Source: Saprospiraceae bacterium
GTDB taxonomy: Bacteria; Bacteroidota; Bacteroidia; Chitinophagales; Saprospiraceae
Assembly (NCBI GenBank): GCA_041752395.1
Contig: JBGSWN010000121.1
Span: 912 to 64,911, forward strand
Direction of reading: 5' to 3'
Length of the DNA: 64,000 nt
Positions 1-64,000 of the stretch are shown piece by piece. The position numbers were made by a program, and so were the translations under genes. How positions within the stretch are numbered: position 1 is the stretch's first letter; each line of letters begins with the position of its first letter. Below the pieces are notes generated by a model. That model saw nothing but the letters and a program-made list of their open reading frames with translations. It was not told the DNA's origin and did not search any database.

Positions 1-2553
1 CGTGATGCTCAGCGTGAATTTCTCCAGCAGCTCCTGCACCATCGCCCGGTCGTGCGGCTCAACGCCCAGCGGCTTTGTTTCGAGCAAAAGCGCCGCCTGT
101 GCCTCCAGCATGGCCGTTGGTGCAACATGGCCCAGTTCTTCCTGGACAAGGGGGCGAGCCCCCTTGGGATTCTCCCCGTCAGTTAAACCTTCCGCTCCAA
201 GGGGGTTTGCCCCCTTGCTTGCCCCCAAAATCTCATCCAAAAACGACGTCCGCAGCAGCGCCTTCCCATCGTCGCCCTGCGTCGCATAGCTGATGTGCAG
301 CCGCTCCTTCGCCCTCGTCATCGCCACGTAGAACAAGCGCCGCCTCGCCTCCATCGCATCCGCCTCCCCGCTCAGGTGCAGCGTATCCGGGAACGTAAAC
401 TGGAACTGCCCGCTGCGGGGCCTCGGCTCCCAGTTGTCCTTCACGCTATCCAGCAGGAAGACGTAGCGGAACTCTAGGCCCTTGGAGGAATGCGCCGTCA
501 ACAACTGGCTTGCCCCGACGTGGCGTCGGGGCGGATTGCGGATGACGGAACTTGTCCCGACACCTCGGGATTGGGGGGCTGCTTCTGGGACATTATTTGG
601 GTTTGGCGGGGGAAGTACGGACAAAGCACTGCCAGAGCTTAATCCCAAATCCGCAATCCGCAATCCGAGATTGTTAGCGTCCATGCTCGCAAAAATCTCC
701 CGCAGCCTCGTAAGGCCGAGGCGAGGGTTGCGCTGCGCTTCTTTTTCGATGAAACTGGTGAAGGAAAACAGCACTTGCAGCAATTCCGCCTTCCGCTCCG
801 AATCGAGTACATGGCGCAGCAGCCCACTGCGGTTTATCAGTCTTTCGATGAAATGCGGAATGCTCAGGTTGGCGTACTCACCCAGCATGAATTCGATGAA
901 TTCGGAAAGCGCCACGAATGCTTCCGGCTTCTCCAAACCCACTGATTCCAACAGGTTTTTATCAGAAATCAGGACCCGCCAAGGCCTTTCCGATTGCGGA
1001 TTGCGGATTGCGGATTGCGGATTTTCAACTGCCACCCACCGCCGATTGTCCACCGACAACCGTGCAACATCCGCCGGTTTTATCCCAAAAAACTCGAAAT
1101 GCAGCATACGGAACAATGCCTGCTCCCCACTGTATGGTCGGTGAAATTCATCCACGAAATAGCCGAGCATCAAGCGCAGGTTCTGTACTAGCGGCAGGTC
1201 GAGGGCATTGATGGACTGGCGGGTCTGGTATGGGATGCCCTTTTTCTCCAACAAAGCCATCAGGCGCTTCGCTTGGCGGTGCTTCGCAAAAATGACGGCC
1301 ACCTCGTCGAGCGGGAAGCCCTCGTTCATCAGGTTTTCGAGCTGCTCCGCAATGGCCACCTCCTCCTGCAATCGGTTCGGATAAGCCGTCACGATGGGGC
1401 GCAGGGGCAGTTCGGCGTAGTCGGGATGTCGTGCCGTCAGGATTTTCTCCAGCCCCAAATCCTTGAGGTTGTTGACGATGCGCAGCGTGTTACCAGCGAT
1501 GAGCGAACCTGCCGTGTCGAGGATATGCTGGGTGGAACGGTAGTTTTCCGTCAGCACCAACACCGTCAGGTCGTCGTGGTGGGTGTGGTAAAAATCGGTG
1601 ATGTTCTTCAGCCTCGCCCCCTGGAACTCGTAAATGCTCTGGTCGTCGTCCCCGACGATGAAGATGTTGGGGGCATCCCAGAACTCCGTCAGGCGGTGCA
1701 GGATTTCGTTCTGGGCGCCGTTGGTATCCTGGAATTCATCGAGCAGGAAGTAGAGGTACTGCTCCTGATATCGGGCCAGCAGGAAGGGGTTCTCTTTGAA
1801 GGCTTTCAGCACCCACAGAATCATGTCCTCGTAGTCGTAGCGGCGGCGCTCCCGCAATATTTCTTCGTAGCGGGGAAAGAGTTGCACCGCCGAGCGAAGC
1901 CGCTCCATTTTCACCTTTTCATCTTCAATGGCAGCGGTTTTCAGGTCGCCCTTTTTCCAAGTGCCCCGGTTTTGCTTGTAAATAAATTCCTCACGGGTCG
2001 GCAGTTCGGCGAGGTAAGCGTCTATTTTTTCTTCGACAAAACGGGGCGTCCAGTTCTCCGATTTCATGCGCCGGAACAGTTCCGTCAAATGCTTTTCATA
2101 CCGATAACCATCCGAGCGACCACGGCGCAACGGGTGCGTCCAAGGCAGTTCGTCCATCAATTGGCGGATGGTTTCCACCCGTTCGAGGTCGCTCAGCGGT
2201 TCTAGTTCCCGCCTCCCAAAGAGGTCAATATTGTCCTGGATAATGGTGTTGCAGAACGAGTGGAAGGTGAAGATGTGCACCTTGTGGGCATCCGGCCCGA
2301 TGAGCGAGAGCAGCCGCTGCCGCATGGCCTGCACCCCAGCGTCGGTGAAGGTGAGGCAGAGGATATTGTAGGGTTGGGCGTCGGTTTTCAGCAGGATATT
2401 GCCGATGCGGGCGGCGAGGATGTGCGTCTTGCCCGTGCCCGGCCCAGCGATGACCAGCACGGGGCCTTCGATGGTTTCCACGGCTTCCCGTTGCGCCGGG
2501 TTGAGGCGCTCCAGTTCCCGAAGGAATTTCTCATTGTTGTGCTGGATGGTCAT
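1..2553 (-). CDS. UvrD/Rep/PcrA-family ATP-dependent DNA helicase, partial (C-terminus lies beyond the window start)
   Basis: Absent from the ORF track because no stop lies in the window. Reverse translation from ATG 2553-2551 gives MTIQHNNEKFLRELERLNPAQREAVETIEGPVLVIAGPGTGKTHILAARIG (Walker A). Further down it reads LLTAHSSKGLEFRYVFLLD and RRRLFYVAMTRAKERLHISY (helicase motifs V/VI). I checked by hand that the frame is open across 480-1080. Confidence 0.9.
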   Translation of the reverse strand, partial: MTIQHNNEKFLRELERLNPAQREAVETIEGPVLVIAGPGTGKTHILAARIGNILLKTDAQPYNILCLTFTDAGVQAMRQRLLSLIGPDAHKVHIFTFHSFCNTIIQDNIDLFGRRELEPLSDLERVETIRQLMDELPWTHPLRRGRSDGYRYEKHLTELFRRMKSENWTPRFVEEKIDAYLAELPTREEFIYKQNRGTWKKGDLKTAAIEDEKVKMERLRSAVQLFPRYEEILRERRRYDYEDMILWVLKAFKENPFLLARYQEQYLYFLLDEFQDTNGAQNEILHRLTEFWDAPNIFIVGDDDQSIYEFQGARLKNITDFYHTHHDDLTVLVLTENYRSTQHILDTAGSLIAGNTLRIVNNLKDLGLEKILTARHPDYAELPLRPIVTAYPNRLQEEVAIAEQLENLMNEGFPLDEVAVIFAKHRQAKRLMALLEKKGIPYQTRQSINALDLPLVQNLRLMLGYFVDEFHRPYSGEQALFRMLHFEFFGIKPADVARLSVDNRRWVAVENPQSAIRNPQSERPWRVLISDKNLLESVGLEKPEAFVALSEFIEFMLGEYANLSIPHFIERLINRSGLLRHVLDSERKAELLQVLFSFTSFIEKEAQRNPRLGLTRLREIFASMDANNLGLRIADLGLSSGSALSVLPPPNPNNVPEAAPQSRGVGTSSVIRNPPRRHVGASQLLTAHSSKGLEFRYVFLLDSVKDNWEPRPRSGQFQFTFPDTLHLSGEADAMEARRRLFYVAMTRAKERLHISYATQGDDGKALLRTSFLDEILGASKGANPLGAEGLTDGENPKGARPLVQEELGHVAPTAMLEAQAALLLETKPLGVEPHDRAMVQELLEKFTLSIT
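532..1026. repeat. Heptanucleotide (GATTGCG-type) tandem arrays inside the helicase CDS, in three patches with mixed orientation
   Basis: 992-1019 is GATTGCG x4, followed by GATTTTC. 641-668 is AATCCCA AATCCGC AATCCGC AATCCGA, the inverse sense. 532-552 is CGGATTG CGGATGA CGGAACT. CGGATTGCGGAT (532-543) is the exact reverse complement of ATCCGCAATCCG (649-660). Confidence 0.9.
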
Positions 2554-2687
2554 TGCGGAGCAAATGTAACAAAAGGAAAATTGAGCTTGTGAAATCCCGC
2601 ACCGGAGGAGTCGTGGTCGCCCAATTTATTGGGCGACCACAAATTGGCAGTATTTTCGCTCAAAATTTTTCAACCAACTTCCAATTC

Positions 2688-2978
2688 ATGAAAATACTTG
2701 CCTTATTGCTTTGCATCGCCGGCGCCGGCATGATCGTCGTTTCTGGTTTCATGGCCATGATGTCGCCGATGGCGATGGATGCGCCGGGGAGCGAGAAGTC
2801 CACGGCCTTGTGGGCTTTTGTTTACCTAATGTTGGCTTCACCCGTAGCGTTCCTTGTGACGGATATTCTTGCTTGGATTCAGTTTGGGAAAGGAAATTAT
2901 GGCGGCGCTATCAAGTGGGCGTTGCTGGGTTTTGTTCCGTTGGTTTGTGCCTTTCTCTCCTTATTTCTAAAAAGATAA
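2688..2978 (+). CDS. Small integral membrane protein (hypothetical)
   Basis: The ATG at 2688 within ORF 2553..2978 gives MKILALLLCIAGAGMIVVSGF..., with three hydrophobic helices. No recognisable family. Confidence 0.6.
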   Translation: MKILALLLCIAGAGMIVVSGFMAMMSPMAMDAPGSEKSTALWAFVYLMLASPVAFLVTDILAWIQFGKGNYGGAIKWALLGFVPLVCAFLSLFLKR

Positions 2979-2980
2979 AA

Positions 2981-3150
2981 CTAAGAAACTGTTTTAAAAC
3001 CTCTGACGAGACAGAAAATGTCAGATTTTGAGTGACAGACGAAGAGAATTTTTGCTGGGATAGCAGCGCTATCGCTGCAAAAATTGTCGAAGTATGTCGC
3101 CAAAAGATGGCGTTTTATGGCCGTTGAGGGGTTTTAAAACAGTTTCTAAG
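2981..3150. mobile_element. MITE-like 160-bp element with perfect 16-bp terminal inverted repeats and flanking CTAAG direct repeat
   Basis: AAACTGTTTTAAAACC (2986-3001) is the exact reverse complement of GGTTTTAAAACAGTTT (3130-3145). CTAAG occurs at both 2981-2985 and 3146-3150. The interior holds several sub-hairpins (CTGAC..GTCAG, GATAGCAGCGCTATC, AATTTTT..AAAAATT). It has no ORF and sits between convergent genes. Confidence 0.6.
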
Positions 3151-3880
3151 GCCTGATGCTGCGCTTGCTGATTCGCACGGTTTTCACCACCCGGCGGTTG
3201 GCGTCCACCATGCTCACGAGGTAGATGCCGTCGGGTAGGTCGGCCACGTCATATTTGTTGCCAAAGGCAGTATCGAAAGTGCGCACCCGCTTGCCGAGGA
3301 TATTGGAAATCCAGAGTTGCTTGACAAAGGTGTTGCGGGTGATGGTCAAGTAATCCGTTACAGGGTTTGGGTAAATACGAAGGCGGTTTTTGTCGCCCTC
3401 GGTAATGGGCGTTAGGCCGTCAATAGTCACGAAATAGTAGGCCGTATTGAGCAAGGTTTTGGGGTTGGCCATATCGTAGAGGTTGATGTGGACATTGGCA
3501 GTGCCAGCCTGCCCGATGGGGAATATGTTGAGGTCAAGCCTGGCGGTATCGCCCGGCAGCATGATAACTGGAGCGTAGGGGATGCGGTCGTAGTAGTCAA
3601 CGTTTGTTCTATTGGTGGTGAAGTAGCAAGTGTTTTGGTCACAAACGGAGTAGCGCCAGCCTTCTTCGGTTTCGTCAACGACCAGCTCCCAGCGGAGGTT
3701 GATGGTTTGCTTGGAATTGTTTTTTAGGCGAACATGAAAGGTGAGGTCGTCATAGGTGTTGCTGAGGTCAAAAACCACACTGGCTTCTAGTGGACTGGGT
3801 GCCACGTCAAGGTCAGACTGTGCCAAGAGGTGTTGACTACAAAGTAGGGTGGTGAAGAAAATGAGTATGGCTTGCTTCAT
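3146..3880 (-). CDS. Secreted protein with T9SS type A C-terminal sorting domain (hypothetical, paralog of 4079..4822)
   Basis: Start chosen at MKQAILIFFTTLLCSQHLLAQ (signal peptide). The C-terminus reads RIYPNPVTDYLTI...DGIYLVSMVD...VKTVRISKRS. It shares LRW..., W.Y.VCD.N.CY and PGD..R.DL motifs with the neighbouring gene. Confidence 0.8.
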   Translation of the reverse strand: MKQAILIFFTTLLCSQHLLAQSDLDVAPSPLEASVVFDLSNTYDDLTFHVRLKNNSKQTINLRWELVVDETEEGWRYSVCDQNTCYFTTNRTNVDYYDRIPYAPVIMLPGDTARLDLNIFPIGQAGTANVHINLYDMANPKTLLNTAYYFVTIDGLTPITEGDKNRLRIYPNPVTDYLTITRNTFVKQLWISNILGKRVRTFDTAFGNKYDVADLPDGIYLVSMVDANRRVVKTVRISKRSIRP

Positions 3881-4022
3881 GATTTTCCTATTTTGTTTGC
3901 TGCGCAAAGTTCGGTGAAAAAATCCGGGGGCCAGCATCTATTAGAATGGCAAGTTGGCAAAAATTTCACCCTTGCTCAACTGTTTTATCGTTTCATTAAC
4001 GCAATTAGGTTTTTGAGCAAAC

Positions 4023-4062
4023 AAAAAAGCCGTGCCTTCGATGCAGAAGGTACGGCTTTTTT
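4023..4062. terminator. Bidirectional rho-independent terminator
   Basis: AAAAAAGCCGTGCCTTC-gatgca-GAAGGTACGGCTTTTTT forms a 12-bp stem with one G-T pair, flanked by an A-run and a T-run. It lies 3' of gene 4079..4822. Confidence 0.8.
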
Positions 4063-4078
4063 CACTTAAAATTTAAGA

Positions 4079-4822
4079 CTATGGGCGCAAGTCCTGTTTG
4101 GTCATACGGACGGTTTTAAGCACTTCGCCATTGGCATCTTGCATGCTGATCAGGTAGAGGCCTTGCGGCGCATTGCTGATGTCGTAGCTTTTCCCATTGG
4201 AATGCTCGAAGCTGCGTACCTGTTTGCCAAGTAGGTTGTACACCACGATTTTTTTCACGAGTGGGTTGTCGGTGATACTGAACTGGCCGGTGGACGGGTT
4301 GGGGAAAGCTTTGATGGCCAAAGCTGCTGTCTCTTTCAAGGAAGACAAATTGTCAATGCAGACATTATAAGCAGCACTTCCCAAGTCTATCGGGCTGTTT
4401 GCATTAGTTATTTCACTAAAATGAATAGTAGGGACACAGCAGCCACTGACAAATACTGGCCTTATATGAAGGTCCATTCTTGAGCTGTCTCCAGGTGCCA
4501 AGACAACTGGCACGTTGACTCCTCCGCCTGGATTTATGTTAGAAATTGTGCCAATGGAATAGCATGCATTTACATCGCAAACCAAGTATTTCCAGTCACT
4601 GATACAATCTGTAGTTGGTACATCCAATAACCACCTGAGTTTGATACTTTGGTTGGAGGTGTTCGTAACTGTGGCATGGGCTATGATTTCCGCATATTCG
4701 TCGGTTAAATCAGCTTGAAGTGTGTACGTCAAATCATCTGGATGCACAGCAATGGTCAATTGTCCAAAGATGAAGTTTGAGGCAAGAAGACTTAAGGTAA
4801 ATCCGAGTAGTAATTTTTTCAT
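4079..4822 (-). CDS. Secreted protein with T9SS type A C-terminal sorting domain (hypothetical, paralog of 3146..3880)
   Basis: Signal peptide MKKLLLGFTLSLLASNFIFGQ. C-terminus KAFPNPSTGQFSI...QGLYLISMQD...VLKTVRMTKQ. Motifs IKLRWLLD, WKYLVCDVNACY and PGDSSRMDLHI align with the upstream paralog. Confidence 0.8.
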   Translation of the reverse strand: MKKLLLGFTLSLLASNFIFGQLTIAVHPDDLTYTLQADLTDEYAEIIAHATVTNTSNQSIKLRWLLDVPTTDCISDWKYLVCDVNACYSIGTISNINPGGGVNVPVVLAPGDSSRMDLHIRPVFVSGCCVPTIHFSEITNANSPIDLGSAAYNVCIDNLSSLKETAALAIKAFPNPSTGQFSITDNPLVKKIVVYNLLGKQVRSFEHSNGKSYDISNAPQGLYLISMQDANGEVLKTVRMTKQDLRP

Positions 4823-5007
4823 AAAAACAGGTTTTAAATAATTTCGAGTAAAAATAAGGTTTTTGAGCGATTCAGGGGTCTAATTTTTGACTGATTTGCA
4901 TTTCAAGTGCCAAAAAAATGGTCAAAATGCAGTGCGCCCCTACCGAAGCTCGGCAGGGGCGCACATTTAAGGAATTGATAGCCAACGAATTAGCAAATCA
5001 AACCACC

Positions 5008-7182
5008 TTATTTTGTAACTACCAAACGCTCCGTGTGAACTTGGTTGCCAACTTTCATTTTCACCAAGTACATGCCAGCAGCCATGTCGCTCAGTTCAAA
5101 TGTGTGGTTGATAGCGGAAGTTTTACCGAAGCTAGCATTGGCTACAACCTGGCCTTCGAGATTAACCATTTCAACTGTTGCATCAACAACTTGTGCGAAG
5201 CTAGCAGTCAGCACAGAAACGCTGGAAGCTGGATTTGGCGTAAGGCCGAATGAAGTCAGTGATGCGATATCTTCAACATTGGAAGTATTTTCAATCACTA
5301 CGTCAAGGCTTTGGGTACAGCCAATCTTGTCAGAAACTGTAAGTGTGTAGGTGCCAGGTGCCAGGCCACTGATGCTTGGAGTGGTTGCTCCATTGCTCCA
5401 AAGATAAGTGTAGCCGCCAAAACCATAGGTGCTGGACGGAGGTGTGAGGTCAACTGCACCATTGCTGCCATTTGAAGACGGTGTAGCCGCAGCCACTGCA
5501 CTAAATGATGCTGGGCAATTAACATCAACCTGCGTGCTGTTCACGTTCAAAACTTCACCTGTTGCATTGTCAATTATCATAACAACTGCATGCATGTTGA
5601 ATGGATTCCAATCTGTATTGAAGTTAGATACAACATATTCTTTTTCAGCAATATCATCCGCCACAACATTGGCTGGAACGCTGCCAGCAGTACCAGCCCA
5701 ACCACCAAGGATCGCACGACCAACATGGTTGTAAACCATGTCAGCTGCAGGAACAGTAGCAGGAAGTGCATCCCAATCGCTGCCGAAGCCAGGAATTGGA
5801 TCAGTTGGTGCAGCTGCGCCAGCATAGTAGTTGGTTTGTGCGTAGCCGGAACCTGTACCCGTTACATTATCCTCCGTAAGCACCACATTGAAGCGGTAGT
5901 CAATGTTCTCCAATTGAGTCACAAACTCAGCACTTGCATTGATAGTGGCTGTTTTAGTTGCAACATCAATTGAGGCTGTAACTTCGGGCGCAAGAGGTGC
6001 TATCCTGGCAAGGTAGTCTGGCAAGATATCTTCAAGATCAGATGGATCCCAAACAGCGTTGCGGTCAACAATAACACCGGGATATCCAGTAAAGCCAGGG
6101 AAATCGCCAACGCCATTATCATAGGCGGTTACGGCCATTGGGTCAGCGTTGTGAACGGCGATACCTACAAAATCATCTGGGTAGTTTTCAGTCATGAAGT
6201 CCATCCACTCCGTACCACGTGGGCACCAGCCGCACCATGTGCCTGTACCTTCTTCTGCTAGCATTTTCTTGGAAGGAATGTAGGAAACACCGGATACCAC
6301 GCCAGACTGTTGGTTATTGGTGTCGTCTGCATCAGCAGCACCATTTGGATTTGCTGCCCACAAATCAAAATTGTAGGTAATGGCGTCTGGCAAAGAAAGT
6401 TGGTCAGAGTGAACAAAGTTGTATTTGCCAAGGAAAGGAACGCTGATACCAGTCACGTTGTCCGTGTAGGTATTTGTTCCATCAGTCCAAGCAATATCCA
6501 CGGCAGTCAAGGTTTCAGCACCGTAGTTGGTGATTTCACCTGAAATTTCCACGGTTGTGCCAGAAAGTTTGAAGCGAGGAGCTTGAATCCTAGAAACGGC
6601 GACATCGTGGCTAGCTGGAGCAAATACAGTGACATTGTCAACAACAAATCCAAAAAGCCAACCGCCACCATCATTGTAACGGAATGCAACCCTTACGTTG
6701 TTCATGCCTGCGTAGGCGCTAAGATCTACAAGGTAGCCTTGTTGCCAGCCGCTGCCGTCACCGGTCAGTTCAACTACATCTTCCCAAAGACCGAAATTTT
6801 GGGAAACAGCAATATAGGCATGCTCCGCTACGCCTTGGTAAACCCCAGCAGCGTAAAACATGTCAAACTTCATTGCAACAGCAGCCGCATTTGTAAAATC
6901 AAAGGATGGCATAATGAGCAGGTCGTTCGATTTGTTGCAGTTGCAACCGTCATCGTTGGTGCCCGCTGCTTTGCCTCCATTGTCTGGCACTGGGAATGAG
7001 CCGCTTGAAAGTACACTTGCAGCACCAAACTTGAAGCCACCATCTGTGGCAGCAGTTTGTTGAGTCCATCCAAAAGGTGCTGTCCCGTTGGTGCCTTCGA
7101 AATCCTGCGTTAGAAATGTGGTTTGCGCATTTGCTGAAAATGCACAAACAGTTAAAAATAAAAGTGTCAAAATCTTCTTCAT
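5008..7182 (-). CDS. T9SS-sorted surface protein with thioredoxin-like WCGWCP region and SprB-type repeat
   Basis: Signal peptide MKKILTLLFLTVCAFSANAQ. The centre carries EGTGTWCGWCPRGTEWMDF (CxxC). YTYLWSNGATTPSISGLAPGTYTLTVSDKIGC is a SprB-like repeat. The C-terminus LTPNPASSVSVL...AGMYLVKMKVGNQVHTERLVVTK is a type A sorting domain. Confidence 0.8.
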   Translation of the reverse strand: MKKILTLLFLTVCAFSANAQTTFLTQDFEGTNGTAPFGWTQQTAATDGGFKFGAASVLSSGSFPVPDNGGKAAGTNDDGCNCNKSNDLLIMPSFDFTNAAAVAMKFDMFYAAGVYQGVAEHAYIAVSQNFGLWEDVVELTGDGSGWQQGYLVDLSAYAGMNNVRVAFRYNDGGGWLFGFVVDNVTVFAPASHDVAVSRIQAPRFKLSGTTVEISGEITNYGAETLTAVDIAWTDGTNTYTDNVTGISVPFLGKYNFVHSDQLSLPDAITYNFDLWAANPNGAADADDTNNQQSGVVSGVSYIPSKKMLAEEGTGTWCGWCPRGTEWMDFMTENYPDDFVGIAVHNADPMAVTAYDNGVGDFPGFTGYPGVIVDRNAVWDPSDLEDILPDYLARIAPLAPEVTASIDVATKTATINASAEFVTQLENIDYRFNVVLTEDNVTGTGSGYAQTNYYAGAAAPTDPIPGFGSDWDALPATVPAADMVYNHVGRAILGGWAGTAGSVPANVVADDIAEKEYVVSNFNTDWNPFNMHAVVMIIDNATGEVLNVNSTQVDVNCPASFSAVAAATPSSNGSNGAVDLTPPSSTYGFGGYTYLWSNGATTPSISGLAPGTYTLTVSDKIGCTQSLDVVIENTSNVEDIASLTSFGLTPNPASSVSVLTASFAQVVDATVEMVNLEGQVVANASFGKTSAINHTFELSDMAAGMYLVKMKVGNQVHTERLVVTK

Positions 7183-7499
7183 AGAAAAATTTTTATTTAG
7201 GTGATAAGTACAGTGAAAATTGCAATTTGAATTTGAATAGGCTTGGGAGCGTATGAATTGTTACTCAACAGAATTTTTAGAAAAGCAGTTTACTTGAACT
7301 GCGAGCGCCAAAGGTAGTAAAATACTGTTTCAACTTTACCCCCCTACTGCAAACTACATTTTGTCAGCCCCACGACCTTTGAGGGCAATAAGTGGCGTAT
7401 TAAGCCTTTGTTGGCAAGAATGACCTGCAATACTTCTCCGCAACTTTGATGGACTTTAGCTGTTTCAACGACCGAAATAATTATAAACAACCTTTTCCT

Positions 7500-7907
7500 A
7501 TGAGAATTTCCGCCTTCCGCAAAGCCCATTTCAATGCGGCCCATCGTTTGAACAACCCCAATTGGACCGATGAAAAGAACCAAGCAGTGTTTGGCCTATG
7601 CAACAATACCAATTACCACGGTCACAATTATGACCTTGAAGTGAAGGTCATGGGTGAAGTGGACCCCGAAACGGGCTACCTTATTGATTTGAAATTATTG
7701 AAAGACCTGATTTTCGAGGAAGTCGAATCGAGGTTTGACCACAAAAACCTGAACTTGGATGTGGAGGATTTCCAGCACCTGAACCCTACGGCGGAGCATA
7801 TCTGCTATGTGATTTGGCAGCGCCTCAGAAACCGATTGGACGAAAAATTCGACCTCGCTGTTCGGCTCTATGAAACCCCTCGAAATTTTGTGGAATACCC
7901 CGCTTGA
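7500..7907 (+). CDS. 6-pyruvoyl-tetrahydropterin synthase family protein (PTPS/QueD-like)
   Basis: MRISAFRKAHFNAAHRLNNPNWTDEKNQAVFGLCNNTNYHGHNYDLEVKVMGEVDPETGYLIDLKLLK shows the catalytic Cys and the HGH zinc triad typical of PTPS. The ATG at 7500 was verified. Confidence 0.88.
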   Translation: MRISAFRKAHFNAAHRLNNPNWTDEKNQAVFGLCNNTNYHGHNYDLEVKVMGEVDPETGYLIDLKLLKDLIFEEVESRFDHKNLNLDVEDFQHLNPTAEHICYVIWQRLRNRLDEKFDLAVRLYETPRNFVEYPA

Positions 7908-8012
7908 AAGTTGGCCGTTCGACACGGGGGCCCCGACCTTGGTCGGGGGCAGTCAGTGGATGCTCCAACCTCTAAGCCCAAATTCAAGACTGGCTTCGTT
8001 ACCTTGAAAAAG

Positions 8013-8049
8013 AAAAGCCCTTGATTCCGTTAAAGAACCAAGGGCTTTT
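8013..8049 (-). terminator. Rho-independent terminator downstream of tRNA-Cys
   Basis: AAAAGCCCTTG (8013-8023) pairs with CAAGGGCTTTT (8039-8049). On the minus strand the hairpin is followed by TTTTCTTTTTC. Confidence 0.75.
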
Positions 8050-8085
8050 GCTATTGTTGGGAGCTCACTGCCAACTTTAGAAGAG

Positions 8086-8156
8086 AGGTCGATAGCGGAT
8101 TCGAACCGCTGTACGAGGTTTTGCAGACCTCTGCCTAACCACTCGGCCAACCGACC
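8086..8156 (-). tRNA. tRNA-Cys: tRNA-Cys (anticodon GCA)
   Basis: The reverse complement is GGTCGGTTGGCCGAGTGGTTAGGCAGAGGTCTGCAAAACCTCGTACAGCGGTTCGAATCCGCTATCGACCT. I folded it by hand. It has a 7-bp acceptor stem (one G-U), a GCC/GGC D stem and a GAGGT/ACCTC anticodon stem with loop CTGCAAA. The T arm is AGCGG-TTCGAAT-CCGCT and the discriminator is U. CCA is not encoded. Confidence 0.93.
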
Positions 8157-8410
8157 ATTTTTTTGAGAAGGGAATTTCAAAGTTTCAAAAGCCTTAACGC
8201 TCTCAAAAGGAACAAGGTTTCAAATCCTTGGTTTTTACTTCAAAATATCCATTTCAAATACGCTTCCTTAAAAGCGGACGCAAATGTAAGGACTTTTTTT
8301 AAATCATGTCCAGCACTAGCTGCAAAACAGGAGCATTTTTTACAAACAGCGATTTATTTTGGATGGAGAAAATGATGGCTGCAAGGGTTAAGTGCTTGTT
8401 TTACAGACAC

Positions 8411-9421
8411 TTAAAGGCTCTCCTCGATAGTTGGTAGAGTTTTCCTCACTTCGATTTCTTTCGGAAGCATTACATAAAATGTTGTTCCCATATTCGCCTC
8501 AGATTTGTACCAAATATCCCCGTTGTGTATTTTTATTATCTTTTTGCAAATGGCCAAACCCATGCCCGTGCCTGGCCTTTCCAGGTGGCTGATGCGCTGA
8601 AACGGCATGAACGCCTTTTCCTGAAATCCCTCATCAAGTCCAAGTCCGTTGTCCGACACGGTGATTTGCCAATATCCTTCCCTTTCCTCGGCACTTATGG
8701 CTATTTCAATTGGCGCATCTCCCCTGAATTTTATGGCATTTGCCAGTAAGTTTTGAAACAACTGAAGCATGCCTGTCCGATGGCCCGTAATAGTTGGCAA
8801 ATCGGCGCAATCAATCCTAGCCTGGGCTTCGCTGATTTCCGCATTGAGGTTTTGTTTCACCAAATCAATCACTTCGTTTAGGCAAATACGCTCAAACTCC
8901 CTGGATTTATTGATGCCAGAATATTCAAGGAGGTCCCGAATTATCTCGTTCATGTGGCTTGCCCCTTTCACGATATAATCAATGAATTCGTTGGCTTCAG
9001 CATCTAGCTGCGGGGAATAGCGCCGCCGCAAAAGCCCAGCATAGCTTGCAATGGTGCGCAGTGGGCTTTTCAGGTCGTGTGAGGCGATGTAGGAGAATTG
9101 CTCAAGCTCGGCATACGATTTTTCGAGCATGTGGAGCTGCTCAGATAGCTTGTCTGATTGTTCCTCTACCAGCTGTTTTTGAAACTGTAGCTCATGGTTG
9201 GCTTCTACTATTTCTTTTTGCCGAAGGTGAAGTTCCTCAATTGTTCGGTTCAGCAGGTTCACCATGATGGACTTGTCCTTAATGGTGCGCTTCACCTGAA
9301 AATCCATGCGTGCCACCTCCTTCTTGAACCGCTCCACAAGCTGCAGCAGCCCTGCTTTCTCAGACTCGGAAGCGTCCAACGCCTGAATCCTCATTTGGAA
9401 AGCCTGGATTGCATTTTCCAT
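8411..9421 (-). CDS. Sensor histidine kinase (cytoplasmic, coiled-coil N-terminus, HisKA + HATPase_c)
   Basis: H-box FSYIASHDLKSPLRTI, N-box NLLANAIKF, G1 DNGLGLD and G2 GTGMGLAICKKII. No transmembrane segment. Confidence 0.9.
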   Translation of the reverse strand: MENAIQAFQMRIQALDASESEKAGLLQLVERFKKEVARMDFQVKRTIKDKSIMVNLLNRTIEELHLRQKEIVEANHELQFQKQLVEEQSDKLSEQLHMLEKSYAELEQFSYIASHDLKSPLRTIASYAGLLRRRYSPQLDAEANEFIDYIVKGASHMNEIIRDLLEYSGINKSREFERICLNEVIDLVKQNLNAEISEAQARIDCADLPTITGHRTGMLQLFQNLLANAIKFRGDAPIEIAISAEEREGYWQITVSDNGLGLDEGFQEKAFMPFQRISHLERPGTGMGLAICKKIIKIHNGDIWYKSEANMGTTFYVMLPKEIEVRKTLPTIEESL

Positions 9422-9457
9422 ATTGAGTTGTTTGTTCTGTGGTTAGAATTTATATGG

Positions 9458-9700
9458 TTAAAAAGGGGAACTTGCCCAGCTGCGTTCTTTCAGCACCACG
9501 AGCGAACAGGTTTCATTGTGAAACTCGCAAACACCGTTTTTTGCGTTCCCAATTTCACCGTAAGTAAAAAACCCAATCATCGGTTTTTTCCAGAAATCGT
9601 AGATGCCCTTCACCTCGTCCTCGATAAGTGGCCCTAAAGCGGCATGGCGTCCTTTGCAGGAAAAAAGAATCAGCGCATCCGCCGCTGCCGCTTGCGCTTT
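9458..9700 (-). other. In-frame continuation of the FIST gene after its TGA (80 codons encoding the conserved FIST_C end)
   Basis: The same frame as ORF 9701..10600 reads KAQAAAADALILFSCKGRHAALGPLIEDEVKGIYDFWKKPMIGFFTYGEIGNAKNGVCEFHNETCSLVVLKERSWASSPF, then TAA at 9460-9458. I checked every codon in 9461-9700 and found no stop. Confidence 0.8.
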
Positions 9701-10600
9701 TCATTTCCCAAACTCCCCAACCGTCTGGTCAATGACCTCGAAGCCTGGTGCAATGGAAAACCGGAACTTGTCGCCTCCAGCCAGCACGAGTGCCCCATTT
9801 TCTTTCAGGCTCATCAATGGAGCCCGGAGTACGGCAGACCCGTCCGGCTGCATGATCTGGAGCGGGTACTGTGCACTGATGTCGCTCACCTGGTTCTCCG
9901 AATTGGTGTTGTTGAAATACCCAAAATACTTGATGAAGGCATTGATGGCAGGTTCGTCATTTATTGTATAAACGATGTTTCCCTCGGCATGAGTGATCGT
10001 ATTTTCCATGCCTACGCCTTCCCAGCCGCTGGTGGCAAGGCCCTTAAGCTCGACCTTCTCCATATCAAATGCCAAAATAGCTATCCCATTATCCGTCACG
10101 GATTTGTCCGAAATGGCATAGGCAGCCTTTAGCTGAAGGTCATCCGCTGCCAGCCCACTGAATATCGGCGCCTCGTGCCCTATGCCAGCCTTCAGGCCAT
10201 AAACGATTTGTTCGGCATCAACGGAAACGCCGCCCGACATGACCAAAAGCGCAGGATTTTTAAAGCGCCTGACAGCATCTTCCCCAAGTTTCTTGCAGGT
10301 GGCATAAGGGTTGGTGCCTTCATAATCTTTCATGAAAACGCTATAATAATCCTTGTTGATTTCAAACAACAAACCAGTAACGATGCCGTCATGAACATTG
10401 TCATTCATTATCTCACCTGCCGTGGAAGCGCCAACCATGTCAATTCCCAGCTTGCAGAACAAGGCGGAAACCCCTGACATTTCAAAATGGATGGAACAAA
10501 AAACAATGGCCAGGTTGGGCTTGAAACCCGCCCCTGAAAGTGCTGCGATTTCCGTCGAAATGCCAGCCTCCGATTGAGCTATGAAAGTCTTGACTTGCAT
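9701..10600 (-). CDS. FIST-domain signal-sensing protein, ORF ends at an apparently premature in-frame TGA
   Basis: MQVKTFIAQSEAGISTEIAALSGAGFKPNLAIVFCSIHFE...VGASTAGEI matches the FIST_N pattern. A full-length protein of about 380 aa is restored if TGA 9703-9701 is read through (see the finding). Confidence 0.8.
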   Translation of the reverse strand: MQVKTFIAQSEAGISTEIAALSGAGFKPNLAIVFCSIHFEMSGVSALFCKLGIDMVGASTAGEIMNDNVHDGIVTGLLFEINKDYYSVFMKDYEGTNPYATCKKLGEDAVRRFKNPALLVMSGGVSVDAEQIVYGLKAGIGHEAPIFSGLAADDLQLKAAYAISDKSVTDNGIAILAFDMEKVELKGLATSGWEGVGMENTITHAEGNIVYTINDEPAINAFIKYFGYFNNTNSENQVSDISAQYPLQIMQPDGSAVLRAPLMSLKENGALVLAGGDKFRFSIAPGFEVIDQTVGEFGK

Positions 10601-10750
10601 CTAAGATTTTTAATAGTGATAAGAACCAGTTTGTAATTTTTCAAATTATAGGAATTGAAAAGGGAGGACCAGCCAGCGGAAGGGGAAAACAAACTTGATA
10701 GCGAACGAACCTTTGCCAAGGTCAATATTTCAAAAATAGCTCCAAAAAAA

Positions 10751-12505
10751 TCATCGAATCAACAAGACTGTGCCGCGCTTCTCGGTGCGCTTTCCATTGG
10801 CTTGATCAACTTTGATGATGTAAGCGTAAAGCCCTTGGGCTAAGGGCTTGCCGTTTTTTTGGCCATACCAACCCTTGTCAGGATCTTTCGTCCTAAAAAC
10901 CTCTTGCCCGTAGCGGTCGAAAATCTGCATTTCGTAACTGGCAAGGTCGCCCAGCACGATGAGCGGTTTGAACTCCTGGTTGAATCCCTCAGGCACGAAT
11001 GCGTTCGGGGCGAAAATGCGGGCAGCTTGAAAAACGCAGGCTACGTTGGAGCGGCTCTCCACGGCAACGGCCTGGCCATTTTGCCCAACAGCGTTTGACT
11101 GCGCCACCACGAAGTAGCAGGCCTGCGCCTCTTCAATATTGGTGGGGTCGTAGTTGTGCTGGTAGCTTGTCGCACTGCTGGCCGCCATGTCCAGTACGCT
11201 CGTCGTACCACCCACTGTTTTGTACAAGGTGTAGGAAGTAGCGCTCGTATTTTCAAAGTCAAAAGCCGTCCAGTCAAGTTGGTTTATGTTGCCGGGAAGT
11301 GGGGTCGCTGTGAGGTAAATTGTACTGCCATAGTTCGTCACCAGCGTAGAATCACACAGGTCCAAGGTTTGTATTTTATAAAAAACCTTTCCATTTTCAG
11401 CATCGCCACTGGCATCCGTGTAAGTGTTCGATGCTGGGAGCGGCAAGGTCGCCGCCTCCACTTCAATCGGCTGATAATCAGCGTTTTGGTCGCTCCGCAA
11501 TATTTGATATTCGACTAATTCTGCCAGCGGGTTCCATTCCCAATTCAGGTCCACGTCGCCATTGTTTTTAACGGAAACATTCAACAGCACCATTCCATCA
11601 GCCGACTGCACCACGTCCACTTGCAGGCAAACCTGGTTCGACTTGGCCACCGCTCCCGTCACTGCCTCTACCGCCCGCACCTCGAAGCAATAGGTCGCAC
11701 CATCCACCAAATTTCCCACCTCAAAACTCCCAGCGCTTGTGCCCGCATCAGCGACCGTCGCCAGCGCTGCTCCATTGATCCCAGCCCAAATTTGTTGCTC
11801 CGCAATGCCGTTTGTCCAGCCCACGTAATTGTTCCATGTCAGTTTCACCGACTGGTTGCAAGGAATCGGCTCCGCCTCAACAAAGATGCTCGTATGCTTC
11901 ATGTCAAAGATGCTCGTATTGCCGCAGGGGTCAAGCGCATTTACGTAATAGGACTCCGGGCCAATATTGGGGTCGGCAGCGAGGTCGGTATAGGTATTGC
12001 CGCTGAACACCGTGTCCACGGGAATAACCCCGATGCCCGTTTGCCGATAAATGATGTACCCGGTCACCTCTGGCGAAGGGCTGGGCTGCCAAGTCACCAC
12101 CGCCTGCCCGCCTTCCACGGATACCGTTTGGATGGGGGAAACCACTGGCGGGCGGTTGTCCAAAGTATCAGAAGTGATGGCCATTTGGCCGGGGCAATTG
12201 AAATTGCTGGTCAGGTAAAAAAACCACTGCTGCCCGCTGGGGTTGACGAAGGCGTAAAAATCCTGCGCCTGGTTCGTCACCGAGCCTTGCGGTGTGAAGG
12301 GGCCATTTGGGTTTTGGCTCGCCCAAACATCGTAGCTCACGAAGGGTCCGCAGCCATTCACGGGTAGGTCGAAAAACAACGTGTCACCTCGAACGCAACG
12401 CAGGTCGGGCGGTAGGATTTGTGCCTCCATTTTACCTGTAAAAACAAAGCCTAGGGCGAGCACGGTAAATATATTTCTCAAAAAAATCCAATTGTTGTTT
12501 TTCAT
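10751..12505 (-). CDS. Gliding-motility-associated / T9SS type B C-terminal domain protein with FN3-like repeats
   Basis: Start taken at MKNNNWIFLRNIFTVLALGFVF; an alternative ATG lies at 12526. The C-terminus AFVPEGFNQEFKPLIV...YEMQIFDRYGQEVFRTKD...GWYGQKNGKPLAQGLYAYIIKV...RGTVLLIR is the CHU_C/type B sorting domain. Confidence 0.85.
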   Translation of the reverse strand: MKNNNWIFLRNIFTVLALGFVFTGKMEAQILPPDLRCVRGDTLFFDLPVNGCGPFVSYDVWASQNPNGPFTPQGSVTNQAQDFYAFVNPSGQQWFFYLTSNFNCPGQMAITSDTLDNRPPVVSPIQTVSVEGGQAVVTWQPSPSPEVTGYIIYRQTGIGVIPVDTVFSGNTYTDLAADPNIGPESYYVNALDPCGNTSIFDMKHTSIFVEAEPIPCNQSVKLTWNNYVGWTNGIAEQQIWAGINGAALATVADAGTSAGSFEVGNLVDGATYCFEVRAVEAVTGAVAKSNQVCLQVDVVQSADGMVLLNVSVKNNGDVDLNWEWNPLAELVEYQILRSDQNADYQPIEVEAATLPLPASNTYTDASGDAENGKVFYKIQTLDLCDSTLVTNYGSTIYLTATPLPGNINQLDWTAFDFENTSATSYTLYKTVGGTTSVLDMAASSATSYQHNYDPTNIEEAQACYFVVAQSNAVGQNGQAVAVESRSNVACVFQAARIFAPNAFVPEGFNQEFKPLIVLGDLASYEMQIFDRYGQEVFRTKDPDKGWYGQKNGKPLAQGLYAYIIKVDQANGKRTEKRGTVLLIR

Positions 12506-12532
12506 AAATATCTGATTTTCAATCATTTAAAA

Positions 12533-13285
12533 TCACTTCCCTAGCTCCCCTATTTCCAGTTTCTCCTTGAATTTTTGCTCAAAATCTGCCATGCTGTACA
12601 CAGCCTTCAGGCGGTATTCGATTCGACGCTGGTCACTCACGTCTTTTTTGAAATAAACGAGGCCCAGCTTTTTGGCATAAACCTCGGTGCCGCCAAATTC
12701 CAGTTCCAAATGCCCCTCTACCTCTTGGTCAACGAGTTCCCGGGTGTTGAATTTCACGGCAGACACATTTTTTCCATCAAAAACAACGGTCGTATCGCTG
12801 TCGTATTGTCGGTTCCTGACCAAGGTGATACTCGACGAATCGCCCGACTGCCGCCAGTGCAGCGAGGAAAGCAACACGTTGCCCAACGGTTTCACCTCGA
12901 AGGGGAAGACGTTCGCCGCTTCGATTTCCGCCTCGATTTGCTGGCTTTTCCCTTCGGCGTCCGTTTCATAAACGTAGAAATCGTTGAGCAACATCCCGTT
13001 GTTCACCCGCTCCTCCCGCACGAATTGGTCTGGTTCAAACGACGGATTGTAGGACATCCCCACCAGAAAGGCACTCCCATCTTTCAGCACGGAGCGATAG
13101 TACCAGTAAACTGGCGGGTCGTTCTCTTCGTGGACGGGCTCGTACTCGTAAACCATGCCGTCTTGAAGGTCAATCAGCGGGTAGTAATATTCTTCAATGT
13201 TTTTAAGGCCGTTTTGTTCCTTGTTTGCGCAAGCAAAAAAGAAAACCGAGAAAACTGCCAAGCAAAAAATGACTGGATACTTCAT
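12533..13285 (-). CDS. Lipoprotein, hypothetical
   Basis: MKYPVIFCLAVFSVFFFACANKEQ contains a lipobox. The track ORF starts one codon earlier at TTG 13288. Its stop lies 7-28 nt before the next gene start, so the two are probably co-transcribed. Confidence 0.7.
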   Translation of the reverse strand: MKYPVIFCLAVFSVFFFACANKEQNGLKNIEEYYYPLIDLQDGMVYEYEPVHEENDPPVYWYYRSVLKDGSAFLVGMSYNPSFEPDQFVREERVNNGMLLNDFYVYETDAEGKSQQIEAEIEAANVFPFEVKPLGNVLLSSLHWRQSGDSSSITLVRNRQYDSDTTVVFDGKNVSAVKFNTRELVDQEVEGHLELEFGGTEVYAKKLGLVYFKKDVSDQRRIEYRLKAVYSMADFEQKFKEKLEIGELGK

Positions 13286-13320
13286 CAAATAACTATTTCA
13301 GAACTGGATTGGTGCTGCTT

Positions 13321-13355
13321 GAAACTCGAAACTCACCGCTCGAAACTCACTCCTT
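13321..13355. repeat. Five-unit heptad array (GAAACTC type) overlapping the rsmI stop codon
   Basis: GAAACTC GAAACTC ACCGCTC GAAACTC ACTCCTT. The rsmI stop (TCA on the plus strand) is at 13347-13349. Confidence 0.85.
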
Positions 13356-14012
13356 CCCTGCCACCACTACCACAATCTCGCCCTTCACGGTTTTTTCCTT
13401 GTAAAACGCCGACAATTGCACCAGCGTGTCCGTGCGGATTTCTTCGTGCATTTTTGTCAGCTCCCGTGCAACGCAGGCTTGCCGCTCCGGCCCGCAGACT
13501 TCGGCCAGTTGGTCCAAGCACTTGACTAGGCGGTTCGGCGATTCGTAGAGAATGAAGGTGCAGGGCTGTTCTGCGAGGTATTTCAAGCGGGTTTGGCGGC
13601 CTTTTTTATGGGGCAAAAAACCCTCGAAAAAGAACTTGTCGCAAGGCAGCCCGCTCGCCGCCAATGCAGGCACGAAGGCCGTCGGCCCCGGCAAACACTC
13701 CACCCGCACGCCTTGCCGCACGCATTCCCGCACCAACAGAAACCCGGGGTCGGAAATGCCCGGTGTGCCAGCATCGGAGGCAAGCGCAAAAGTCGCCCCG
13801 CCCTTGAGTTGCTGCACGATATTGGCCGTCACCGAATGCTCGTTGAAGGCATGAAAAGCGGAAACGGGCGTCTGGATTTGGAAGTGGTCGAGCAGGCGTT
13901 TCGTTACCCTCGTGTCCTCGGCCCATACCCTGTCCACTTCCTTGAGGATGCGCAGCGCCCGGAGCGTGATGTCTTCCAAATTGCCGATGGGGGTAGGGAT
14001 GAGGTATAGCAT
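13347..14012 (-). CDS. rsmI: 16S rRNA (cytidine1402-2'-O)-methyltransferase
   Basis: MLYLIPTPIGNLEDITLRALRILKEVDRVWAEDTRVTKRLLDHFQI is the canonical RsmI N-terminus. Confidence 0.92.
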   Translation of the reverse strand: MLYLIPTPIGNLEDITLRALRILKEVDRVWAEDTRVTKRLLDHFQIQTPVSAFHAFNEHSVTANIVQQLKGGATFALASDAGTPGISDPGFLLVRECVRQGVRVECLPGPTAFVPALAASGLPCDKFFFEGFLPHKKGRQTRLKYLAEQPCTFILYESPNRLVKCLDQLAEVCGPERQACVARELTKMHEEIRTDTLVQLSAFYKEKTVKGEIVVVVAGKE

Positions 14013-14017
14013 TTGAA

Positions 14018-14095
14018 GAATTGAGAATTGAGAATTGAAAATGGAGAATTGGCATCACGAGCATTTTCCATTTTCCATTTTCAACTCTCCATTAT
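14018..14095. repeat. Inverted pair of five-unit heptad arrays filling the purS-rsmI spacer
   Basis: GAATTGA x3 AAATGGA GAATTGG (14018-14052), then the spacer CATCACGA, then GCATTTT CCATTTT CCATTTT CAACTCT CCATTAT (14061-14095). The second arm overlaps the purS stop. Confidence 0.85.
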
Positions 14096-14332
14096 TGTAA
14101 AATGGTAGGTTTCCATGATCAGGTTTGCGAGCAGTTTCTTGCAGGCGCCGTCAACTTTGCTGGAGGCTTCTTCCTTGCTGACCGCCTCGATTTCCATGCG
14201 AATATGCTTGCCAATGCGGATGTCCTCGACGCCTTCAATATGCAGGTTGCTCATGCTCTGCTGCACGGCCTTGCCTTGTGGATCGAGGAGTTCCCTGTGT
14301 GGCATGATGTCTATTTCTGCGGTGTATTTCAT
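14081..14332 (-). CDS. purS: Phosphoribosylformylglycinamidine synthase subunit PurS
   Basis: 83 aa. MKYTAEIDIMPHRELLDPQGKAVQQSMSNLHIEGVEDIRIGKHIRMEIEA matches the PurS pattern. Confidence 0.9.
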   Translation of the reverse strand: MKYTAEIDIMPHRELLDPQGKAVQQSMSNLHIEGVEDIRIGKHIRMEIEAVSKEEASSKVDGACKKLLANLIMETYHFTIMES

Positions 14333-14368
14333 TGGATGGTGATTGGTGACTGGTGATTAGGGATTGGG
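14331..14368. repeat. Heptad array (GGTGATT type) abutting the purS start codon
   Basis: ATTGGAT GGTGATT GGTGACT GGTGATT AGGGATT GGG. The first unit includes the complement of the purS ATG. Confidence 0.85.
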
Positions 14369-14384
14369 AGATACCGACAGCCGA

Positions 14385-15104
14385 TCACGAGTTCCGACTA
14401 ACTTTCAGGTAAACAAATAACGAGAACAGCACGTGGCCAACGATGATGAACGGGAAGGCTGCCTCCCGCATGACTGCCAACAGCCCAACTGCAAAGGCGG
14501 CAAAGGTAAACCGAATCTCATTGCCCGCCCAAGCGAGGTTTTTGAATTTTAGGCTAAACATCGGCAGTCCGGCCACCATCAGCAGGCAAAGTACGGGGAT
14601 GTTGAGATAGAGGAAAACGGGGTTCGTGACGATTTTGCCCAAGCCAAAAGAATCGAAATGGTAGATGAGCAGCAGGCCGATGGCGTAGATGGCGCAGGAA
14701 GGCGTCGGCATCCCGATGAAATTCTCGGTTTGGCGGGTATCAATATTGAAATTGGCCAAGCGGATGGCGGCGAAAAGCGTGATGAGAAAAGCGGGCGAAG
14801 CAGCCAGCGTGAGTTGAATCGGCAGCACATCGTGGCCTGCGAGGCCCTTCACCAGCAGCATGTAAATCACAGCGCCGGGCGCTACCCCAAATGAAACCAT
14901 GTCCGCCAGCGAATCAAGCTGCTGCCCGAGCGGCGACTTCACCTTGAGCATACGGGCGCAGGCGCCGTCGAGGTAGTCGGCGATACCACTGCCCAAGCTG
15001 AACCAGAATGCCTGTACGAACTGCCCGTACAGCACACTGGCTATTGCGCAGCAACCAAAAAACAGGTTGAGCAAGGTGATAAAATTCGGAATGTGTCTTT
15101 TCAT
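14385..15104 (-). CDS. pssA: CDP-diacylglycerol--serine O-phosphatidyltransferase (CDP-alcohol phosphatidyltransferase family)
   Basis: Start at MKRHIPNFITLLNLFFG. The motif DYLDGACARMLKVKSPLGQQLDSLAD matches DGx2ARx8Gx3Dx3D. The protein has multiple transmembrane helices. Confidence 0.88.
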   Translation of the reverse strand: MKRHIPNFITLLNLFFGCCAIASVLYGQFVQAFWFSLGSGIADYLDGACARMLKVKSPLGQQLDSLADMVSFGVAPGAVIYMLLVKGLAGHDVLPIQLTLAASPAFLITLFAAIRLANFNIDTRQTENFIGMPTPSCAIYAIGLLLIYHFDSFGLGKIVTNPVFLYLNIPVLCLLMVAGLPMFSLKFKNLAWAGNEIRFTFAAFAVGLLAVMREAAFPFIIVGHVLFSLFVYLKVSRNS

Positions 15105-15378
15105 GCCCAATTTGCGGTCTAAGCAGTTTCTTGAAAAACCCAACCCCAAAGGTCGGCCTAGGCGTCACTCATTTTGGGCAAAAGTAATATTTTGCCATTT
15201 ACCCAAAGCATAAAGCAAAAATTAGGAATGTCGCAGATTGGCAGCAAACCGTTCTTAACTTAGTGATAACTGACTTATGCCGTCAAATCTGTACTTTTGC
15301 CGCCCTTAATTGCGTTCCAAAAAAAATTCACACCGCCGACTCAGTCGGTTTTTCACTAAAAAAAAGAGACAGACCGTT

Positions 15379-18126
15379 ATGAAACAACGCTTCACAATTT
15401 TGCTCTGTTCGGCTTTCCTTTGCTGCGCAAACAGCCTGTTCGCACAACCCTCCAACAACGAATGTGCCAACGCACAGCCACTAAGCAACCTCAACAACTG
15501 GTGCTCTGCCGCCGCTGGCTTCACCAACGTGGGCGCCACATTGAGCAACGTCACAAACCCTGGTTGTTTTCCTTCGGGAAATGCGGACGTTTGGTTCTCC
15601 TTTGTTGCGCAAGCCAACACCGTCAACATTCGGGTCGTCGGCGCTACGGGCGGAAATACCCCCCCGGGCGGCTCCCTCATGGAACCACAGTTTGCACTTT
15701 ACAGCGGCACTTGCAACGCCCTGACCCTTGTGCAGTGCGCCTCCGATGCCTTCGGCCTCAACATCGCCGAGACCTTTGCCGGGCCGCTCACCGTCGGCCA
15801 AACCTACTATATTCGGGTGGATGCACGAAACAACAACACGGGCACTTTCAAGCTCTGTATCAACAACTACAATGCCGTGCCAGAACTCAGCGGCGACTGC
15901 CCCACTGGCGTGATTCTTTGCGACAAATCACCCTTCAGTGTGGAGCTGGCAGTGGGCGCTGGCAGTGACCCGAACGAGGTGGACCCCAGCACTTGCATTA
16001 ACGCCGAAATCGCTTGCTCTTGGTACCGTTGGACCTGCAAAGATGCCGGAACCCTCACATTTACCATCACGCCAAATAATTCCACAGACGATATTGACTT
16101 TGCCGTTTACGAACTGCCGGGTGGCCTCGGCGATTGTGCAAACAAGGAAGTCGTGCGTTGCGAAGCAGCCGGAGAGAATGTTGGGTCACCTTTTCCTGAT
16201 TGGCAAAATTGCTCTGGTCCTACAGGCTTGGCACTTTCTGAAAATGATGTCACTGAAGTCCCGGGCTGTCCAGTTGGGCAGAACAATTTCGTGGCGGCAC
16301 TCGATATGGTCGTGGGCAAAAGCTACGCCCTCGTCATCAATAATTTTAGCGAATCCGGCAATGGCTTTTCCATTGAGTTTGGTGGCACAGGCACTTTCCT
16401 CGGCCCTACTGCCGATTTTACCGTTGCTCCGCAAACGATTTGCCAGAACTCCACCATCACTTTCACCGATAATTCCAACTCTCTTGACGCCATCACTTTC
16501 TGGCAATGGAACTTCGGCATTGGCGCCAGCCCCGCCACCGCTACTGGCAAAGGCCCGCACACCGTGACCTACAACACACCCGGCACAAAGTCCGTCGCAC
16601 TGACCATCACCAATGAGGAAGGCTGCCAAGTGACGGACATCGAAACCATCAACGTGCTGCCGCTGCCGGAGGTTGACCCGACCCTGCTCGACGACTATTG
16701 CGGACCCGACGACAACACGGGCGCCGTGATTTTGTCGCCTTCCGGCGATGGACAACCGTACACCTACGACTGGACTGGAACCGGCGTTTTTACCAATGAC
16801 AGCTCGCTGGTTGACTTGGCTTCGGGCGATTATACCGTCGTCGTGCAGACCGCCAACGGCTGCACCCAGAGCTTTGATTTCACGGTGGAAGAAGGCTTGA
16901 GCCTCGCTGCTGGCGTTGACCCAGTGTCGCCGCCCACCTGCAACGGCGACTCGGATGGCAGCATTTCCATCACCATCCAAATCGCAAACCCGCCAGTTAC
17001 TTTCGACTTCGGCAACGGCCCACAATCGAGCAATACCTTTAGCGGAATCCCCGCTGGAACTTACAACGTTCAGGTCGTGGATGGCCAAGGCTGCGCTGGT
17101 AATTTCACCATCGAAGTAGTGGATTTTCCACCGTTGGACTTAGGCATTGCCCCAATTGACATCAGTTGTTTTGGGGCAAATGACGGCACCATTTCCATCC
17201 TGCCCACGGGTGGGGCAGGTGGCTATTCCTATCTTTGGAGCAATGGTGCCACCACTTCCAGCATCTCAGACCTTGCCGCAGGCAACTACTCCGTCACCGT
17301 CACGGATGAGAATGGTTGCTCCGCAACCGCCGAGGCCGACATTATTGAACCGGAGCCCTTAACGGCTACCCTAGAAACCGTGGACGTGATTTGTTTTGGG
17401 GATGAAACGGGCGTGATCACCGTCACTGCCACAGGTGGCACACCGCCATTCGAGTACAGTTCCAACGGCACTGATTTTCAAACTGACCCTGCCCTCATCA
17501 ACCTCGGCGGCGGCACCTACGACGTGGTGGTGCAGGACAGTAGGGGCTGCACGTTCACCATCCCCGGCACCATCAACCAGCCGCCGCCCATCATCGTGGA
17601 GGCTGGTAACGACCAGACGATTGACCTTGGCTACTCCGCCAATTTGGTTGCCACTGTTTTACCTCCAACGCTTCCTGTGACGCTGAGTTGGGTGCCCTCG
17701 GAGTCGCTGAGCTGCGCCGACTGCCTGCGCCCGGAAGCTACCCCGTACCTCACCACGACTTACACCCTCACCGCCACCGACGAGAATGGCTGCACAGGCA
17801 GCGACTCGGTGACGGTCTTCGTAATTTTGGTGCGCCCGGTGTACATCCCGAACGTCTTTTCGCCGAACGGCGACGGCCTCAACGATTTCTTCACCGTCTT
17901 CGGGGGCAAAGCCGCCAAAACCATCAGAACGCTCAAGGTCTTCGACCGCTGGGGCGACAATGTCTTTGTGGGAACCGACCTCCCGCTGAACGACGAGCCG
18001 CTCGGCTGGGATGGTGTTTTTCGGGGAAAGCTGATGGACACGGGCGTGTTCGCCTACCTTGCCCAAGTGGAGTTTGTGGATGGCGTGGTGGTGCTCTTCA
18101 AAGGTGACGTGATGATTATTAGGTGA
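15379..18126 (+). CDS. Large surface protein with PKD domain, SprB repeats and T9SS type B (gliding-motility) C-terminal domain
   Basis: Signal peptide MKQRFTILLCSAFLCCANSLFAQ. SprB-type repeats include CFGANDGTISILPTGGAGGYSYLWSNGATTSSISDLAAGNYSVTVTDENGC. The C-terminus reads VYIPNVFSPNGDGLNDFFTVFGG...KVFDRWGDNVF...GVFAYLAQVEF...KGDVMIIR. Confidence 0.88.
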   Translation: MKQRFTILLCSAFLCCANSLFAQPSNNECANAQPLSNLNNWCSAAAGFTNVGATLSNVTNPGCFPSGNADVWFSFVAQANTVNIRVVGATGGNTPPGGSLMEPQFALYSGTCNALTLVQCASDAFGLNIAETFAGPLTVGQTYYIRVDARNNNTGTFKLCINNYNAVPELSGDCPTGVILCDKSPFSVELAVGAGSDPNEVDPSTCINAEIACSWYRWTCKDAGTLTFTITPNNSTDDIDFAVYELPGGLGDCANKEVVRCEAAGENVGSPFPDWQNCSGPTGLALSENDVTEVPGCPVGQNNFVAALDMVVGKSYALVINNFSESGNGFSIEFGGTGTFLGPTADFTVAPQTICQNSTITFTDNSNSLDAITFWQWNFGIGASPATATGKGPHTVTYNTPGTKSVALTITNEEGCQVTDIETINVLPLPEVDPTLLDDYCGPDDNTGAVILSPSGDGQPYTYDWTGTGVFTNDSSLVDLASGDYTVVVQTANGCTQSFDFTVEEGLSLAAGVDPVSPPTCNGDSDGSISITIQIANPPVTFDFGNGPQSSNTFSGIPAGTYNVQVVDGQGCAGNFTIEVVDFPPLDLGIAPIDISCFGANDGTISILPTGGAGGYSYLWSNGATTSSISDLAAGNYSVTVTDENGCSATAEADIIEPEPLTATLETVDVICFGDETGVITVTATGGTPPFEYSSNGTDFQTDPALINLGGGTYDVVVQDSRGCTFTIPGTINQPPPIIVEAGNDQTIDLGYSANLVATVLPPTLPVTLSWVPSESLSCADCLRPEATPYLTTTYTLTATDENGCTGSDSVTVFVILVRPVYIPNVFSPNGDGLNDFFTVFGGKAAKTIRTLKVFDRWGDNVFVGTDLPLNDEPLGWDGVFRGKLMDTGVFAYLAQVEFVDGVVVLFKGDVMIIR

Positions 18127-18129
18127 GGG

Positions 18130-18265
18130 GATTTACGATTTTACGACTGACGATTTACGACTGGGCACACAGCTCAAATGGAAAAGGGTAGGAAGCGCTT
18201 TGCTTCGTACCCTTTTTCGTTATTGGTTGCGGACTCAATCGTAAATCCAAAATCGTAAATCGTCA
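18130..18265. repeat. Inverted GATTTAC-type repeat arms bracketing a bidirectional terminator
   Basis: The left arm is GATTTACGATTTTACGACTGACGATTTACGAC (18130-18161). The right arm is CAATCGTAAATCCAAAATCGTAAATCGTCA (18236-18265). Both share TGACGATTTACGA or its complement. Confidence 0.8.
18182..18217. terminator. Bidirectional rho-independent terminator between convergent genes
   Basis: AAAAGGGTAGGAAGC-gcttt-GCTTCGTACCCTTTTT, with A and T runs on either side. Confidence 0.8.
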
Positions 18266-18266
18266 T

Positions 18267-18896
18267 TCATTTCACTTCACAAGCAAGCAACTGCTCCTCC
18301 TTCCCGTCCACTGTTTTCACAAAGCCCTCCAGTTGGTCGCCAATTTTCACAGGCCCAACCCCGGCAGGCGTGCCTGTGAAGATGAGGTCGCCTTGCAGCA
18401 GCTTGAAATATTGGGAAACATAGGTGATGATGTTTCCGAAGGAAAAAAGCACATCACGGGTGTTGCCGTGCTGCACGGTTTCGCCATTTTTTTTCAAAAA
18501 AAACTCAATGTTTCCGCCACTGTTGACCCGGTGCAGGGGAACAAACTTGCCCAGCACCGCCGAATTGTCGAAGCCCTTGGCAATCTCCCATGGGTGGCCT
18601 TTTTTCTTGAGTTCCTCCTGCACGTCACGAGCGGTGAAGTCAATGCCTAGCGCCACTTCCTCGTAGTAGCTGTCGGCAAATTCCGGCTGGACGGCCTTTC
18701 CGTTTTTGCAGATTTTCAGCACCACCTCGCATTCGTAGTGGAGGTCTTTCGTGAAATCTGGGTAGTAAAACGGCTTCTCGTTCACCAGCAGCGCCGATGG
18801 TGGCTTCATGAACACGACGGGTTTGCCGACTGGCACGGGGTTATTGAGTTCTTTGGCGTGGTCGGCGTAATTTCTACCAATGCAGATTATTTTCAT
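18267..18896 (-). CDS. Fumarylacetoacetate hydrolase (FAH) family protein
   Basis: Start at MKIICIGRNYADHAKELNNPVPVGKPVVFMKPPSALL. GHPWEIAKGFDNSAVLG and LQGDLIFTGTPAGVGPV are typical of the FAH family. Confidence 0.88.
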   Translation of the reverse strand: MKIICIGRNYADHAKELNNPVPVGKPVVFMKPPSALLVNEKPFYYPDFTKDLHYECEVVLKICKNGKAVQPEFADSYYEEVALGIDFTARDVQEELKKKGHPWEIAKGFDNSAVLGKFVPLHRVNSGGNIEFFLKKNGETVQHGNTRDVLFSFGNIITYVSQYFKLLQGDLIFTGTPAGVGPVKIGDQLEGFVKTVDGKEEQLLACEVK

Positions 18897-19070
18897 ATTG
18901 CGGTGATTGGTGATTGGTGATATTAAGAAAAACTTTTTCGACGCTGATTTTTTAAGATTTTTATGATGAATTATGTTGCTGGACGTACCGTCCAGCATAA
19001 AAAATCATAAAAATCAGCGTCTTTCAGCGTCAAAAAACATGCGTCAGATTTTTTCTTAACGCCACCAATT
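18895..19070. repeat. Nested palindromic intergenic element (heptads GGTGATT x3, an ~82-nt imperfect hairpin and an outer inverted repeat)
   Basis: GGTGATT GGTGATT GGTGATA lies at 18902-18922. The hairpin spans 18940-19021 (GACGCTGATTTTT...TGCTGGACG-tac-CGTCCAGCA...AAAAATCAGCGTC). The outer arms are GATTGGTGATATTAAGAAAAA and TTTTTCTTAACGCCACCAATT. Confidence 0.8.
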
Positions 19071-20079
19071 ACATTTTGACATTCATAAGCCCAGAAAGCT
19101 CCTTGACTTCTCTTATTGTCTCTTGCGCCCGTTTGCGGATAATAGCAGAGGATTCCCGGATTTGCTCTTTCATGGCTTTTTTATCAGCGTTCAACTCAGC
19201 CCGTTTTTCACGGAAGCTGGCACTCAATTGGGCCAATGATTCGGCGACGACCTCCTTGAGTGGGGCGTATTTCAAGGCACCAGCGTTGTAGTCGTCCATC
19301 AGGGAAGCGTGGGCCTCCATATTGCCAGCAGCTTTAAGCAGCCTGAAGAGGTTGGCGACGCCAGCGCTCATTTCCCCGGCTGGGGTATCACCTGTGTCGG
19401 TTACAGCACTTTTGATTTGCTTGCGCAAAACGGCATCTTCGGCGAAGACGTTGATGTAATGCTTATCTCCGGCGCTTTTGCTCATTTTCTTCGAGGGGTC
19501 GGCGGTGGATTTAACGCTCGGCGTCTCAGTGTTCAGCGAAGCTGGCAGCACGAAATATTCCTTTCCCACTTGGTTGTTGAAGCGCTGCGCAATATTGCGA
19601 CTGAGTTCCAGGTGCTGCTCCTGGTCTTTGCCGACCGGCACATAGTCCGCCCGATAAATCAGGATGTCGGCGGCCTGCAAAACGGGGTAATCGAACAGGC
19701 CGACAGAGATGAAGCCCTCGGCCTTCTCCTCGCTCTGGGCGCTTTTGTCCTTGAACTGCGTCATGCGGCTCACGTTGCCGAAGGAGGCGAAGCAGTTGAA
19801 AATCCAGCCGAGTTCCACATGTTCTGGTATCAGCGACTGGATGAAAAGGTTCTCTGCTTTGACACCCACGGCCATCAGGTTGAGGATGAGGTCCCAGACG
19901 TTTTCCCGCAGCTTGGCGGGCACGTAGGGCATGCTCATGGCATGGTAGTCGGCAATGCCGTAGTAGCAGGTGTATTTCTCTTGGAGGTCCACCCAGTTCT
20001 TCACGGCACCGAAATAGTTGCCGTAGTGCATGTGGCCCGTGGGCTGGATGAGGGAAAGGACTGTTTTTTTCATTGTCAT
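19069..20079 (-). CDS. trpS: Tryptophan--tRNA ligase
   Basis: SLIQPTGHMHYGNYFGAVKNW is the HIGH-type motif, and KMSKS is present (DPSKKMSKSAGD). 336 aa. Confidence 0.93.
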   Translation of the reverse strand: MTMKKTVLSLIQPTGHMHYGNYFGAVKNWVDLQEKYTCYYGIADYHAMSMPYVPAKLRENVWDLILNLMAVGVKAENLFIQSLIPEHVELGWIFNCFASFGNVSRMTQFKDKSAQSEEKAEGFISVGLFDYPVLQAADILIYRADYVPVGKDQEQHLELSRNIAQRFNNQVGKEYFVLPASLNTETPSVKSTADPSKKMSKSAGDKHYINVFAEDAVLRKQIKSAVTDTGDTPAGEMSAGVANLFRLLKAAGNMEAHASLMDDYNAGALKYAPLKEVVAESLAQLSASFREKRAELNADKKAMKEQIRESSAIIRKRAQETIREVKELSGLMNVKM

Positions 20080-20095
20080 TTTTTTCTTAGGAACG

Positions 20096-20353
20096 TCAAT
20101 CGTTTTTTAATGGTTTCATGTTTCTTTTCCATTTCACCAAACCCACCACACTCGCCCCCACCCAAACCGCCTCCAGCACGACAAACGGCACCGACCCCAT
20201 CATCGCCGCCCCGACGGTAGCGAGTATGCCGCCAAACAGGTTCAGCAGCCAATAAGCAAGGCTCGCTTGGCTGATTTTATTGAAAGAAGAACCGAGGAAC
20301 GCCAGCAAAATCAAGCTGACGCCGAGGGCACTGAACAGGGTGGACTGGCTCAT
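20096..20353 (-). CDS. Small membrane protein (hypothetical)
   Basis: MSQSTLFSALGVSLILLAFLG... has 2-3 transmembrane helices. Its ATG overlaps the ridA stop in an ATGA arrangement (20350-20353), which suggests translational coupling. Confidence 0.6.
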   Translation of the reverse strand: MSQSTLFSALGVSLILLAFLGSSFNKISQASLAYWLLNLFGGILATVGAAMMGSVPFVVLEAVWVGASVVGLVKWKRNMKPLKND

Positions 20354-20733
20354 TTCACCGCAGCAATAACGGAGATTTCGATGTTGACGAATTTGGGCAG
20401 GTTGGCCACTTCCACGGTCTCCCGTGCGGGCGCCCAAGTTGGGTCGAAGTACTCGGCGTACACGGCATTGATGCGGGCAAAGTCGTGCATGTTTTTGATG
20501 AAAACACTAGCTTTCAGCACATCCTGGTAGGTGCAGCCTGCCGCTTCTAGGATGGCACCGACGTTTTTCAGCACTTGGTGGGCTTCATCTTCCAAACTGC
20601 CCTGAAGCAGCTCGCCAGTGGCGGGCACGATGGCAATTTGGCCAGAGGCATAGAGGATTCCGTTGTGGATGACGGCTTGGTTATAGGGGCCAATGGCGCC
20701 GGGAGCATTGGGGGTGGAAATGATTTTTTTCAT
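20350..20733 (-). CDS. ridA: RidA family reactive-intermediate deaminase
   Basis: MKKIISTPNAPGAIGPYNQAVIHNGILYASGQIAIVPATGEL...PARETVEVANLPKFVNIEISVIA is a canonical YjgF/RidA sequence. Confidence 0.92.
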   Translation of the reverse strand: MKKIISTPNAPGAIGPYNQAVIHNGILYASGQIAIVPATGELLQGSLEDEAHQVLKNVGAILEAAGCTYQDVLKASVFIKNMHDFARINAVYAEYFDPTWAPARETVEVANLPKFVNIEISVIAAVK

Positions 20734-20851
20734 AAAAATGAGTGGATGACAGGTTGAGTGAATGGGCGAAGGTATTAAAAACAGAGAAAGCCCCTTATCC
20801 AACTTTCGTTGGACAGGAGCTTTTAGATTTTAGATGCTGCTTGGCCGGGGC

Positions 20852-21049
20852 TTATTCCTGGTCTTCCTTGGATTTTACCAGAATCTTGCCTTTGTAGCGC
20901 ATGTTTCCCTCACTATCCGTGTAGGCATGGTGGAAAATATGCGTTTCGCCAGTGGCTTGACACTTGGCAATTGTTGGCATTGCGGCACGGTCGTGAGCCC
21001 GGCGGGTGCGGGTACGCTGCTTCGAATGTTTATTTCTAGGATTTGGCAT
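20852..21049 (-). CDS. rpmF: 50S ribosomal protein L32
   Basis: MPNPRNKHSKQRTRTRRAHDRAAMPTIAKCQATGETHIFHHA, 65 aa, downstream of yceD as in most bacteria. Confidence 0.93.
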   Translation of the reverse strand: MPNPRNKHSKQRTRTRRAHDRAAMPTIAKCQATGETHIFHHAYTDSEGNMRYKGKILVKSKEDQE

Positions 21050-21061
21050 CGCTATTTGTAT

Positions 21062-21148
21062 TTAAGACTTTAGAAATTAGACGTTAGATTATAGACGGAA
21101 TCGGTGGAACATCATCTAATGTCTTTTGTCTAATATCTACGGTCTGTT
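21062..21148. repeat. Inverted pair of five-unit heptad arrays (TTAGAC type) filling the yceD-rpmF spacer
   Basis: TTAAGAC TTTAGAA ATTAGAC GTTAGAT TATAGAC, then a 17-nt spacer, then ATCTAAT GTCTTTT GTCTAAT ATCTACG GTCTGTT. Confidence 0.85.
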
Positions 21149-21152
21149 TATG

Positions 21153-21671
21153 TCAATTATCATTTTGAAGGCCCTTCAATGCGTCCCAAATGGAGGTGGA
21201 AGAACTTGGTTCGTCCTCGCTCTCCTCTTGTTTCAGGAATTTCAACATTTCCGGGTCACATTCCTCGTCGGCGTCGTCGTGGGTTTTTGCAATCGGTACA
21301 GCAAGGTTGATGAACTCGTAAATGTACGAAGCCACGTTCAGCCTTGGTGTCTCCCTTAGGATGTAGATGATGTCTGCATCCTCCCACTCCTTCTCATCGA
21401 ATTTCACCAACAACATTTCGTCGGCTTCGATGGGCAGGTCGAACTCCTCCAAGCAGCGGTCACAGGCGGTTTTCACCGTGCCGTCTAGTTCAAAGGTCAT
21501 GGTGTACATGTCGGATTGCTTGTCGAAAACGAAATGTACCGCCACGTCTCCATCCTTAATTGGTGACTCTGGAAAGCACTGGAAAAACGACGAATCTATA
21601 ATGAAATCGTACTCGTGGATACCGTTGTGCAACCCTGAAACCGGGATGGTGAAGTGCTCTAAAATGTCCAT
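21153..21671 (-). CDS. yceD: YceD/DUF177 family protein (large-subunit rRNA accumulation protein)
   Basis: 172 aa with an acidic C-terminus and the CDRCLEEFDLPI motif. It sits directly upstream of rpmF. Confidence 0.85.
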   Translation of the reverse strand: MDILEHFTIPVSGLHNGIHEYDFIIDSSFFQCFPESPIKDGDVAVHFVFDKQSDMYTMTFELDGTVKTACDRCLEEFDLPIEADEMLLVKFDEKEWEDADIIYILRETPRLNVASYIYEFINLAVPIAKTHDDADEECDPEMLKFLKQEESEDEPSSSTSIWDALKGLQNDN

Positions 21672-21955
21672 TTTTAAAGAACTTTTTTAAAAGGAGCGCA
21701 AAGATAGGCTGTTTTTTCAGATTTTGGGTTTGCGCATTCAGTTTTTTTTATTGGTAAATTAGCTGGCCGTAATTGCCGCTTAAAATTCAAGCCATTTTTC
21801 CACAGCCAAAAAGTCACTGACCGCCTATTTTTTCGCAAAAAACAATACAATTTTGCATAATCAATTGAATATCATACATTTGGCGGACTACTTTGAAGGG
21901 ACTTGGCTGCGGATTTGGCAGCTCAACATACTAACATCATAAGAGAAAAACGACT

Positions 21956-22843
21956 ATGAGGGGTTTAATCATTGGCTTCCTGTTTTTACTTGCCTACGCC
22001 ATTCCGGCACGTTGGTACTTCGTTTGCCAGCTTCGGCACCACTGCGGCGACGAGCCTGCGGTCGTTGCGCCCACACGCCCGATGACACTTTCCTTGCACG
22101 ACGGCGACAAGACCATATTACAAGGTTACGAGCAGTTTGGCTTTGCCCCTAACTCATTTCAACCTGACCTCTCTGCCAACAACCAAGCGTTTTTGGCGAA
22201 AGTGGCGGAATACCTGAAAGCAAATCCTGACAAAAAAATCACCCTCACGGGGCGCTTCCTGCCTTCAGAAAGCATTGCGAAAAGTGGCATCTTCGAAAAT
22301 ATCGGTATCGCCCGAGCCGCTGCCGTAGAGCAGCTTTTGGTAAAATTGGGCGTTTCGGAAAAACGCTTTTCCATTGATTATCAAAAGGTTATAGGTACAA
22401 CTTTGGAAGAGCCAATCTCCTTCAACCTTTTCAGCCCGAAGCCTGACGACTACGACCGTCCGGTTTACAGCTTCAAGGACAATACCTTTTCCGACGCCAA
22501 TTTCGCCTTCGGCTCCGACGAGTTCAAGCCCGGCGAGCAGTGCATACTCTATGCAGATTCGGTAAAAACCTTTTTGGGTACCAATCCGACCATGATGCTG
22601 ACTATCACGGGACATACAGACAGCATTGGCACCGAAACCAATAACCTCAACCTTGGCCTGCGGAGGGCAAAAAATGCCGCTGCCTATTTCCGGGAATTGG
22701 GCGTGAAATCCGAAATCATTTCCACCACAAAGGGAGAAGAACTGCCCGTAGCGCCTAACACGGTTGACGGCAAGGACAACCCCGAAGGCCGCCAAAAAAA
22801 CCGACGGGTGAATTTTAAAATTGAAGAAAAAACTGCTCAATAA
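21956..22843 (+). CDS. OmpA-family peptidoglycan-associated protein
   Basis: N-terminal transmembrane segment or signal anchor. The C-terminal OmpA-like domain reads ITGHTDSIGTETNNLNLGLRRAKNAAAYFRELGV...GRQKNRRVNFKIE. Confidence 0.88.
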   Translation: MRGLIIGFLFLLAYAIPARWYFVCQLRHHCGDEPAVVAPTRPMTLSLHDGDKTILQGYEQFGFAPNSFQPDLSANNQAFLAKVAEYLKANPDKKITLTGRFLPSESIAKSGIFENIGIARAAAVEQLLVKLGVSEKRFSIDYQKVIGTTLEEPISFNLFSPKPDDYDRPVYSFKDNTFSDANFAFGSDEFKPGEQCILYADSVKTFLGTNPTMMLTITGHTDSIGTETNNLNLGLRRAKNAAAYFRELGVKSEIISTTKGEELPVAPNTVDGKDNPEGRQKNRRVNFKIEEKTAQ

Positions 22844-22929
22844 TCTAATTGATAAAGGCCAGAAAAACTTTTAAAGAGTTGATAATCAACTAATTGAAAT
22901 CCATTTTGACCAATTTCTAAAACAACAAC

Positions 22930-24303
22930 ATGGAAAACTTATTCGAATCTTTAAACCACCAAGACAGTGTTTTTTTCCTCCTATCCATGCTCGTCAGCTT
23001 CCTGATTGGCTTCATTGCTGCTTGGCTCATGTGGCGGGGAGCGGCCAAGCGCTACCAACGGGAAGCCGCCGATTGGAAGAAAAAATACGACGACCAAACC
23101 TTGGAATTGGCTTCCCTTCGGGAAAAACTGGACCTCAGCACCGCCGACCTTGCCAAGGCAAAACGAGAGGCCGAAACAGCTTTGGCCCAAGCCGTTGCCA
23201 CGCAAAATGAAAAAATAAAATGGCAGAAAGACCTCGACCAGTCTTTGGAAGAAACCGTGCGTTTGCATGCCTCCAGCCATGCCTACCAAGCCACCATCGA
23301 AGACCTCAACAACCAAATCATCGGCCTCAAAACCCGCAACGAACAAACAGCATTTGCTGCTTCGGATGGAAGTAGCTCAAATGAGCAATTGATTGCACTG
23401 CAAACTTCCTACGAGGCTTCGCAACAGCGCCTCGGCTCGCTCGAAGCCAAAGCCGCAGTGCTAGCAGCGGAGAACGAAGCGCTAAAAACAGGCATCAAAA
23501 AAGAAGACGAGAACCTGTTAGACCTTCTGAAATCATACAATGATTCAACTAACCGCCTAGGTAGTTTGGAGGAAAAACTGGGCATTCTCATGGTTGAAAA
23601 CGAACGGTTGCGGGCCAAATTGGAAGGCCAAGGCGAAACTCCTTCCGAAGAGAATTCCACCCGCCTTGCAGAACCCATCGTGGCTTCCATCAATCCCGCC
23701 GACAAGGAAGCCATCACAGGAGGGGCCATTACGCCTTCCGACGCCAAGAATGAAGTGTTGGCAGCCATCGGCAGCACTATCCCTTCTGCAACCGCCGATC
23801 AAAAAGACAACCTGACAGAAATAAAAGGCATCGGTTCTTTTTTGGAGAAAAAGCTGAACAGCCTCGGCATTTACAAATTTGAGCAAATCAGCAAATTGAC
23901 GCCAAATCTGATTGAAAAACTGACCACGGCCATCGAGTTCTTCCCCGGTCGCATTGAACAGGATGATTGGGTGGGGCAGGCAGCCCTTTTGGCGAAGTCG
24001 ACAAAAACAAAGGCAGCTCCAAAAAGCAAGGCAGCCAAGGCCGAAGACCTGAAAATCGTAGAGGGTATCGGGCCGAAAATTGAACTGCTGCTGCACAATG
24101 CTGGCATCCAAAACCTAAACGACCTCGCCAAAACCACCGTTGAGCAACTGAAAAAAGTATTGGTGGATGCCGGCGAGCGCTACCGCATTCATGACCCAAG
24201 CACTTGGCCCGAGCAGGCCCGACTTGCTGCCAGTGGCGAGTTAGACAGTTTAAAGGAATACCAAGATTTTCTTGCGGGAGGTAAAGAACCTGGGAAAGCG
24301 TAG
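22930..24303 (+). CDS. Membrane-anchored coiled-coil protein with two C-terminal helix-hairpin-helix-like motifs (hypothetical)
   Basis: N-terminal transmembrane segment VFFLLSMLVSFLIGFIAAWLMW, followed by long heptad-rich Q/E/L/K segments. The two motifs are LTEIKGIGSFLEKKLNSLGI and LKIVEGIGPKIELLLHNAGI. Confidence 0.65.
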   Translation: MENLFESLNHQDSVFFLLSMLVSFLIGFIAAWLMWRGAAKRYQREAADWKKKYDDQTLELASLREKLDLSTADLAKAKREAETALAQAVATQNEKIKWQKDLDQSLEETVRLHASSHAYQATIEDLNNQIIGLKTRNEQTAFAASDGSSSNEQLIALQTSYEASQQRLGSLEAKAAVLAAENEALKTGIKKEDENLLDLLKSYNDSTNRLGSLEEKLGILMVENERLRAKLEGQGETPSEENSTRLAEPIVASINPADKEAITGGAITPSDAKNEVLAAIGSTIPSATADQKDNLTEIKGIGSFLEKKLNSLGIYKFEQISKLTPNLIEKLTTAIEFFPGRIEQDDWVGQAALLAKSTKTKAAPKSKAAKAEDLKIVEGIGPKIELLLHNAGIQNLNDLAKTTVEQLKKVLVDAGERYRIHDPSTWPEQARLAASGELDSLKEYQDFLAGGKEPGKA

Positions 24304-24369
24304 CTATATGTTTGATTTTTATCGAGATGGCCACAGCCTTCGTACAACCCAATATTCAAATATACTTTT

Positions 24370-25194
24370 TTGAAAAACATTGCCCGCAAATTATTCTACG
24401 CCATGCCACCAGCTTGGCGTTTTGCTGCCCGCCGGATTTATTTCCTCCCGCTGGATACTTGGGAGGCTGTGACTGGCCAGCGTGACAGACTCACGCCCCC
24501 CCGTGGCATGGTTTACACAGGCAGCGGCGATTTTCGGCGGTCGGGTGAGCAGACGGTAGCCAACTTCCAAGCTATTTGCGGCTTGCAGCCCAACCACCGT
24601 GTGCTTGACATTGGCAGCGGCATCGGGCGGATAGCCTTACCACTAACCAGGTTTTTGGGCAAAAATGGCCGTTATGAAGGCTTTGACGTGGTAAAAAAAG
24701 GCGTGGACTGGTGCCAGCAGCACATTACCGCTAGTTTCCCAAACTTTCGTTTCCAGTACATTTCCCTCGAAAACGACCTCTATCGTTCCGATGGCGGCAG
24801 TGCCAGCAGCTTTCGTTTCCCTTACGAGGATGGCAGCTTTGACTTCGCCATCGCCAATTCCGTCTTCACGCACATGCTCCCCGACGAGGTGGAGAACTAC
24901 CTCGTCGAACTCCGGCGGGTGCTGCGCCCTGGCGGCGTCTGTTACCTTACTTTTTTTCTTTTTGATGAAAAAACGCTTTGGCCGACTGGCTTTGGTTTCC
25001 CGCACGACTATGTTCACTATCGCCTGATGGACGATGTGGTTCAGCGCGCCAATGTTAGTTTTGAAGAAAAATACTTGCGCAATAGGGTGGACAGGCTTGA
25101 CCTTCGTGTCCGACAAATTCACTACGGCTATTGGCGGGGGCTGCCAAAGTCCGACTGCAAGGATTTTCAGGACATCGTTGTGTTGGAAAAATGA
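24370..25194 (+). CDS. Class I SAM-dependent methyltransferase
   Basis: Motif I HRVLDIGSGIGRIALPL. The start is uncertain (TTG at 24370 or ATG at 24403). Confidence 0.8.
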   Translation: MKNIARKLFYAMPPAWRFAARRIYFLPLDTWEAVTGQRDRLTPPRGMVYTGSGDFRRSGEQTVANFQAICGLQPNHRVLDIGSGIGRIALPLTRFLGKNGRYEGFDVVKKGVDWCQQHITASFPNFRFQYISLENDLYRSDGGSASSFRFPYEDGSFDFAIANSVFTHMLPDEVENYLVELRRVLRPGGVCYLTFFLFDEKTLWPTGFGFPHDYVHYRLMDDVVQRANVSFEEKYLRNRVDRLDLRVRQIHYGYWRGLPKSDCKDFQDIVVLEK

Positions 25195-25226
25195 ACATGT
25201 AATAGTTGCCAAGGGCAAAAAAAGGA

Positions 25227-25249
25227 AGGTCAAGGCACAGCCTTGACCT
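25227..25249 (+). terminator. Terminator-like hairpin after the methyltransferase gene
   Basis: AGGTCAAGGC-aca-GCCTTGACCT is a perfect 10-bp stem, with no clear U-tract. Confidence 0.55.
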
Positions 25250-25668
25250 CCTGAATAAACACCTAAAACCCTATTAAATTTGGGGTTTCATGGGGAGTGC
25301 TTGCCTGGGAAGCAATAACCTGAACAAAATGTGCAACAATGTTAGATTGTTCACGGTAAATGAGAAAAAAATCAAATCCACAGAAAAATTAACATTAACT
25401 CCCTGTAAATAAAGGGTTTTTCATGGCCTATCTTTTTTGTTAATCCGAAAAACATTAAATTGCCCGATATTTGCGTTTTCACATGTGTTTTGGGGTGAGT
25501 TTTCAGTTTTTTATTCCTCCCCGTTGGTATTCAGCAAGTTATGATGGCGGCTAAATAAAATCGGTGCAGGGCAGTTTTTTGCCCTGCCCAACAACAAAAT
25601 GCTACTTCTGTAGCGTTTTGTCGTCAAATAGGCCGAATCACTTTACGCAAATACCAAAGTAAATTCAC

Positions 25669-27513
25669 ATGAAGTTTCAAATCCGTGTTTTTTCTTTCGC
25701 AATCCTCGTCCTCATGGCCACCTTGGCCGTTGCACAGGAGGGAGTTCCAGATTATACTGTTCAAGTAGGCAGCTACGCCAATCCAAAACCCGGCGACTTT
25801 GCCAACCTGCAAGGGCATGGCTTCTTGTACGCCATCAAGCGTCCGGCCCACACCGATGTGTTCGCAGGAGGCTATGAATCCGAGGCTGAAGCCAATAAAT
25901 TGTTGGCTACCCTTCAACTTTTCGGCTACGACAATGCCGCAGTCACCAAACTGAATACCGAAGGTGGCCAGTCAGTCACCATCATCCAATTGGCAACAAA
26001 ACGGGTGGGCGACAAAGTAAACTGGGAGGATTACCTGCCAGCCGGAAAGCTTTACGTCCTGCTCAGCGGCAACCAGTTCAAAATCCTTGCTGGTACTTTT
26101 CCAGATGTGGCTTCCGCAAAAGCACAACTTGCCAAACTTCAAAAAGTAGGCTTCAAAGATGCTTTCGTCAAAAACATGAACAACGTGCTGCTGCACGAAG
26201 TCAATGATTTTGAAATGGGCGGCGCTCCGAAAAGGCCGTTGATTCCACTTGTTTTCGAAGAAAAAAAGGCGGAAGAAAAAGCGCCTGAGCAGCCCAAGGC
26301 AGCAGAAGCAGAAATCAAAAAGCAAGACGTTCCGAAATCTTATGACGAAGTGGCAATTGTAGCGCCTGAAACAAAAGCAGCAACTACCCTGACGCCAAAA
26401 GGCACGGAAACGCCAGCCGAACCAAAAGCGGAACCTGTAAAAACAGCGCCAGCCAAGGCTGAACCCGTGAAGGCCGAACCTGCAAAAGCAGCCACACCAA
26501 CCCCCGTCAGCCTTGAAGCGAGCCTGCCGGATATTCGGCCAAACGTGAAGCGTACCTCCGCCTACGAACTGCAAAAAACCTTGAAAGCGGAAGGTTCCTA
26601 CAAAGGTTCGCTGGATGGTTTTTATGGCAAAGGCACCCGCACGGCCTATGACCAAGCGCTGGCCAACAACGCCCAATTAAAGAAGTACCGCATCCTTGCG
26701 AAGTACATGAATACGCCGACTGAGGACGCTGCCAAGGGGACAGTTCAGTTCTACATCAACCGCCTTTGGGACGACCCCAAAGCCTCGATGGACGGCCTTG
26801 CCGCTGCCAAAACGCCTATTGCGAAAGCATACCGTGCTTATTTTATGTATGCAAGTGACGGCCCCGGCAAGGACGTGAACTGGCTGATGAACGAAGCCAT
26901 CAAGGAGGCTTTTTCGGGTAAAAAATCGGCCTTCCCCAAATTCGACCCGACTGTGCGCTATGCATACGAAGACATTGACCAATTGCTGACCCACCTGCGG
27001 TACATCCACGAAGTTTCTGCGGATAGCCCGGCAGCACCTTGCTGGCTCTTCCGCAAGCACCCTGGCGCTGCGCTCCAAGCGTTTGGCCCGCAGGGCACCG
27101 AAAGCAACCTCAAGCTGCAAGCCTGCGGCGGTTTCTGGGAGTGGGAAGAAGTGAAAGTGCTGGATGCCATCACCAGAGACCTCTGCGGTTCCGCCCAGAT
27201 GAGCGAAGCCGCTTGCGCAAAAAGCCAGTCGCAATTGGCACAGCTCTACCTCACGCCAAAGGCAGTCTCTGAAGATGAACGCAAGGCACTGGAAGCTTGG
27301 AACGGCAAACTCTGGCAGGGAATTGATGGTTGGTCCAGCCGTGACCCAATGTTGGGCGAAATCGCTACTGCCCTGAAAATCAGCTATTTGCAGACCGAAG
27401 TCCTGTTCGAGGATTTTTTTATGGACGAAGGTTTCAATGAAAAAGAAGCCAAGGCACTGGGGCTACAAGCCATGAAAGTGCTGGTAGCGCACCACTTGGA
27501 GCGGTTTATTTAA
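25669..27513 (+). CDS. Secreted protein with SPOR-like repeats, a Pro/Ala/Lys/Glu linker and a peptidoglycan-binding domain (hypothetical)
   Basis: Signal peptide MKFQIRVFSFAILVLMATLAVAQ. YTVQVGSYANPKPGDF and KILAGTFPDVASAKAQLAKLQKVGFKDAFV are SPOR-like. The linker reads KAEPVKTAPAKAEPVKAEPAKA. YELQKTLKAEGSYKGSLDGFYGKGTRTAYDQAL is PG_binding_1-like. Confidence 0.65.
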   Translation: MKFQIRVFSFAILVLMATLAVAQEGVPDYTVQVGSYANPKPGDFANLQGHGFLYAIKRPAHTDVFAGGYESEAEANKLLATLQLFGYDNAAVTKLNTEGGQSVTIIQLATKRVGDKVNWEDYLPAGKLYVLLSGNQFKILAGTFPDVASAKAQLAKLQKVGFKDAFVKNMNNVLLHEVNDFEMGGAPKRPLIPLVFEEKKAEEKAPEQPKAAEAEIKKQDVPKSYDEVAIVAPETKAATTLTPKGTETPAEPKAEPVKTAPAKAEPVKAEPAKAATPTPVSLEASLPDIRPNVKRTSAYELQKTLKAEGSYKGSLDGFYGKGTRTAYDQALANNAQLKKYRILAKYMNTPTEDAAKGTVQFYINRLWDDPKASMDGLAAAKTPIAKAYRAYFMYASDGPGKDVNWLMNEAIKEAFSGKKSAFPKFDPTVRYAYEDIDQLLTHLRYIHEVSADSPAAPCWLFRKHPGAALQAFGPQGTESNLKLQACGGFWEWEEVKVLDAITRDLCGSAQMSEAACAKSQSQLAQLYLTPKAVSEDERKALEAWNGKLWQGIDGWSSRDPMLGEIATALKISYLQTEVLFEDFFMDEGFNEKEAKALGLQAMKVLVAHHLERFI

Positions 27514-27559
27514 ATTACTTGTTACAGGTTTTTCAGAAAAATTGCTTCAAAATAAATTC

Positions 27560-27600
27560 AAAAGCGGCCATCGGCAATTTCGTTCGATGGCCGCTTTTTT
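27560..27600 (+). terminator. Rho-independent terminator
   Basis: AAAAGCGGCCATCG-gcaatttcgtt-CGATGGCCGCTTTTTT. Confidence 0.85.
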
Positions 27601-27737
27601 CGTTTCGTCACCTAGCTTATATTTTGGTAAAAATTCTGTTCGTCTAGGCTTTTTGCCCTAACTTTGCGCAGCAAAAAAACAGCCTCATAACCTTTCCACC
27701 CGATTCAAATTATTGCCTAACCAAACCTTCAAATTCT

Positions 27738-28925
27738 ATGTTTTTTGAACTAACAGAAGAACAACAAGCCGTACAGCAGGCCGCTCGTGATTTTGCCCAA
27801 AACATCCTCAAGCCCGGCGTCATCGAACGGGACCGGGACATGAAGTTCCCAAAGGACGAGATTCGCCAGATGGGCGAATTGGGCTTTATGGGAATGATGG
27901 TGGACCCCGAATACGGCGGCGGCGGCATGGACACCATGAGCTATGTGCTGGCCATGGAGGAAATTTCCAAAGTGGATGCCTCCTGCTCCGTCATTATGTC
28001 CGTCAACAACTCGCTGGTATGCTGGGGCATCCAGTATTTTGGCAACGAAGAACAGAAAGCGAAGTACCTCCCCAAACTCGCCACTGGCGAATGGATTGGC
28101 TCCTTCTGCCTCTCCGAACCGGAAGCGGGCAGCGACGCCACCAGCCAGCGCACCACGGCTGTGGATATGGGCGATTACTACCTCCTCAACGGCACGAAGA
28201 ACTGGATTACCAACGGCGGTTCGTCAAGAGTCCACCTCGTCATGGCGCAGACCCACCCAGAGAAGGCGCACAAAGGCATCAACTGCCTCATCGTGGAAAC
28301 GGATTGGGAAGGCGTGGTCATCGGCGCAAAGGAGGACAAGCTCGGCATCCGGGCTTCTGATACTCACACCATTATGTACAATGATGTGAAAGTGCCAAAG
28401 GCCAACCGCATTGGCGAAGATGGCTTCGGTTTTAAGTTTGCCATGAAAACACTGGAGGGTGGTCGCATTGGTATTGCTGCGCAAGCGCTTGGCATTGCTG
28501 GAGGCGCTTATGAACTTTCACTGGCCTACTCCAAGGAGCGGGCAGCCTTCGGTAAACCCATTTCGCAGCACCAAGCCATCGCTTTCAAATTGGCAGACAT
28601 GGCCACGGATATTGAGGCGGCCAAACTGCTCGTTTACCGGGCCGCTTGGCTCAAAGACCAGCACATGGACTTCGGTCCGGCCAGCGCCATGGCCAAGCTT
28701 TTTGCTTCGGAAACAGCCATGAAGCATACGGTGGAAGCCGTGCAAATTCACGGTGGCTACGGCTACGTGAAAGAATACCATGTGGAGCGGCTCATGCGGG
28801 ATGCGAAAATCACGCAGATTTACGAAGGCACCTCCGAGGTGCAGCGCATCGTGATTTCGAGGAATGTGCTCAATGGGCAGCTTTATATTCCAATCTGGGG
28901 AAACAAGGCGGAGATGGCCGTTTAA
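27738..28925 (+). CDS. Acyl-CoA dehydrogenase (short/medium-chain type)
   Basis: MFFELTEEQQAVQQAARDFAQNILKPGVIERDRDMKFPKDEIRQMGELGFMGMMVDPEYGGGGMD...LSEPEAGSDA...IYEGTSEVQRIVISR. Confidence 0.92.
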   Translation: MFFELTEEQQAVQQAARDFAQNILKPGVIERDRDMKFPKDEIRQMGELGFMGMMVDPEYGGGGMDTMSYVLAMEEISKVDASCSVIMSVNNSLVCWGIQYFGNEEQKAKYLPKLATGEWIGSFCLSEPEAGSDATSQRTTAVDMGDYYLLNGTKNWITNGGSSRVHLVMAQTHPEKAHKGINCLIVETDWEGVVIGAKEDKLGIRASDTHTIMYNDVKVPKANRIGEDGFGFKFAMKTLEGGRIGIAAQALGIAGGAYELSLAYSKERAAFGKPISQHQAIAFKLADMATDIEAAKLLVYRAAWLKDQHMDFGPASAMAKLFASETAMKHTVEAVQIHGGYGYVKEYHVERLMRDAKITQIYEGTSEVQRIVISRNVLNGQLYIPIWGNKAEMAV

Positions 28926-28976
28926 GCAGGATTGGAAATACTTAATTGAACAAAAATTTATAGCACAAATAGTTTG

Positions 28977-29006
28977 GGCGGGAGCTTTAGAGCTGCCGCC
29001 TTTTTT
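28977..29006 (+). terminator. Rho-independent terminator after the acyl-CoA dehydrogenase gene
   Basis: GGCGGGAGCT-ttag-AGCTGCCGCC (one internal mismatch) followed by TTTTTT. Confidence 0.7.
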
Positions 29007-29032
29007 GTGCCTGGCACTTTCGTAAAATGAAA

Positions 29033-29064
29033 AATTGCCTGCCACCCCAAGGCAACAGGCAATT
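29033..29064 (-). terminator. Terminator-like hairpin 3' of the molybdoenzyme large-subunit gene
   Basis: AATTGCCTG (29033-29041) pairs with CAGGCAATT (29056-29064). The adjacent tandem repeat CAATTTCCT CAATTTCCT AATTTCT spans 29060-29084. Confidence 0.55.
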
Positions 29065-29090
29065 TCCTCAATTTCCTAATTTCTGTTAAA

Positions 29091-31343
29091 TCACCCCGGC
29101 ACCGCCTTGCCCATCAAATACGGTTGGTCGTACACCCGATTGCCGGTCGCCTTGTAAAGTGCATTGGCCAGCGCACCGATAATGGGCGGGTTGAGTGGCT
29201 CGCCAAGGCCAGTGGGATCCACCTCGCTTTTTACGAAGTGAACATCAATGGCCTTCGGTGCTTCGGAGTGGCGAATAAGGCGGTATTTATCGAAATTGGC
29301 CTGCTCCGGTGTGCCGTCTTTGAAGGTCATGGCGCTGTACAGGGCATGGCCGATGCCGTCCACCATTCCGCCCTCGCAGAGGTTGGTGGCGGCGAGCGGA
29401 TTCACAAGGATGCCACAGTCAACAGCGGCATGAATTTTCTGGATGATAGGCTTTCCGTCTTCCACCACCAAGTCCACCACCTGTGCCACATAGCTGTTGT
29501 GACAGAAATAGGCGGAAACGCCCCGGTGAACACCCGCAGGCGGATTTGCCCAATTTGATTTTTCCTTTACTTCCTTCAAAACGCCAGCGTAGCGGTCTGC
29601 GTCGTAGTCATTTTCCTTGCCGACGGGCGCTTTTTTGGCCTTCTCCAACAGCGCCAACCGGAACTCGATGGGGTCTTTCCCAACGGCCTCGGCCACTTCG
29701 TCGAGGAAAGACTGCTCGGCCCCGGCGATGAAATTCGACCCTGGTGCCCGCCATGCCCCGGTGCTGATATTGGTGTCCAAGGACCAATCTTCAGCGAGGT
29801 AGTTGTCCACGGTCCCGGCGGGGAAACGGTTGGGATGCACAGGACTATCGGAAGTGCCGCCGCCCCGGATATGGAAGCCGATAAGGTTCTTGTCCGCATC
29901 CAACGCAGCCCGGTAGGTGACGTGGTAGGCAGGGCGATAGACGCCCGCTGTCATATCGTCCTCACGGGTGTAGATAAGTTTAATCGGTGCATTCATTTGC
30001 TTTGAAATGACGGCTGCCTCCACCAAGAAGTGTCCGTAAAGCCTGCGGCCAAAGCCCCCGCCCATACGGGTCATTTGTATGTCAATCTTTTCGAGCGGCA
30101 GGCCGAACCGTGCAGCGATGGTTTTCTCCATGAACTCCGGCGTCTGTATCGGCCCGACAAGTTCTGCTTTGTCGGCGGTCACATGGGCGAAGAAGTTCAT
30201 CGGCTCCATCGTGTTGTGGGCAAGAAAGGGAGCGGTGTAAGTGTGCTCGATGACTTGCGCCGCATTTTTGAAAGCAGCATCCGGGTCGCCGTCTTTGCGC
30301 AGCAACTTGGCAGGCTTGGCGGTGAGGGCCACCATCTTTGCCTTGTGGTCATTGGTATTCTCCAGACCGCCCGGAACGGTTATTTTTTGCGGGCCACCCC
30401 AGCCCTGCACGTTCTCGGAATAAGACGGGAAAGCTTCCCATTCTAGTTTCAGCGCTTTTTTGGCCTGCATCACTTCCCAAGTCGTGTTGCCCACCACGAC
30501 GACCTTTTCGTTGAAAGCCTCTGTGTCGCACCACTGCTTTTCGTAGCCATCTTCGTAAACCTTCATGGTGAAAACATCTTTGATGCCGGGCATTGACTTG
30601 GCCGCCGAGCTGTCCACCGATTTCAGCTTCATGCCAAAGCTGGGCGGGTGGGCTAGCATGGCGATGAGCATCCCTTCCCGCTTGTAGTCGAGGCCGTAGA
30701 GCGGCTGACCAGTCACTATTTTTTGGCCATCCACATTTTTCCTGGGTGTTCCAATGATTTTGAAGTCCTTCACGTCTTTTAGTTTCACTTCCTTCGGGAC
30801 TGTGACTTTGGCAGCAGCCGAGGCCATTTCGCCATAGCCCGCTGACTTTCCGTTTTTATGCTTCAAAACGCCAGCCTCGGTGGTAATTTCATCTGCTGGT
30901 ACCTGCCAAGCTTGCGCCGCCGCTTCCTTGAGCATCTGCCGGGCTGAGGCACCCGCCATCCGCAACGCCTTCCATGATTCCTTAATGGACTCGCTGCCCC
31001 CCGCTATCTGACGGGTGAAGATGGCGGTATTGAGTGGTGCCTGTTCCACGATGACGTTTTTCCAGTCGCAGTCGAGTTCTTCCGCCACAATCATGGGCAT
31101 GGAGGTCTTCACGTTCTGCCCAATTTCGGGGTTCGGCGACATGATGGTAACGACGCCGTTCTCCCCAATTTTGAGAAAACCGGTCAGGTCAAACCATTCC
31201 TTGGGCATGGCGAGTACTTCCGCTTCTGATGTACCGGATTTGCAGGCCGCCAGCCAACTGATGCCGAGCATGAATCCGCCCCCAGCGAGGGCAGAAGTTT
31301 TGAGGAAGGAGCGCCTTCCGTATGTTGTTTTGATGATGGTCAT
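29091..31343 (-). CDS. Xanthine dehydrogenase/aldehyde oxidase-family molybdopterin-binding subunit (IorB-like), Tat-exported
   Basis: Twin-arginine signal YGRRSFLKTSALAGGGFMLGISWLAA. 750 aa, paired with the upstream 2Fe-2S small subunit. Confidence 0.88.
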   Translation of the reverse strand: MTIIKTTYGRRSFLKTSALAGGGFMLGISWLAACKSGTSEAEVLAMPKEWFDLTGFLKIGENGVVTIMSPNPEIGQNVKTSMPMIVAEELDCDWKNVIVEQAPLNTAIFTRQIAGGSESIKESWKALRMAGASARQMLKEAAAQAWQVPADEITTEAGVLKHKNGKSAGYGEMASAAAKVTVPKEVKLKDVKDFKIIGTPRKNVDGQKIVTGQPLYGLDYKREGMLIAMLAHPPSFGMKLKSVDSSAAKSMPGIKDVFTMKVYEDGYEKQWCDTEAFNEKVVVVGNTTWEVMQAKKALKLEWEAFPSYSENVQGWGGPQKITVPGGLENTNDHKAKMVALTAKPAKLLRKDGDPDAAFKNAAQVIEHTYTAPFLAHNTMEPMNFFAHVTADKAELVGPIQTPEFMEKTIAARFGLPLEKIDIQMTRMGGGFGRRLYGHFLVEAAVISKQMNAPIKLIYTREDDMTAGVYRPAYHVTYRAALDADKNLIGFHIRGGGTSDSPVHPNRFPAGTVDNYLAEDWSLDTNISTGAWRAPGSNFIAGAEQSFLDEVAEAVGKDPIEFRLALLEKAKKAPVGKENDYDADRYAGVLKEVKEKSNWANPPAGVHRGVSAYFCHNSYVAQVVDLVVEDGKPIIQKIHAAVDCGILVNPLAATNLCEGGMVDGIGHALYSAMTFKDGTPEQANFDKYRLIRHSEAPKAIDVHFVKSEVDPTGLGEPLNPPIIGALANALYKATGNRVYDQPYLMGKAVPG

Positions 31344-31350
31344 TTAATTT

Positions 31351-31423
31351 GTCATTGGGGTCATTGGCGTCCTTGGTCATTGTGGACGGAGCACAATTAC
31401 CAATGACTCCAATGACGAATGAT
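31351..31423. repeat. Inverted GTCATTGG-type repeat arms forming an intercistronic hairpin between the two molybdoenzyme subunit genes
   Basis: 31351-31367 (GTCATTGGGGTCATTGG) pairs with 31400-31416 (CCAATGACTCCAATGAC) at 16 of 17 positions. The arms abut the downstream ATG (31343) and overlap the upstream stop (31423-31425). Confidence 0.85.
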
Positions 31424-31878
31424 TAAGAATTTGCTGCCGTTTTGATCGCCGCCTTGATGCGCACATAGGTTGCGCAGCGGCAAATATTGCCATTCATTGC
31501 GCCAGCGATATCCTCATCGCTGGGGTGGGGGTTTGCTTTGAGCAAGGCAGCGGCGTTCATGATTTGGCCAGCTTGGCAATAGCCGCACTGTGCCACGTCA
31601 TGTTCTAGCCATGCTTTTTGAACGGGGTGGTCACCGTTTTCGGAGAGGCCCTCGATGGTGGTGATCGGTTTGTCGCCGACTTGCGACACGGCCAGTTGAC
31701 AGGAGCGCATGGCCACCCCGTCGAGGTGGATGGTGCAGGCGCCGCACGAGCCGATACCACAGCCGTACTTGGTGCCGACGAGGTTGGCATGGTCACGCAG
31801 CACCCAAAGCATCGGTGTTGTCGGGTCTATGTCCACCTGCTGTTTTTTGCCATTGATGTTTAAGTTGAAAATTGCCAT
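31423..31878 (-). CDS. (2Fe-2S)-binding small subunit of the molybdoenzyme (IorA-like)
   Basis: KYGCGIGSCGACTIHLDGVAMRSCQ and QCGYCQAGQIM...NICRCATY are the two 2Fe-2S cluster motifs. Confidence 0.92.
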   Translation of the reverse strand: MAIFNLNINGKKQQVDIDPTTPMLWVLRDHANLVGTKYGCGIGSCGACTIHLDGVAMRSCQLAVSQVGDKPITTIEGLSENGDHPVQKAWLEHDVAQCGYCQAGQIMNAAALLKANPHPSDEDIAGAMNGNICRCATYVRIKAAIKTAANS

Positions 31879-32067
31879 AAAGCGGTAAGGTTGTGAGACA
31901 ATTGAGTGATTAAAGATTGAGGGCTAAAACTAAAAAAACGAAGGATAGTTTTTGGGAAAAATTATTAAATTCGAAATTTTACAGTGATTTTTCAAGAAAA
32001 ATTAACTTTCGTTGGATGGCCCATTCCTAGCCGAATGGTCTATTTCATGCCCATTTTACCAATAAAC

Positions 32068-32103
32068 AAAAGGGGACGACACCTAAGTGCCGCCCCCTTT
32101 TTT
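32068..32103 (-). terminator. Terminator 3' of hsp20 (imperfect GC hairpin with A/T flanks)
   Basis: AAAAGGGGACGACACctaaGTGCCGCCCCCTTTTTT, with two internal mismatches. Confidence 0.6.
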
Positions 32104-32128
32104 GGTTCAGTATTTTCTTGCTAAAATC

Positions 32129-32587
32129 TTAGCCAATTTCGATAACCCGTGCAGGTTGTGGCTTGGCTTCTGGCTTTTTCTCCAAGGTCACGTGCAGCAC
32201 ACCGTTCTCGTAGCTTGCCTTGATATTGGTCGTGTCCACGGTCTCAGGGAGGTGGAAGCTGCGGCTGAATTCGAAGAAGCTGAACTCCTTGCGGGTGTAT
32301 TTCTCGACGTTGTCTTCAGCCTTGGTCTCCGCTTTTTTGGCGGAGATGGTCAATTGGTCCTTGTCCACCTTCACTTCGAAATCTTCCTTGGCGAGGCCAG
32401 GGGCAGCCACTTCCAAGCGGTAGCCGTTGGGTGACTCGACAACGTTGACGGCTGGGCTTTTTTGCACAGCGCCATTGCGGAAGGAAACCGGGAAATCGTG
32501 GTTGAAGAATTCGTTGAACATGCTCTCAAAACCTGGAGCGATGGCAGCTTTCCTGCCGTTGGTTGGAACAAAACTGATAAGGTTCAT
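32129..32587 (-). CDS. Hsp20/alpha-crystallin family small heat-shock protein
   Basis: PAVNVVESPNGYRLEVAAPGLAKEDFEVKVDKDQLTISAKK...ASYENGVLHVTLEKK. Confidence 0.92.
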   Translation of the reverse strand: MNLISFVPTNGRKAAIAPGFESMFNEFFNHDFPVSFRNGAVQKSPAVNVVESPNGYRLEVAAPGLAKEDFEVKVDKDQLTISAKKAETKAEDNVEKYTRKEFSFFEFSRSFHLPETVDTTNIKASYENGVLHVTLEKKPEAKPQPARVIEIG

Positions 32588-32794
32588 AATCGTGGAATTT
32601 TAGTTTTTAAAAAATTTTGTCTTGGGGTTTTGAGAAAATGAAGGGAGGTTTTCAAATCCTCAAAATCCGTTGACAATTCCACGCTGGTCAAACTGTATTC
32701 CAGTTGGTTTTTCACGCCAAAACTGGCGCAAAATAATAAAAAATACCTGCCATATTGACAAAGTAATCAAATTTTATCTGCCTTTTTGTCAAAA

Positions 32795-33850
32795 TTAATT
32801 CGTTTTTATCTTATCAACAGCGTAAACATCCTTATCAATACCAAAATAGTATCGGTCACTGAAATACACTACTCCATAAAAAAGCGAAGTGTTGAGCTTG
32901 GCGCTGGAAGGATATGAAATAGGTTTTGCCTGCTTAAAATCCTTGGGCATCACGCTGAAATATTTGCCAGTTACTTCTTGCGTAAAAATAGTCGTGTCGG
33001 CTACGGCGACATGCCGAAGGTCGGAAGCGAGGTTCACCCGCTCCCAAGTCAGGCCGTTGTCAATGCTTTTGTCAAGGTCATACGGGACTGTGCCAGTCAT
33101 GTAGAGGTCGCCGAGCCAGGTGAAACAGTCTTCTTTCCATTGGGCAAACTTTTTGGTGGCCACCCCGGCAGGCGTGATGCGCCAAGCGCCTTGTTGCGAA
33201 GCGACGTAAAAATTGCCGCCTTGGAAAGTAATACTTTTGATGACCCCGTCCACGTTGGCATCGAGGTCGGTGAGGTCAATGCGCTTGACCATTTTCACCG
33301 AAACAAAAGCGTTGTGCTGCACATTCTGCTGGATGTCGAAAAGGTAGAGGCTATAGTAGCGGGCTGGCAGCACCCGTGCGGCCATGAGGAATAGTGTGCC
33401 GTCGGCACTGAAGGCGCCAATGCTGCTGGCGAGGCGTTCGATGTCGAGGGAATTGCCGGGTGGAGTGGGCAGGGTATCGGTCAGCACTTTGAAGATTTCG
33501 GCGCCAGAACGGGCAAGGTTGAATTCGACCACTTGCCTATTCTGCGTATTGGTCGTCAATCGGACAAAAGTATTATCGCTCGCAGTGGGGAGGTTGCTGG
33601 AGAGGGGTAGCTCCCTTTTTTCGATGATTTCAAGGTTGTCATCGAGGCGGGCGAAGGTGTTTTCGGTAAAGACGTAAAGCTCGAAAGGTGTCGCATGCAA
33701 AGCTTGAATATACGCATTCGACTTGTAATCAACGAGTTCCCAAGCGGCATCGGCACTGGAAGTGTCGTCGTCAACGATGAGCGGGCGTTGGCAGGAATGA
33801 AAAAAAAGAGCAACCGCTAGAAGCGTCGCTAGGCCAAATTTTGAGTTCAT
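32795..33850 (-). CDS. Lipoprotein, hypothetical (possible beta-propeller)
   Basis: MNSKFGLATLLAVALFFHSCQRP contains a lipobox. No recognisable catalytic motif. Confidence 0.6.
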   Translation of the reverse strand: MNSKFGLATLLAVALFFHSCQRPLIVDDDTSSADAAWELVDYKSNAYIQALHATPFELYVFTENTFARLDDNLEIIEKRELPLSSNLPTASDNTFVRLTTNTQNRQVVEFNLARSGAEIFKVLTDTLPTPPGNSLDIERLASSIGAFSADGTLFLMAARVLPARYYSLYLFDIQQNVQHNAFVSVKMVKRIDLTDLDANVDGVIKSITFQGGNFYVASQQGAWRITPAGVATKKFAQWKEDCFTWLGDLYMTGTVPYDLDKSIDNGLTWERVNLASDLRHVAVADTTIFTQEVTGKYFSVMPKDFKQAKPISYPSSAKLNTSLFYGVVYFSDRYYFGIDKDVYAVDKIKTN

Positions 33851-34391
33851 GGCGTTTGTTTTTGTTTATATGTGGAAATTCAACAACCAGGGGAGGGATG
33901 GCAAAGATAGTGTTTAACAGAAAAAAATGGACATTTGCAGCAACCTTTTTTGGCTACGAAAACACCTCATTAGGCGGCTTTAGGGAAGATGCTGGAAAGT
34001 CAACTGTTACTTTTACAGGAAAAAGCGTTCAAAGCCTTTGATTACCAGAAAACTTGCACGGTTTTAGCTATTAAAAAGTTCTTCCATGAACACATCCGGC
34101 TGACGAGCTAATCCAATACCGTGCATTCACATAAGCTACTGAATCCTAGAATAAGTTGATATTTTTGCGAAATTATCGTTCAAGTATCCTGTTCTCAGCT
34201 CTCAAACTTGGCACTTGTGCAGTGTTCAAGTGAAAAGGTGCCAAAACTGCTCCGTCAATTGCCCGTCAAAAAAACAATCTCAAATTTAGCGACAAACCAT
34301 TGGTTATCAATTGATTGGATTTTTCAGATTGATTCCTGAATGGCTATTTTCAATAATTACATCACTCAATTAATTAATTCAAATTCACACC

Positions 34392-37300
34392 ATGATTCGG
34401 TTTCTTACATCACTAATAGTGCTGCTTTCTGTTACGGCTGTTTTTGCGCAAAAGCCAGTGTTCCAAGGGGTTCCAATTCAAAATGAGACGCTGACTGAAG
34501 TCTCCGAACAGCTTTACCATTGGGAAATTTTTCAAATCAACGCCCAGGAATTGAGCCAATTCACCTCGAAAGCTGGCGACGAGTCTTCCTTTCGCCTTGC
34601 ACTCGGCACCCACGACTGGGACATTGTGCTACAAAAGCGGGACTTGCGAAGCGCCAAATACATCAGCAGTGTTTTGACGGACGAAGGCGTGAAATCAACC
34701 CCTGCCAATGACGGCCTAATGACCTACCGGGGCCAGCTGCCCGGCCAGCAGGGTTGGTCGGTCGCACTTACCCTGGGTTCGGAGTTCATTTATGGCTATC
34801 TCGAAGAAGGTGGTGAAACCTATTATATCGAGCCACTTTCCTATTTTATACCTGGCAGCCCAAGTGACCAGTTCGTTGTTTACCCAAATTCTGCGGTAAA
34901 ACCAGACAACAGCGAGCATAAATGCGGTGCTTTGGAAATGAAGGACAAAATGGAAGAGCTCCACCCGGAAGAGCTGATGAAAGAGCACGGAGAAAACGCT
35001 GAAAAAATGATGGCTTGCGTGGAAATAGAGCTTGCCATTGCATCCGACCTTTCCATGTTCAATTTTCATGGTTCAGCGCCTGGGGTTAATGCCTTCACAC
35101 TGGGTGTTATGAATGGTGTGCAAACCAACTACGACAACGAGTTCAATGACGAACTTCATTTTGAAATCGTGGAGCAGTTCGTGGTAGCCCCACCAGCCAC
35201 TGACCCGTGGACAAACTCCACGAATGCCGTGACTTTGCTCAACAGCTTTACTTCATGGGGCCCAAGCGGCTTTTCCGCCACCCACGATTTAGGACAACTT
35301 TGGACCAAGCGCAACTTGGATGGAGGAACAGTGGGCATCGCCTGGGTCAGCGCAGTCTGTACCAATAGTCGCTACCATGTTGTTTCGGAGTTTACAACAT
35401 CACAATGCGCACTTAGGGTGATGACGGCCCATGAAATAGGTCACAATTTCAGTGCGCAGCATGATGCCCCAAATTCCGGTTTCATCATGGCGCCCTCTGT
35501 TAATTGTACCAATAATTGGTCTACTGCATCTCAGAATTCTATCAACGGCTACTACCCGACCCGTGGATGTTTGGGCACTTGCTCCAGTTCGCAGCCCCCT
35601 ATCGCTAATTTCTCTGCAACTCCTACAATTGGGTGCAACCCGTTGACAGTAGCGTTTACAGACCTCTCCACCAATGCTCCTTTTATTTGGAGCTGGTCAT
35701 TCCCAGGTGGATCACCTAGTACCTCCAGCCAACAGAACCCAGTTGTTGTTTATGCCACCCCCGGCACGTATAATGTCACGTTGGTTGCCACCAATGCTGC
35801 AGGAACAAATAGTGTTACTAAAACAGGGTTTATCACCGTGCTTGCAACTCCGGTTGCAAATTTTACTTGGACACAGGTAGGGCTTACCCTGATATTCACC
35901 AACACCTCTACTAACGGCACCAGTTACTCTTGGAATTTTGGCGATGGTGGCACCAGCACGCAAACGAATCCAACCCACACCTATTCAGTGGATGGTTTTT
36001 ACGATGTAACCTTGAATGTTACCAATGCTTGTGGCACAGTATCTACTTTGACTACGATCCCAGTTTTCGTAGTGCCAACTGCAAATTTCATAGGCATCCC
36101 GACCTCAGGTTGCGCTCCCTTGAGCGTGAGCTTTGTAGATCAAAGCTCATCCAACTCCCAGACTTGGTCTTGGAATTTCCCCGGTGGAAACCCTAGCACT
36201 TCCTCGCTTCAGTTCCCATCGGTTTCCTACAACACACCCGGCTCTTACACAGTCGCCTTGACAGTGACCAACCCAGCGGGTGGAGACAATGAGACCAAAA
36301 CGAACTATATCGTGGTAGGCAGCACGCCAACCGTTGATTTTACGTCAGTCGTGAACGGGAATACGGCCAACTTCACTAGCAACGTTACCAATCCGGCTGG
36401 AAGCGGCACTATTAGTTACAGCTGGGATTTTGGCGACGGCAATACCAGTACACTAGCCAACCCAAGCCATACTTATTCAGCAGGTGGCTCTTATAGTGTG
36501 AAACTAACCGTCACTAATACTTGCGGCAACGCTTTCAAAGTACATCCAGTAACCATCCTAGTGCCACCGGTAGCTGGGTTCACCGCCACCAATACTTCTG
36601 GCTGCTCTCCACTTACTGTCAACTTTACGAGCACATCAACGGGAGCTAACAGCTACGCTTGGACATTCCCCGGCGGAACACCAAGTTCTTCCACTGCGCA
36701 AAACCCAACGGTTGTTTACACGACTGCTGGCATTTATGACGTAACGCTTGTCGTAACCAATCCAGCAGGTTCGAATACGCTGACGCAGCCAGGCTACGTC
36801 ACCGTCAACACCACCCCGGTAGCTGGCTACACCAGCAGTGTGAGCGGCACAACGGCCACATTTACAAACACCAGCACCAACGCCACAAGCTATTCTTGGG
36901 CCTTTGGAGATGGCGGCACTAGCACCAGCGCCAACCCAACGCACACCTACGCTACGGATGGCACGTACACCGTGGTTTTGAGTGCAACAAACGCTTGCGG
37001 CACGGTGACTTCTTCGCAAACAGTTGTTATCCAAACACCGCCCACGGCAGGTTTTACCGCCAATAACACGAACGGTTGTGCGCCGTTCACGGTACAGTTC
37101 ACTAGCCAGTCTTCTGCCAATGCCACCACTTTTGCATGGCAGTTTCCGGGTGGCTCACCGAGCACATCCACGGCACAAAACCCTAGCGTGACCTACTCGG
37201 CAGTAGGCACTTACACCGTTACACTGACGGTATCCAATACGGCGGGAAGCAACACCGCCACGCAAACCAACTATATCACCGTCAACACCACACCAGTAGC

Positions 37301-40181
37301 TGGCTACATCAGCAGCATAAGTGGCACTACGGTAACGTTTACCAATACCAGCACCAACGCCACCAGCTATGCTTGGGCATTTGGCGATGGCGGAACCAGT
37401 ACCAACGCCAACCCGACGCATACCTACACCACGGACGGCGTTTACACGGTAATTTTGAGTGCAACAAATGCTTGTGGCACAGTTACTTCTTCGCAAACCG
37501 TGACCATTGTGACACCGCCGACGGCAGGTTTTTCGGCAAACAACACATCCGGTTGTGCGCCGTTGGCTGTGCAGTTTACCAATGCATCATCGGCTAACGC
37601 AACAACTTGGGCATGGACCTTCCCCGGTGGCTCTCCAGCGACTTCCACCGCACAAAACCCAAGTGTCAATTACGCTGCGCCGGGCACCTACAATGTTACG
37701 CTGATCGCGTCCAACAGTGCAGGCAGCGACACTACTACATTTACCAATTACATCAATGCACAGGGCCCTCCAACAACCGGCTTCACGGTTGCGACCAATG
37801 TGTTTGTTGCCAATTTCACCAATACAACCGTGAACGGGACCAGCTACAGCTGGGCATTCGGTGATGGTGGTACGAGCACCAGTGCCAACCCATCGCACAC
37901 TTACGCAGGCGATGGTACTTATACCGTGGTTTTGACAGCGACTAGCCCTTGCGGTACCAGCACAGCTACGCAGACAGTGGTCATCAGTTCGGTGCCGGTG
38001 GCTGGATTCTCGGCACCGCAAACCAGTGGTTGTGCTCCGTTCACCGTTCAGTTCCAAGACCAATCATCTTCCAACACGACAAGCTGGGCTTGGTCGTTCC
38101 CAGGTGGTTCGCCTGCTAGCTCCACTGCGCAAAACCCAAGTGTAACCTACTCAGCGGTAGGTAGTTACAACGTGACTTTGACGGTGAGCAATTCGTTGGG
38201 CATGAACACGAGTACGCAGTCGGGTTTCATTACCGTGCAAGCCGCACCTACTGCTGGGTTTACCAGTGCTACGACTGGCCTAACGGGTAATTTCACCAAC
38301 AGCAGCTCCGGCGCCACTAGCTATTCTTGGAATTTTGGCGACAGCCAAACCAGCACACAGGCCAACCCGTCGCACACCTACGCCGTGGATGGCACCTACA
38401 CAGTCGTTTTGACCGCCACAAATGCCTGTGGCTCCGTGACTTCTACGAACACGGTGGCTGTTTACACCCAACCAACGGCTGCATTCAATGCCAACACAAC
38501 CAGCGGTTGCGCTCCATTGACGGTGCAGTTTAGCAACCAGTCTTCTGCCAATGCCGAGACCTTCGCTTGGAGTTTCCCCGGCGGCACGCCATCGTCCGCT
38601 ACGGCTGAAAACCCAACCGTAGTTTACAACATGGCTGGCACTTACACCGTGACCCTGACAGTGAGCAACCCTGCTGGCCAGAATACTGCTACCCAGATGA
38701 GCTATATTGTTGTAAACGGCGCTCCTACAGCCGGATTTACCAGCACCACTGCCGGAACCACTGTTGCGTTTACCAATACTTCGACCAATGCCACTAGCTA
38801 CAGCTGGGACTTTGGCGACAATAGCTCCAGCACAGTTGCAAGTCCATCGCATACTTATACCACGGACGGGGTTTACGTTGTGACACTGATGGCCACCAAC
38901 GCTTGTGGCACTACCACCATCAACGGCCAGTTCAGCATCGTGACGCCACCTGCGGCTAGTTTCTCTGCTGCGCAAACAAGTGGCTGTGCCCCGCTGGAAG
39001 TCAGCTTCAACAACGAATCTTCCGCCAATGCTACCAACTTCGCCTGGTCGTTCCCCGGCGGCACACCAGGTACTTCCACACAGGAGAACCCTGTCGTTAC
39101 CTACAACACCGCTGGTACCTACAACGTGACACTTTTGGTGACCAATGCTGCTGGCAACGACACCTATATCCAGACCAGCTATGTGACGGTTTCGACCATA
39201 CCTACTGCTGGTTTTACTTCTGTTGTGAACGGTGCGGATGTTTCATTTACCAGCACCGCCGTCAACGCCACCAGTTACCTTTGGCAGTTTGGTGATGGTG
39301 AACAAAGCACAGCGGCAAATCCAAGTCATACCTACGCCAATGACGATGTTTACACCGTGACGCTTACTGCCAAGAATGACTGCGGCGATGCTGTTGTGAC
39401 CCAAATCGTCGTCATTGCAACCGCTGCGCCACAGGCATTTTTCACTGCTGAACCAACCACGGGCTGCGCTCCGCTGACGGTGACGTTCAGCAACGAATCG
39501 TCTGCCAACGCTACTAGTTTTGCTTGGTCTTTCGCTGGTGGTACGCCAGCCACTTCCATGGAGAAGAACCCAACGGTGACTTACAACACAGCAGGCACTT
39601 TCGATGTGTCGCTCACGGCTACCAACTCACTGGGTTCTGACACTTATTCGCAAAGCAGTTTTGTGGTGATAAATGCCGCTCCAGCGCCTAACTTCACAAA
39701 AACGGCCAACTTCAATGTGGTGTCGTTCACGAACACCAGCACCAACGCTACGAGCTATGTGTGGAATTTTGGGGATGGAACAGCTACCAGCACGGAGGCC
39801 AACCCAACGCATACTTATGCTACTGGCGGCCAATACCAAGTGACGTTGACCGCCACCAACGCTTGCGGCTCACAGATGGTCACCATTGAAGTTACGGTGC
39901 AGGCCAACGGCACGGAGGACATCCCCGGCATCAGCCGTTTCGAGGTGTTCCCGAACCCGAACAGCGGTCGTTTCACACTGTTGATGGAGGGCGCTCCGCA
40001 AACAGCCCTCGAAATCAGCTTCACGAACGTGCTCGGCCAGCGATTGCTTTCCGAGAAAGTGGACTTCCGTTCCGGTCGCCTCAGCAAGGACTTTTCCTTC
40101 AGCCAATTGGCGGCTGGGGTTTACATCCTTCAGGTGAAATCGGGCGAGAAAGCCATGTTCAAGAAACTGGTGGTTGAATAA
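34392..40181 (+). CDS. Reprolysin-like (M12B) zinc metalloprotease fused to 18 PKD domains and a T9SS type A sorting domain
   Basis: Signal peptide MIRFLTSLIVLLSVTAVFAQ. Zinc site MTAHEIGHNFSAQHD at nt 35430. The 18 PKD repeats span aa ~402-1836. The C-terminus reads FEVFPNPNSGRFTLLMEG...AGVYILQVKSGEKAMFKKLVVE. Confidence 0.9.
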   Translation: MIRFLTSLIVLLSVTAVFAQKPVFQGVPIQNETLTEVSEQLYHWEIFQINAQELSQFTSKAGDESSFRLALGTHDWDIVLQKRDLRSAKYISSVLTDEGVKSTPANDGLMTYRGQLPGQQGWSVALTLGSEFIYGYLEEGGETYYIEPLSYFIPGSPSDQFVVYPNSAVKPDNSEHKCGALEMKDKMEELHPEELMKEHGENAEKMMACVEIELAIASDLSMFNFHGSAPGVNAFTLGVMNGVQTNYDNEFNDELHFEIVEQFVVAPPATDPWTNSTNAVTLLNSFTSWGPSGFSATHDLGQLWTKRNLDGGTVGIAWVSAVCTNSRYHVVSEFTTSQCALRVMTAHEIGHNFSAQHDAPNSGFIMAPSVNCTNNWSTASQNSINGYYPTRGCLGTCSSSQPPIANFSATPTIGCNPLTVAFTDLSTNAPFIWSWSFPGGSPSTSSQQNPVVVYATPGTYNVTLVATNAAGTNSVTKTGFITVLATPVANFTWTQVGLTLIFTNTSTNGTSYSWNFGDGGTSTQTNPTHTYSVDGFYDVTLNVTNACGTVSTLTTIPVFVVPTANFIGIPTSGCAPLSVSFVDQSSSNSQTWSWNFPGGNPSTSSLQFPSVSYNTPGSYTVALTVTNPAGGDNETKTNYIVVGSTPTVDFTSVVNGNTANFTSNVTNPAGSGTISYSWDFGDGNTSTLANPSHTYSAGGSYSVKLTVTNTCGNAFKVHPVTILVPPVAGFTATNTSGCSPLTVNFTSTSTGANSYAWTFPGGTPSSSTAQNPTVVYTTAGIYDVTLVVTNPAGSNTLTQPGYVTVNTTPVAGYTSSVSGTTATFTNTSTNATSYSWAFGDGGTSTSANPTHTYATDGTYTVVLSATNACGTVTSSQTVVIQTPPTAGFTANNTNGCAPFTVQFTSQSSANATTFAWQFPGGSPSTSTAQNPSVTYSAVGTYTVTLTVSNTAGSNTATQTNYITVNTTPVAGYISSISGTTVTFTNTSTNATSYAWAFGDGGTSTNANPTHTYTTDGVYTVILSATNACGTVTSSQTVTIVTPPTAGFSANNTSGCAPLAVQFTNASSANATTWAWTFPGGSPATSTAQNPSVNYAAPGTYNVTLIASNSAGSDTTTFTNYINAQGPPTTGFTVATNVFVANFTNTTVNGTSYSWAFGDGGTSTSANPSHTYAGDGTYTVVLTATSPCGTSTATQTVVISSVPVAGFSAPQTSGCAPFTVQFQDQSSSNTTSWAWSFPGGSPASSTAQNPSVTYSAVGSYNVTLTVSNSLGMNTSTQSGFITVQAAPTAGFTSATTGLTGNFTNSSSGATSYSWNFGDSQTSTQANPSHTYAVDGTYTVVLTATNACGSVTSTNTVAVYTQPTAAFNANTTSGCAPLTVQFSNQSSANAETFAWSFPGGTPSSATAENPTVVYNMAGTYTVTLTVSNPAGQNTATQMSYIVVNGAPTAGFTSTTAGTTVAFTNTSTNATSYSWDFGDNSSSTVASPSHTYTTDGVYVVTLMATNACGTTTINGQFSIVTPPAASFSAAQTSGCAPLEVSFNNESSANATNFAWSFPGGTPGTSTQENPVVTYNTAGTYNVTLLVTNAAGNDTYIQTSYVTVSTIPTAGFTSVVNGADVSFTSTAVNATSYLWQFGDGEQSTAANPSHTYANDDVYTVTLTAKNDCGDAVVTQIVVIATAAPQAFFTAEPTTGCAPLTVTFSNESSANATSFAWSFAGGTPATSMEKNPTVTYNTAGTFDVSLTATNSLGSDTYSQSSFVVINAAPAPNFTKTANFNVVSFTNTSTNATSYVWNFGDGTATSTEANPTHTYATGGQYQVTLTATNACGSQMVTIEVTVQANGTEDIPGISRFEVFPNPNSGRFTLLMEGAPQTALEISFTNVLGQRLLSEKVDFRSGRLSKDFSFSQLAAGVYILQVKSGEKAMFKKLVVE
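35595..39899 (+). repeat. Intragenic tandem array: nine didomain units (~477 bp) alternating two PKD subtypes
   Basis: Subtype A follows ..GFT...TSGCAPLTVQF...SS.NA..FAW.FPGG.P.TSTAQNP.V.Y...G.Y.VTL. Subtype B follows ..TFTNTSTNATSY.W.FGDGGTST.ANP.HTY..DG.Y.V.L.ATNACG. I counted A-B x9 by eye. Confidence 0.9.
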
Positions 40182-40203
40182 TTTTTGCTTTTGAAGAAAT
40201 ACA

Positions 40204-40240
40204 GGGGGGTTCCGCCGTCGGGCGGGAACCCCTTTCTTTT
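40204..40240 (+). terminator. Rho-independent terminator after the PKD-protease gene
   Basis: GGGGTTCCGCC-gtcg-GGCGGGAACCCC followed by TTTCTTTTT. Confidence 0.85.
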
Positions 40241-40285
40241 TGGGGCAAATGGACGGAAATGCTACTTTTACGCCAACAATTTTTT

Positions 40286-40735
40286 ATGAAAATGAAATAC
40301 CTGCCCATATTTTTTCTGGTTGCAATTTTTGCTTGCAAAAACAGCGCAGACAAGCCAGTCAACGCTGAAAATACTGCCACCGAATCCCCGGAATTGCCAT
40401 CGGGCTTCGCCGATTTTTACCAAAAATTCCACAACGACAGCCTGTACCAAGTGGAGCATATCGTGTGGCCATTGGAGGGGCTGCCCAACAATGCTGACAG
40501 CGCCACCGTCGCCGCCAAAACCTTTCACTGGACGCCCGAGGAATGGAAAATGCAGCACCAATTCGACTTTCAGGTGAGCGAATACAAACGGGAGATTGTG
40601 CCCTTGACGGAAACCATCGTTATGGAACGCATTCTGCACCAGTCCGGCCAGTTCGGCATGATTCGGCGCTTCGCTATTGTGGGCGGTGAGTGGCACCTGA
40701 TTTATTATGCGGGGGTGAATCGGCTGATGCAGTGA
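40286..40735 (+). CDS. Lipoprotein, hypothetical
   Basis: MKMKYLPIFFLVAIFACKNSADKP contains a lipobox. About 149 aa, no recognised motif. Confidence 0.65.
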   Translation: MKMKYLPIFFLVAIFACKNSADKPVNAENTATESPELPSGFADFYQKFHNDSLYQVEHIVWPLEGLPNNADSATVAAKTFHWTPEEWKMQHQFDFQVSEYKREIVPLTETIVMERILHQSGQFGMIRRFAIVGGEWHLIYYAGVNRLMQ

Positions 40736-40814
40736 AGTTTTGCATTGAAGCTGTTTTTTGATGTATTATTAACGATATAAGATTTATGATTTGCATGAGC
40801 CTTATATTTATTCA

Positions 40815-41642
40815 ATGATAAAAATGCTTTCTAGGTTTTTTTATATCCCTTTTGTGCTTGGAGTCGCTGCGTTCCTCATCATTGGCTTTGCTATCAGCAG
40901 CAGCTATTTTATTTATATCGTGCCATTCGTGGTGGGTATAGCGGTGGTTTATATCCTCAGCCCACAAATAGACTGGTGGTGGTACCAGCGTCATCCACCG
41001 GAATTGCCCGCTCGTGTCCGGCACCTCATCAATACCCAATCGCTTTTTTACCAAAACCTATCTGCCGCTGATAAGACCCGCTTCCGCAATCGCATGGCAA
41101 TGTACATGGAGGCCAATGAGTTCATGGGTCAGGGCATGGAGGTGGTTCCACCAGATATTCGGGGCGTGGTAGCTGCTTCCGTCATCCAAATCACTTTTGG
41201 TTATGACGATTACCTGCTGAATAAGTTCGAGCATATCATCATATACCCACACCGTTTTCCTTCTCCACAGCATCCATCCGCCCTGCATGCCTCGGAGCAT
41301 TTCGAGGAGGACGGTGTCATTATTTTTTCTGCGGAGCAATTGATGCCGGGGTTCATGCAACCACATCGGTTTTTAAATATTGGCCTGTATGAGTACCTGC
41401 GGGTATTCCGTAATTGCCATCCAGAAATCGTTTTCCCACATATCGGCGAGGAGCATTGGCCTGCATTGGAGGAAATAAGTGGCTTTCCGAAGGATAAAAC
41501 CATCCAATATATTGGCTTGGCAGAAATAGACATAGTGGCGCTGGCGGTGGTTTATTTTTTTGATTTTGGGGAGAAGTTTAAGCGGGTGTTGGCTGAGGAG
41601 CATAGGGTAGTAGCTGTTGCGCTTAGGGCTGCTAGTACGTAA
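40815..41642 (+). CDS. Membrane protein, possibly MtfA/M90-peptidase-like but lacking HExxH (hypothetical)
   Basis: Two N-terminal transmembrane helices (FFYIPFVLGVAAFLIIGFAI, IVPFVVGIAVVYIL). The layout EHIIIYPHRF...DGVIIFSAEQL...NIGLYEYLRVF recalls MtfA, but Tyr/Leu/Arg replace the zinc ligands. This comparison is from memory only. An alternative TTG start lies at 40791. Confidence 0.45.
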   Translation: MIKMLSRFFYIPFVLGVAAFLIIGFAISSSYFIYIVPFVVGIAVVYILSPQIDWWWYQRHPPELPARVRHLINTQSLFYQNLSAADKTRFRNRMAMYMEANEFMGQGMEVVPPDIRGVVAASVIQITFGYDDYLLNKFEHIIIYPHRFPSPQHPSALHASEHFEEDGVIIFSAEQLMPGFMQPHRFLNIGLYEYLRVFRNCHPEIVFPHIGEEHWPALEEISGFPKDKTIQYIGLAEIDIVALAVVYFFDFGEKFKRVLAEEHRVVAVALRAAST

Positions 41643-41741
41643 TTGAAAATAGCATATTTGTCATTTTGTTGAACATCAGCAACTACTACTTTTGGGTATC
41701 AATTGTCAATACGATTTCCTACAATAAGCTTTCTAAGGAAA

Positions 41742-42284
41742 TCAAAAGAGCACAAATACCTCTTGATTTAATTTCTCTAGGCTCTTTTTTGTTTTTTTTG
41801 GCGTCATATATTGAGTATGTGTCCCATTTTTATAAATCAATATTTTCCAAGTATTGCCGTTAAAAAGGTTTTTAATTTTCAGCATTTCAGCCTTAGTTGA
41901 AAACCTGTTGTTATAAACTTCCTTGTTCTTTTCTGAAAACAAATATGCCATGTTCGATAAGACAACAATGTTGGAGCCATCTATGATTTTAAGGCTATCA
42001 GCATTTCTAAAAATTTCTTTGCTCATAAAAGTTGCGTTGACAGTAGCTGAATCCTTGATTTCATTTTTGTATCGAAAAGTGAAATCCAATTTCAATTTTT
42101 CATCCATATCATTGGTAAACACAAGGGGTTTAATGAAATATTGAGTTCCCTCATCGCCCACAAAAAAAGACTCGTACAATCTTTTGCCAGATTTAGCCCC
42201 TCCGGGCCTCACATTCATGCATGATGATAGAAGGGCGAAAATTAAAAATGAAAAACATATTGTCCGCAAGGTTTTATTAATCAT
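41742..42284 (-). CDS. Lipoprotein, hypothetical (AT-rich islet)
   Basis: Start taken at MINKTLRTICFSFLIFALLSSCMN (lipobox). The longer track ORF would overlap the upstream gene. Confidence 0.6.
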   Translation of the reverse strand: MINKTLRTICFSFLIFALLSSCMNVRPGGAKSGKRLYESFFVGDEGTQYFIKPLVFTNDMDEKLKLDFTFRYKNEIKDSATVNATFMSKEIFRNADSLKIIDGSNIVVLSNMAYLFSEKNKEVYNNRFSTKAEMLKIKNLFNGNTWKILIYKNGTHTQYMTPKKTKKSLEKLNQEVFVLF

Positions 42285-42306
42285 ATTTTGCAAGAATCTT
42301 TCTCTT

Positions 42307-42810
42307 TTATTGGTCATTTTTTGTGGCAATTCTATTTGAGAGCTGAGATTGGTTAAACAAGGAGTCAGAAAGTGATTTCGATGCTGATATTGCAGCAATA
42401 TAAAGGAGTGATTTACTATCAATTGCCGAGGCGTAAGCTGCAATATATAGCTCGTCTTTCTTGCATTGTTTATAGTAGCTTATTGAATCGGCCTTAAAAT
42501 ATAAACTAGTATCCTTGCCCTCGGTTGATTTAAGCTGATAATCAATTATTTCTTTGATTGAAGTATTGTAAGGCACACCTATAAAAACTTCGTAGTCATT
42601 GTGCTTTATGTATTTGAACAGCGGTATTTGAATATTCGGATTGTCAAGGTATTTCAAGTAGTTATTTTTAACTGCCTCGTCTATTCCTCTAACAATCTCG
42701 CCTTCCTGCATTTTAAATACTAAATCATTGAAGAGCGTTATTCCATTTGACTTTTCCTTTGAACAAGCTGTTAACGATACTACAAGGAAGAAAATAAGTA
42801 TTTTTTTCAT
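42307..42810 (-). CDS. Lipoprotein, hypothetical (AT-rich islet)
   Basis: MKKILIFFLVVSLTACSKEK contains a lipobox. No recognised domain. Confidence 0.6.
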   Translation of the reverse strand: MKKILIFFLVVSLTACSKEKSNGITLFNDLVFKMQEGEIVRGIDEAVKNNYLKYLDNPNIQIPLFKYIKHNDYEVFIGVPYNTSIKEIIDYQLKSTEGKDTSLYFKADSISYYKQCKKDELYIAAYASAIDSKSLLYIAAISASKSLSDSLFNQSQLSNRIATKNDQ

Positions 42811-42828
42811 TCTTATAATTAAAAGAAG

Positions 42829-42871
42829 AATCAAGCACGGCTCAAATCAAAGAATCTTGCCGTGCTTGATT
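42829..42871 (-). terminator. Terminator hairpin 3' of the TRL-like lipoprotein gene
   Basis: AATCAAGCACGGC (42829-42841) pairs perfectly with GCCGTGCTTGATT (42859-42871) around a 17-nt loop. Confidence 0.7.
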
Positions 42872-42875
42872 AGCT

Positions 42876-43160
42876 TTACTCACCAGTAACGATTGTTTCG
42901 TAAGTCACAATGATATTCAACACATTTGTGCTTTTGATATCAACTGTAGAGATTTTGGTGATGCCACCGTTTTTTGCCGCAGCGCGAATACTCGCATCTT
43001 GGTTAAAAAACAATATGCCTAAGTAGCCAGTGGCTTTTGCCATACCTACCTTGCTCCCAACGGGATTGCTCGTTGCGTTTACTGGCAATGTTAATGCACA
43101 GCTTGAAACCATTCCTGCTACCAATAGCAGTGCTACGAAATTTTTGATTTTTTTAATCAT
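42876..43160 (-). CDS. TRL-like small lipoprotein
   Basis: MIKKIKNFVALLLVAGMVSSCALT contains a lipobox. GSKVGMAKATGYLGILFFNQDASIRAAAKNGGITKISTVD...TGE matches the TRL family pattern as I remember it. Confidence 0.65.
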   Translation of the reverse strand: MIKKIKNFVALLLVAGMVSSCALTLPVNATSNPVGSKVGMAKATGYLGILFFNQDASIRAAAKNGGITKISTVDIKSTNVLNIIVTYETIVTGE

Positions 43161-43369
43161 TTTAATGTAGTTTTAATTTCTTACTCGTATGGCTTTTCTG
43201 AATTCGCCCCGTTTTTAAAGTGGTTGCTGGACTCCACTTTTGTCATTATCAAAACAATAACGGCAGCAAATATCACCAATTTTTTTTAATCGAAAACAAG
43301 GTGATTTCTGAACGGCAATTCTAATTCAATTTTAATGCAAGTCACAGCTGAAAACAGAACTTCCAACCC

Positions 43370-45313
43370 TCACTGCCACTCAAACTTCCACCTCGCAAAC
43401 GCCTCCATCGCCTCATACTCCGAAAGCCCCAAGCTCCGATAAAGTCCAGCCGTCGCAGCATTCCGCTCCTTGGCCCGCTGCCAGAATTCCCGCTCGTCCT
43501 CACCGGGGAACGGGGCGCTGTCCTTCTGCGACTGGTGCATGAAAATGGCCTTCTGCTTCCGGGCTACCTGGTCGGGGGACATTGGCACAGCCATGTCAAT
43601 CTCATGGATAGGGAACTCGTGCCAAGCACCCCGGTAGAGCCAGAGCCAGCAGTCCTTCGCCCATTTTTTGTCCTTCAGTTTTTCGAAGGCAGCAAAAATG
43701 GCGTTCAGGCAGACCCGGTGCGTGCCGTGCGGGTCGGCGAGGTCGCCAGCGGCATAGACCTGGTGCGGCTGCACTTTTTCAATCAAATCGGCCACCACAT
43801 CAATATCCGCTTGGGTAATGTCGCCCTTGCGTACCTTGCCCGTTTCATAAAACGGCATATCGAGGAAGTGGATTTTATCGTCCGTCAGGCCGGAATAACG
43901 AGCGCCCGCCCTTGCCTCTCCCCGCCGAATTAGCCCCTTGATGTCCCGCACTTCAGGGATGTCCGGCTCGCCCTGTTTCTTGTTTTTTAGGAACTTGAGA
44001 ATCTTCTTGTAGCGCTTCTCAATATCAGTATCCATAAGGCCCTGCCCCTCTCCGAACTCCAGCAGGAACTCCGCATAACGCCTTGCATCATGGTCGTGCA
44101 CGGCAATATTGCCGCTAGTCTGGTAAGCCACATGAACGTCATGTCCTTGGTCAACCAAGCGCATAAAAGTACCGCCCATCGAAATCACATCGTCGTCGGG
44201 GTGAGGGGAGAAGATGATGACCCGCTTTTTGCCCGGCGTTGCCCGTTCGGGACGGGTGGAGTCATCGGAATTAGGTTTGCCGCCCGGCCAGCCAGTGATG
44301 GTGTGCTGTAGCCGGTTGAAAATCTTGATATTGAGTTCGTAAGCACCGCTTTCGAGGAGCATCAGTTCGCTGAGGCCGTGCTCGTTGTAGTCCTCGTTGG
44401 TGAGTTTCAAAATCGGCTTGCCCGTCTGTCGGCTCACCCAGGTGACGGCTTGGCAGGCCAGTTCTTCTGTCCAGTTGCAGACGCCACAGAGCCAAGGCGC
44501 TTTGTTTCGGGTCAGTTGCTCCGCTGCCGCTTTGTCCAAAATCACCTTCACGTTGGGGTGTTTTTGCAAAAAAGTAGCAGGAATGGCTGTCGTGATTTCC
44601 TCCTCCAATGCCTTGGCCAGCACTGTCGCCTTGTGTTGCCCCCAAGCCAACAGGAAAACCGTCCGTGCCTTCATGATACTGGCCACGCCCATGGTGATGG
44701 CCCTCGTTGGCACGTCTTCTTCTTGGCCGAAGTCCTTGATAGCATCCCGGCGGGTAAGGCCATCGAGGCGAACCATGCGGGTGAGGGAGCTTTCCCAGGA
44801 GCCGGGCTCGTTGAAGCCGACGTGGCCTGTGCGCCCGATGCCGAGCAGTTGGATGTCAATGCCGCCATTGAGGTTGATTTGCTTTTCGTACCAAGCACAA
44901 TATTCCTGCGCCTTTTCCATCGGCACAGTACCGTCGGGGATGTGGATGTTTTCCTTCGGAACGTCCACGTGGTCAAACAGGTGCTCGTGCATGAAATGCC
45001 AATAACTCTGAGCCGCCTCCTTTTCCATCGGATAATATTCGTCAAGGTTGAAGGTCACCACGTTTTTGAAACTCAACGCTTCTTCCTGGTGCAGCCGCAC
45101 CAGTTCCCGATATACCTGAATCGGAGAAGAGCCAGTAGCCAGTCCCAGCACGATTTTCTCCCCATCCTGCTGCTTCTGGCGGATGGCGAGGGCAATGCTC
45201 CGAGCCACATGGATGGAGGCTTCCCGGCTGTCCTCCCAGATTTTGACGGGCAGTTTCTCGAAGGTCTTGAACTGGAATTTGAGGCTGGGCTGGGTCACGG
45301 CGGATGATAGCAT
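43370..45313 (-). CDS. nagB: Glucosamine-6-phosphate deaminase, long form with a C-terminal LmbE/PIG-L-like domain
   Basis: Start at ATG 45313 (the track ORF begins at an upstream TTG). IVLGLATGSSPIQVYRELVRL and LLGIGRTGHVGFNEPGS are NagB motifs. The C-terminal half contains RVIIFSPHPDDDVISMGGT, typical of the deacetylase-like fold. Confidence 0.88.
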   Translation of the reverse strand: MLSSAVTQPSLKFQFKTFEKLPVKIWEDSREASIHVARSIALAIRQKQQDGEKIVLGLATGSSPIQVYRELVRLHQEEALSFKNVVTFNLDEYYPMEKEAAQSYWHFMHEHLFDHVDVPKENIHIPDGTVPMEKAQEYCAWYEKQINLNGGIDIQLLGIGRTGHVGFNEPGSWESSLTRMVRLDGLTRRDAIKDFGQEEDVPTRAITMGVASIMKARTVFLLAWGQHKATVLAKALEEEITTAIPATFLQKHPNVKVILDKAAAEQLTRNKAPWLCGVCNWTEELACQAVTWVSRQTGKPILKLTNEDYNEHGLSELMLLESGAYELNIKIFNRLQHTITGWPGGKPNSDDSTRPERATPGKKRVIIFSPHPDDDVISMGGTFMRLVDQGHDVHVAYQTSGNIAVHDHDARRYAEFLLEFGEGQGLMDTDIEKRYKKILKFLKNKKQGEPDIPEVRDIKGLIRRGEARAGARYSGLTDDKIHFLDMPFYETGKVRKGDITQADIDVVADLIEKVQPHQVYAAGDLADPHGTHRVCLNAIFAAFEKLKDKKWAKDCWLWLYRGAWHEFPIHEIDMAVPMSPDQVARKQKAIFMHQSQKDSAPFPGEDEREFWQRAKERNAATAGLYRSLGLSEYEAMEAFARWKFEWQ

Positions 45314-45348
45314 ATTGGAATTGTTGGCTTTGATTTGTTGGCTGGTGG
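45314..45348. repeat. Five-unit heptad array abutting the nagB start codon
   Basis: ATTGGAA TTGTTGG CTTTGAT TTGTTGG CTGGTGG, immediately 5' of the ATG when read on the coding strand. Confidence 0.7.
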
Positions 45349-45707
45349 GGCGGGGCGAAGTTACAAAGTTCGCATAGCGGAAAACTAATTTTCCGTTCAA
45401 AATGTATCTATTTTGAATTTTGAAACGCCAGACTCACACTGGCACATTAATATAAGCCCCTTGGAGGTGTTTCTTTTTCTGTGAGATTTTTAAGAAGAAA
45501 TTATCCAATATTTAAAACATTCCAAAATGAATGAATTAAAAATGGAGACTAGGGTGAATCTTTTCATCCAAAATCCTCAAAAAAATGCGCAGAAGCCTAA
45601 TTGATTAGAGATTTCTGCGCAAGTAGCAGCAATACTTTCCCTACTTTTAGAAGTTGGGAAAAATCACTTAGGGTTGTTGTAAAGCAATAAACTCCCTGTC
45701 ACATTTC

Positions 45708-45736
45708 AAAAGCCGTTCCTTCCAAGAGCGGCTTTT
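45708..45736 (-). terminator. Rho-independent terminator 3' of gene 45744..46256
   Basis: AAAAGCCGTTC-cttccaa-GAGCGGCTTTT. Confidence 0.75.
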
Positions 45737-45743
45737 GTTATTA

Positions 45744-46256
45744 TTACCTCTGTAGTTCTGTTACACGGTTCTTCAATGATTCATTTTCCTCTCGCAGTTT
45801 TTTATTTTCTTGCTTTAGTTCATAGTTTTCAATACTTTCAAATTTTGCTGCTTCAGAAAGGTATTTTATAGCTCTATCAATGCCCCATCTGCCTTTTCCA
45901 AGTGACATATTTTTTTTCACTCCTTTCGGGTCAATCATGTCAAAGTGGATATTTTCATGTTGAAAATACTGGTCGCCTATAACTTTTAAATTTGAAATTG
46001 ACCAGTTCCCAAAAGTAATTTTATTTGGAATTTGCTCACCATTGAAATTGAAAAATGAAAATTCATAGTTCTGGTTGGTATAAATTCCTCTATTCGATTT
46101 GCCTTCAATGCTTTTAACAATCAGGTTAGGCTTTGTAGGCATAGCCGCTTCCAAGCTTACAAAATCTTTAGTTTCCAAATCTTGATAGTAAGCGATGAAA
46201 GTAATTGAATCTATTTTTTCCATGATGAAAATGTTTTGATAAGTTTGGATAGACAT
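45744..46256 (-). CDS. Hypothetical protein with C-terminal coiled coil (AT-rich islet)
   Basis: 170 aa, ending ENYELKQENKKLREENESLKNRVTELQR. No signal peptide or known motif. The start is ambiguous (ATG 46256 or ATG 46223). Confidence 0.55.
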   Translation of the reverse strand: MSIQTYQNIFIMEKIDSITFIAYYQDLETKDFVSLEAAMPTKPNLIVKSIEGKSNRGIYTNQNYEFSFFNFNGEQIPNKITFGNWSISNLKVIGDQYFQHENIHFDMIDPKGVKKNMSLGKGRWGIDRAIKYLSEAAKFESIENYELKQENKKLREENESLKNRVTELQR

Positions 46257-46345
46257 CAACCCATTCCCAATACCATTTTCAGAAATTCATCGGATGAAAG
46301 CATGGCAATATTGGGAATTGGTATCAAGAACGACTTTCATGGACA

Positions 46346-46579
46346 TTATTTTCGGTAGGGTGTACGCATGTGCTGCCCCAATATCCCCTCCTCCGTCAAC
46401 CCCTTTTCATCCCAAACCTTATCGGCAAGGTCGGTGGCTTTGTCCATGAAATACTGCGCCAATAGGGTCTTTATTTCCAATAAGTCCTGTTCTGATACCT
46501 TTCGGGCATACAACTTCAACAACTCCAACTGGAGGTTGGTGAACGGCTGCGGGATGTTTTGAATTTGCGAATGGCTCAT
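46346..46579 (-). CDS. Small helical protein, hypothetical
   Basis: MSHSQIQNIPQPFTNLQLELLKLYARKVSEQDLLEIKTLLAQYFMDKATDLADKVWDEKGLTEEGILGQHMRTPYRK, 77 aa. It lies directly upstream of, and on the same strand as, 45744..46256. Confidence 0.55.
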   Translation of the reverse strand: MSHSQIQNIPQPFTNLQLELLKLYARKVSEQDLLEIKTLLAQYFMDKATDLADKVWDEKGLTEEGILGQHMRTPYRK

Positions 46580-46659
46580 GGCTTCAATTTTTATTGCTTG
46601 TGCATACAAAACTAAACTTTCTCCCGCAAAAAATTACTGCTCCAAAATATCCCCTCAAT

Positions 46660-46686
46660 AAAAAAGGGGCGACAACCTGCCGCCCC
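46660..46686 (-). terminator. Rho-independent terminator 3' of the ROK kinase gene
   Basis: On the minus strand, GGGGCG-gcaggttgt-CGCCCC is followed by TTTTTT. Confidence 0.7.
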
Positions 46687-46729
46687 AATGTTTTCTTGAA
46701 GAAAGAAGGTCCTTTTTTTCAAAAGAACG

Positions 46730-47674
46730 TCACAAATTTTTCCAAACCAACGCCGCCGCCCCCAATAGCGCCGCATCATTCTCCCCCAGCGCCGAAGGCA
46801 ACACCTTTATTTTATGCCCTTTGTGAAACGCCAATGAATGCCGCTCCATGCTCTCAATCGTCGGCTCGAAAAGCAGGTCGCCCGACATCGCCAGCCCACC
46901 AGACAGCACAATGACCCCGGGCTCGAACCAAGCGGCCATATCAGCCAGCGCCCGGCCCAGCACCTCGCCCGTTTTGCCAAAGGCAGCCAAAGCCAACGCA
47001 TCGCCCGCAAGGGCGGCCTCTGAGACGTGGCGGGCCGTCATGTCGTGGTAGCTTGTGCTTCGCAAACTGCTTTCCGTCATCGTATTTGCCATCAATTCAA
47101 ACACCGTGCGCTTCAATCCCGTGGCACTCACATACGTCTCCGTGCAACCGAAGCGGCCACAGCCGCAGGCCCGGCCATTGGGCACCACGCAGATGTGCCC
47201 CGCCTCACCGCCGTGCCCGAACTCCCCGCCGAGCAACTGCCCATTGGCCACGATGCCGCAGCCGAGGCCCGTGCCCAGCGTGAGCAGCATAAAGTTTTGC
47301 ATGCCCTTGGCTGCGCCAAAATGCCACTCGCCGAGCGTGCTGGCGTTGCTGTCCTTGACCAGTTGAACGGGCAGGCCGAAGCGCTCTTGCACCGTTTTCA
47401 CAAACTCGACTTTCGGTGAAAACGGCAGGTTGGCAGCATTCTCGATGGTGCCCTGCTGCTCGTTGGCGCTCGGTGCCCCTGCGGCGATGCCCTTTATTTC
47501 CACGCCTTCGCCCAGCATTTCCTCGATTTTTTCAAAAAGATGACGAAAAAAATCGTGCTCGTCCGAGCGTTCGGAAGTGGAGAAAGCCGCCCGTGCAGCG
47601 ATATTGCCCGAAGGGCCTACCAAAGCCAGCTTGGTGGAAGTGCCGCCGATGTCTATGCCGAGTGCGAATTGCAT
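46730..47674 (-). CDS. ROK-family sugar kinase (glucokinase / N-acetylglucosamine kinase type)
   Basis: MQFALGIDIGGTSTKLALVG is the ATP-binding motif. GHICVVPNGRACGCGRFGCTETYVSATG is the ROK zinc motif CxCGxxGC. Confidence 0.88.
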   Translation of the reverse strand: MQFALGIDIGGTSTKLALVGPSGNIAARAAFSTSERSDEHDFFRHLFEKIEEMLGEGVEIKGIAAGAPSANEQQGTIENAANLPFSPKVEFVKTVQERFGLPVQLVKDSNASTLGEWHFGAAKGMQNFMLLTLGTGLGCGIVANGQLLGGEFGHGGEAGHICVVPNGRACGCGRFGCTETYVSATGLKRTVFELMANTMTESSLRSTSYHDMTARHVSEAALAGDALALAAFGKTGEVLGRALADMAAWFEPGVIVLSGGLAMSGDLLFEPTIESMERHSLAFHKGHKIKVLPSALGENDAALLGAAALVWKNL

Positions 47675-47847
47675 GGAAATGGAATTGAAAATTGAGAATT
47701 GAAAATTGAGAATGACCGTTGCGAAGGCAAATCTAAAAAGTTAGGGTGGCGAAAAAGGTAATTTTTGGATTTCAGACTTTACCTCTTCTATCTTCGCCCC
47801 CAAACTCGCTGGCATTCTCAATTTTCAATTTTCAATTTTCAATTATC
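47675..47847. repeat. Divergent intergenic region bounded by mirrored ~35-nt heptad arrays abutting both start codons
   Basis: The left arm is GAATTGA AAATTGA GAATTGA AAATTGA GAATGAC (47682-47716). The right arm is CATTCTC AATTTTC AATTTTC AATTTTC AATTATC (47813-47847), followed directly by the murA ATG. Confidence 0.88.
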
Positions 47848-49158
47848 ATGAATTCCTCCTCCTTTGAAGTAACCGGAGGCCGCCAGTTGAGCGGCAGCAT
47901 CGTGCCGAAAGGCGCAAAGAACGAAGCCCTCCAAGTCATCTGCGCCCCGCTTTTGACCGCAGAAAAAGTCACGATTTCCAACATCCCCGACATCGCCGAC
48001 GTGCGCAGCCAGATAGAGCTGATGCGGGGCCTGGGGGTCAAAGTGGAGCGCCTCGCCACCGATACCTACAGCTTTCAGGCCGATGAGGTGGACAGCAACC
48101 TGTTCGACAACAAAAATTTCCTCGGCAATGCCCGCCGCATCCGTGGCTCGGTGATGCTGATGGGGGCGCTGTTGGGGCGCTTCCGCAAAGCGCTTTTGCC
48201 GCAGCCCGGCGGCGACAAAATCGGGCGGCGCAGGCTCGATACCCACTTCCTCGGCCTGCAAAAACTCGGTGCCGACTTCCGCTACGATGCCGAGGAGCGC
48301 ATGTATTTCATCGAAGCGCCCAAGCTCCAGGGCACGTATTTGCTCATGGATGAAATCAGTGTGACGGGCACGGCCAACGTGCTTTTCGCCGCCGTGATGG
48401 CCGAAGGCACGACCACGATTTACAATGCTGCCTGCGAACCTTATGTGCAGCAGCTCTGCAAATTGCTGAATAAAATGGGCGCTAAAATCAGCGGCATTGG
48501 CTCGAATCTGCTCATCATCGAGGGCGTCTCCAAACTCGGCGGCGCAGCGCACCGCTGCCTGCCGGACATGATTGAAATCGGCAGTTTCATCGGCCTAGCG
48601 GCAATGACGCAATCCGACCTGACCATCAAGGACTGTGCGGTAAACGAGCTGGGGAACATCCTCCCCGTCTTCGAGCGGATGGGCGTGAAAATGAACATCC
48701 TCGGCGACGACATCCACGTGCCAGCGCAGGAGGAAATCGAAATCCAGTCCTTCATTGACGGCTCCATCATGACCGTGTACGACTCGCCGTGGCCAGGCTT
48801 CACCCCCGACCTGATGAGCATCATCCTCGTGATGGCCACGCAGGCGAAGGGCAGCGTTTTGATTCACCAAAAAATGTTTGAAAGCCGCCTCTTCTTCGTG
48901 GATAAGCTAATAGACATGGGCGCTCAAATCATCCTCTGCGACCCGCACCGAGCCACGGTCATCGGCCTGAACCGCCGCTTCCAACTCCGGGGCATCGAAA
49001 TGACCTCGCCGGACATTCGGGCAGGGGTAGCGCTGCTTATCGCTGCGCTGTCGGCACGGGGGAAGAGCACGATTCACAATATCCACCAGATTGATCGGGG
49101 GTATGAACGGATAGATGAACGGCTGAATGCGCTGGGGGCGGAGATAAGGCGGGTGTGA
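47848..49158 (+). CDS. murA: UDP-N-acetylglucosamine 1-carboxyvinyltransferase
   Basis: MNSSSFEVTGGRQLSGSIVPKGAKNEALQVICAPLLTAEKVTISNIPDIADV...; 436 aa. Confidence 0.93.
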   Translation: MNSSSFEVTGGRQLSGSIVPKGAKNEALQVICAPLLTAEKVTISNIPDIADVRSQIELMRGLGVKVERLATDTYSFQADEVDSNLFDNKNFLGNARRIRGSVMLMGALLGRFRKALLPQPGGDKIGRRRLDTHFLGLQKLGADFRYDAEERMYFIEAPKLQGTYLLMDEISVTGTANVLFAAVMAEGTTTIYNAACEPYVQQLCKLLNKMGAKISGIGSNLLIIEGVSKLGGAAHRCLPDMIEIGSFIGLAAMTQSDLTIKDCAVNELGNILPVFERMGVKMNILGDDIHVPAQEEIEIQSFIDGSIMTVYDSPWPGFTPDLMSIILVMATQAKGSVLIHQKMFESRLFFVDKLIDMGAQIILCDPHRATVIGLNRRFQLRGIEMTSPDIRAGVALLIAALSARGKSTIHNIHQIDRGYERIDERLNALGAEIRRV

Positions 49159-49159
49159 A

Positions 49160-49197
49160 ATTGCGGCTGACGGGTTTGCCAGCCCGTCAGCCGCAAT
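49160..49197 (+). terminator. Strong hairpin after murA (15-bp perfect stem)
   Basis: ATTGCGGCTGACGGG-tttgccag-CCCGTCAGCCGCAAT, with no U-tract. Confidence 0.7.
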
Positions 49198-49577
49198 CTA
49201 ACCATTTGATTTTCAATCATTTTAAACATACCCCTTATTTTTATCTTCAAAATAACCGCTACAGAATTGCGAGCATTTGTAGCTTTGCACCTCACTTACG
49301 CCGATAGATTTTTAGAACACAATACATCTACTCCCTTCCACACCCGTATCGGCAGTCTCACAGGTTGGTCTCCATTTTTCATAAAAAATTGATGGCATAG
49401 GCGACAAATCGTCGAATGCCTAAAGGCTTTTCACTCACTTCGGCACAGGTCTCACGCCGGTCATTTCATATTTATTTTTTCGGTAAAAATCGCCCAAATC
49501 CACTGCGCACCTGTGCGCTGTAGGGCTTTGTTTGGCGCTGCAATACAATTCTTAAACTGTTAACCAAAACAAACGCT

Positions 49578-52500
49578 ATGCGCATTCAACATTACCTGTC
49601 CTGCCTGTGCCTGCTCCTGCTCGGGGTAGCCAACTTGCAAGCCCAGACGCAGTACATCGGCCCCGACAACGGGAGCTGGTTCACCGTTGCGAACTGGAAC
49701 AACGGCCTTCCTGCCGCTGGCAACGATGCCCTCGTCGGGGGTGGCGTGACCGTCGTCGTGGGCAGCCCACTGACCGTGAACTTTGGGGTGACTGGCTTCG
49801 GCAACATCTCCGCCACGGCAGCCATCACCATCGCCACGGGCGGCTCCATTTCCAGTTCTGGTTCGCTGAGCATTGCCAGCACCAGCAGCTTGACCAACAA
49901 CGGCACGCTGTCGAATTTCGGCACGCTGACCTTTGCCGGAACGGCTGGCTTCACCAACGGAACGGGCGCCAATTTCACCAACGGCGGCAGCTTTACCCTC
50001 CAAACGACACTGGTCAACAGCGGTGCCATCACCAACAACGGTACGATTGACGCCACGAACGGCACGCTCCAATCCGGCGGCAGTTTCAACAACAACCAAA
50101 CGCTGACCACCAAGTCGCTGACCATCAATGCCAGCAGCACCTTCACCAATAATTTTGGTGCTACGCTGAACATCACGGGCGCTGCGGGTCTGTTCCAAGT
50201 GAACGGCAATGTGACCAACAACGGCATCATCAACGCCGCTGGTGCCATGACCGTGAACGGCAATTTCGCCAATAACGTGACCCTGAACGTGGCCACAGGC
50301 GCTGTACTGACCGTGAACGCTGGCGCTCAATTGACCAACGGTGGCACTGTGGACAACAGCGGCTTCGTGCAGAACTACGGCACGCTGACCAACGGCCAGA
50401 ATTTCATCAACAAGGGTGAGGCGAATAATTACGCTACCTTCAACAACAATAACCTGATTGACAACCGCACGGGCGCCAATTTCTTCAACCGCACCGGCGG
50501 CACGCTCGGCATGGGCTTTGGGTCAAAAATCCTAAACGCAGGTACCGTGACCAACCTCAGTGCCTTCAACAGTTTTGGTACAATAGAAAACAACGGAACC
50601 GTCAGCAACAGCGGTACTTTGCTCAGCTTTGGCGGCTCACTGCTTGATAACAATTCCACCTTTACCAACGCAGGAACCATCAGCACCAACGACGTGGTGA
50701 GCAACGATGGCCCATTCACCAACAGCGGAACCATCAACGTGAACGGCGGTTCTGTTTGGTCAAACAACGCTAATTTCACCAACGCCGTCGGTGGTACGGT
50801 GAACGTGGTGCAGGACTTCGTGAACAAGTCAACGGGTGTGCTGGTGAACAACGGTACTTTCCGCAACACCGTCCGCACCCAAAACCAGGGCAGCTTCACG
50901 AACAACGCCTACCTGCACAACCCCGGCGATTTCACAAATGCCGCTGGCGCAACTTTGACGAACAACGAGCTTTTCCTACTGGAAGCGGGCAACTTGCTCA
51001 ACGCTGGAACCTTCGTCAACAAGAACAAAACCCTGTCCGATGAATGCGCTTCCGTGAAAAACACGGGCAGCATCAACAACACGGGTGGCAACCTGGAAAT
51101 CCGTGGGATATTTTTCCAGAAAGGAACTTTGACAGGCAATGCCGTGAACAACACGGGCGGCTACACCCACACGGGCGCTACTTCAAATGCCCCGGCTGTT
51201 TGCCAGAACGGCACTTTTGGCGCTGACATCAACGGCGAAATCAAGGTTTACGCTAACGCAATCGTTGCCTTCGAGAACTTTGATAGCTGCGCAAACATCG
51301 TGTATCTCGCCAATGGCATCGCACGTCCGGTTTTCCATTGCTCGGATATCCCGACCATCCAGAACGTGAACCTCGTCATCCGCACCCGCCTCGGCGACTC
51401 GCTGACCTGCGTGGCGCAAATCACGCCCGTTGACCTGCTCGAACCGCAAATCGGAACTTGCCCGAAAGACCAGGTGATTTTCACGCCAAACCCAACAACC
51501 ACGGCCACTTGGACGGCCCCAACGGCTACCGACAACTGCTCTTCCACCGTCAGTGTTACCTCAACCCACACACCCGGCGCCAGTTTCCCCGTGGGAATCA
51601 CAGGCGTTACCTACACCTTCAAGGACCAGTACAACAACCAGAACCAGTGCCAATTCCGCATTGACGTTCGCCAAACGCCTCCCGGCAGCAACTGCACCGG
51701 CGACACCGCCGGGCCGACTTTCACGGGTTGCCCCACCAACCAGACCATTCAGCAGGTGGGCAATCTGACGCCAGCCAGCTGGACGCCACCGACGCCGAAC
51801 GACAATTGCAAGCCCATCAATTTGACCGCTACGCACGCACCGGGCCAAGGCTTCCCAGTTGGCACAACGACCGTGACCTACACGGCGAAGGACGGCAGCA
51901 ACAATAGCAGCACTTGCACTTTCACAATTAAAGTCAATGCTGTTGACCCTTGCTCGGAAGACACGCAGAAACCTGTTGTTTCTGGGTGCCCAGCCAATAT
52001 CTGGTTGCCAACTAACACCAATATCAACGGTGCGGTGGCCATCTGGGCCGCTCCCGGCGCTGGCGACAATTGCGGCGTGGTGAGCTTCACCGCTTCGCAT
52101 GTGCCGGGCAATGTGTACCCCGTCGGCTCGACGACCGTGACCTACACCGCCAAGGATGCCGCAAACAACACATCAACTTGCAGCTTCGTCATCACCGTCG
52201 GTGCTGACCCGTGCCCTGGCGACGTGACCGCTCCGGCCATCAGCGGCTGCCCAGCGAACATCAGCTTGCTGACGACTGGCAACGCTGCCACTGCCACATG
52301 GACAGCTCCAACCGCCACCGACAACTGCGCACCTGTGACCGTGAACGCTACGCACACTTCCGGCAGCACTTTTGGCTTAGGTTCGACGCCAGTCACTTAC
52401 CAGTTTTCGGATAAAAAAGGAAACAAGAGCACCTGCACTTTCACGGTGACCGTACAGAATAGTTGCTCGGCGGACAACGTGGCACCCGTCATCACGGGTT

Positions 52501-55500
52501 GCCCAGCTAACATCACCGTAGCAGCCACGGGTGCTAGCGGCGGTACTGCCACTTGGACCGCTCCAACGGCTACGGACAACTGCTCGCTGACCAGCTTTAC
52601 TTCATCCTATTTGCCGGGGGCAAATTTCCCGGTAGGCACAACGACCGTGGTTTACACGGCGATTGATGCCAAAGGAAATGCGAGCAATTGCAGCTTCAAC
52701 GTGAGCGTGGTCAATTCACCAAATTGCACCACCAACGCAGCGCCCATCAACAACACGACGGGCGTGAACCCAGCATCGGTAGCACTGTCCTGGACGACGG
52801 CTGCCAATGCCTCCAGCTACGATGTTTACCTCGGCACGGCCAACCCACCAACAACGGTTGTCGTGGCAAACGTGTTCGGAACTTTTACGACCGTGACCAA
52901 CCTGCTCGCAGGCACGACTTACTTTTGGTATGTTGTTCCAAAAAATGCCGCAGGCAGCGCCTCGGGCTGTGCTTCTTCTGTCACCAATTTCAGCACAGCA
53001 GGTGGGAATACGGGCGGCGGCACAGGCACTTGCAGCGTGACTACTGGCAGCATCGTGCGGGAAATTTGGAACACCAATACTTGGAACCTCGCCAGCATTG
53101 ATGGCTTCGGCGCACCAAACAACACGGTGACGCTCTCGCAATTTGCCCTTACTTCCACAGAAAACGGCACCAACTATATGGACCGGGTGCGTGGATTTTT
53201 GGTGCCTACGCAAACGGGCAACTACACCTTCAACGTCACGGGCGACGACTACACCGAACTTTATCTCAGCACCACGGCTAACCCAGCGACCAAGCAAAAA
53301 ATCGCTTGGCACACCGGATACACCAGCCCAACACAGTACACCAAGTACAGCACCCAAACCTCTGCCACCGTTGCATTGACAGCGGGCAAGGTTTATTACA
53401 TCGAACTCAAACACTTGGAAGGGGGCGGCAGCGACCACTTCCGGGCAAGCTGGAAGACGCCGGGCAGCTCCTCTTGGGCCATCATCCCCGGTTCGAAATT
53501 GGCACCATACTCGGACATTGTTTCGCCATCGGCGGTTTGCCAAAACCTGACCTTGCAGCTCACTGCGATTGGCCAGTCGGTTCAAATCAGTGGCCAACAG
53601 GTGGACAACGGCTCTGGCCCAGGTTGCGGAGCGACCATCACCAGCTACAACGTGTCGCCGACCAGCTTCAGCCAGCCGGGAACCTACACCGCCACACTGA
53701 CGGTGACGAACTCCTTCGGACTGTCTTCTACCTGCACCTCCACGGTGACGGTTTTGGCGCCTGCCTGCAATTCTTCCGTGACTGGATGGAATTTCACAAA
53801 AGTGGATGGCACTACGCTGTTTGCCTTGGCAAGCAACGGCAGCTATGCCACAAATACCCTGCCCGCCACCTACAATATTGAAGGTATGGTAACAGGTAGT
53901 GCGGAGAGCGTGAAGTTTACTTTGACTGGGCTGGTGAACAGCACCGTCATTGAAAACACGGCACCTTACCATGTCGCTGCCACCGGCGGTTCCCTAACTT
54001 TGACGCCCGGCACTTACACCCTCAACGCAAAACTGTACAGCCAGGACAATGCGCAAGGCACACTTTGCAGCGAGACGACCATCACTTTCAATATTCTTGC
54101 GCCTTGCGCAGCTATCAGCACCGTTTGCGAAGCGAACATAAACAACGCTGGCTGGCAGAATTTGAGCAACTGCGCCATCTCCGTTTGCACGGGTGACAAC
54201 GTTGTGCTTTCAGTGAACCCGAACAGCTTGGCTTCATATCAGTGGAGCGGCCCAGGCGGCTTCTCGGCGACTGGCAACAGCGGCGGCGATGTTTTGATTT
54301 CAAGCAGCATCACCACAGCAAAAGCGGGAACCTACACCGTGACCCTGACGGATGCCAATGGCTGCACGGCAGTTACGAGCATCAATTTGACGGTGACAAA
54401 CTGCTCCGCTTGCGTGGGCAACCTCCTCGTGAACGAAGGTTTCGAGAGCGGCACAGCTGGCTGGACTTGGATGCAAAATGCAGGTACAACGACTTCTTCG
54501 CCTTACGCTGGCGCAAAATCATTGTCCATCTGCTCTGGCGCTGGTGGCATTTCACAGGCAATGCCAGTGCTGCCCGGCGAGATTTATACGATGAAAGCTT
54601 ATGCTAAAATCTCCGGTGCAACTGCTTCCGTGGGCATCCGCTACTATGATTCCAACTGGAATGAAATCAGCGCACCTTCCGCAGCAGTGAACACCACCAG
54701 CTACAAACTCTACACCGTGACAGCCACTGCCCCAGTGAACGCTGCCTTTGTGGAGGCCTGGGCTTGGAAGAACACCAACGGGTGCCTCTACGCCGATGAA
54801 TTTTGTCTATCGAGCACGGCGGGTTTCCCGGCTTGCACGAACAGTTTGCTCATGAACGAAAACCCAGGTTTTGAGAGCAATTTCACGAGCTGGGAATGGA
54901 CGAGCAACGCCAGTATAACCACCAGCGCACACAGCGGCTCAAAGGCGGCACAGGTTTGCACCAGCACTAGTGGCGGCGGCGGCGGAAACAGGATTCTCGC
55001 TACGGGCGGCGCCACCTACAGCCTCCAGCTTTGGGCTAAAATATCCGGCTCGCCCAGCTGGGCAGGTGCCAGTATGACCTTCTACAATGCCAGCGGCAGC
55101 AAGATAGGCAGCAGCATCAGCCGCACCATCACGGCCACTTCCTGGGACCTGTACTTGATTCAGGGCGTTGCGCCAATCAATGCCAAATACGTCGAATTCT
55201 CGTTCTGGAAAGATGCAGGCGGCTGCCTCTTGGTGGACGATTTCTGCGCTACCTCCACAGGTGGTGGCTGCGATAACGACGTGCTTTTCGTTGTCGGCAG
55301 CACTTGGCTCAACTCTGGCGATGCTTGGGTAAAAAGCAGGCTGGAGCAACTTGGCTTGAACGTAACCGTGAAAAGCGCTGCTGCTTCTGCAACTACCGAT
55401 GCCAGCGGCAAGGGCCTCATCGTCATCAGTTCAACCATCAATTCTGGTGATGTGGTTGGCAAATTCAAAAACGTGAACGTGCCGGTGGTTACTTGGGAAA

Positions 55501-56219
55501 GCTACATTCTCGACGACATGAAAATGACGGGCTCCGTGGCACAGACTGATTTTGGTCAAAATTCAAGCTACCACAGCATTACCATCAACGACCCAAGCCA
55601 TCCGCTGGCGGCAGGTTTGAGTGGGTCTGTGCAGGTGTTGAGCTGGGGCTCATCGTTCCGCTGGGGCTGGACGACGCAATCCGGCGCAGCGAAAGTGGCC
55701 AAAGTAGCAGGCCAGGAAGCTTGGTACGGCATCTTCGGTTTCGACAAAGGCCAAGCGATGCAGGGCGGTTTTATCGCCCCAGAGCGTCGGGCAAGCCTCT
55801 TCATGGATGATGATACGCCTTCTTTTTTGACCTCGAATGGCAAAAGGCTGTTCGATAGTGCTATCGAGTGGGCTATAGGTTGCCATCTTGCCAGCGTTGC
55901 AGGCAATGAGTTGGCCGTTCGTGAGGGCGAAACTGAAGCTACAGACGCAACCGTCACACCGGGTGTTTCCGCTCAGGTATTCCCAAATCCAGCCGAGGAC
56001 AGAATCTTTGTGGAATTTGGTGAGAGCTACAACGAGAAGACCCTCGTGCGCCTGTTCGACATCAACGGCAAGGCCATCAAGGAGTGGGAAGTGGAGGCAA
56101 GCGGCGAGCCTGTTGAGCTTCAGCTCGAAGGTTTGCGCAGCGGCCAATACCTGCTCTGGATTGCTGCCGATGGAAAGGCGCCTGTGTCGAAGCGAATCAT
56201 CATCGCCAATACTAATTAG
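49578..56219 (+). CDS. Giant T9SS-sorted adhesin-like protein (Asn/Gly/Thr-rich repeats, five HYR-like domains, FN3, PA14-like, two CBM-like modules)
   Basis: Signal peptide MRIQHYLSCLCLLLLGVANLQAQ. Nt ~49650-51050 encode NNGT/NFGT-type repeats. The HYR pattern CP.N......ATWTAPTATDNC...PG..FPVGTTTVTYTA.D..GN.S.C.F.V occurs 5 times (nt ~51440-52720). The PA14-like stretch reads GNYTFNVTGDDYTELYLS...VYYIELKHLEGGGSDHF. The C-terminus reads VFPNPAEDRIFVEF...SGQYLLWIAADGKAPVSKRIIIAN. Confidence 0.88.
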   Translation: MRIQHYLSCLCLLLLGVANLQAQTQYIGPDNGSWFTVANWNNGLPAAGNDALVGGGVTVVVGSPLTVNFGVTGFGNISATAAITIATGGSISSSGSLSIASTSSLTNNGTLSNFGTLTFAGTAGFTNGTGANFTNGGSFTLQTTLVNSGAITNNGTIDATNGTLQSGGSFNNNQTLTTKSLTINASSTFTNNFGATLNITGAAGLFQVNGNVTNNGIINAAGAMTVNGNFANNVTLNVATGAVLTVNAGAQLTNGGTVDNSGFVQNYGTLTNGQNFINKGEANNYATFNNNNLIDNRTGANFFNRTGGTLGMGFGSKILNAGTVTNLSAFNSFGTIENNGTVSNSGTLLSFGGSLLDNNSTFTNAGTISTNDVVSNDGPFTNSGTINVNGGSVWSNNANFTNAVGGTVNVVQDFVNKSTGVLVNNGTFRNTVRTQNQGSFTNNAYLHNPGDFTNAAGATLTNNELFLLEAGNLLNAGTFVNKNKTLSDECASVKNTGSINNTGGNLEIRGIFFQKGTLTGNAVNNTGGYTHTGATSNAPAVCQNGTFGADINGEIKVYANAIVAFENFDSCANIVYLANGIARPVFHCSDIPTIQNVNLVIRTRLGDSLTCVAQITPVDLLEPQIGTCPKDQVIFTPNPTTTATWTAPTATDNCSSTVSVTSTHTPGASFPVGITGVTYTFKDQYNNQNQCQFRIDVRQTPPGSNCTGDTAGPTFTGCPTNQTIQQVGNLTPASWTPPTPNDNCKPINLTATHAPGQGFPVGTTTVTYTAKDGSNNSSTCTFTIKVNAVDPCSEDTQKPVVSGCPANIWLPTNTNINGAVAIWAAPGAGDNCGVVSFTASHVPGNVYPVGSTTVTYTAKDAANNTSTCSFVITVGADPCPGDVTAPAISGCPANISLLTTGNAATATWTAPTATDNCAPVTVNATHTSGSTFGLGSTPVTYQFSDKKGNKSTCTFTVTVQNSCSADNVAPVITGCPANITVAATGASGGTATWTAPTATDNCSLTSFTSSYLPGANFPVGTTTVVYTAIDAKGNASNCSFNVSVVNSPNCTTNAAPINNTTGVNPASVALSWTTAANASSYDVYLGTANPPTTVVVANVFGTFTTVTNLLAGTTYFWYVVPKNAAGSASGCASSVTNFSTAGGNTGGGTGTCSVTTGSIVREIWNTNTWNLASIDGFGAPNNTVTLSQFALTSTENGTNYMDRVRGFLVPTQTGNYTFNVTGDDYTELYLSTTANPATKQKIAWHTGYTSPTQYTKYSTQTSATVALTAGKVYYIELKHLEGGGSDHFRASWKTPGSSSWAIIPGSKLAPYSDIVSPSAVCQNLTLQLTAIGQSVQISGQQVDNGSGPGCGATITSYNVSPTSFSQPGTYTATLTVTNSFGLSSTCTSTVTVLAPACNSSVTGWNFTKVDGTTLFALASNGSYATNTLPATYNIEGMVTGSAESVKFTLTGLVNSTVIENTAPYHVAATGGSLTLTPGTYTLNAKLYSQDNAQGTLCSETTITFNILAPCAAISTVCEANINNAGWQNLSNCAISVCTGDNVVLSVNPNSLASYQWSGPGGFSATGNSGGDVLISSSITTAKAGTYTVTLTDANGCTAVTSINLTVTNCSACVGNLLVNEGFESGTAGWTWMQNAGTTTSSPYAGAKSLSICSGAGGISQAMPVLPGEIYTMKAYAKISGATASVGIRYYDSNWNEISAPSAAVNTTSYKLYTVTATAPVNAAFVEAWAWKNTNGCLYADEFCLSSTAGFPACTNSLLMNENPGFESNFTSWEWTSNASITTSAHSGSKAAQVCTSTSGGGGGNRILATGGATYSLQLWAKISGSPSWAGASMTFYNASGSKIGSSISRTITATSWDLYLIQGVAPINAKYVEFSFWKDAGGCLLVDDFCATSTGGGCDNDVLFVVGSTWLNSGDAWVKSRLEQLGLNVTVKSAAASATTDASGKGLIVISSTINSGDVVGKFKNVNVPVVTWESYILDDMKMTGSVAQTDFGQNSSYHSITINDPSHPLAAGLSGSVQVLSWGSSFRWGWTTQSGAAKVAKVAGQEAWYGIFGFDKGQAMQGGFIAPERRASLFMDDDTPSFLTSNGKRLFDSAIEWAIGCHLASVAGNELAVREGETEATDATVTPGVSAQVFPNPAEDRIFVEFGESYNEKTLVRLFDINGKAIKEWEVEASGEPVELQLEGLRSGQYLLWIAADGKAPVSKRIIIANTN

Positions 56220-56296
56220 GAGATTGAGTTATAGGGTGGTTAATGCCACTATTGACAATCATCCAATATGCAAGATTAACCCTGGTTTCAAGCACT

Positions 56297-56331
56297 GAAC
56301 CTCCGGCACCCCCACCGGAGGTTCTTTTTTT
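56297..56331 (+). terminator. Rho-independent terminator after the giant adhesin gene
   Basis: GAACCTCCGG-caccccca-CCGGAGGTTC followed by TTTTTTT. Confidence 0.88.
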
Positions 56332-56333
56332 GC

Positions 56334-56753
56334 TTAAAGCAGCTTCTTTATCCGCACCATCGGCCCAGGGCAAGACTGTTCATGGCAGTTCATGCAAGTA
56401 GCCACCATCGCCGTGTATTTGTCCTGCGACTCGGCAGGCGGTGCATCCCGCAGCGCTTTCATCGCCTCCACATAGGAAGCTGCAAAATGCGGGAACTCCG
56501 GCCCTTGCATCTTTGCTGGGTCAGTGGACTTGGCGGATAATATCTTCTCGAAATCAACTTGGATGCTCACTGGCTCGCCTTTTTGGATTTGGGCATGTAA
56601 CCGTTCCCCATCCTCGAACATCTGGCGCATGAGCAGCGCTAGTTCGCTGTCGCCGTTGGGGTTCAGGGGTTTTGATGCGCCGCTTTTTTCATTACTGCAA
56701 GCCTGCCATATAAGTATGGTGAAAAGCGGGATTAATGCGATTAGTTTCTTCAT
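56334..56753 (-). CDS. Small lipoprotein with a single CxxCH heme-binding motif (putative c-type cytochrome)
   Basis: MKKLIALIPLFTILIWQACSNEK contains a lipobox. ATCMNCHEQSCPGP lies near the C-terminus. Confidence 0.6.
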   Translation of the reverse strand: MKKLIALIPLFTILIWQACSNEKSGASKPLNPNGDSELALLMRQMFEDGERLHAQIQKGEPVSIQVDFEKILSAKSTDPAKMQGPEFPHFAASYVEAMKALRDAPPAESQDKYTAMVATCMNCHEQSCPGPMVRIKKLL

Positions 56754-56771
56754 ATATCGTTGGTATTATTG

Positions 56772-56883
56772 ATTGGAGAACTTTGAACTGTTGACGGTGA
56801 ATGAGGGTGCCAAGGTAAAATTGAAACGGTAGCTTTTCCCAAGGTCTTCAAAGTTCACCATTCACAGTTCAAAGTTCACCATT
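56772..56883. repeat. Inverted pair of five-unit heptad arrays between phoD and the cytochrome-like gene
   Basis: The left arm is ATTGGAG AACTTTG AACTGTT GACGGTG AATGAGG (56772-56806). The right arm is CAAAGTT CACCATT CACAGTT CAAAGTT CACCATT (56849-56883) and overlaps the phoD stop. GAACTTTGAACTGT and its complement are shared by both arms. Confidence 0.85.
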
Positions 56884-58438
56884 ATTTCTCCACTTTCTTC
56901 CCATTAAATAAAATATGCCGACTGGCACAAAGCCGTACCCGATCATCCACCCGGTCTTTTCGTTTCACAAAATACCAGTCCGATTGCGCCTTATCCGGCG
57001 TGAGCGTCAGCGTGAGATAGCCGTGGTTATTGAGGTCCACATAGCGGAGGTGAGGATTATTTTTCTTCTTTTTAAAACGCCGTTTCGCTTCCCGAATGAT
57101 GATTTTCGGCACGGCTTCATCGAAATTAAAAGACGTAATGCTTGGTGTTACGAACTCTGCACCGACGACGCCCTTGCCCGTTTTACGGTCATATATATTC
57201 GGGTCGGCAGGGTCGGCGGTCAGCTCGAAAGCCCAGGAAGTATGCACATCTCCCGTCACGACGACGATGTTTTTCAGGTCATTTTTATAAATAAAATCAA
57301 AGATATGCGCCCGCTCTGCCGGGTAGCCGTCCCACCTGTCCATACGGACGGAAGGCCGACGGTCGAAAACCTTGCTGTCATTCAGTTTGCTGAACACCAC
57401 TTGATTGCCGATGATTTTCCAACGAGCGGGTGAGTCCTTCATGCCGTTCAGTAGCCAATCCGTCTGTTGCTCGCCGAGCATGTGACGGTTTGGGTCGTTC
57501 AGTGCGGGGTCATTGGGGCCTTTGGCTTGTGCACTGCGGCCTGCGAGGCGACCGTCGAGCATCCAGAGTTCCGCCAAATTACCGAAGGAAAAACTGCGCA
57601 CAATGCTCTTCGCTGCATTCTCCCGAATGGGCATCCACTCGAAGTACGCCTGCTTGGCAGCGGCCTTGCGGGCTTCCCAATTGACGTTGCCGCTCTCCGC
57701 CCCGTCCACGCTGGCGTTGTTGGCAATCTCGTGGTCGTCCCAGATGACGATGAACGGCTGCAAACGGTGGCATTCCCGAAGCTGCGCATCCAGCCGGTAC
57801 TGGCCGTAGCGGATGCGGTAATCCTTGAGTTCGGTGCAGGTCTTAGCGGGTATGTGCTGTCGGTAGCGGCGTCTTTGCATCCGTTTTGGGCCACCCTTCC
57901 ACGGGCCATATTCATAGATGTAATCACCAAGGTGGAGCACGGCATCGAGGTCGTTGCGCTTCGCAATATGGCCGAAAGCATTGTAGTACCCGCTTCCGTA
58001 ATCGGCACAACTGACGACCGCCAAGCGCAGCAAATCACCCGTTTGCGAAGCGGTCTTCGTGCGCCCGATGGACGAGTATTTGTTCTTGTACTTGAAACGA
58101 TAGAAATACTTGGTGCCGGGTTCGAGGCCCTGCACATCTACCTTCACCGTGAAAGCCGACGTGCCGTAGGTGTACTGCTCGCCCGTCTTTACCAGCTCCT
58201 GCATCAGGGTATCGCTGGCCATTTCCCAAGTGACGAGTTCGGGGAGCGTGCTTTCCGTCAGGTAGAGTTTCGTCCAGATGACGACGGCATCCGGCAGTGG
58301 GTCGCCACTGGCCACCCCGAATTCGAAAGGGGCAAGGTCGGGTGCTCCCAATGCTTTCAGTTCTGGGTAAAACCAGTCTTGGGCTTGGAGGGACAAGGAC
58401 AAGAAAAGGATTAAAGCAGACAGTCGAAGTGCGTTCAT
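56882..58438 (-). CDS. phoD: Alkaline phosphatase D (PhoD) family phosphodiesterase/phosphatase
   Basis: Start at MNALRLSALILFLSLSLQAQ (signal peptide). VVSCADYGSGYYNAFGHIAKRNDLDAVLHLGDYIYEYG and WDDHEIANN are metallophosphatase motifs. Confidence 0.88.
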   Translation of the reverse strand: MNALRLSALILFLSLSLQAQDWFYPELKALGAPDLAPFEFGVASGDPLPDAVVIWTKLYLTESTLPELVTWEMASDTLMQELVKTGEQYTYGTSAFTVKVDVQGLEPGTKYFYRFKYKNKYSSIGRTKTASQTGDLLRLAVVSCADYGSGYYNAFGHIAKRNDLDAVLHLGDYIYEYGPWKGGPKRMQRRRYRQHIPAKTCTELKDYRIRYGQYRLDAQLRECHRLQPFIVIWDDHEIANNASVDGAESGNVNWEARKAAAKQAYFEWMPIRENAAKSIVRSFSFGNLAELWMLDGRLAGRSAQAKGPNDPALNDPNRHMLGEQQTDWLLNGMKDSPARWKIIGNQVVFSKLNDSKVFDRRPSVRMDRWDGYPAERAHIFDFIYKNDLKNIVVVTGDVHTSWAFELTADPADPNIYDRKTGKGVVGAEFVTPSITSFNFDEAVPKIIIREAKRRFKKKKNNPHLRYVDLNNHGYLTLTLTPDKAQSDWYFVKRKDRVDDRVRLCASRHILFNGKKVEK

Positions 58439-58631
58439 CTTATGATTTTCGGCAAAGGTAAAAAATACAGAGTGTGGGAGCGTGAGAGCGTGAGAATTGC
58501 GAACCTGAGATTTTTCTACCTTTTTCATAAATGTTCCTATCCATATCGGCACAGATACTTGGTGGGCTTTTTCTTTTTGAGAAAACTGAAAAACTTAAAA
58601 ACGGTAGTTTTTATATTTGACCTTGATAGCC

Positions 58632-58677
58632 TAAAAAGAAAAGAGGCTGCATCAGTTACTTCTGATACAGCCTCTTT
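58632..58677 (-). terminator. Rho-independent terminator 3' of the PpiD-like gene
   Basis: AAGAGGCTGCATCAG-ttactt-CTGATACAGCCTCTT with one mismatch. On the minus strand it is followed by TTTTCTTTTT. Confidence 0.8.
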
Positions 58678-58703
58678 CCTTTTACAAAAACAACCAAGCC
58701 CCA

Positions 58704-60863
58704 CTAGAAAAACTTCGAACGGTTGTCCGTCACATCAGCTTTTTCCCGGAGGGTTTGAATTAGGCCGTTCCTTGCGCCACTTCTTGCGGTCATCTGATTC
58801 TGCTGGCGAATCTGGGCGACATTGCCGGAGGCTACGCCAGGTGTTTTATTCGTAGGCATTAGGACGAAAATACCAGTATTGCCCTGTATTGCTTCTGTTA
58901 TTTTGTTAAGGTCAGCTTTGAAGGCCGCCGCCACTACTTTAGGCTCTGCGCCGCCTGCTTTTGGCAAGAATGCGGAGGCGAAAGAAACTGCCTGTGCAGT
59001 GTCCACTTGAACGCGGTATTGTGAAGCAAGCGATGCCAAGTCTTTGCCCTGAGCTTGTTGTTTAACGATTTCCGTTTTCTTGCGGTTGATAACCTGTGGC
59101 TCTATTTCTTCCTTCACGTCTTTCCAAGAAGGAGTGCCTGCCGGAATAACCGACTTCAGCGCAGCAACCACATACTTGTTTACGTAGAACTCACCTTGGT
59201 TTTGGAAGCTGTAAACTTGTGGGGAAACGTCGCCTTTGTCAACATCGCCCACATTTTGGTCATTGCCGAAGGCCCAACGAACCATTTCACGGCTTCCTTG
59301 GCCGGGGCTGAGTGCGCCAACCGAAAAATCGTTGGCCTTGAGTGCTGGAGAGGTTTCTACGGTGATTCCTTTTGCATCGGCAGCTTTTTGCAGCGTCTCC
59401 AAAGTCTTGTTCTCTTCTTGTAATTGAAGTGCCTGCTCACGGACGGCGTCCTGTGTGCCTTGGCTCGGAACAATATCCTGAGAGATGTAGGCTACCCGAA
59501 CACCAGAATCACCACCAAAACGCTGGTTCACTTCGATGAGGTGGACGCCAAACTGCGTAACCACTGTATAAACTTTGCCTATTTCGGCTTGGTAAAAGCA
59601 AACTTCGTTGAATTCCTTCACCATTGCGCCTGGCTTGAAAGTACCGAGGTCTCCGCCTTTGCTGGCCGAACCATCTTCACTGAACTTCACGGCCAACGAG
59701 TCGAAACGAGCCGAGCCAGATTCTATCAGTGTTTTGAGGCTGTCAATTGTCTTTTGCGCAGCAGCCAAGGAAGCCTGGTCAGTTGCCCTGCGGAGGATGT
59801 GGCGAGCTTTCACGGAGTCCGGTACAATTTTCCGGCCAACCATTTTGGCAGCTTTGTAGCTGTTTCCTTCGAGGTAAGGGCCATAAACTGACCCATCAGC
59901 CATATTGAATACCGAGTCTGCAATGACTGGGCTCAAGTCGCTTTTCTTCAAATAGGCACCATCCAAAGAGCCGTAGTTGTTTTCAACAAAAACGGTATCG
60001 TTGTCGGTGGTCTTGAAGCTTGGTATCAATTTCTCGATGCCTTGACGAATATCAGCAGAGTCCTTTGCAGTTGGCTTTACATCAAAGGAAACGTAAGCTA
60101 GCTTGCGGGTCTCTTCTTTTTGCTTGAACTGCGCTTTGTTTTCGTCGAAATACGCTTTGTAGTCATCATCGGAAAGCGCTACCGACTTGGTGTCAACTTC
60201 GTCGAAAGGAACTTGGACGTAGAGGAAGTCCACTTTTTGTGATTGCTCCAAGTCAACCATCTCAGCCATCCACGTAGGCGTGTACATTCCTTTTTCGACC
60301 ATGTTGGTCATTTTGCGCTGCAAGCGATCTTTGACGATTTCCTTCTCTTGGTGCGCCCAGCGGTACTTGAAGTCAGGCACCAATTGGTTGTCCTTGATCA
60401 TCTGGTCAATTTTGCCAGTGGTCACGATGTCTTTCAACTGGGTGAGCTGCTTGCGGTCCAGTTGCTGGGTAGCTTGGTCGCGGTAGCGGCTGGAGATGAC
60501 GGGGCTGAGCTTGGAGTCGTCGTCGCTGAACTGGAGGTCCAGCAATTCCGCTTTGCTGACGCCGAGGCCGATGCAGTCAGCTTCTTTTTTCACAATGGCT
60601 TCGTCCATGTAGAAGTTCCAGAGATAAGCACGGTCGCTGAAGCCATCACTGCCAGAGTTTTTGTAGAGCATTTCTTGGGTGCCCGAAAACTCCCGGTACT
60701 CAATTTTGCGACCTTCAATCTCGCCGACTGTGGTCTGGCTCCCTCCCATAAAATTCTGGTTTGGGTTGTCAAACATCAGCATGCCAATGAACAAAATGAG
60801 CGCCCCTGCGAGCGTACCCACTAGCAAAAACTTTTTACTGCGAATTTTTCCTATCAGAGCCAT
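58704..60863 (-). CDS. PpiD/SurA-like periplasmic chaperone with a parvulin-type peptidyl-prolyl isomerase domain
   Basis: N-terminal anchor MALIGKIRSKKFLLVGTLAGALILFIGMLMF. The PPIC domain reads SEDGSASKGGDLGTFKPGAMVKEFNEVCF...FGVHLIEV. Confidence 0.85.
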   Translation of the reverse strand: MALIGKIRSKKFLLVGTLAGALILFIGMLMFDNPNQNFMGGSQTTVGEIEGRKIEYREFSGTQEMLYKNSGSDGFSDRAYLWNFYMDEAIVKKEADCIGLGVSKAELLDLQFSDDDSKLSPVISSRYRDQATQQLDRKQLTQLKDIVTTGKIDQMIKDNQLVPDFKYRWAHQEKEIVKDRLQRKMTNMVEKGMYTPTWMAEMVDLEQSQKVDFLYVQVPFDEVDTKSVALSDDDYKAYFDENKAQFKQKEETRKLAYVSFDVKPTAKDSADIRQGIEKLIPSFKTTDNDTVFVENNYGSLDGAYLKKSDLSPVIADSVFNMADGSVYGPYLEGNSYKAAKMVGRKIVPDSVKARHILRRATDQASLAAAQKTIDSLKTLIESGSARFDSLAVKFSEDGSASKGGDLGTFKPGAMVKEFNEVCFYQAEIGKVYTVVTQFGVHLIEVNQRFGGDSGVRVAYISQDIVPSQGTQDAVREQALQLQEENKTLETLQKAADAKGITVETSPALKANDFSVGALSPGQGSREMVRWAFGNDQNVGDVDKGDVSPQVYSFQNQGEFYVNKYVVAALKSVIPAGTPSWKDVKEEIEPQVINRKKTEIVKQQAQGKDLASLASQYRVQVDTAQAVSFASAFLPKAGGAEPKVVAAAFKADLNKITEAIQGNTGIFVLMPTNKTPGVASGNVAQIRQQNQMTARSGARNGLIQTLREKADVTDNRSKFF

Positions 60864-61111
60864 GTGCTATGAACTTTAGTTTATTTCTGAAAAAACGATG
60901 AGATAATAATGCCGCCACTTTTACGGAGCAATAACCCAAGTGTTTATCAAAAGGAAAAAAATAATTTTTAAAAAACTGATTTAAAGGAATTTATGCCGTT
61001 TGGGCAGCGCCAATAATATGCAAAAACGATGCCTTCAGGAAAATTCGGGCAAAAGTAAGCGCTTTGGGCAGGAAAACAAAATTTTGATAAGATGTTGGGG
61101 AGGGAATATTT

Positions 61112-61145
61112 GGATACAGTCCGGCAAGCTTGCCGGACTGTATCC
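61112..61145 (-). terminator. Perfect 34-nt palindrome 3' of gltA
   Basis: GGATACAGTCCGGCAAGCTTGCCGGACTGTATCC. Confidence 0.7.
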
Positions 61146-61155
61146 CGCCTAGGTC

Positions 61156-62469
61156 CTAGGCTTGCTTTTCAGCGAGGAAGTTCTTCACCCAATCCAGGGT
61201 GACGGACTTTGGCCTTTCGAGTGGCATACCGAGCGCACGGGACCAACAAGTGGCCGCCAAAACGCCCATCGCACGGGATACCCCGAAGAGCACGGTGTAG
61301 AAACTGTATTGGTCCAACCCGTAATGAACGAGGATGGCGCCGGAGTGTGCGTCCACGTTCGGCCAAGGGTTTTTTATCTTTCCCATACCCTGTAAAATGG
61401 GCGGTACGACTTCATAAATCTTCCAAATAACGTTAACGATTTCATCATCGGGGCAGTACTCTTTTGCGAAGCGCATCTGCTCGATGAAGCGTGGGTCTGG
61501 TTTGCGAAGCACGGCATGACCGTAGCCCGGCACCACCTTGCCGCCGGCAAGTGTGGCTTCCACATAGCTTGCGATTTGCTCCTTTGTGGGGTTGCGGGTC
61601 TCCAATTTGTTGAGCATTTGGAAAACCCAGTGAATCACTTCTTGGTTGGCGAGGCCATGCAGCGGGCCAGCCAAGGCATTCATTGTGCCAGCAAAAGCTA
61701 GGTATGGGTCACTGAGCGTTGAGCCAATCAGGTTCATCGTGTGCGCCGAGGCATTGCCTCCTTCGTGGTCGGCATGGATAGTCATGTAGAGGCGCATGAA
61801 GTTCTTGAAATCATCGCTCTTCGAAACGCCGAGCATGTGGGCGAGGTTGGCCGCCCAGTCCAAGCTCCTGTCGGCTTTGATGTGGTCACCCCCGTGGTAT
61901 GCCTTGCGGTAGATGTAAGCTGCCAGGACCGGAAGCCTAGCGATGAGGTCCATCGTATCTTCGTAAACCGCATCCCAGTAGTCATTCTTGCTCATGCCCT
62001 CGCTGTACCGACGGGCGAAGTGCGACTCGGTCTGCATGGCATTGATGCCGATGGCAAACTGGGTCATCGGGTGGGTTTGGATAGGCAATGTTTCCAAGAC
62101 CTTGAGTACGTGGGCTGGCACCTTGCTGCGGCGTTCCCATTCATCACTCAGCCATGCTACCTCGGCCTCTGTGGGTATCTCATCCACGAGCATCAACCAG
62201 AAAAGCCCTTCTGGCAGCGGCTCTTTGCCCTTGCCTTTTGGGAGTTTTTCACCGAGCTCGGGCAGGGAGTAGCCACGGAAGCGAATACCTTCTTGGGCAT
62301 CGAGCAGGGAGGGTTCCCAGAGCATGGTGATGATGTCACGGGAACCACCGAAGACTTGGCTGAGGGTAACTTCGTCAACGACCGTGTTGCCGTTCGCTGC
62401 CAACAACTCTTTTATTTCCTGTTTTACAGCGGAGGATTTTTGGAAAAATTTCTGTTTTAAAGCATCCAT
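61156..62469 (-). CDS. gltA: Citrate synthase (eukaryote-like type I)
   Basis: 437 aa. WEPSLLDAQEGIRFRGYSLPEL, MTIHADHEGGNASAHT and GPLHGLANQEV are citrate synthase signatures. Confidence 0.92.
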   Translation of the reverse strand: MDALKQKFFQKSSAVKQEIKELLAANGNTVVDEVTLSQVFGGSRDIITMLWEPSLLDAQEGIRFRGYSLPELGEKLPKGKGKEPLPEGLFWLMLVDEIPTEAEVAWLSDEWERRSKVPAHVLKVLETLPIQTHPMTQFAIGINAMQTESHFARRYSEGMSKNDYWDAVYEDTMDLIARLPVLAAYIYRKAYHGGDHIKADRSLDWAANLAHMLGVSKSDDFKNFMRLYMTIHADHEGGNASAHTMNLIGSTLSDPYLAFAGTMNALAGPLHGLANQEVIHWVFQMLNKLETRNPTKEQIASYVEATLAGGKVVPGYGHAVLRKPDPRFIEQMRFAKEYCPDDEIVNVIWKIYEVVPPILQGMGKIKNPWPNVDAHSGAILVHYGLDQYSFYTVLFGVSRAMGVLAATCWSRALGMPLERPKSVTLDWVKNFLAEKQA

Positions 62470-62599
62470 TTATTATGCTGGATTTTATCTGGTTGTTAAA
62501 AAATGCGCTCGTTTTGAACGAACGGCATTAAATTAATTAGGTTTAGAAATCGGAACGCAAAAGTAGGAATTTTGGCACCCCCAGCCCAATTCGGGCATC

Positions 62600-62636
62600 A
62601 AAAAAAGCGGTGAGAAACATCCGCACCGCTTTTTTG
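62600..62636 (-). terminator. Bidirectional terminator 3' of gene 62669..63100
   Basis: AAAAAAGCGGTG-agaaacatccg-CACCGCTTTTTT. Confidence 0.75.
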
Positions 62637-62668
62637 AAAAACAATTTTGTCGGCTACGCCAACTTGCT

Positions 62669-63100
62669 TTACAGTGCTTCGAGGTTGAGTTCCATCATTT
62701 TTTTGTCAATCTCCTGTTGCGAAGCGCCCGAAGATTTCATTTCCTTGTTTGCCACGGCTTTTTTCTCCCGAAGTTGGAGCTGTTGCTGGCGCAAAGTCTT
62801 TTGCTGCTCGGCGGTCAAAATCCGCTCGAAGGAAGCATTGTTGCCTGTTTGAATGGACTGAATCTTTCGCTGGTAGAGCGGCGCATTGCTCATTTTGATG
62901 GGTTCAATCTCGGCCAGGTTGCGGTATTTCCGCTCCTGAATCTTCAACATTTCACCCTGTTGCTTTTGGTTGAGGTTGTAGAGTTGCGTCATTTTTTCCG
63001 TTGCCGATTGGGCAGGGGTTTTATCAGTGGCGTTTTGAGCCGTTGCGCCGAGGGCGCAAAACAAAAACACCAAGCAAAAAATCGCATTTTTCATCATCAT
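62669..63100 (-). CDS. Secreted helical protein with LTxxQ motif (Spy/CpxP-like, hypothetical)
   Basis: Trimmed from track ORF 62669..63586 to MMMKNAIFCLVFLFCALGATAQ (signal peptide). It contains ILTAEQQKTLRQQQ. The long N-terminal extension would run antisense through the DUF3109 gene. Confidence 0.65.
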   Translation of the reverse strand: MMMKNAIFCLVFLFCALGATAQNATDKTPAQSATEKMTQLYNLNQKQQGEMLKIQERKYRNLAEIEPIKMSNAPLYQRKIQSIQTGNNASFERILTAEQQKTLRQQQLQLREKKAVANKEMKSSGASQQEIDKKMMELNLEAL

Positions 63101-63214
63101 CGTTTTTAAATGAAATACTTTCGCCGCTAAGTTACAACTTGTGCAACAACACCAGTTCGTTCCACCTTGTTTTTTGGTAAAAAGTAAGGCGGCTGGCAAA
63201 AAAACAATTTCAAT

Positions 63215-63793
63215 TTGGTCATCGTACAGGACATACTCGTCAGTGAAGATGTGCTCACCGAGCGTTTTCTCTGCAACCTCGACGCTTGCAAAGGTGCCTG
63301 CTGCTGGGAGGGCGATTTCGGCGCACCGCTGGAAGCCGCCGAGCTGGAAACCCTCGTAAATATTTACGAAGACATCAAGCCGTTCCTTTTGCCGGAGGGC
63401 ATTGCGGTCATTGAAGCACAGGGCGTTTACGTCAATTACCCCGGCCTGGACGGCCCAGGTACGCCCCTCCTCGAGAACGGGGCCTGTGCCTACCTCACTT
63501 TTGAGGCCAACGGCATTGCCAAATGCGGCATCGAAAAGGCTGCCGAAGCGGGCGTGACCGATTTCAAAAAACCCATCTCCTGCCACCTCTACCCGGTGCG
63601 GGTAGCCACCAATCCTGATATTGGTTTCGAGGCGCTGAACTACGATGTCTGGGACATCTGCTCCGCCGCCTGCACAGCGGGGAAGAAGGCGAAACTACCC
63701 GTTTATAAATTTGTGAAGGATGCCATCGTCCGAAAATACGGGGAAGATTTTTACGAAGAACTGGATGCGGCGGCGGGGTATCTTGCCAAATAG
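63215..63793 (+). CDS. DUF3109-family Cys-rich protein
   Basis: ERFLCNLDACKGACCWEGDFGAPLE...ACAYL...KCGIEKA...ISCHLYPVR. The family assignment is from memory, and the start is TTG at 63215. Confidence 0.6.
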   Translation: MVIVQDILVSEDVLTERFLCNLDACKGACCWEGDFGAPLEAAELETLVNIYEDIKPFLLPEGIAVIEAQGVYVNYPGLDGPGTPLLENGACAYLTFEANGIAKCGIEKAAEAGVTDFKKPISCHLYPVRVATNPDIGFEALNYDVWDICSAACTAGKKAKLPVYKFVKDAIVRKYGEDFYEELDAAAGYLAK

Positions 63794-64000
63794 TCAATGG
63801 AGGTCGTTAGCCATTCGTTTGAAGCTGTACCCCAATGGCCAATGACTATAATGACTTTCCTAATTCGGCGAAAGGTTGAAGTCAGGCTGGTTGTCACCAA
63901 AAAAGGGCGGTGTATCAGATGTAATGCTGTGACAAAAAAAGAGACAACCGAGGCAAAGACATAACTTTGGAGTGACAAAACTCAAGAATTATGTACCTAT

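Follow-up and report, generated by a model that had tools for sequence, protein, structure and literature searches.

How a conserved repair helicase comes to carry patches of heptanucleotide repeats in frame within its coding sequence is the question raised by the first gene of a 64,000-nt stretch of Saprospiraceae DNA, which we refer to as the window. The first-pass annotation had offered two answers, an in-frame insertion of a palindromic element comparable to those of Rickettsia and shared with the intergenic spacers, and a slippage-prone tract that switches the gene on and off by gain or loss of one unit. Our analysis leads us to regard the patches as probably neither switch nor regulatory device; they are best read as tolerated, translated arrays of the long-simple-sequence-repeat class with a 7-nt unit, carried as neutral or slightly deleterious passengers.

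The gene starts at ATG 2553 and continues past the left end of the window, and its fragment is 100% identical to P0001, a full protein of 1152 aa and the single member of its protein cluster. Pfam recognizes UvrD-helicase (PF00580, 4e-62), UvrD_C (PF13361) and PDDEXK_1 domains, PcrA and UvrD are the best solved structural relatives, and the presence of N- and C-terminal UvrD domains together with motifs I-VI, among them GPGTGKT, DEFQD, LLTAHSSKGLEF and YVAMTRA, places the protein among the UvrD/PcrA SF1A helicases. Minus-strand translation from ATG 2553 reads AVENPQSAIRNPQSERPWR and later NNLGLRIADLGLSSGSALSVLPPPNPNNVPEAAPQSRGVGTSSVIRNPPRRHVGASQLLTAHSSKGLEF, exactly reproducing the peptides quoted in the first-pass annotation.

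The heptamer patches also lie where they had been placed, as confirmed by Tandem Repeats Finder, which found head-to-tail 7-nt units in the helicase arrays, and by counts of the 14-mer GATTGCGGATTGCG, whose four occurrences in the window all fall in the helicase gene (0.03 expected in shuffled sequence, 0 of 100 shuffles reaching four). At site a, GATTGCG is repeated 4.6 times at 992-1023 with 100% matches. The G-rich arm of site b contains AATCCGC x2.9 at 648-667, again with 100% matches, so that the four copies attributed to 641-668 are in fact 2.9 perfect units and degenerate ones. The two arms of site b were correctly recognized as inverted, with an exact match of 13 nt (531-543 versus 649-661), but the piece between them measures 105 nt and not about 136 nt; the whole module, 532-668, spans 137 nt. 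A small hairpin, TCCCGACACCTCGGGA, is nested in its spacer at 555-570, and its C-rich arm lies nine codons ahead of motif V, QLLTAHSSKGLEF. The site c palindrome has two matches in the window versus 0.01 expected, and a further array site, d, lies past the left end of the window. These four array-bearing sites in one 3.4-kb gene compare with about two in approximately 155 kb of other coding DNA, although this comparison was made post hoc. In the AlphaFold2 model (mean pLDDT 84.6), values below 50 are confined exactly to aa 637-677, the site b spacer region, and aa 779-792 at site c; pLDDT is also lower at sites a and d, with 67 for the 10-residue block aa 511-520 of site a.

Table 1 Features of the helicase gene and heptamer arrays in the window.
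Feature	Coordinates	Strand	Translation, position or basis
UvrD/PcrA-family SF1 helicase with C-terminal PD-(D/E)XK nuclease, first 851 codons	1..2553	-	Open translation, Pfam, structure matches
Site a, solo C-rich array, (AATCCGC)x4.6 on coding strand	990..1026	-	ENPQSAIRNPQSE, ~aa 510-522, domain 2B loop
Site b, G-rich arm, (GGATTGC)n on coding strand	641..668	-	GLRIADLGL
Site b, spacer, 88 nt	553..640	-	SSGSALSVLPPPNPNNVPEAAPQSRGVGTSS
Site b, C-rich arm, decayed (GCAATCC)n, coding strand TCCGTCATCCGCAATCCGC	531..552	-	VIRNPP
Site c, two in-frame copies of small palindrome AAGGGGG-N4-CCCCCTT	147..217	-	GASKGANPLGAEGLTDGENPKGARPL
Intergenic pair (GAAAATT/GAGAATT)n, 104 nt, (TCAATTT)n	47683..47848	.	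Between divergent genes; Tandem Repeats Finder
Intergenic pair (ACGATTT)n, 73-nt spacer, (AAATCGT)n	18135..18263	.	Between convergent genes, by sequence reading
Imperfect inverted heptamer pair	14017..14093	.	Between two minus-strand genes, up to 4 nt ahead of ATG 14012
Solo leader array AATCACC/AGTCACC/AATCCCT	14337..14367	-	4 nt upstream of ATG 14332
Solo leader array (AATCACC)x3	18902..18921	-	5 nt upstream of ATG 18896

Comparison with orthologues showed how variable these segments are. The stretch from MDxN to GLEF measures 72 aa in the window and 47-80 aa across the close clade, and 33, 35 and 41 aa in the distant orthologues L356/P0048, L355 and L354, the first of which, from Lewinellaceae, has no repeat in this stretch. 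In relatives of 63-82% identity, these sites again hold heptamer arrays, but unit, copy number and spacer change, and every orthologue that has the extra segments encodes them by nucleotide heptamer arrays. The helicase segments are thus in-frame insertions in a conserved ORF that are absent from other orthologues, and the insertion reading passed the refutation proposed for it, namely that distant orthologues would encode the same peptides without repeats, as the distant orthologues lack the segments altogether. At site a, the array is (GGACGGT)n in L004 and a 14-mer x2.5 in L002, and the site is 9-12 aa shorter and free of arrays in L007, L354, L355 and L356. Site b is occupied by either GGATTGC arms or CAGTTGG arrays: the homologue of the G-rich arm, GGATTGCGGATTGCGGATT(A/C)CGGATTGCGGA, is found in L001, L002, L005, L006 and L007, the C-rich arm reads (CAATCCG)x3-6 and abuts CAGTTGCTG (QLL), and the spacers range from about 20 to about 110 nt with unrelated sequences except between the window and L001. 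AATCCCC units are present within the L001 array, a short CAGTTGG doublet coding for QLAV occurs in L355, L354 and L004, and array decay is seen in L004 as in the C-rich arm of the window. The second array of site d consists of AATCCGC, AATCCGA, GAAACTC or GAAACCA units, or of the 8-mer CAAATCCT in L005. Unit and length therefore turn over rapidly at sites a, b and d among orthologues of 70-82% identity. Site c is missing from most orthologues, and its palindrome was found elsewhere only once, at the same site in L004, and in none of the 355 other loci searched; we therefore rejected it as a dispersed element. Orthologue DNA thus shows the helicase arrays to be lineage-specific additions at hypervariable loops. 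Moreover, all seven full-length orthologues with examined array-site DNA are in frame at every site despite their different lengths, which would imply translation and selection on the reading frame.

Arrays of this kind are not restricted to the helicase. Period 7 is over-represented both in the window, with 13 arrays where periods 4-6 and 8-12 have 0-2 each, and in 119 other loci, with 328 arrays versus 2-85 each at periods 5, 6, 8, 9 and 10 and none at 11. The claim that the helicase patches and the intergenic spacer arrays are one element did not hold, since the latter use the heptamers TCAATTY, AATCACC, AAATCGT and CAATTCT; the intergenic arrays belong to the same class as the helicase arrays and are not the same element. 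Five of the other arrays in the window lie 3-8 nt from an ATG in one orientation, a leader arrangement that the ORF-internal helicase arrays do not share; in the pair at 47683..47848 a G-poor array precedes the ATG of both divergent genes by 3-8 nt. The spacer at 18135..18263 contains a terminator-like hairpin.

The AATCCGC unit itself is widespread, occurring in at least 119 stretches from more than 10 phyla in a one-genome-per-species collection, upstream of start codons, in hairpin pairs with the G-rich arm first, and in frame within genes. In-frame arrays were found in UvrA, IleRS, TruB, PurL and a Ser/Thr kinase of other phyla, including insertions in conserved housekeeping proteins whose typical homologues have none, and the same array lies in frame in a PabB-like gene of L004. 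AATCCGC was also present in 48 viral or proviral contigs, compared with 0-16 for three control units of equal base composition. Where an inverted partner exists, it is upstream of the array in 33 cases and downstream of it in one, and the G-rich arm comes first in 46:0 AATCCGC-like and 30:5 other units, the fixed arrangement of terminal inverted repeats in a miniature inverted-repeat element or REP doublet; within 60 nt upstream of ORF starts, 29 arrays are AATCCGC-sense and 6 antisense. An alignment of the 33 paired modules on their outer ends showed spacers (6-148 nt) unrelated in sequence, no visible target-site duplication and arrays that end in partial units; no consensus over a whole element emerged from these modules or from the orthologues. 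AATCCGC and its complement are stop-free in all six frames, and as 50% of heptamer classes are stop-free on both strands, we rejected such a filter as too weak to account for the choice of unit. A literature search with the exact DNA and peptide strings found no paper.

Local slippage alone leaves two facts unaccounted for, the recurrence of one identical unit, AATCCGC, across more than 10 phyla and among unrelated genes, and the near-fixed G-rich-first arm order. Because more than 10 phyla have the same stop-free heptamer in frame in essential genes, the polarity is nearly invariant and the helicase shows its states at four fixed sites, the data suggest a process more specific than generic polymerase slippage behind the making or the selection of heptamer arrays. 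A candidate would be a non-autonomous mobile element with heptamer-array ends, akin to a miniature inverted-repeat element, a REP doublet or a Rickettsia palindromic element, that a dedicated enzyme places between genes and, in frame, within ORFs, with site b as one insertion and the solo arrays as remnants. The phylogenetic spread, the excess in viral and proviral contigs, an arm order such as element ends would give, and the insertions in housekeeping proteins whose homologues lack them all point in this direction; however, the mutually unrelated spacers of varying length, the lack of visible target-site duplications and the partial terminal units speak against it, as do the switch of unit type at one site among close relatives and the CAGTTGG doublet, which looks like a local seed grown in place. 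A conserved element body or target-site duplication was rejected, as the 33 modules share no spacer and show no duplication, and we consider the mobile-element explanation unlikely. Equally doubtful, in our estimate, is the broader proposal of an unrecognised DNA-level process acting in many phyla, either such an array-ended element or an enzyme adding heptamers to the 3' ends of fragments or breaks, which would make polar modules of G-rich arm, arbitrary spacer and C-rich arm beside start codons and in frame in housekeeping genes.

Two further readings assign the arrays a role in the helicase gene itself. The site b hairpin, or protein-bound arrays, could control the helicase mRNA by way of pausing, message stability or attenuation of translation, in parallel to the leader arrays beside start codons. 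As RNA, the site b module folds into a long hairpin in the window (z = -4.4) and in L001, L005, L006 and L007 (z = -5.0 to -7.7), hence a strong prediction in five species; both arms are kept between species only about 70% identical in protein, and the orientation bias of the leader arrays (29 versus 6) fits a functional structure. Yet the closest relative, L004, has no hairpin there (z = +1.06), the C-rich arm of the window has decayed, folding comparison found no compensatory changes in the arm mismatches, inverted arrays give hairpin potential automatically, and an Rfam scan of 1-3000 returned no family even at E = 0.3. We rejected hairpin selection as the main explanation on the grounds of L004 and the uncompensated mismatches, and regard a functional nucleic-acid structure as highly unlikely. 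The chance that the gene is a contingency locus, in which one-unit gain or loss frameshifts the helicase and reversibly turns a repair function on and off, seems slighter still. A unit length that is not a multiple of three, the perfect 4.6-unit tract at 990-1023, the heptanucleotide precedent of neuO (PMC13001214) and the contig L128, which at 90% identity is the only closer relative found in a metagenome scan and stops just before site a, as at a variable or hard-to-assemble repeat, are compatible with it. Against this, the tracts are short (at most 4.6 units) and mid-gene, a conserved repair helicase is an atypical contingency gene, some lineages let their arrays decay (L004, and the window in its C-rich arm), and no off-phase allele occurs among the seven full-length orthologues examined at the array sites. 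The split orthologue P0042/L127 owes its breaks to three 1-nt deletions that resemble sequencing errors; two fall within the spacer of site b, and none amounts to a 7-nt unit step. Orthologues P0050 and P0029 are partial. The switching proposed by the first-pass annotation is thus without support, disfavoured rather than refuted.

The passenger reading, which we prefer although the cross-phylum unit, the arm order and the post hoc crowding of four array-bearing sites into one gene count against it, runs as follows. The lineage carries heptamer arrays throughout its genome, and in the helicase they occupy four permissive loops as additions to the ancestral gene, a solo array at site a, an inverted pair at b, a small palindrome at c and an array past the window at d. 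The additions would be transcribed and translated, and since 7 and 3 have no common factor, each array encodes a 7-residue peptide repeat (NPQSAIR or ADCGLRI) predicted to form a disordered surface linker. Strand slippage or template switching would give rise to the arrays and drive their turnover, in part by copying from one site of the gene to another, with nested insertion of small hairpins probably contributing, and purifying selection would keep only stop-free variants with a total length divisible by three, the arrays as such being presumably neutral or slightly deleterious.

For genome annotation, such arrays matter as they create lineage-specific low-complexity loops in conserved enzymes, break assemblies, with one contig ending exactly at site a, and spawn spurious small ORFs, some of them labelled 'fimbrin (pilin)' in public databases; a search with the peptide (NPQSAIR)x6 retrieved mainly spurious ORFs of 31-74 aa over intergenic arrays and not host proteins. 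The helicase, in turn, displays at its four fixed sites a naturally occurring range of states in which such arrays can be studied, from array birth through swapping to decay under frame and protein selection.

Among known systems, the Rickettsia palindromic elements, reportedly described by Ogata et al. in 2000, are said to be palindromic sequences that entered conserved ORFs without shifting the frame and are translated as an extra, tolerated surface segment. The likeness drawn in the first-pass annotation applies insofar as the helicase segments are lineage-specific and in frame; it fails in that the Rickettsia elements, of 100-150 bp, have a consensus along their whole length, whereas here only the heptamer arms recur, with arbitrary spacers and no conserved body. 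The helicase arrays thus resemble a Rickettsia element in effect and are not members of a dispersed palindromic-element family, because spacers are unrelated, the unit differs among close relatives and the intergenic heptamers of the window differ as well. The neuO tract of E. coli K1 likewise has a 7-nt unit within an ORF, where only unit numbers divisible by three are in frame, but it is long, lies near the 5' end of a surface-modification gene and has off-phase alleles among strains, none of which applies to the helicase. The small dispersed repeats of Nostoc, reportedly described by Elhai in 2008, are said to be short, to form hairpins in one preferred inverted arrangement and to lie at times within other repeats or, now and then, within genes. 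REP doublets (REPINs, PMC3116915) share these traits with the arrays described here, but they have a fixed spacing and a cognate transposase, RAYT, whereas the modules described here have spacers of 6-148 nt.

Closer relatives are found among heptamer repeats. The GGGAATC repeats of Xanthomonas and GGGGA(T/C)T repeats of Nostoc (Rehm 2015, PMC4692102) have related units with a GATT/AATC core, are intergenic, form some inverted pairs and vary in length between close species; the interest there was in non-coding DNA that forms G-quadruplexes, and in-frame coding copies were not reported. Heptamer arrays just upstream of starts, and occasionally inside ORFs, are known from Beggiatoaceae, Cyanobacteria and Bacteroidetes (PMC4679880). 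Among them, the TAACTGA repeats (MacGregor 2015, PMC4679880) lie a few nt upstream of starts in one orientation, like the intergenic arrays of the window, are patchy across phyla, and occur occasionally in ORFs, where tolerance is limited to the orientation free of stops and to the periphery of the protein. Unlike AATCCGC, which is stop-free on both strands, TAACTGA has stops in all forward frames; the helicase arrays differ further by being ORF-internal and next to catalytic motifs, and paired G-rich-first hairpin modules are not described for TAACTGA. More generally, many bacteria have an excess of long simple sequence repeats with a 7-nt unit, and polymerase slippage has been proposed as their origin (Mrazek 2007, as cited in PMC4692102 and PMC4679880). 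These repeats and the cyanobacterial STRR (reportedly described by Mazel in 1990) share with our arrays tandem 7-nt units, an over-representation of period 7, a mostly intergenic location and rapid change of copy number and sequence between relatives; the helicase arrays stand apart in being in frame at four sites of a conserved housekeeping gene, in their host within the Saprospiraceae (Bacteroidota) and in their unit, AATCCGC.

The heptamer patches lie within a minus-strand gene (ATG at 2553-2551) whose 851 codons stay open up to the window's left end and whose translation is 100% identical to P0001, the full-length helicase of 1152 aa; its near relatives are named Saprospiraceae. Pfam assigned UvrD-helicase and UvrD_C domains and a C-terminal PD-(D/E)XK nuclease, and the best solved relatives are PcrA and UvrD. 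Because PcrA 558-572 (AVMLMTLHAAKGLEF) aligns to helicase residues 681-695, the repeat region designated site b corresponds to the linker that joins domain 2B to motif V, and site a lies inside domain 2B. The gap separating the helicase from the next gene holds a perfect 13-nt palindrome (GTGGTCGCCCAAT / ATTGGGCGACCAC, 2-nt loop), some 60 nt 5' of the helicase start. At the orthologous locus L006, a type III CRISPR-Cas system with a reverse-transcriptase-Cas1 gene is located 3.5 kb downstream of the helicase.

For the helicase patches, Tandem Repeats Finder gave 100% matches over GATTGCG x4.6 (992-1023) and AATCCGC x2.9 (648-667). All four copies of the 14-mer GATTGCGGATTGCG in the 64 kb fall within the helicase (0.03 expected from shuffles), and the arms at 531-543 and 649-661 share 13 nt of perfect complementarity, with 105 nt between them. 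Together these confirm the heptamer patches reported in the first-pass annotation, whose quoted translations also agree with the minus-strand translation. Across the window, period 7 is enriched, at 13 arrays; periods 4-6 and 8-12 have 0-2 apiece. The remaining arrays are intergenic and built from other units (TCAATTY, AATCACC, AAATCGT, CAATTCT); they belong to the same class as the helicase patches but are not copies of one heptad element, as had been proposed. Five intergenic arrays stop 3-8 nt 5' of an ATG, and on the mRNA strand each reads in its G-poor orientation. The window also holds a 477-nt tandem repeat (1.8 copies, 79% identity), probably within a large repetitive protein gene.

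Coordinates of repeat features and neighbouring elements (window positions unless a locus is named)
Feature	Position	Unit or context
Site a	990-1026	
Site b	531-668	
Site c	147-217	two tandem copies of AAGGGGG-N4-CCCCCTT palindrome, in frame, helicase C-terminal linker
Site d	past left end of window	between DYKTG and YWRQL
Start-codon-adjacent heptamer arrays	14017-14051, 14337-14367, 18902-18921, 47683-47713, 47814-47848	TCAATTY, AATCACC, CAATTCT
G-rich-first pairs, examples	47683-47848; L034 minus-strand offset 2836; L046 minus-strand offset 3221	
477-nt tandem repeat	36799-37660	
13-nt palindrome	2613-2640	
Type III CRISPR-Cas	L006 16829-23315	
Split helicase	L127 5001-8378	

Orthologues were aligned (26, later 116 sequences) and the sites then read in fetched orthologue DNA. 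Typical family members measure 1046-1050 aa and the close clade (≥70% identity) 1101-1175 aa, with the extra length concentrated at four hypervariable sites, a to d. At site b, the MDxN-GLEF distance is 33 aa without repeat in a Lewinellaceae orthologue (L356), 35 aa with a CAGTTGG doublet coding QLAV in L355, 41 aa made of several heptamer arrays in L354, and 47-80 aa in the window, L001, L002, L005, L006 and L007. In those six, a spacer of ~20 to ~110 nt leads from a (GGATTGC)n arm to a (CAATCCG)n arm that borders on the QLL codons; in L004, the closest relative, the site consists instead of (CAGTTGG/CAGTTCG)n plus a 9-nt repeat. Some spacers contain small nested hairpins, namely CCCGAGGTGTCGGG (window and L001), TCCCGACTACTCGGGA (L005) and GGCCCCAAAGGGGC (L006). 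Site a consists of AATCCGC units in the window, (GGACGGT)n in L004 and a 14-mer in L002, is occupied by an unrelated segment without repeat in L001, L005 and L006, and is 9-12 aa shorter in L007 and distant orthologues. L004 carries a single copy of the site c palindrome at this position; 355 other loci have none. At site d, a (CAGTTGG)n array common to six of seven orthologues (partly in L005) is followed by AATCCGC, AATCCGA, GAAACTC or GAAACCA, or in L005 by an 8-nt unit, CAAATCCT; going by its peptide ETKNQKPET only, the window's own site d would be of the GAAACCA type. Read site by site, the segments are thus lineage-specific, encoded by nucleotide repeats wherever present and rapidly remodelled at fixed positions, and the earlier interpretation as in-frame insertions withstood the refuting check that the first-pass annotation had set for it.

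All seven full-length orthologues examined at the array sites remain in frame through every site despite differing lengths, a pattern not to be expected had the segments been removed before translation. In the G-rich arm, the codon due to read TGC (Cys), one per 21 nt, is TAC, TCC or TTG in six of six arm-bearing species, a codon-level hint of selection on the protein. In the AlphaFold2 model (116 sequences; mean pLDDT 84.6, pTM 0.80), site b (aa 637-677) and site c (aa 779-792) have pLDDT values below 50, site a scores 67 (block 511-520) and site d 58-70 (block 1011-1040); the additions are predicted to form flexible loops.

Beyond this gene, an exact scan of one genome per species placed (GATTGCG)x3 in at least 119 stretches, the matches listed including Acidobacteriota, Planctomycetota, Verrucomicrobiota, Gemmatimonadota, Chloroflexota, Bacteroidota and other phyla. 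Viral and proviral contigs yielded 48 stretches for (GATTGCG)x3, 39 for (CAGTTGG)x3, 107 for the published repeat (TAACTGA)x3, and 15, 16 and 0 for three permutations of the same base composition. Among the matches listed, arrays ≤60 nt upstream of a long ORF are AATCCGC-sense in 29 cases vs 6 opposite, and the inverted partner is upstream for 33 arrays and downstream for one. Over all loci examined, with spacers of 1-200 nt as the gap limit of the search, the G-rich arm comes first in inverted heptamer pairs by 46:0 for AATCCGC-like and 30:5 for other units; site b of the helicase follows this order on the coding strand, and we know of no mechanism that yields such polarity.

Among the matches listed, the array is read in frame as QSAIRNPQSAI in TruB, IleRS, UvrA (twice, one a full paired module), PurL and others, as well as in a Ser/Thr kinase activation loop and an FtsX-type permease. 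It also occurs in two Saprospiraceae proteins, one large and one resembling a TonB-dependent receptor, and in a PabB-like gene adjoining the L004 helicase. Apart from the PabB-like one, these copies (L101, L113, L081, L046, L118, L042, L008, L074, L063) span several phyla, the proteins being named by conserved sequence motifs. Many 31-74-aa ORFs in the public gene calls P0121-P0240 are translated heptamer arrays, several of them carrying the name 'major type 1 subunit fimbrin (pilin)', apparently an artefact of annotation.

We consider it probable that the patches are translated, tolerated members of a heptanucleotide repeat class. The arrays would have lodged in permissive helicase loops, and slippage or template switching would drive their turnover, with frame and protein constraints acting on it. 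A mobile element could explain why the unit is found across phyla and why paired arrays keep a fixed polarity, yet the spacers are arbitrary (6-148 nt and mutually unrelated among the matches listed), no target-site duplication was seen at those pairs, units are swapped at one site, and CAGTTGGCAGTT, coding QLAV, looks like a local seed; this origin is rather unlikely. A functional RNA or DNA hairpin is very improbable given that L004 does without one (z = +1.06 vs -4.4 to -7.7 in the others), the window's own arm has decayed and no Rfam family matched.

The first-pass annotation had also envisaged phase-variation-like switching by gain or loss of repeat units, which found no support and is very improbable: the tracts are short and mid-gene, every intact orthologue keeps the frame, and L127, whose helicase is split into three ORFs, differs by single-base deletions. 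Two of these fall within the site b spacer, and the deletions resemble sequencing errors more than true biological changes. The only closer relative in the metagenome scan, L128 (contig Ga0209066_10031543, 90% identity), stops at residue 496, just short of site a, consistent with arrays breaking short-read assemblies.

Three points stand out: how densely the arrays are packed into a single repair helicase, how a stop-free unit keeps turning up in frame in the housekeeping genes of many phyla, and the polarity of paired arrays, whose G-rich-first order is unexplained. Our literature search found no paper on the AATCCGC array or its peptide. Many bacteria carry an excess of long heptamer simple sequence repeats, for which slippage tied to the polymerase footprint was the proposed cause, according to the accounts of Mrazek 2007 in PMC4692102 and PMC4679880. 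GGGAATC and GGGGAYT arrays, including inverted pairs, are described from Xanthomonas and Nostoc (PMC4692102), and a regulatory role was suggested for Nostoc heptamer repeats near start codons (bioRxiv 10.1101/2022.06.06.494920). TAACTGA arrays lie just 5' of start codons in Beggiatoaceae, Cyanobacteria and five Bacteroidetes, rare intra-ORF copies being restricted to the stop-free orientation (PMC4679880); the five pre-ATG arrays of the window are arranged as described for the Beggiatoaceae repeats. The insertion reading, which had likened the helicase patches to the Rickettsia palindromic element, is upheld in substance: they resemble that element in effect, but they are not a defined element.

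Follow-up and report, generated by a model that had tools for sequence, protein, structure and literature searches.

Heptameric simple-sequence repeat arrays at gene boundaries and in a helicase gene of a Saprospiraceae bacterium

Bacterial heptameric repeats have been on record since 1990, and they represent the commonest class of long simple-sequence repeats (SSRs). The STRR sequences, known from heterocystous cyanobacteria, were reportedly described by Mazel et al. in 1990 as heptanucleotides that are amplified in tandem, scattered through non-coding DNA and built from a few units typical of the lineage. The REP/BIME elements of Proteobacteria are short stem-loops in the spacers of co-directional or convergent genes and may affect mRNA stability; REPs share a genome-wide consensus, are GC-rich, have no internal periodicity and owe their mobility to RAYT transposases. 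Translation initiation in Bacteroidetes relies on unstructured leaders. The heptamer SSRs of Xanthomonas (GGGAATC) and Nostoc/Anabaena (GGGGAYT) contain about four units, are 89-93% intergenic, lie near ORF ends and vary in length and sequence between close species, and 70-75 convergent (G-rich first) inverted pairs capable of forming stem-loops are present per Xanthomonas genome (Rehm et al., 2015, PMC4692102). Direct repeats of TAACTGA occur in Beggiatoaceae, cyanobacteria and five Bacteroidetes including Flexibacter, in 2-6 copies (up to 43), mostly intergenic and in "forward" orientation a few nucleotides 5' of start codons; close relatives possess shorter repeat-free spacers, other heptamer repeats were found in spacers of Gramella, Aequorivita and Elizabethkingia, and a role similar to that of a translation leader or enhancer was proposed (MacGregor, 2015, PMC4679880). 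In Haemophilus influenzae hmw1A, the (ATCTTTC)n SSR of the transcribed leader pairs with a G-rich arm to form a long hairpin; this hairpin controls expression through RNase III processing, and changes in repeat number require it (Rapun-Araiz et al., 2025, PMC12721329).

The sequence analyzed here, referred to as the window, is a stretch of 64,000 nt from a Saprospiraceae bacterium (GCA_041752395.1, contig JBGSWN010000121.1, positions 912-64,911 of the forward strand), and it was compared with about 160 Bacteroidota loci. A preliminary description had proposed a family of period-7 arrays in the window. Six strict and 8-11 relaxed period-7 arrays were detected, against 0-0.5 in shuffled sequences (dinucleotide and Markov controls), and a scan of periods 4-18 in the window showed that, besides 7, only 14 (2 x 7) was enriched. 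TRF independently reported period-7 arrays at 648, 992, 14017, 14062, 14337, 18237, 18902, 47683 and 47814. Site scores were judged against 1.28 Mb of simulated sequence, in which nothing equalled 14018-14052, 14061-14095, 14331-14365, 18236-18265, 21062-21096, 47682-47716, 47813-47847, 56849-56883, 641-668 or 992-1026. The site 13321-13355 has a low simple-match score, yet it contains three exact in-phase GAAACTC copies, which occurred in 0 of 20 simulated windows, and 18895-18929 narrows to a perfect 2.9-copy core at 18902-18921. The period is weak at 18130-18161, 21114-21148 and 56772-56806, which are real as inverted partners of stronger arrays (71-94% complementarity). The family is accordingly real, non-random and mostly located in spacers, but four of the sites originally listed lack period 7: 31351-31385 and 29060-29084 have period 9, 58478-58495 has period 8, and 45314-45348 scores highest at period 9 and by eye shows TTGTTGGCT twice, 14 nt apart.

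The fixed layout of five units and 35 nt had been imposed by the reader of the sequence; trimmed arrays mostly have 3-4 units, with a tail to a maximum of 11, and an array of about 290 nt is present in one relative (L082). The 64 kb contain at least eight different units, some of them used repeatedly: GAATTGA at 14017 and at 47683/47813, GGTGATT at 14337 and 18902, GCGGATT at three sites. The ATTG core attributed to many arrays is present in about half of the window units and is only 2.3-fold enriched Bacteroidota-wide (18% vs 8%). Inverted pairs are indeed frequent, being found at seven places in the window with arms enclosing 7-330 nt, and the abutment of arrays on start and stop codons was confirmed there as well. 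Higher-order 14-nt repeats at 47682-47713 (100%) and 18135-18163 (TRF) point to tandem duplication. An independent Logan assembly, L081, matches positions 8108-18159 without gaps at 99.98% identity and therefore reproduces the arrays at 13321-14365; the arrays are no assembly artefact. L081 is the sole second assembly of the organism and is identical across three arrays; copy-number variation was not seen directly, and no relatives closer than 74% RsmI identity were found.

The pssA-purS-rsmI operon on the minus strand carries both solitary and paired arrays. The solitary GGTGATT array (14337..14367, mRNA AAUCACC, TRF 4.4 copies) is a G-poor leader in the 52-nt pssA-purS spacer, ends 4 nt 5' of the purS AUG and has a weak predicted fold (-9.1 kcal/mol, z = -1.55). 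Between purS (14081..14332, Pfam PurS, E = 2.3e-26) and the rsmI-like methyltransferase gene (13347..14012, Pfam TP_methylase, E = 9e-33), two arrays constitute the arms of a predicted stem-loop. The 5' arm is a CATTTTC array (14061..14096, mRNA GAAAAUG, TRF 4.6 copies) that overlaps the final purS codons and the purS stop codon (14081-14083), and the 3' arm is a GAATTGA array (14016..14052, mRNA UCAAUUC, TRF 5.0 copies, 85%) that stops 4 nt short of the rsmI AUG at 14012 as a TRF array and 10 nt short of it as a predicted stem; the inverted repeat spans 34 nt with 82% complementarity, and the predicted RNA fold has -24.9 kcal/mol and z = -3.75. A degenerate GAAACTC array (13321..13348, mRNA GAGUUUC), whose three exact copies are present in L081, overlaps the rsmI stop codon (13347-13349) and reaches into the 61-nt spacer that leads to the next gene (ATG 13285). 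The comparison of orthologous spacers, recommended in the preliminary description, gave a divided result: the purS-rsmI spacer is array-free and 8-12 nt long in the relatives L002, L030 and L083, and measures 43-340 nt with arrays of differing units in the window, L001, L005, L007, L012 and L082, the last having unequal arms of about 30 and 290 nt. Arrays with different units are also present at rsmI orthologues.

The convergent 149-nt spacer between the SprB/CHU_C gene and the FAH-family gene has a predicted fold of -65.9 kcal/mol (z = -9.1). Its left palindrome arm is an ACGATTT array with one indel (18130..18163, plus strand, TRF period 14, 93%) directly 3' of the SprB/CHU_C stop codon (gene end 18126), and its right arm is an AAATCGT array (18237..18263, minus strand, FAH mRNA ACGAUUU, TRF 3.9 copies) beginning 3 nt past the FAH stop codon; both were recovered as inverted repeats. 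The central GC-rich hairpin between them (18177..18221, inverted repeat of 20 nt, 85% complementarity), flanked by A/T runs, looks like a bidirectional terminator in the predicted structure. The arrays themselves were rejected as intrinsic terminators: only this central hairpin has the form of a GC-rich stem with a U-run, and none of the terminator-like sites in the window coincides with an array. At the other end of the FAH-family gene, a solitary perfect GGTGATT array (18902..18921, minus strand, 2.9 copies, TRF 100% identity, mRNA AAUCACC) sits 5 nt 5' of the true start codon at 18896, which is backed by translation and the Pfam domain offset; this leader has no predicted structure (-0.8 kcal/mol, z = +1.1).

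Three further minus-strand spacers contain inverted pairs. The pair of TTAGAC-type and GTCTAAT-type units at 21062..21148 (inverted repeat of 31 nt, 71% complementarity) bridges the gap from the stop codon of yceD (21153) to the start codon of rpmF (L32; 21049), with a predicted fold of -22.6 kcal/mol and z = -3.6. A pair of 9- and 7-nt units (GTCATTGGC-type) at 31347..31420 (TRF period 9; inverted repeat of 25 nt, 88% complementarity) extends from 7 nt past the stop codon of a 2Fe-2S subunit gene to 7 nt before the AUG of a molybdopterin subunit gene (31343), and its spacer is predicted to fold with -31.7 kcal/mol (z = -5.0). The third pair, of AACTTTG/AATGGTG-type and CAAAGTT/CACCATT-type units (56770..56883; inverted repeat of 28 nt, 86% complementarity), runs from the PhoD stop codon (56882-56884) to 20 nt before the next AUG (56753), with a predicted fold of -41.9 kcal/mol (z = -4.7). 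Together with purS-rsmI, this makes four co-directional window spacers whose predicted stems reach from stop to start, at -22.6 to -41.9 kcal/mol (z = -3.6 to -5.0). Inverted arrays also lie at a divergent gene pair. The GAATTGA/AAATTGA array at 47683..47714 (minus strand, TRF period 7 87%, perfect 14-nt higher-order repeat 100%) is the G-poor leader (UCAAUUU) of a ROK-family gene, ends 8 nt 5' of the AUG at 47674, and lies downstream of the -7-box-like motif TAGATTTG (47728-47735, minus strand). A TCAATTT x 5 array (47813..47848, plus strand, TRF 5.0 copies, 92%) is the G-poor murA leader and runs to the murA AUG (47848-47850). The two arrays are 98 nt apart and 97% complementary (32-nt inverted repeat), so both divergent leaders share one sense-strand unit. 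Operon layout and TAnnTTTG motifs suggest that the arrays are transcribed. In the Rfam scan of the window only tRNA and the DUF805 motif reached threshold, and 13200-14500 gave merely sub-threshold look-alikes of miRNA precursors.

Three GCGGATT/AATCCGC arrays at 531-545, 641-667 and 992-1023 (531..1023, minus strand, TRF 100% identity) lie within a coding sequence. Two of them had already been regarded as coding, but the host is a UvrD/PcrA-like helicase gene on the minus strand, running off the window start, and not the plus-strand ORF 482-1144. The translated arrays are in frame and contribute the peptides LRIADLGL, VIRNPP and NPQSAIRNPQS to loops of variable length, and the protein has about 37 extra residues relative to PcrA (PDB alignment). 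Among homologues with 85-94% identity, all indels fall in four hot spots that correspond to array-encoded peptides; hot-spot peptides in the family include NPQSAIR, LRIADYGLR and PSSLIPH x 6. The DNA of two relatives carries the arrays themselves, and the GCGGATT/AATCCGC inverted pair is kept at one site in homologues 72-82% identical to the window protein. It takes three successive 7-nt units before the encoded peptide, with a period of 7 residues, repeats. GCGGATT is also found in L005, L162 and L163 and recurs in at least four related genomes. The insertions NPQSAIR and PSSLIPH may be compared with the in-frame low-complexity loops of Borgs, whose tandem repeats are described as fast-evolving, both intergenic and in-frame genic, and creating disordered protein segments (PMC9879509).

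Across 1.9 Mb of Bacteroidota loci, 114 period-7 arrays were detected, 91 of which are intergenic against 16% non-coding DNA, which bears out the suggested preference for gene boundaries. The intergenic share is alike for periods 8 (25/33) and 11 (13/13), and arrays of periods 6, 9 and 12 are mostly coding. The distribution is patchy, with an array in 39 of 146 loci. The distances that separate arrays from start and stop codons are concentrated at 0-20 nt, and 31 of 93 array-to-start distances are within -5 to +15 nt, with no fixed distance or phase between arrays and AUG; arrays also occur after stop codons, upstream of -7-box-like (TAnnTTTG) motifs, which were read from printed sequences, and in CDS loops. 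Those at most 25 nt upstream of a start codon contain 7.4% G vs 19.2% C (G<C in 34, G>C in 11), and 21 of 46 are G-free, when about 38% of heptamers taken from leaders would be expected to be so. About a quarter of the arrays have an inverted partner (at least 17/21 matches in 29 vs 6 in the control), about 75% being solitary. Of 14 intergenic pairs whose arms have opposite signs, 13 place the G-rich arm first, four of them by a margin of just ±1, and two further intergenic pairs have no clear skew. No strand-specific folding advantage was found in 29 co-directional spacers, where the better fold belongs to the sense strand in 12 and to the antisense strand in 17, and therefore there is no G-U signature of selection on RNA. 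The units are rich in A+T, two G+C per 7 nt being the commonest value, and the tetramers ATTG, AATT and TGAA are enriched 2-4-fold in them. Identical units pair across loci or genomes 36 times vs 6.5 expected, and 309 vs 116 times for random intergenic heptamers when one mismatch is allowed. The arrays are not copies of one dispersed repeat, the case that was to speak against a family, and no other copies of the inter-arm sequences were found in the window or in about 160 loci.

The arrays are heptameric SSRs, an already described class, and no new element class is involved. They show its period-7 excess, intergenic position near ORF ends, low copy number per array (here with a mode of 3-4 units), dispersed units, variation in length and sequence between relatives, and frequent convergent inverted pairs. 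They resemble STRR as tandem heptanucleotides in non-coding DNA with few lineage-typical units; the STRR units CCCCAGT, TTGGTCA and CAACAGT are absent here. Like REP/BIME they form short intergenic stem-loops, but AT-rich, internally periodic units and the lack of a shared REP-type consensus led to rejection of that assignment, as the preliminary description had held. It was also right that they are not CRISPR arrays, given contiguous 7-nt units in place of repeats of 23-50 nt with unique spacers. Its statement that no described class fits has to be revised in view of the heptamer SSRs of Xanthomonas and Nostoc (PMC4692102), Beggiatoaceae (PMC4679880) and Haemophilus (PMC12721329). The window units GGTGATT, GCGGATT, TGGGATT and AGGGATT are each one position off GGGGATT, and no doublets of GGGAATC or GGGGAYT were found here. 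Unlike Xanthomonas and Nostoc, the window belongs to another phylum, lacks a single dominant unit, with several units coexisting (at least eight in 64 kb), has units that are not G4-prone, and has arms that span from stop to start codon in a lineage poor in SD sequences. No TAACTGA doublets occur here, and that study followed one unit and reported one inverted set, whereas inverted pairs dominate in the window. The hmw hairpin is the best experimental model for the possible action of the paired window arrays. It concerns, however, a single virulence locus with at least 11 repeats and proven phase variation, and its polarity (repeat arm 5', G-rich arm 3') is the reverse of that in the window.

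As the best overall explanation, including its consequences for RNA, we lean, with little more than even confidence, towards slippage-made, fast-evolving repeats that are kept where tolerated, and we infer that the arrays probably tune downstream expression. A unit of 7 nt, sometimes 6, 8 or 9 nt, would be duplicated head to tail via slipped-strand mispairing, and re-duplication of two-unit blocks would produce the 14-nt super-periods. The inverted partner may come from fold-back or template-switch copying, or from parallel slippage in a pre-existing hairpin, and copy number would then drift fast. Outside non-coding spacers, arrays hardly survive except in tolerant protein loops where they are in frame, and near start codons the mRNA strand is the G-poor one, as in Bacteroidota leaders generally. 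Solitary arrays would supply G-poor, structure-free leaders reaching the AUG (purS, FAH, murA, ROK), and paired arrays are predicted to form imperfect stem-loops of 25-35 bp (purS-rsmI, yceD-rpmF, 2Fe-2S/MoCo subunits, PhoD-next gene), in which the G-rich 5' arm would begin at the upstream stop codon or no more than about 10 nt past it and the G-poor 3' arm would end 7-20 nt before the AUG. Such a stem would keep the initiation region downstream of it covered; the ribosome that terminates on the upstream cistron might open it, or RNase III might cut it, as happens in the Haemophilus hmw 5'-UTR. Gains and losses of units would thereby work as an expression dial, dispensable and evolvable, and not as an essential signal. 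This explanation has its weak points: slippage accounts neither for the 7-nt preference nor for unit recurrence (36 vs 6.5; GCGGATT in at least four genomes), three arrays are identical in L081, neither strand has a folding advantage (12 sense vs 17 antisense), the G-poor orientation is close to that expected from leader composition alone (21/46 vs about 38%), and codon-abutting arms are equally expected from a hairpin expanding inside a former 8-20-nt spacer.

One rival is a pure mutational by-product, that is, arrays of slippage origin without effect on expression, neutral filler whose hairpins and G-poor orientation result from composition and fold-back duplication. The array-free 8-12-nt orthologous spacers with which relatives function, the patchy distribution (39/146 loci), the absent sense-strand folding bias, the near-expected frequency of G-free arrays, and the arrays upstream of -7-box-like motifs, past stop codons and in CDS loops all agree with it. 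We nevertheless consider it rather unlikely: a 25-35-bp stem ending 7-20 nt before the AUG would probably not be effect-free in a phylum where initiation depends on unstructured leaders, the G-rich-arm-first bias is strong (13/14 pairs), the GCGGATT/AATCCGC pair is kept at one helicase site among homologues of 72-82% identity, and the comparable Haemophilus heptamer hairpin controls expression (PMC12721329). Another rival takes up a hypothesis of the preliminary description, SD-independent translation leaders or enhancers, and holds the arrays to be dedicated ones, selected for a periodic G-poor CAAU-type sequence that recruits the ribosome (e.g. via bS1) immediately 5' of the AUG; it appears improbable. 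It draws on the start-codon distances (31/93 within -5 to +15 nt), the G-poor sense strand (34 vs 11), the shared unit of the ROK/murA leaders, the essentially unstructured solitary leaders predicted for FAH and purS, and the comparable role proposed for TAACTGA repeats (MacGregor, 2015, PMC4679880). However, distance and phase to the AUG are not fixed, units vary widely among loci, background leader bias explains the composition, many arrays are opposite in sense, past stop codons, upstream of TAnnTTTG motifs or in CDS, the supposed enhancer would be base-paired in paired spacers, and arrays are missing at the same genes in relatives, where 8-12 nt suffice.

The two other hypotheses of the preliminary description are disfavoured. 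Iteron-like sites for a sequence-specific DNA- or RNA-binding protein reading 7-nt-spaced units would fit the unit recurrence above random intergenic heptamers (36 vs 6.5, or 309 vs 116 with one mismatch), lineage-favoured units such as GCGGATT (window, L005, L162, L163) and the enriched ATTG, AATT and TGAA, although shared ancestry may inflate the recurrence because many recurrent units come from related gut Bacteroidales loci. They are very unlikely, and iterons were rejected: at least eight units are spread among the housekeeping genes of the 64 kb and therefore no single specificity fits, the 7-bp spacing is out of DNA-helix phase, arrays occur in coding loops and dispensable spacers, and no candidate binding-protein gene linked to arrays was found among the identified window ORFs. 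That the paired arrays are decayed MITEs or other mobile palindromes with internally periodic terminal repeats seems more remote still. Inverted arms around 7-330 nt at seven places, insertion-like presence/absence at orthologous sites and arrays inside genes would suit such an element, but the inter-arm sequences, unique in the window and about 160 loci, speak against it; moreover, each site has arms of its own unit, the two arms are unequal in length and gain or lose entire units (about 30 vs 290 nt in L082), about 75% of arrays are solitary, shared termini are not evident, and no transposase was found among about 20 window ORFs scanned, a part of the total. A bolder reading is given only a small probability: in SD-poor Bacteroidota, stop-to-start heptamer stem-loops could be a widespread evolvable device for coupling or gating the translation of neighbouring cistrons, opened by the terminating ribosome or cut by RNase III and with a strength set by unit number, and behind it there could perhaps be a sequence-measuring process making 7-nt units that is common to cyanobacteria, Xanthomonas and Beggiatoaceae and favours G-rich-first pairs.

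Heptamer arrays are common but patchy across Bacteroidota and comprise many units, not one, as seen in the window and about 160 loci; they build stop-to-start hairpins and invade protein loops. They also break assemblies, the L081 contig terminating within the array at 18130-18161, and mislead start-codon calls, as the longest FAH, murA and nagB-like ORFs run through arrays. Several Bacteroidota are culturable and some are genetically manipulable. The phylum is a practical place for testing if the repeats tune translation in the absence of Shine-Dalgarno pairing.

The source of the window is a Saprospiraceae-like bacterium of the phylum Bacteroidota; the stretch carries SprB/CHU_C type-IX-secretion cargo genes, and its closest RsmI relatives are Saprospiraceae MAGs (73-74% identity). 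The genes pssA (14385-15149), purS (14081-14332), rsmI (13347-14012) and a hypothetical gene (12533-13285) all lie on the minus strand, and the spacers among them contain the arrays that were reported originally. Some other features of the window were recorded as well. The DUF805 RNA motif gave a strong Rfam match (82.6 bits) at 43174-43242 on the minus strand, where the gene downstream of it, at 42876-43160, encodes a TRL-like protein (PF13146) and is not a DUF805 gene. Within a 1929-aa ORF (34392-40181), a sequence of 477 nt is tandemly repeated at 36799-37660 (1.8 copies, 79% identity), which presumably corresponds to domain repeats in a large surface protein. GC content is low (42-45%) in the region 40791-42443, where the coding screen accepted only one of two ORFs (40791-41642), and that one weakly; the region may be of foreign origin or evolving fast.

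In a scan of periods 4-18, six strict arrays were detected at period 7; apart from period 14, the other periods had no strict array, and dinucleotide shuffles yielded none. With looser thresholds, 8-11 period-7 arrays were found in the window against 0.1-0.5 in controls, and TRF agreed, so period-7 arrays are in excess over chance. The twenty intervals listed in the preliminary description fared unevenly. Ten of them each exceeded anything in 1.28 Mb of simulated sequence. The three exact in-phase copies at 13321-13348 had no counterpart in 20 simulations, and several weaker intervals were supported as inverted partners. Four are not of period 7: those at 31351 and 29060 have period 9, that at 58478 has period 8, and that at 45314 gives no period-7 signal, its top score being at period 9, with two TTGTTGGCT copies 14 nt apart visible by eye. 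The layout of five units in 35 nt and the fixed arm length had to be abandoned, as trimmed arrays mostly comprise 3-4 units; the 35-nt format is an artefact of the way the arrays were first framed. TRF also revealed perfect 14-nt super-repeats, which indicate block duplication. The arrays are not assembly noise, because L081, an independent Logan assembly contig of the same organism, reproduces 8108-18159 without one indel; it terminates within the array at 18130-18161.

Occurrence of the arrays was surveyed in a set of about 160 loci centred on rsmI, drawn from both genomes and metagenomes and amounting to 1.9 Mb, nearly all of it from Bacteroidota. Period 7 was dominant, with 114 arrays; 91 of these were intergenic, in DNA of which only 16% is non-coding, which confirms the preference for sites between genes. 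Periods 8 and 11 formed lesser intergenic classes, and periods 6, 9 and 12 were mostly coding. The distribution is wide but patchy: at least one array was present in 39 of 146 loci, and some gut/rumen Bacteroidales loci held 9-10 per 20 kb. Among cultivable bacteria in the set, Aquirufa ecclesiirivi (L076) and Caecibacteroides pullorum (L044) have two arrays apiece. Units are diverse yet recurrent (36 identical pairs, against 6.5 for random intergenic heptamers), with the tetramers AATT, TGAA and ATTG moderately enriched. Telomere-like units (CCCTAAA/TTTAGGG, TTTTGGG) appear in some other Bacteroidota arrays (L029, 4772-4813; L057, 2431-2470; L002, 578-995) and, because the units are so diverse, are probably coincidental. 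For some arrays the position is upstream of a -7-box-like motif and not in a leader. In several gut/rumen Bacteroidales (L049, L054, L055 and L130), a heptamer array 5' of rsmI stands just upstream of the -7-box-like motif TATCTTTG, again not in the leader, and would occupy the upstream promoter region. TAnnTTTG motifs were not enriched overall (46 against 37.5 expected) and were therefore used as local hints only.

Within the window, the arrays abut start and stop codons in two arrangements, inverted pairs and solitary arrays. Four co-directional spacers contain paired arrays, and in all four these form predicted stem-loops spanning from the upstream stop codon to shortly before the downstream start. 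Between purS and rsmI (-24.9 kcal/mol, z = -3.75), the 5' arm includes the purS stop codon and the 3' arm ends 10 nt before the AUG. Between the genes of the 2Fe-2S and MoCo subunits (-31.7 kcal/mol, z = -5.0), the arms begin 7 nt past the stop and end 7 nt before the AUG; between PhoD and the next gene (-41.9 kcal/mol, z = -4.7), they begin directly past the stop and end 20 nt before the AUG; and between yceD and rpmF (-22.6 kcal/mol, z = -3.6), they begin 7 nt past the stop and end 14 nt before the AUG. The rpmF gene (ribosomal protein L32, 65 codons; 20852-21049, minus strand), directly downstream of yceD, was absent from the ORF list, and an overlapping plus-strand ORF at 20834-21073 was rejected as spurious. 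The convergent spacer 18127-18266 is a single long palindrome (-65.9 kcal/mol, z = -9.1) with a terminator-like GC hairpin in its centre and ACGATTT arrays outside. About a quarter of the arrays in the comparison set have an inverted partner, and in 13 of its 14 intergenic pairs with arms of opposite sign, the G-rich arm precedes the other.

Solitary arrays are G-poor in the mRNA sense and end 0-8 nt upstream of the AUG in the leaders of purS (AAUCACC units), an FAH-family gene (true start 18896, not 18998), murA (UCAAUUU x 5, reaching the AUG at 47848) and the ROK gene divergent from murA. Essentially no structure is predicted for the leaders of FAH and purS. For three genes (FAH-family, murA and nagB/PIG-L), the longest-ORF starts were placed upstream of heptamer or repeat-rich leaders, and Pfam domain offsets favour later ATGs, at 18896, 47848 and 45313, respectively; repeat arrays can thus mislead start-codon calling. 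The sense strand of near-start arrays contains 7.4% G against 19.2% C, with G-poor arrays prevailing by 34 to 11 and 21 of 46 being G-free. A G-free leader was considered as a special signal and rejected: ordinary leaders in the compared loci are also G-poor (12.9% G), which predicts about 38% G-free heptamers, so the bias is mostly a composition filter. No constant spacing or phase of the arrays relative to the AUG was found.

Arrays also occur in frame within coding sequence. GCGGATT/AATCCGC arrays at 531-545, 641-667 and 992-1023 lie in a minus-strand gene (1-2562) for a UvrD/PcrA-like helicase with a C-terminal PD-(D/E)XK domain, which was missing from the ORF list because it runs off the window start. 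The helicase at the window start is 100% identical to an NCBI protein. The full-length protein, P0001, has 1152 aa and contains about 100 extra residues in low-complexity loops encoded by heptamer arrays; distant homologues measure about 1046-1050 aa, whereas the window's clade measures 1101-1175 aa. These residues form four variable loops with the array-encoded peptides NPQSAIRNPQSAI, LRIADYGLR and PSSLIPH x 6, and all indels among homologues at 85-94% identity fall within them. The DNA of two relatives carries arrays itself, including an inverted pair, GGATTGC/CAATCCG, whose arms are separated by 90 nt. In L163 (GCA_020848965.1, a Saprospiraceae MAG), an array of ATTGCGG x 5 is found at 997-1030 within the minus-strand gene 187-1485 for a chorismate-binding enzyme, so the unit favoured in this lineage has entered further coding regions as well.

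Turnover of the arrays is rapid and lineage-specific, as seen in the purS-rsmI spacer. It measures 8, 9 and 12 nt without an array in L002, L030 and L083, 43 nt with AATCCGC units in L005, 68 nt in the window, 81 nt in L007, 102 nt in L012 and 108 nt with an inverted pair of 8-nt units in L001. In L082 (metagenome contig CXWJ01000501.1, about 5660-6000) it reaches 340 nt, with one arm of about 290 nt, and consists almost wholly of 6-7-nt CTACTGC/CACTGC units, the 5' end being formed by a short, complementary arm rich in G; here the same spacer has expanded to an extreme degree. The range of 8-340 nt among orthologues indicates that the arrays expanded a short ancestral spacer in a lineage-specific manner, and the array-free spacers of relatives suggest that they are dispensable for rsmI expression. 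As for copy-number change between close strains, the sole other contig of the organism found, L081, is identical; exact-protein look-ups of PurS and MurA gave no match, and in scans of genomes and metagenomes no relative exceeded 74% RsmI identity.

The preliminary description had considered decayed mobile palindromic elements (MITEs) and had recognized no described class. The arrays are not a MITE family, because the sequences between paired arms are unique, no second copy of any having been found in the window or in about 160 loci. With respect to selection at the RNA level, the sense strand folded better in 12 of 29 co-directional spacers and the antisense strand in 17, so there is no G-U signature of it. 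Rfam contained no relevant family for the arrays, either at the gathering score or at E <= 1, and a sigma-70 promoter and terminator consensus scan was uninformative for them. A described class does exist. Heptamers were reported to be the most abundant class of long simple-sequence repeats (SSRs) in prokaryotes, for which polymerase slippage has been proposed as the cause (Mrazek 2007, as cited in PMC4679880 and PMC4692102). The Xanthomonas GGGAATC and Nostoc GGGGAYT repeats (PMC4692102) resemble the present arrays in their copy number, their bias towards intergenic sites close to ORFs, their convergent pairs and the variation of their length between species, and pairs with the G-rich arm first correspond to the 'convergent' arrangement reported for Xanthomonas. 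In Beggiatoaceae and Flexibacter, TAACTGA repeats are placed just before start codons, and further heptamer repeats were seen in Gramella, Aequorivita and Elizabethkingia spacers (PMC4679880). The Haemophilus (ATCTTTC)n repeat is transcribed and pairs with a G-rich arm, and cleavage by RNase III sets HMW1A expression and repeat dynamics (PMC12721329). Searches for TAACTGA, GGGAATC, GGGGATT and STRR1-3 doublets found none; the named units of the known repeats are all absent here, and many units are used instead.

The arrays of the window therefore belong to the known heptamer SSR kind, with many units, and are not a new kind. They probably arose by slippage together with fold-back copying, and the predicted unstructured leaders and stop-to-start stems could affect translation or stability.
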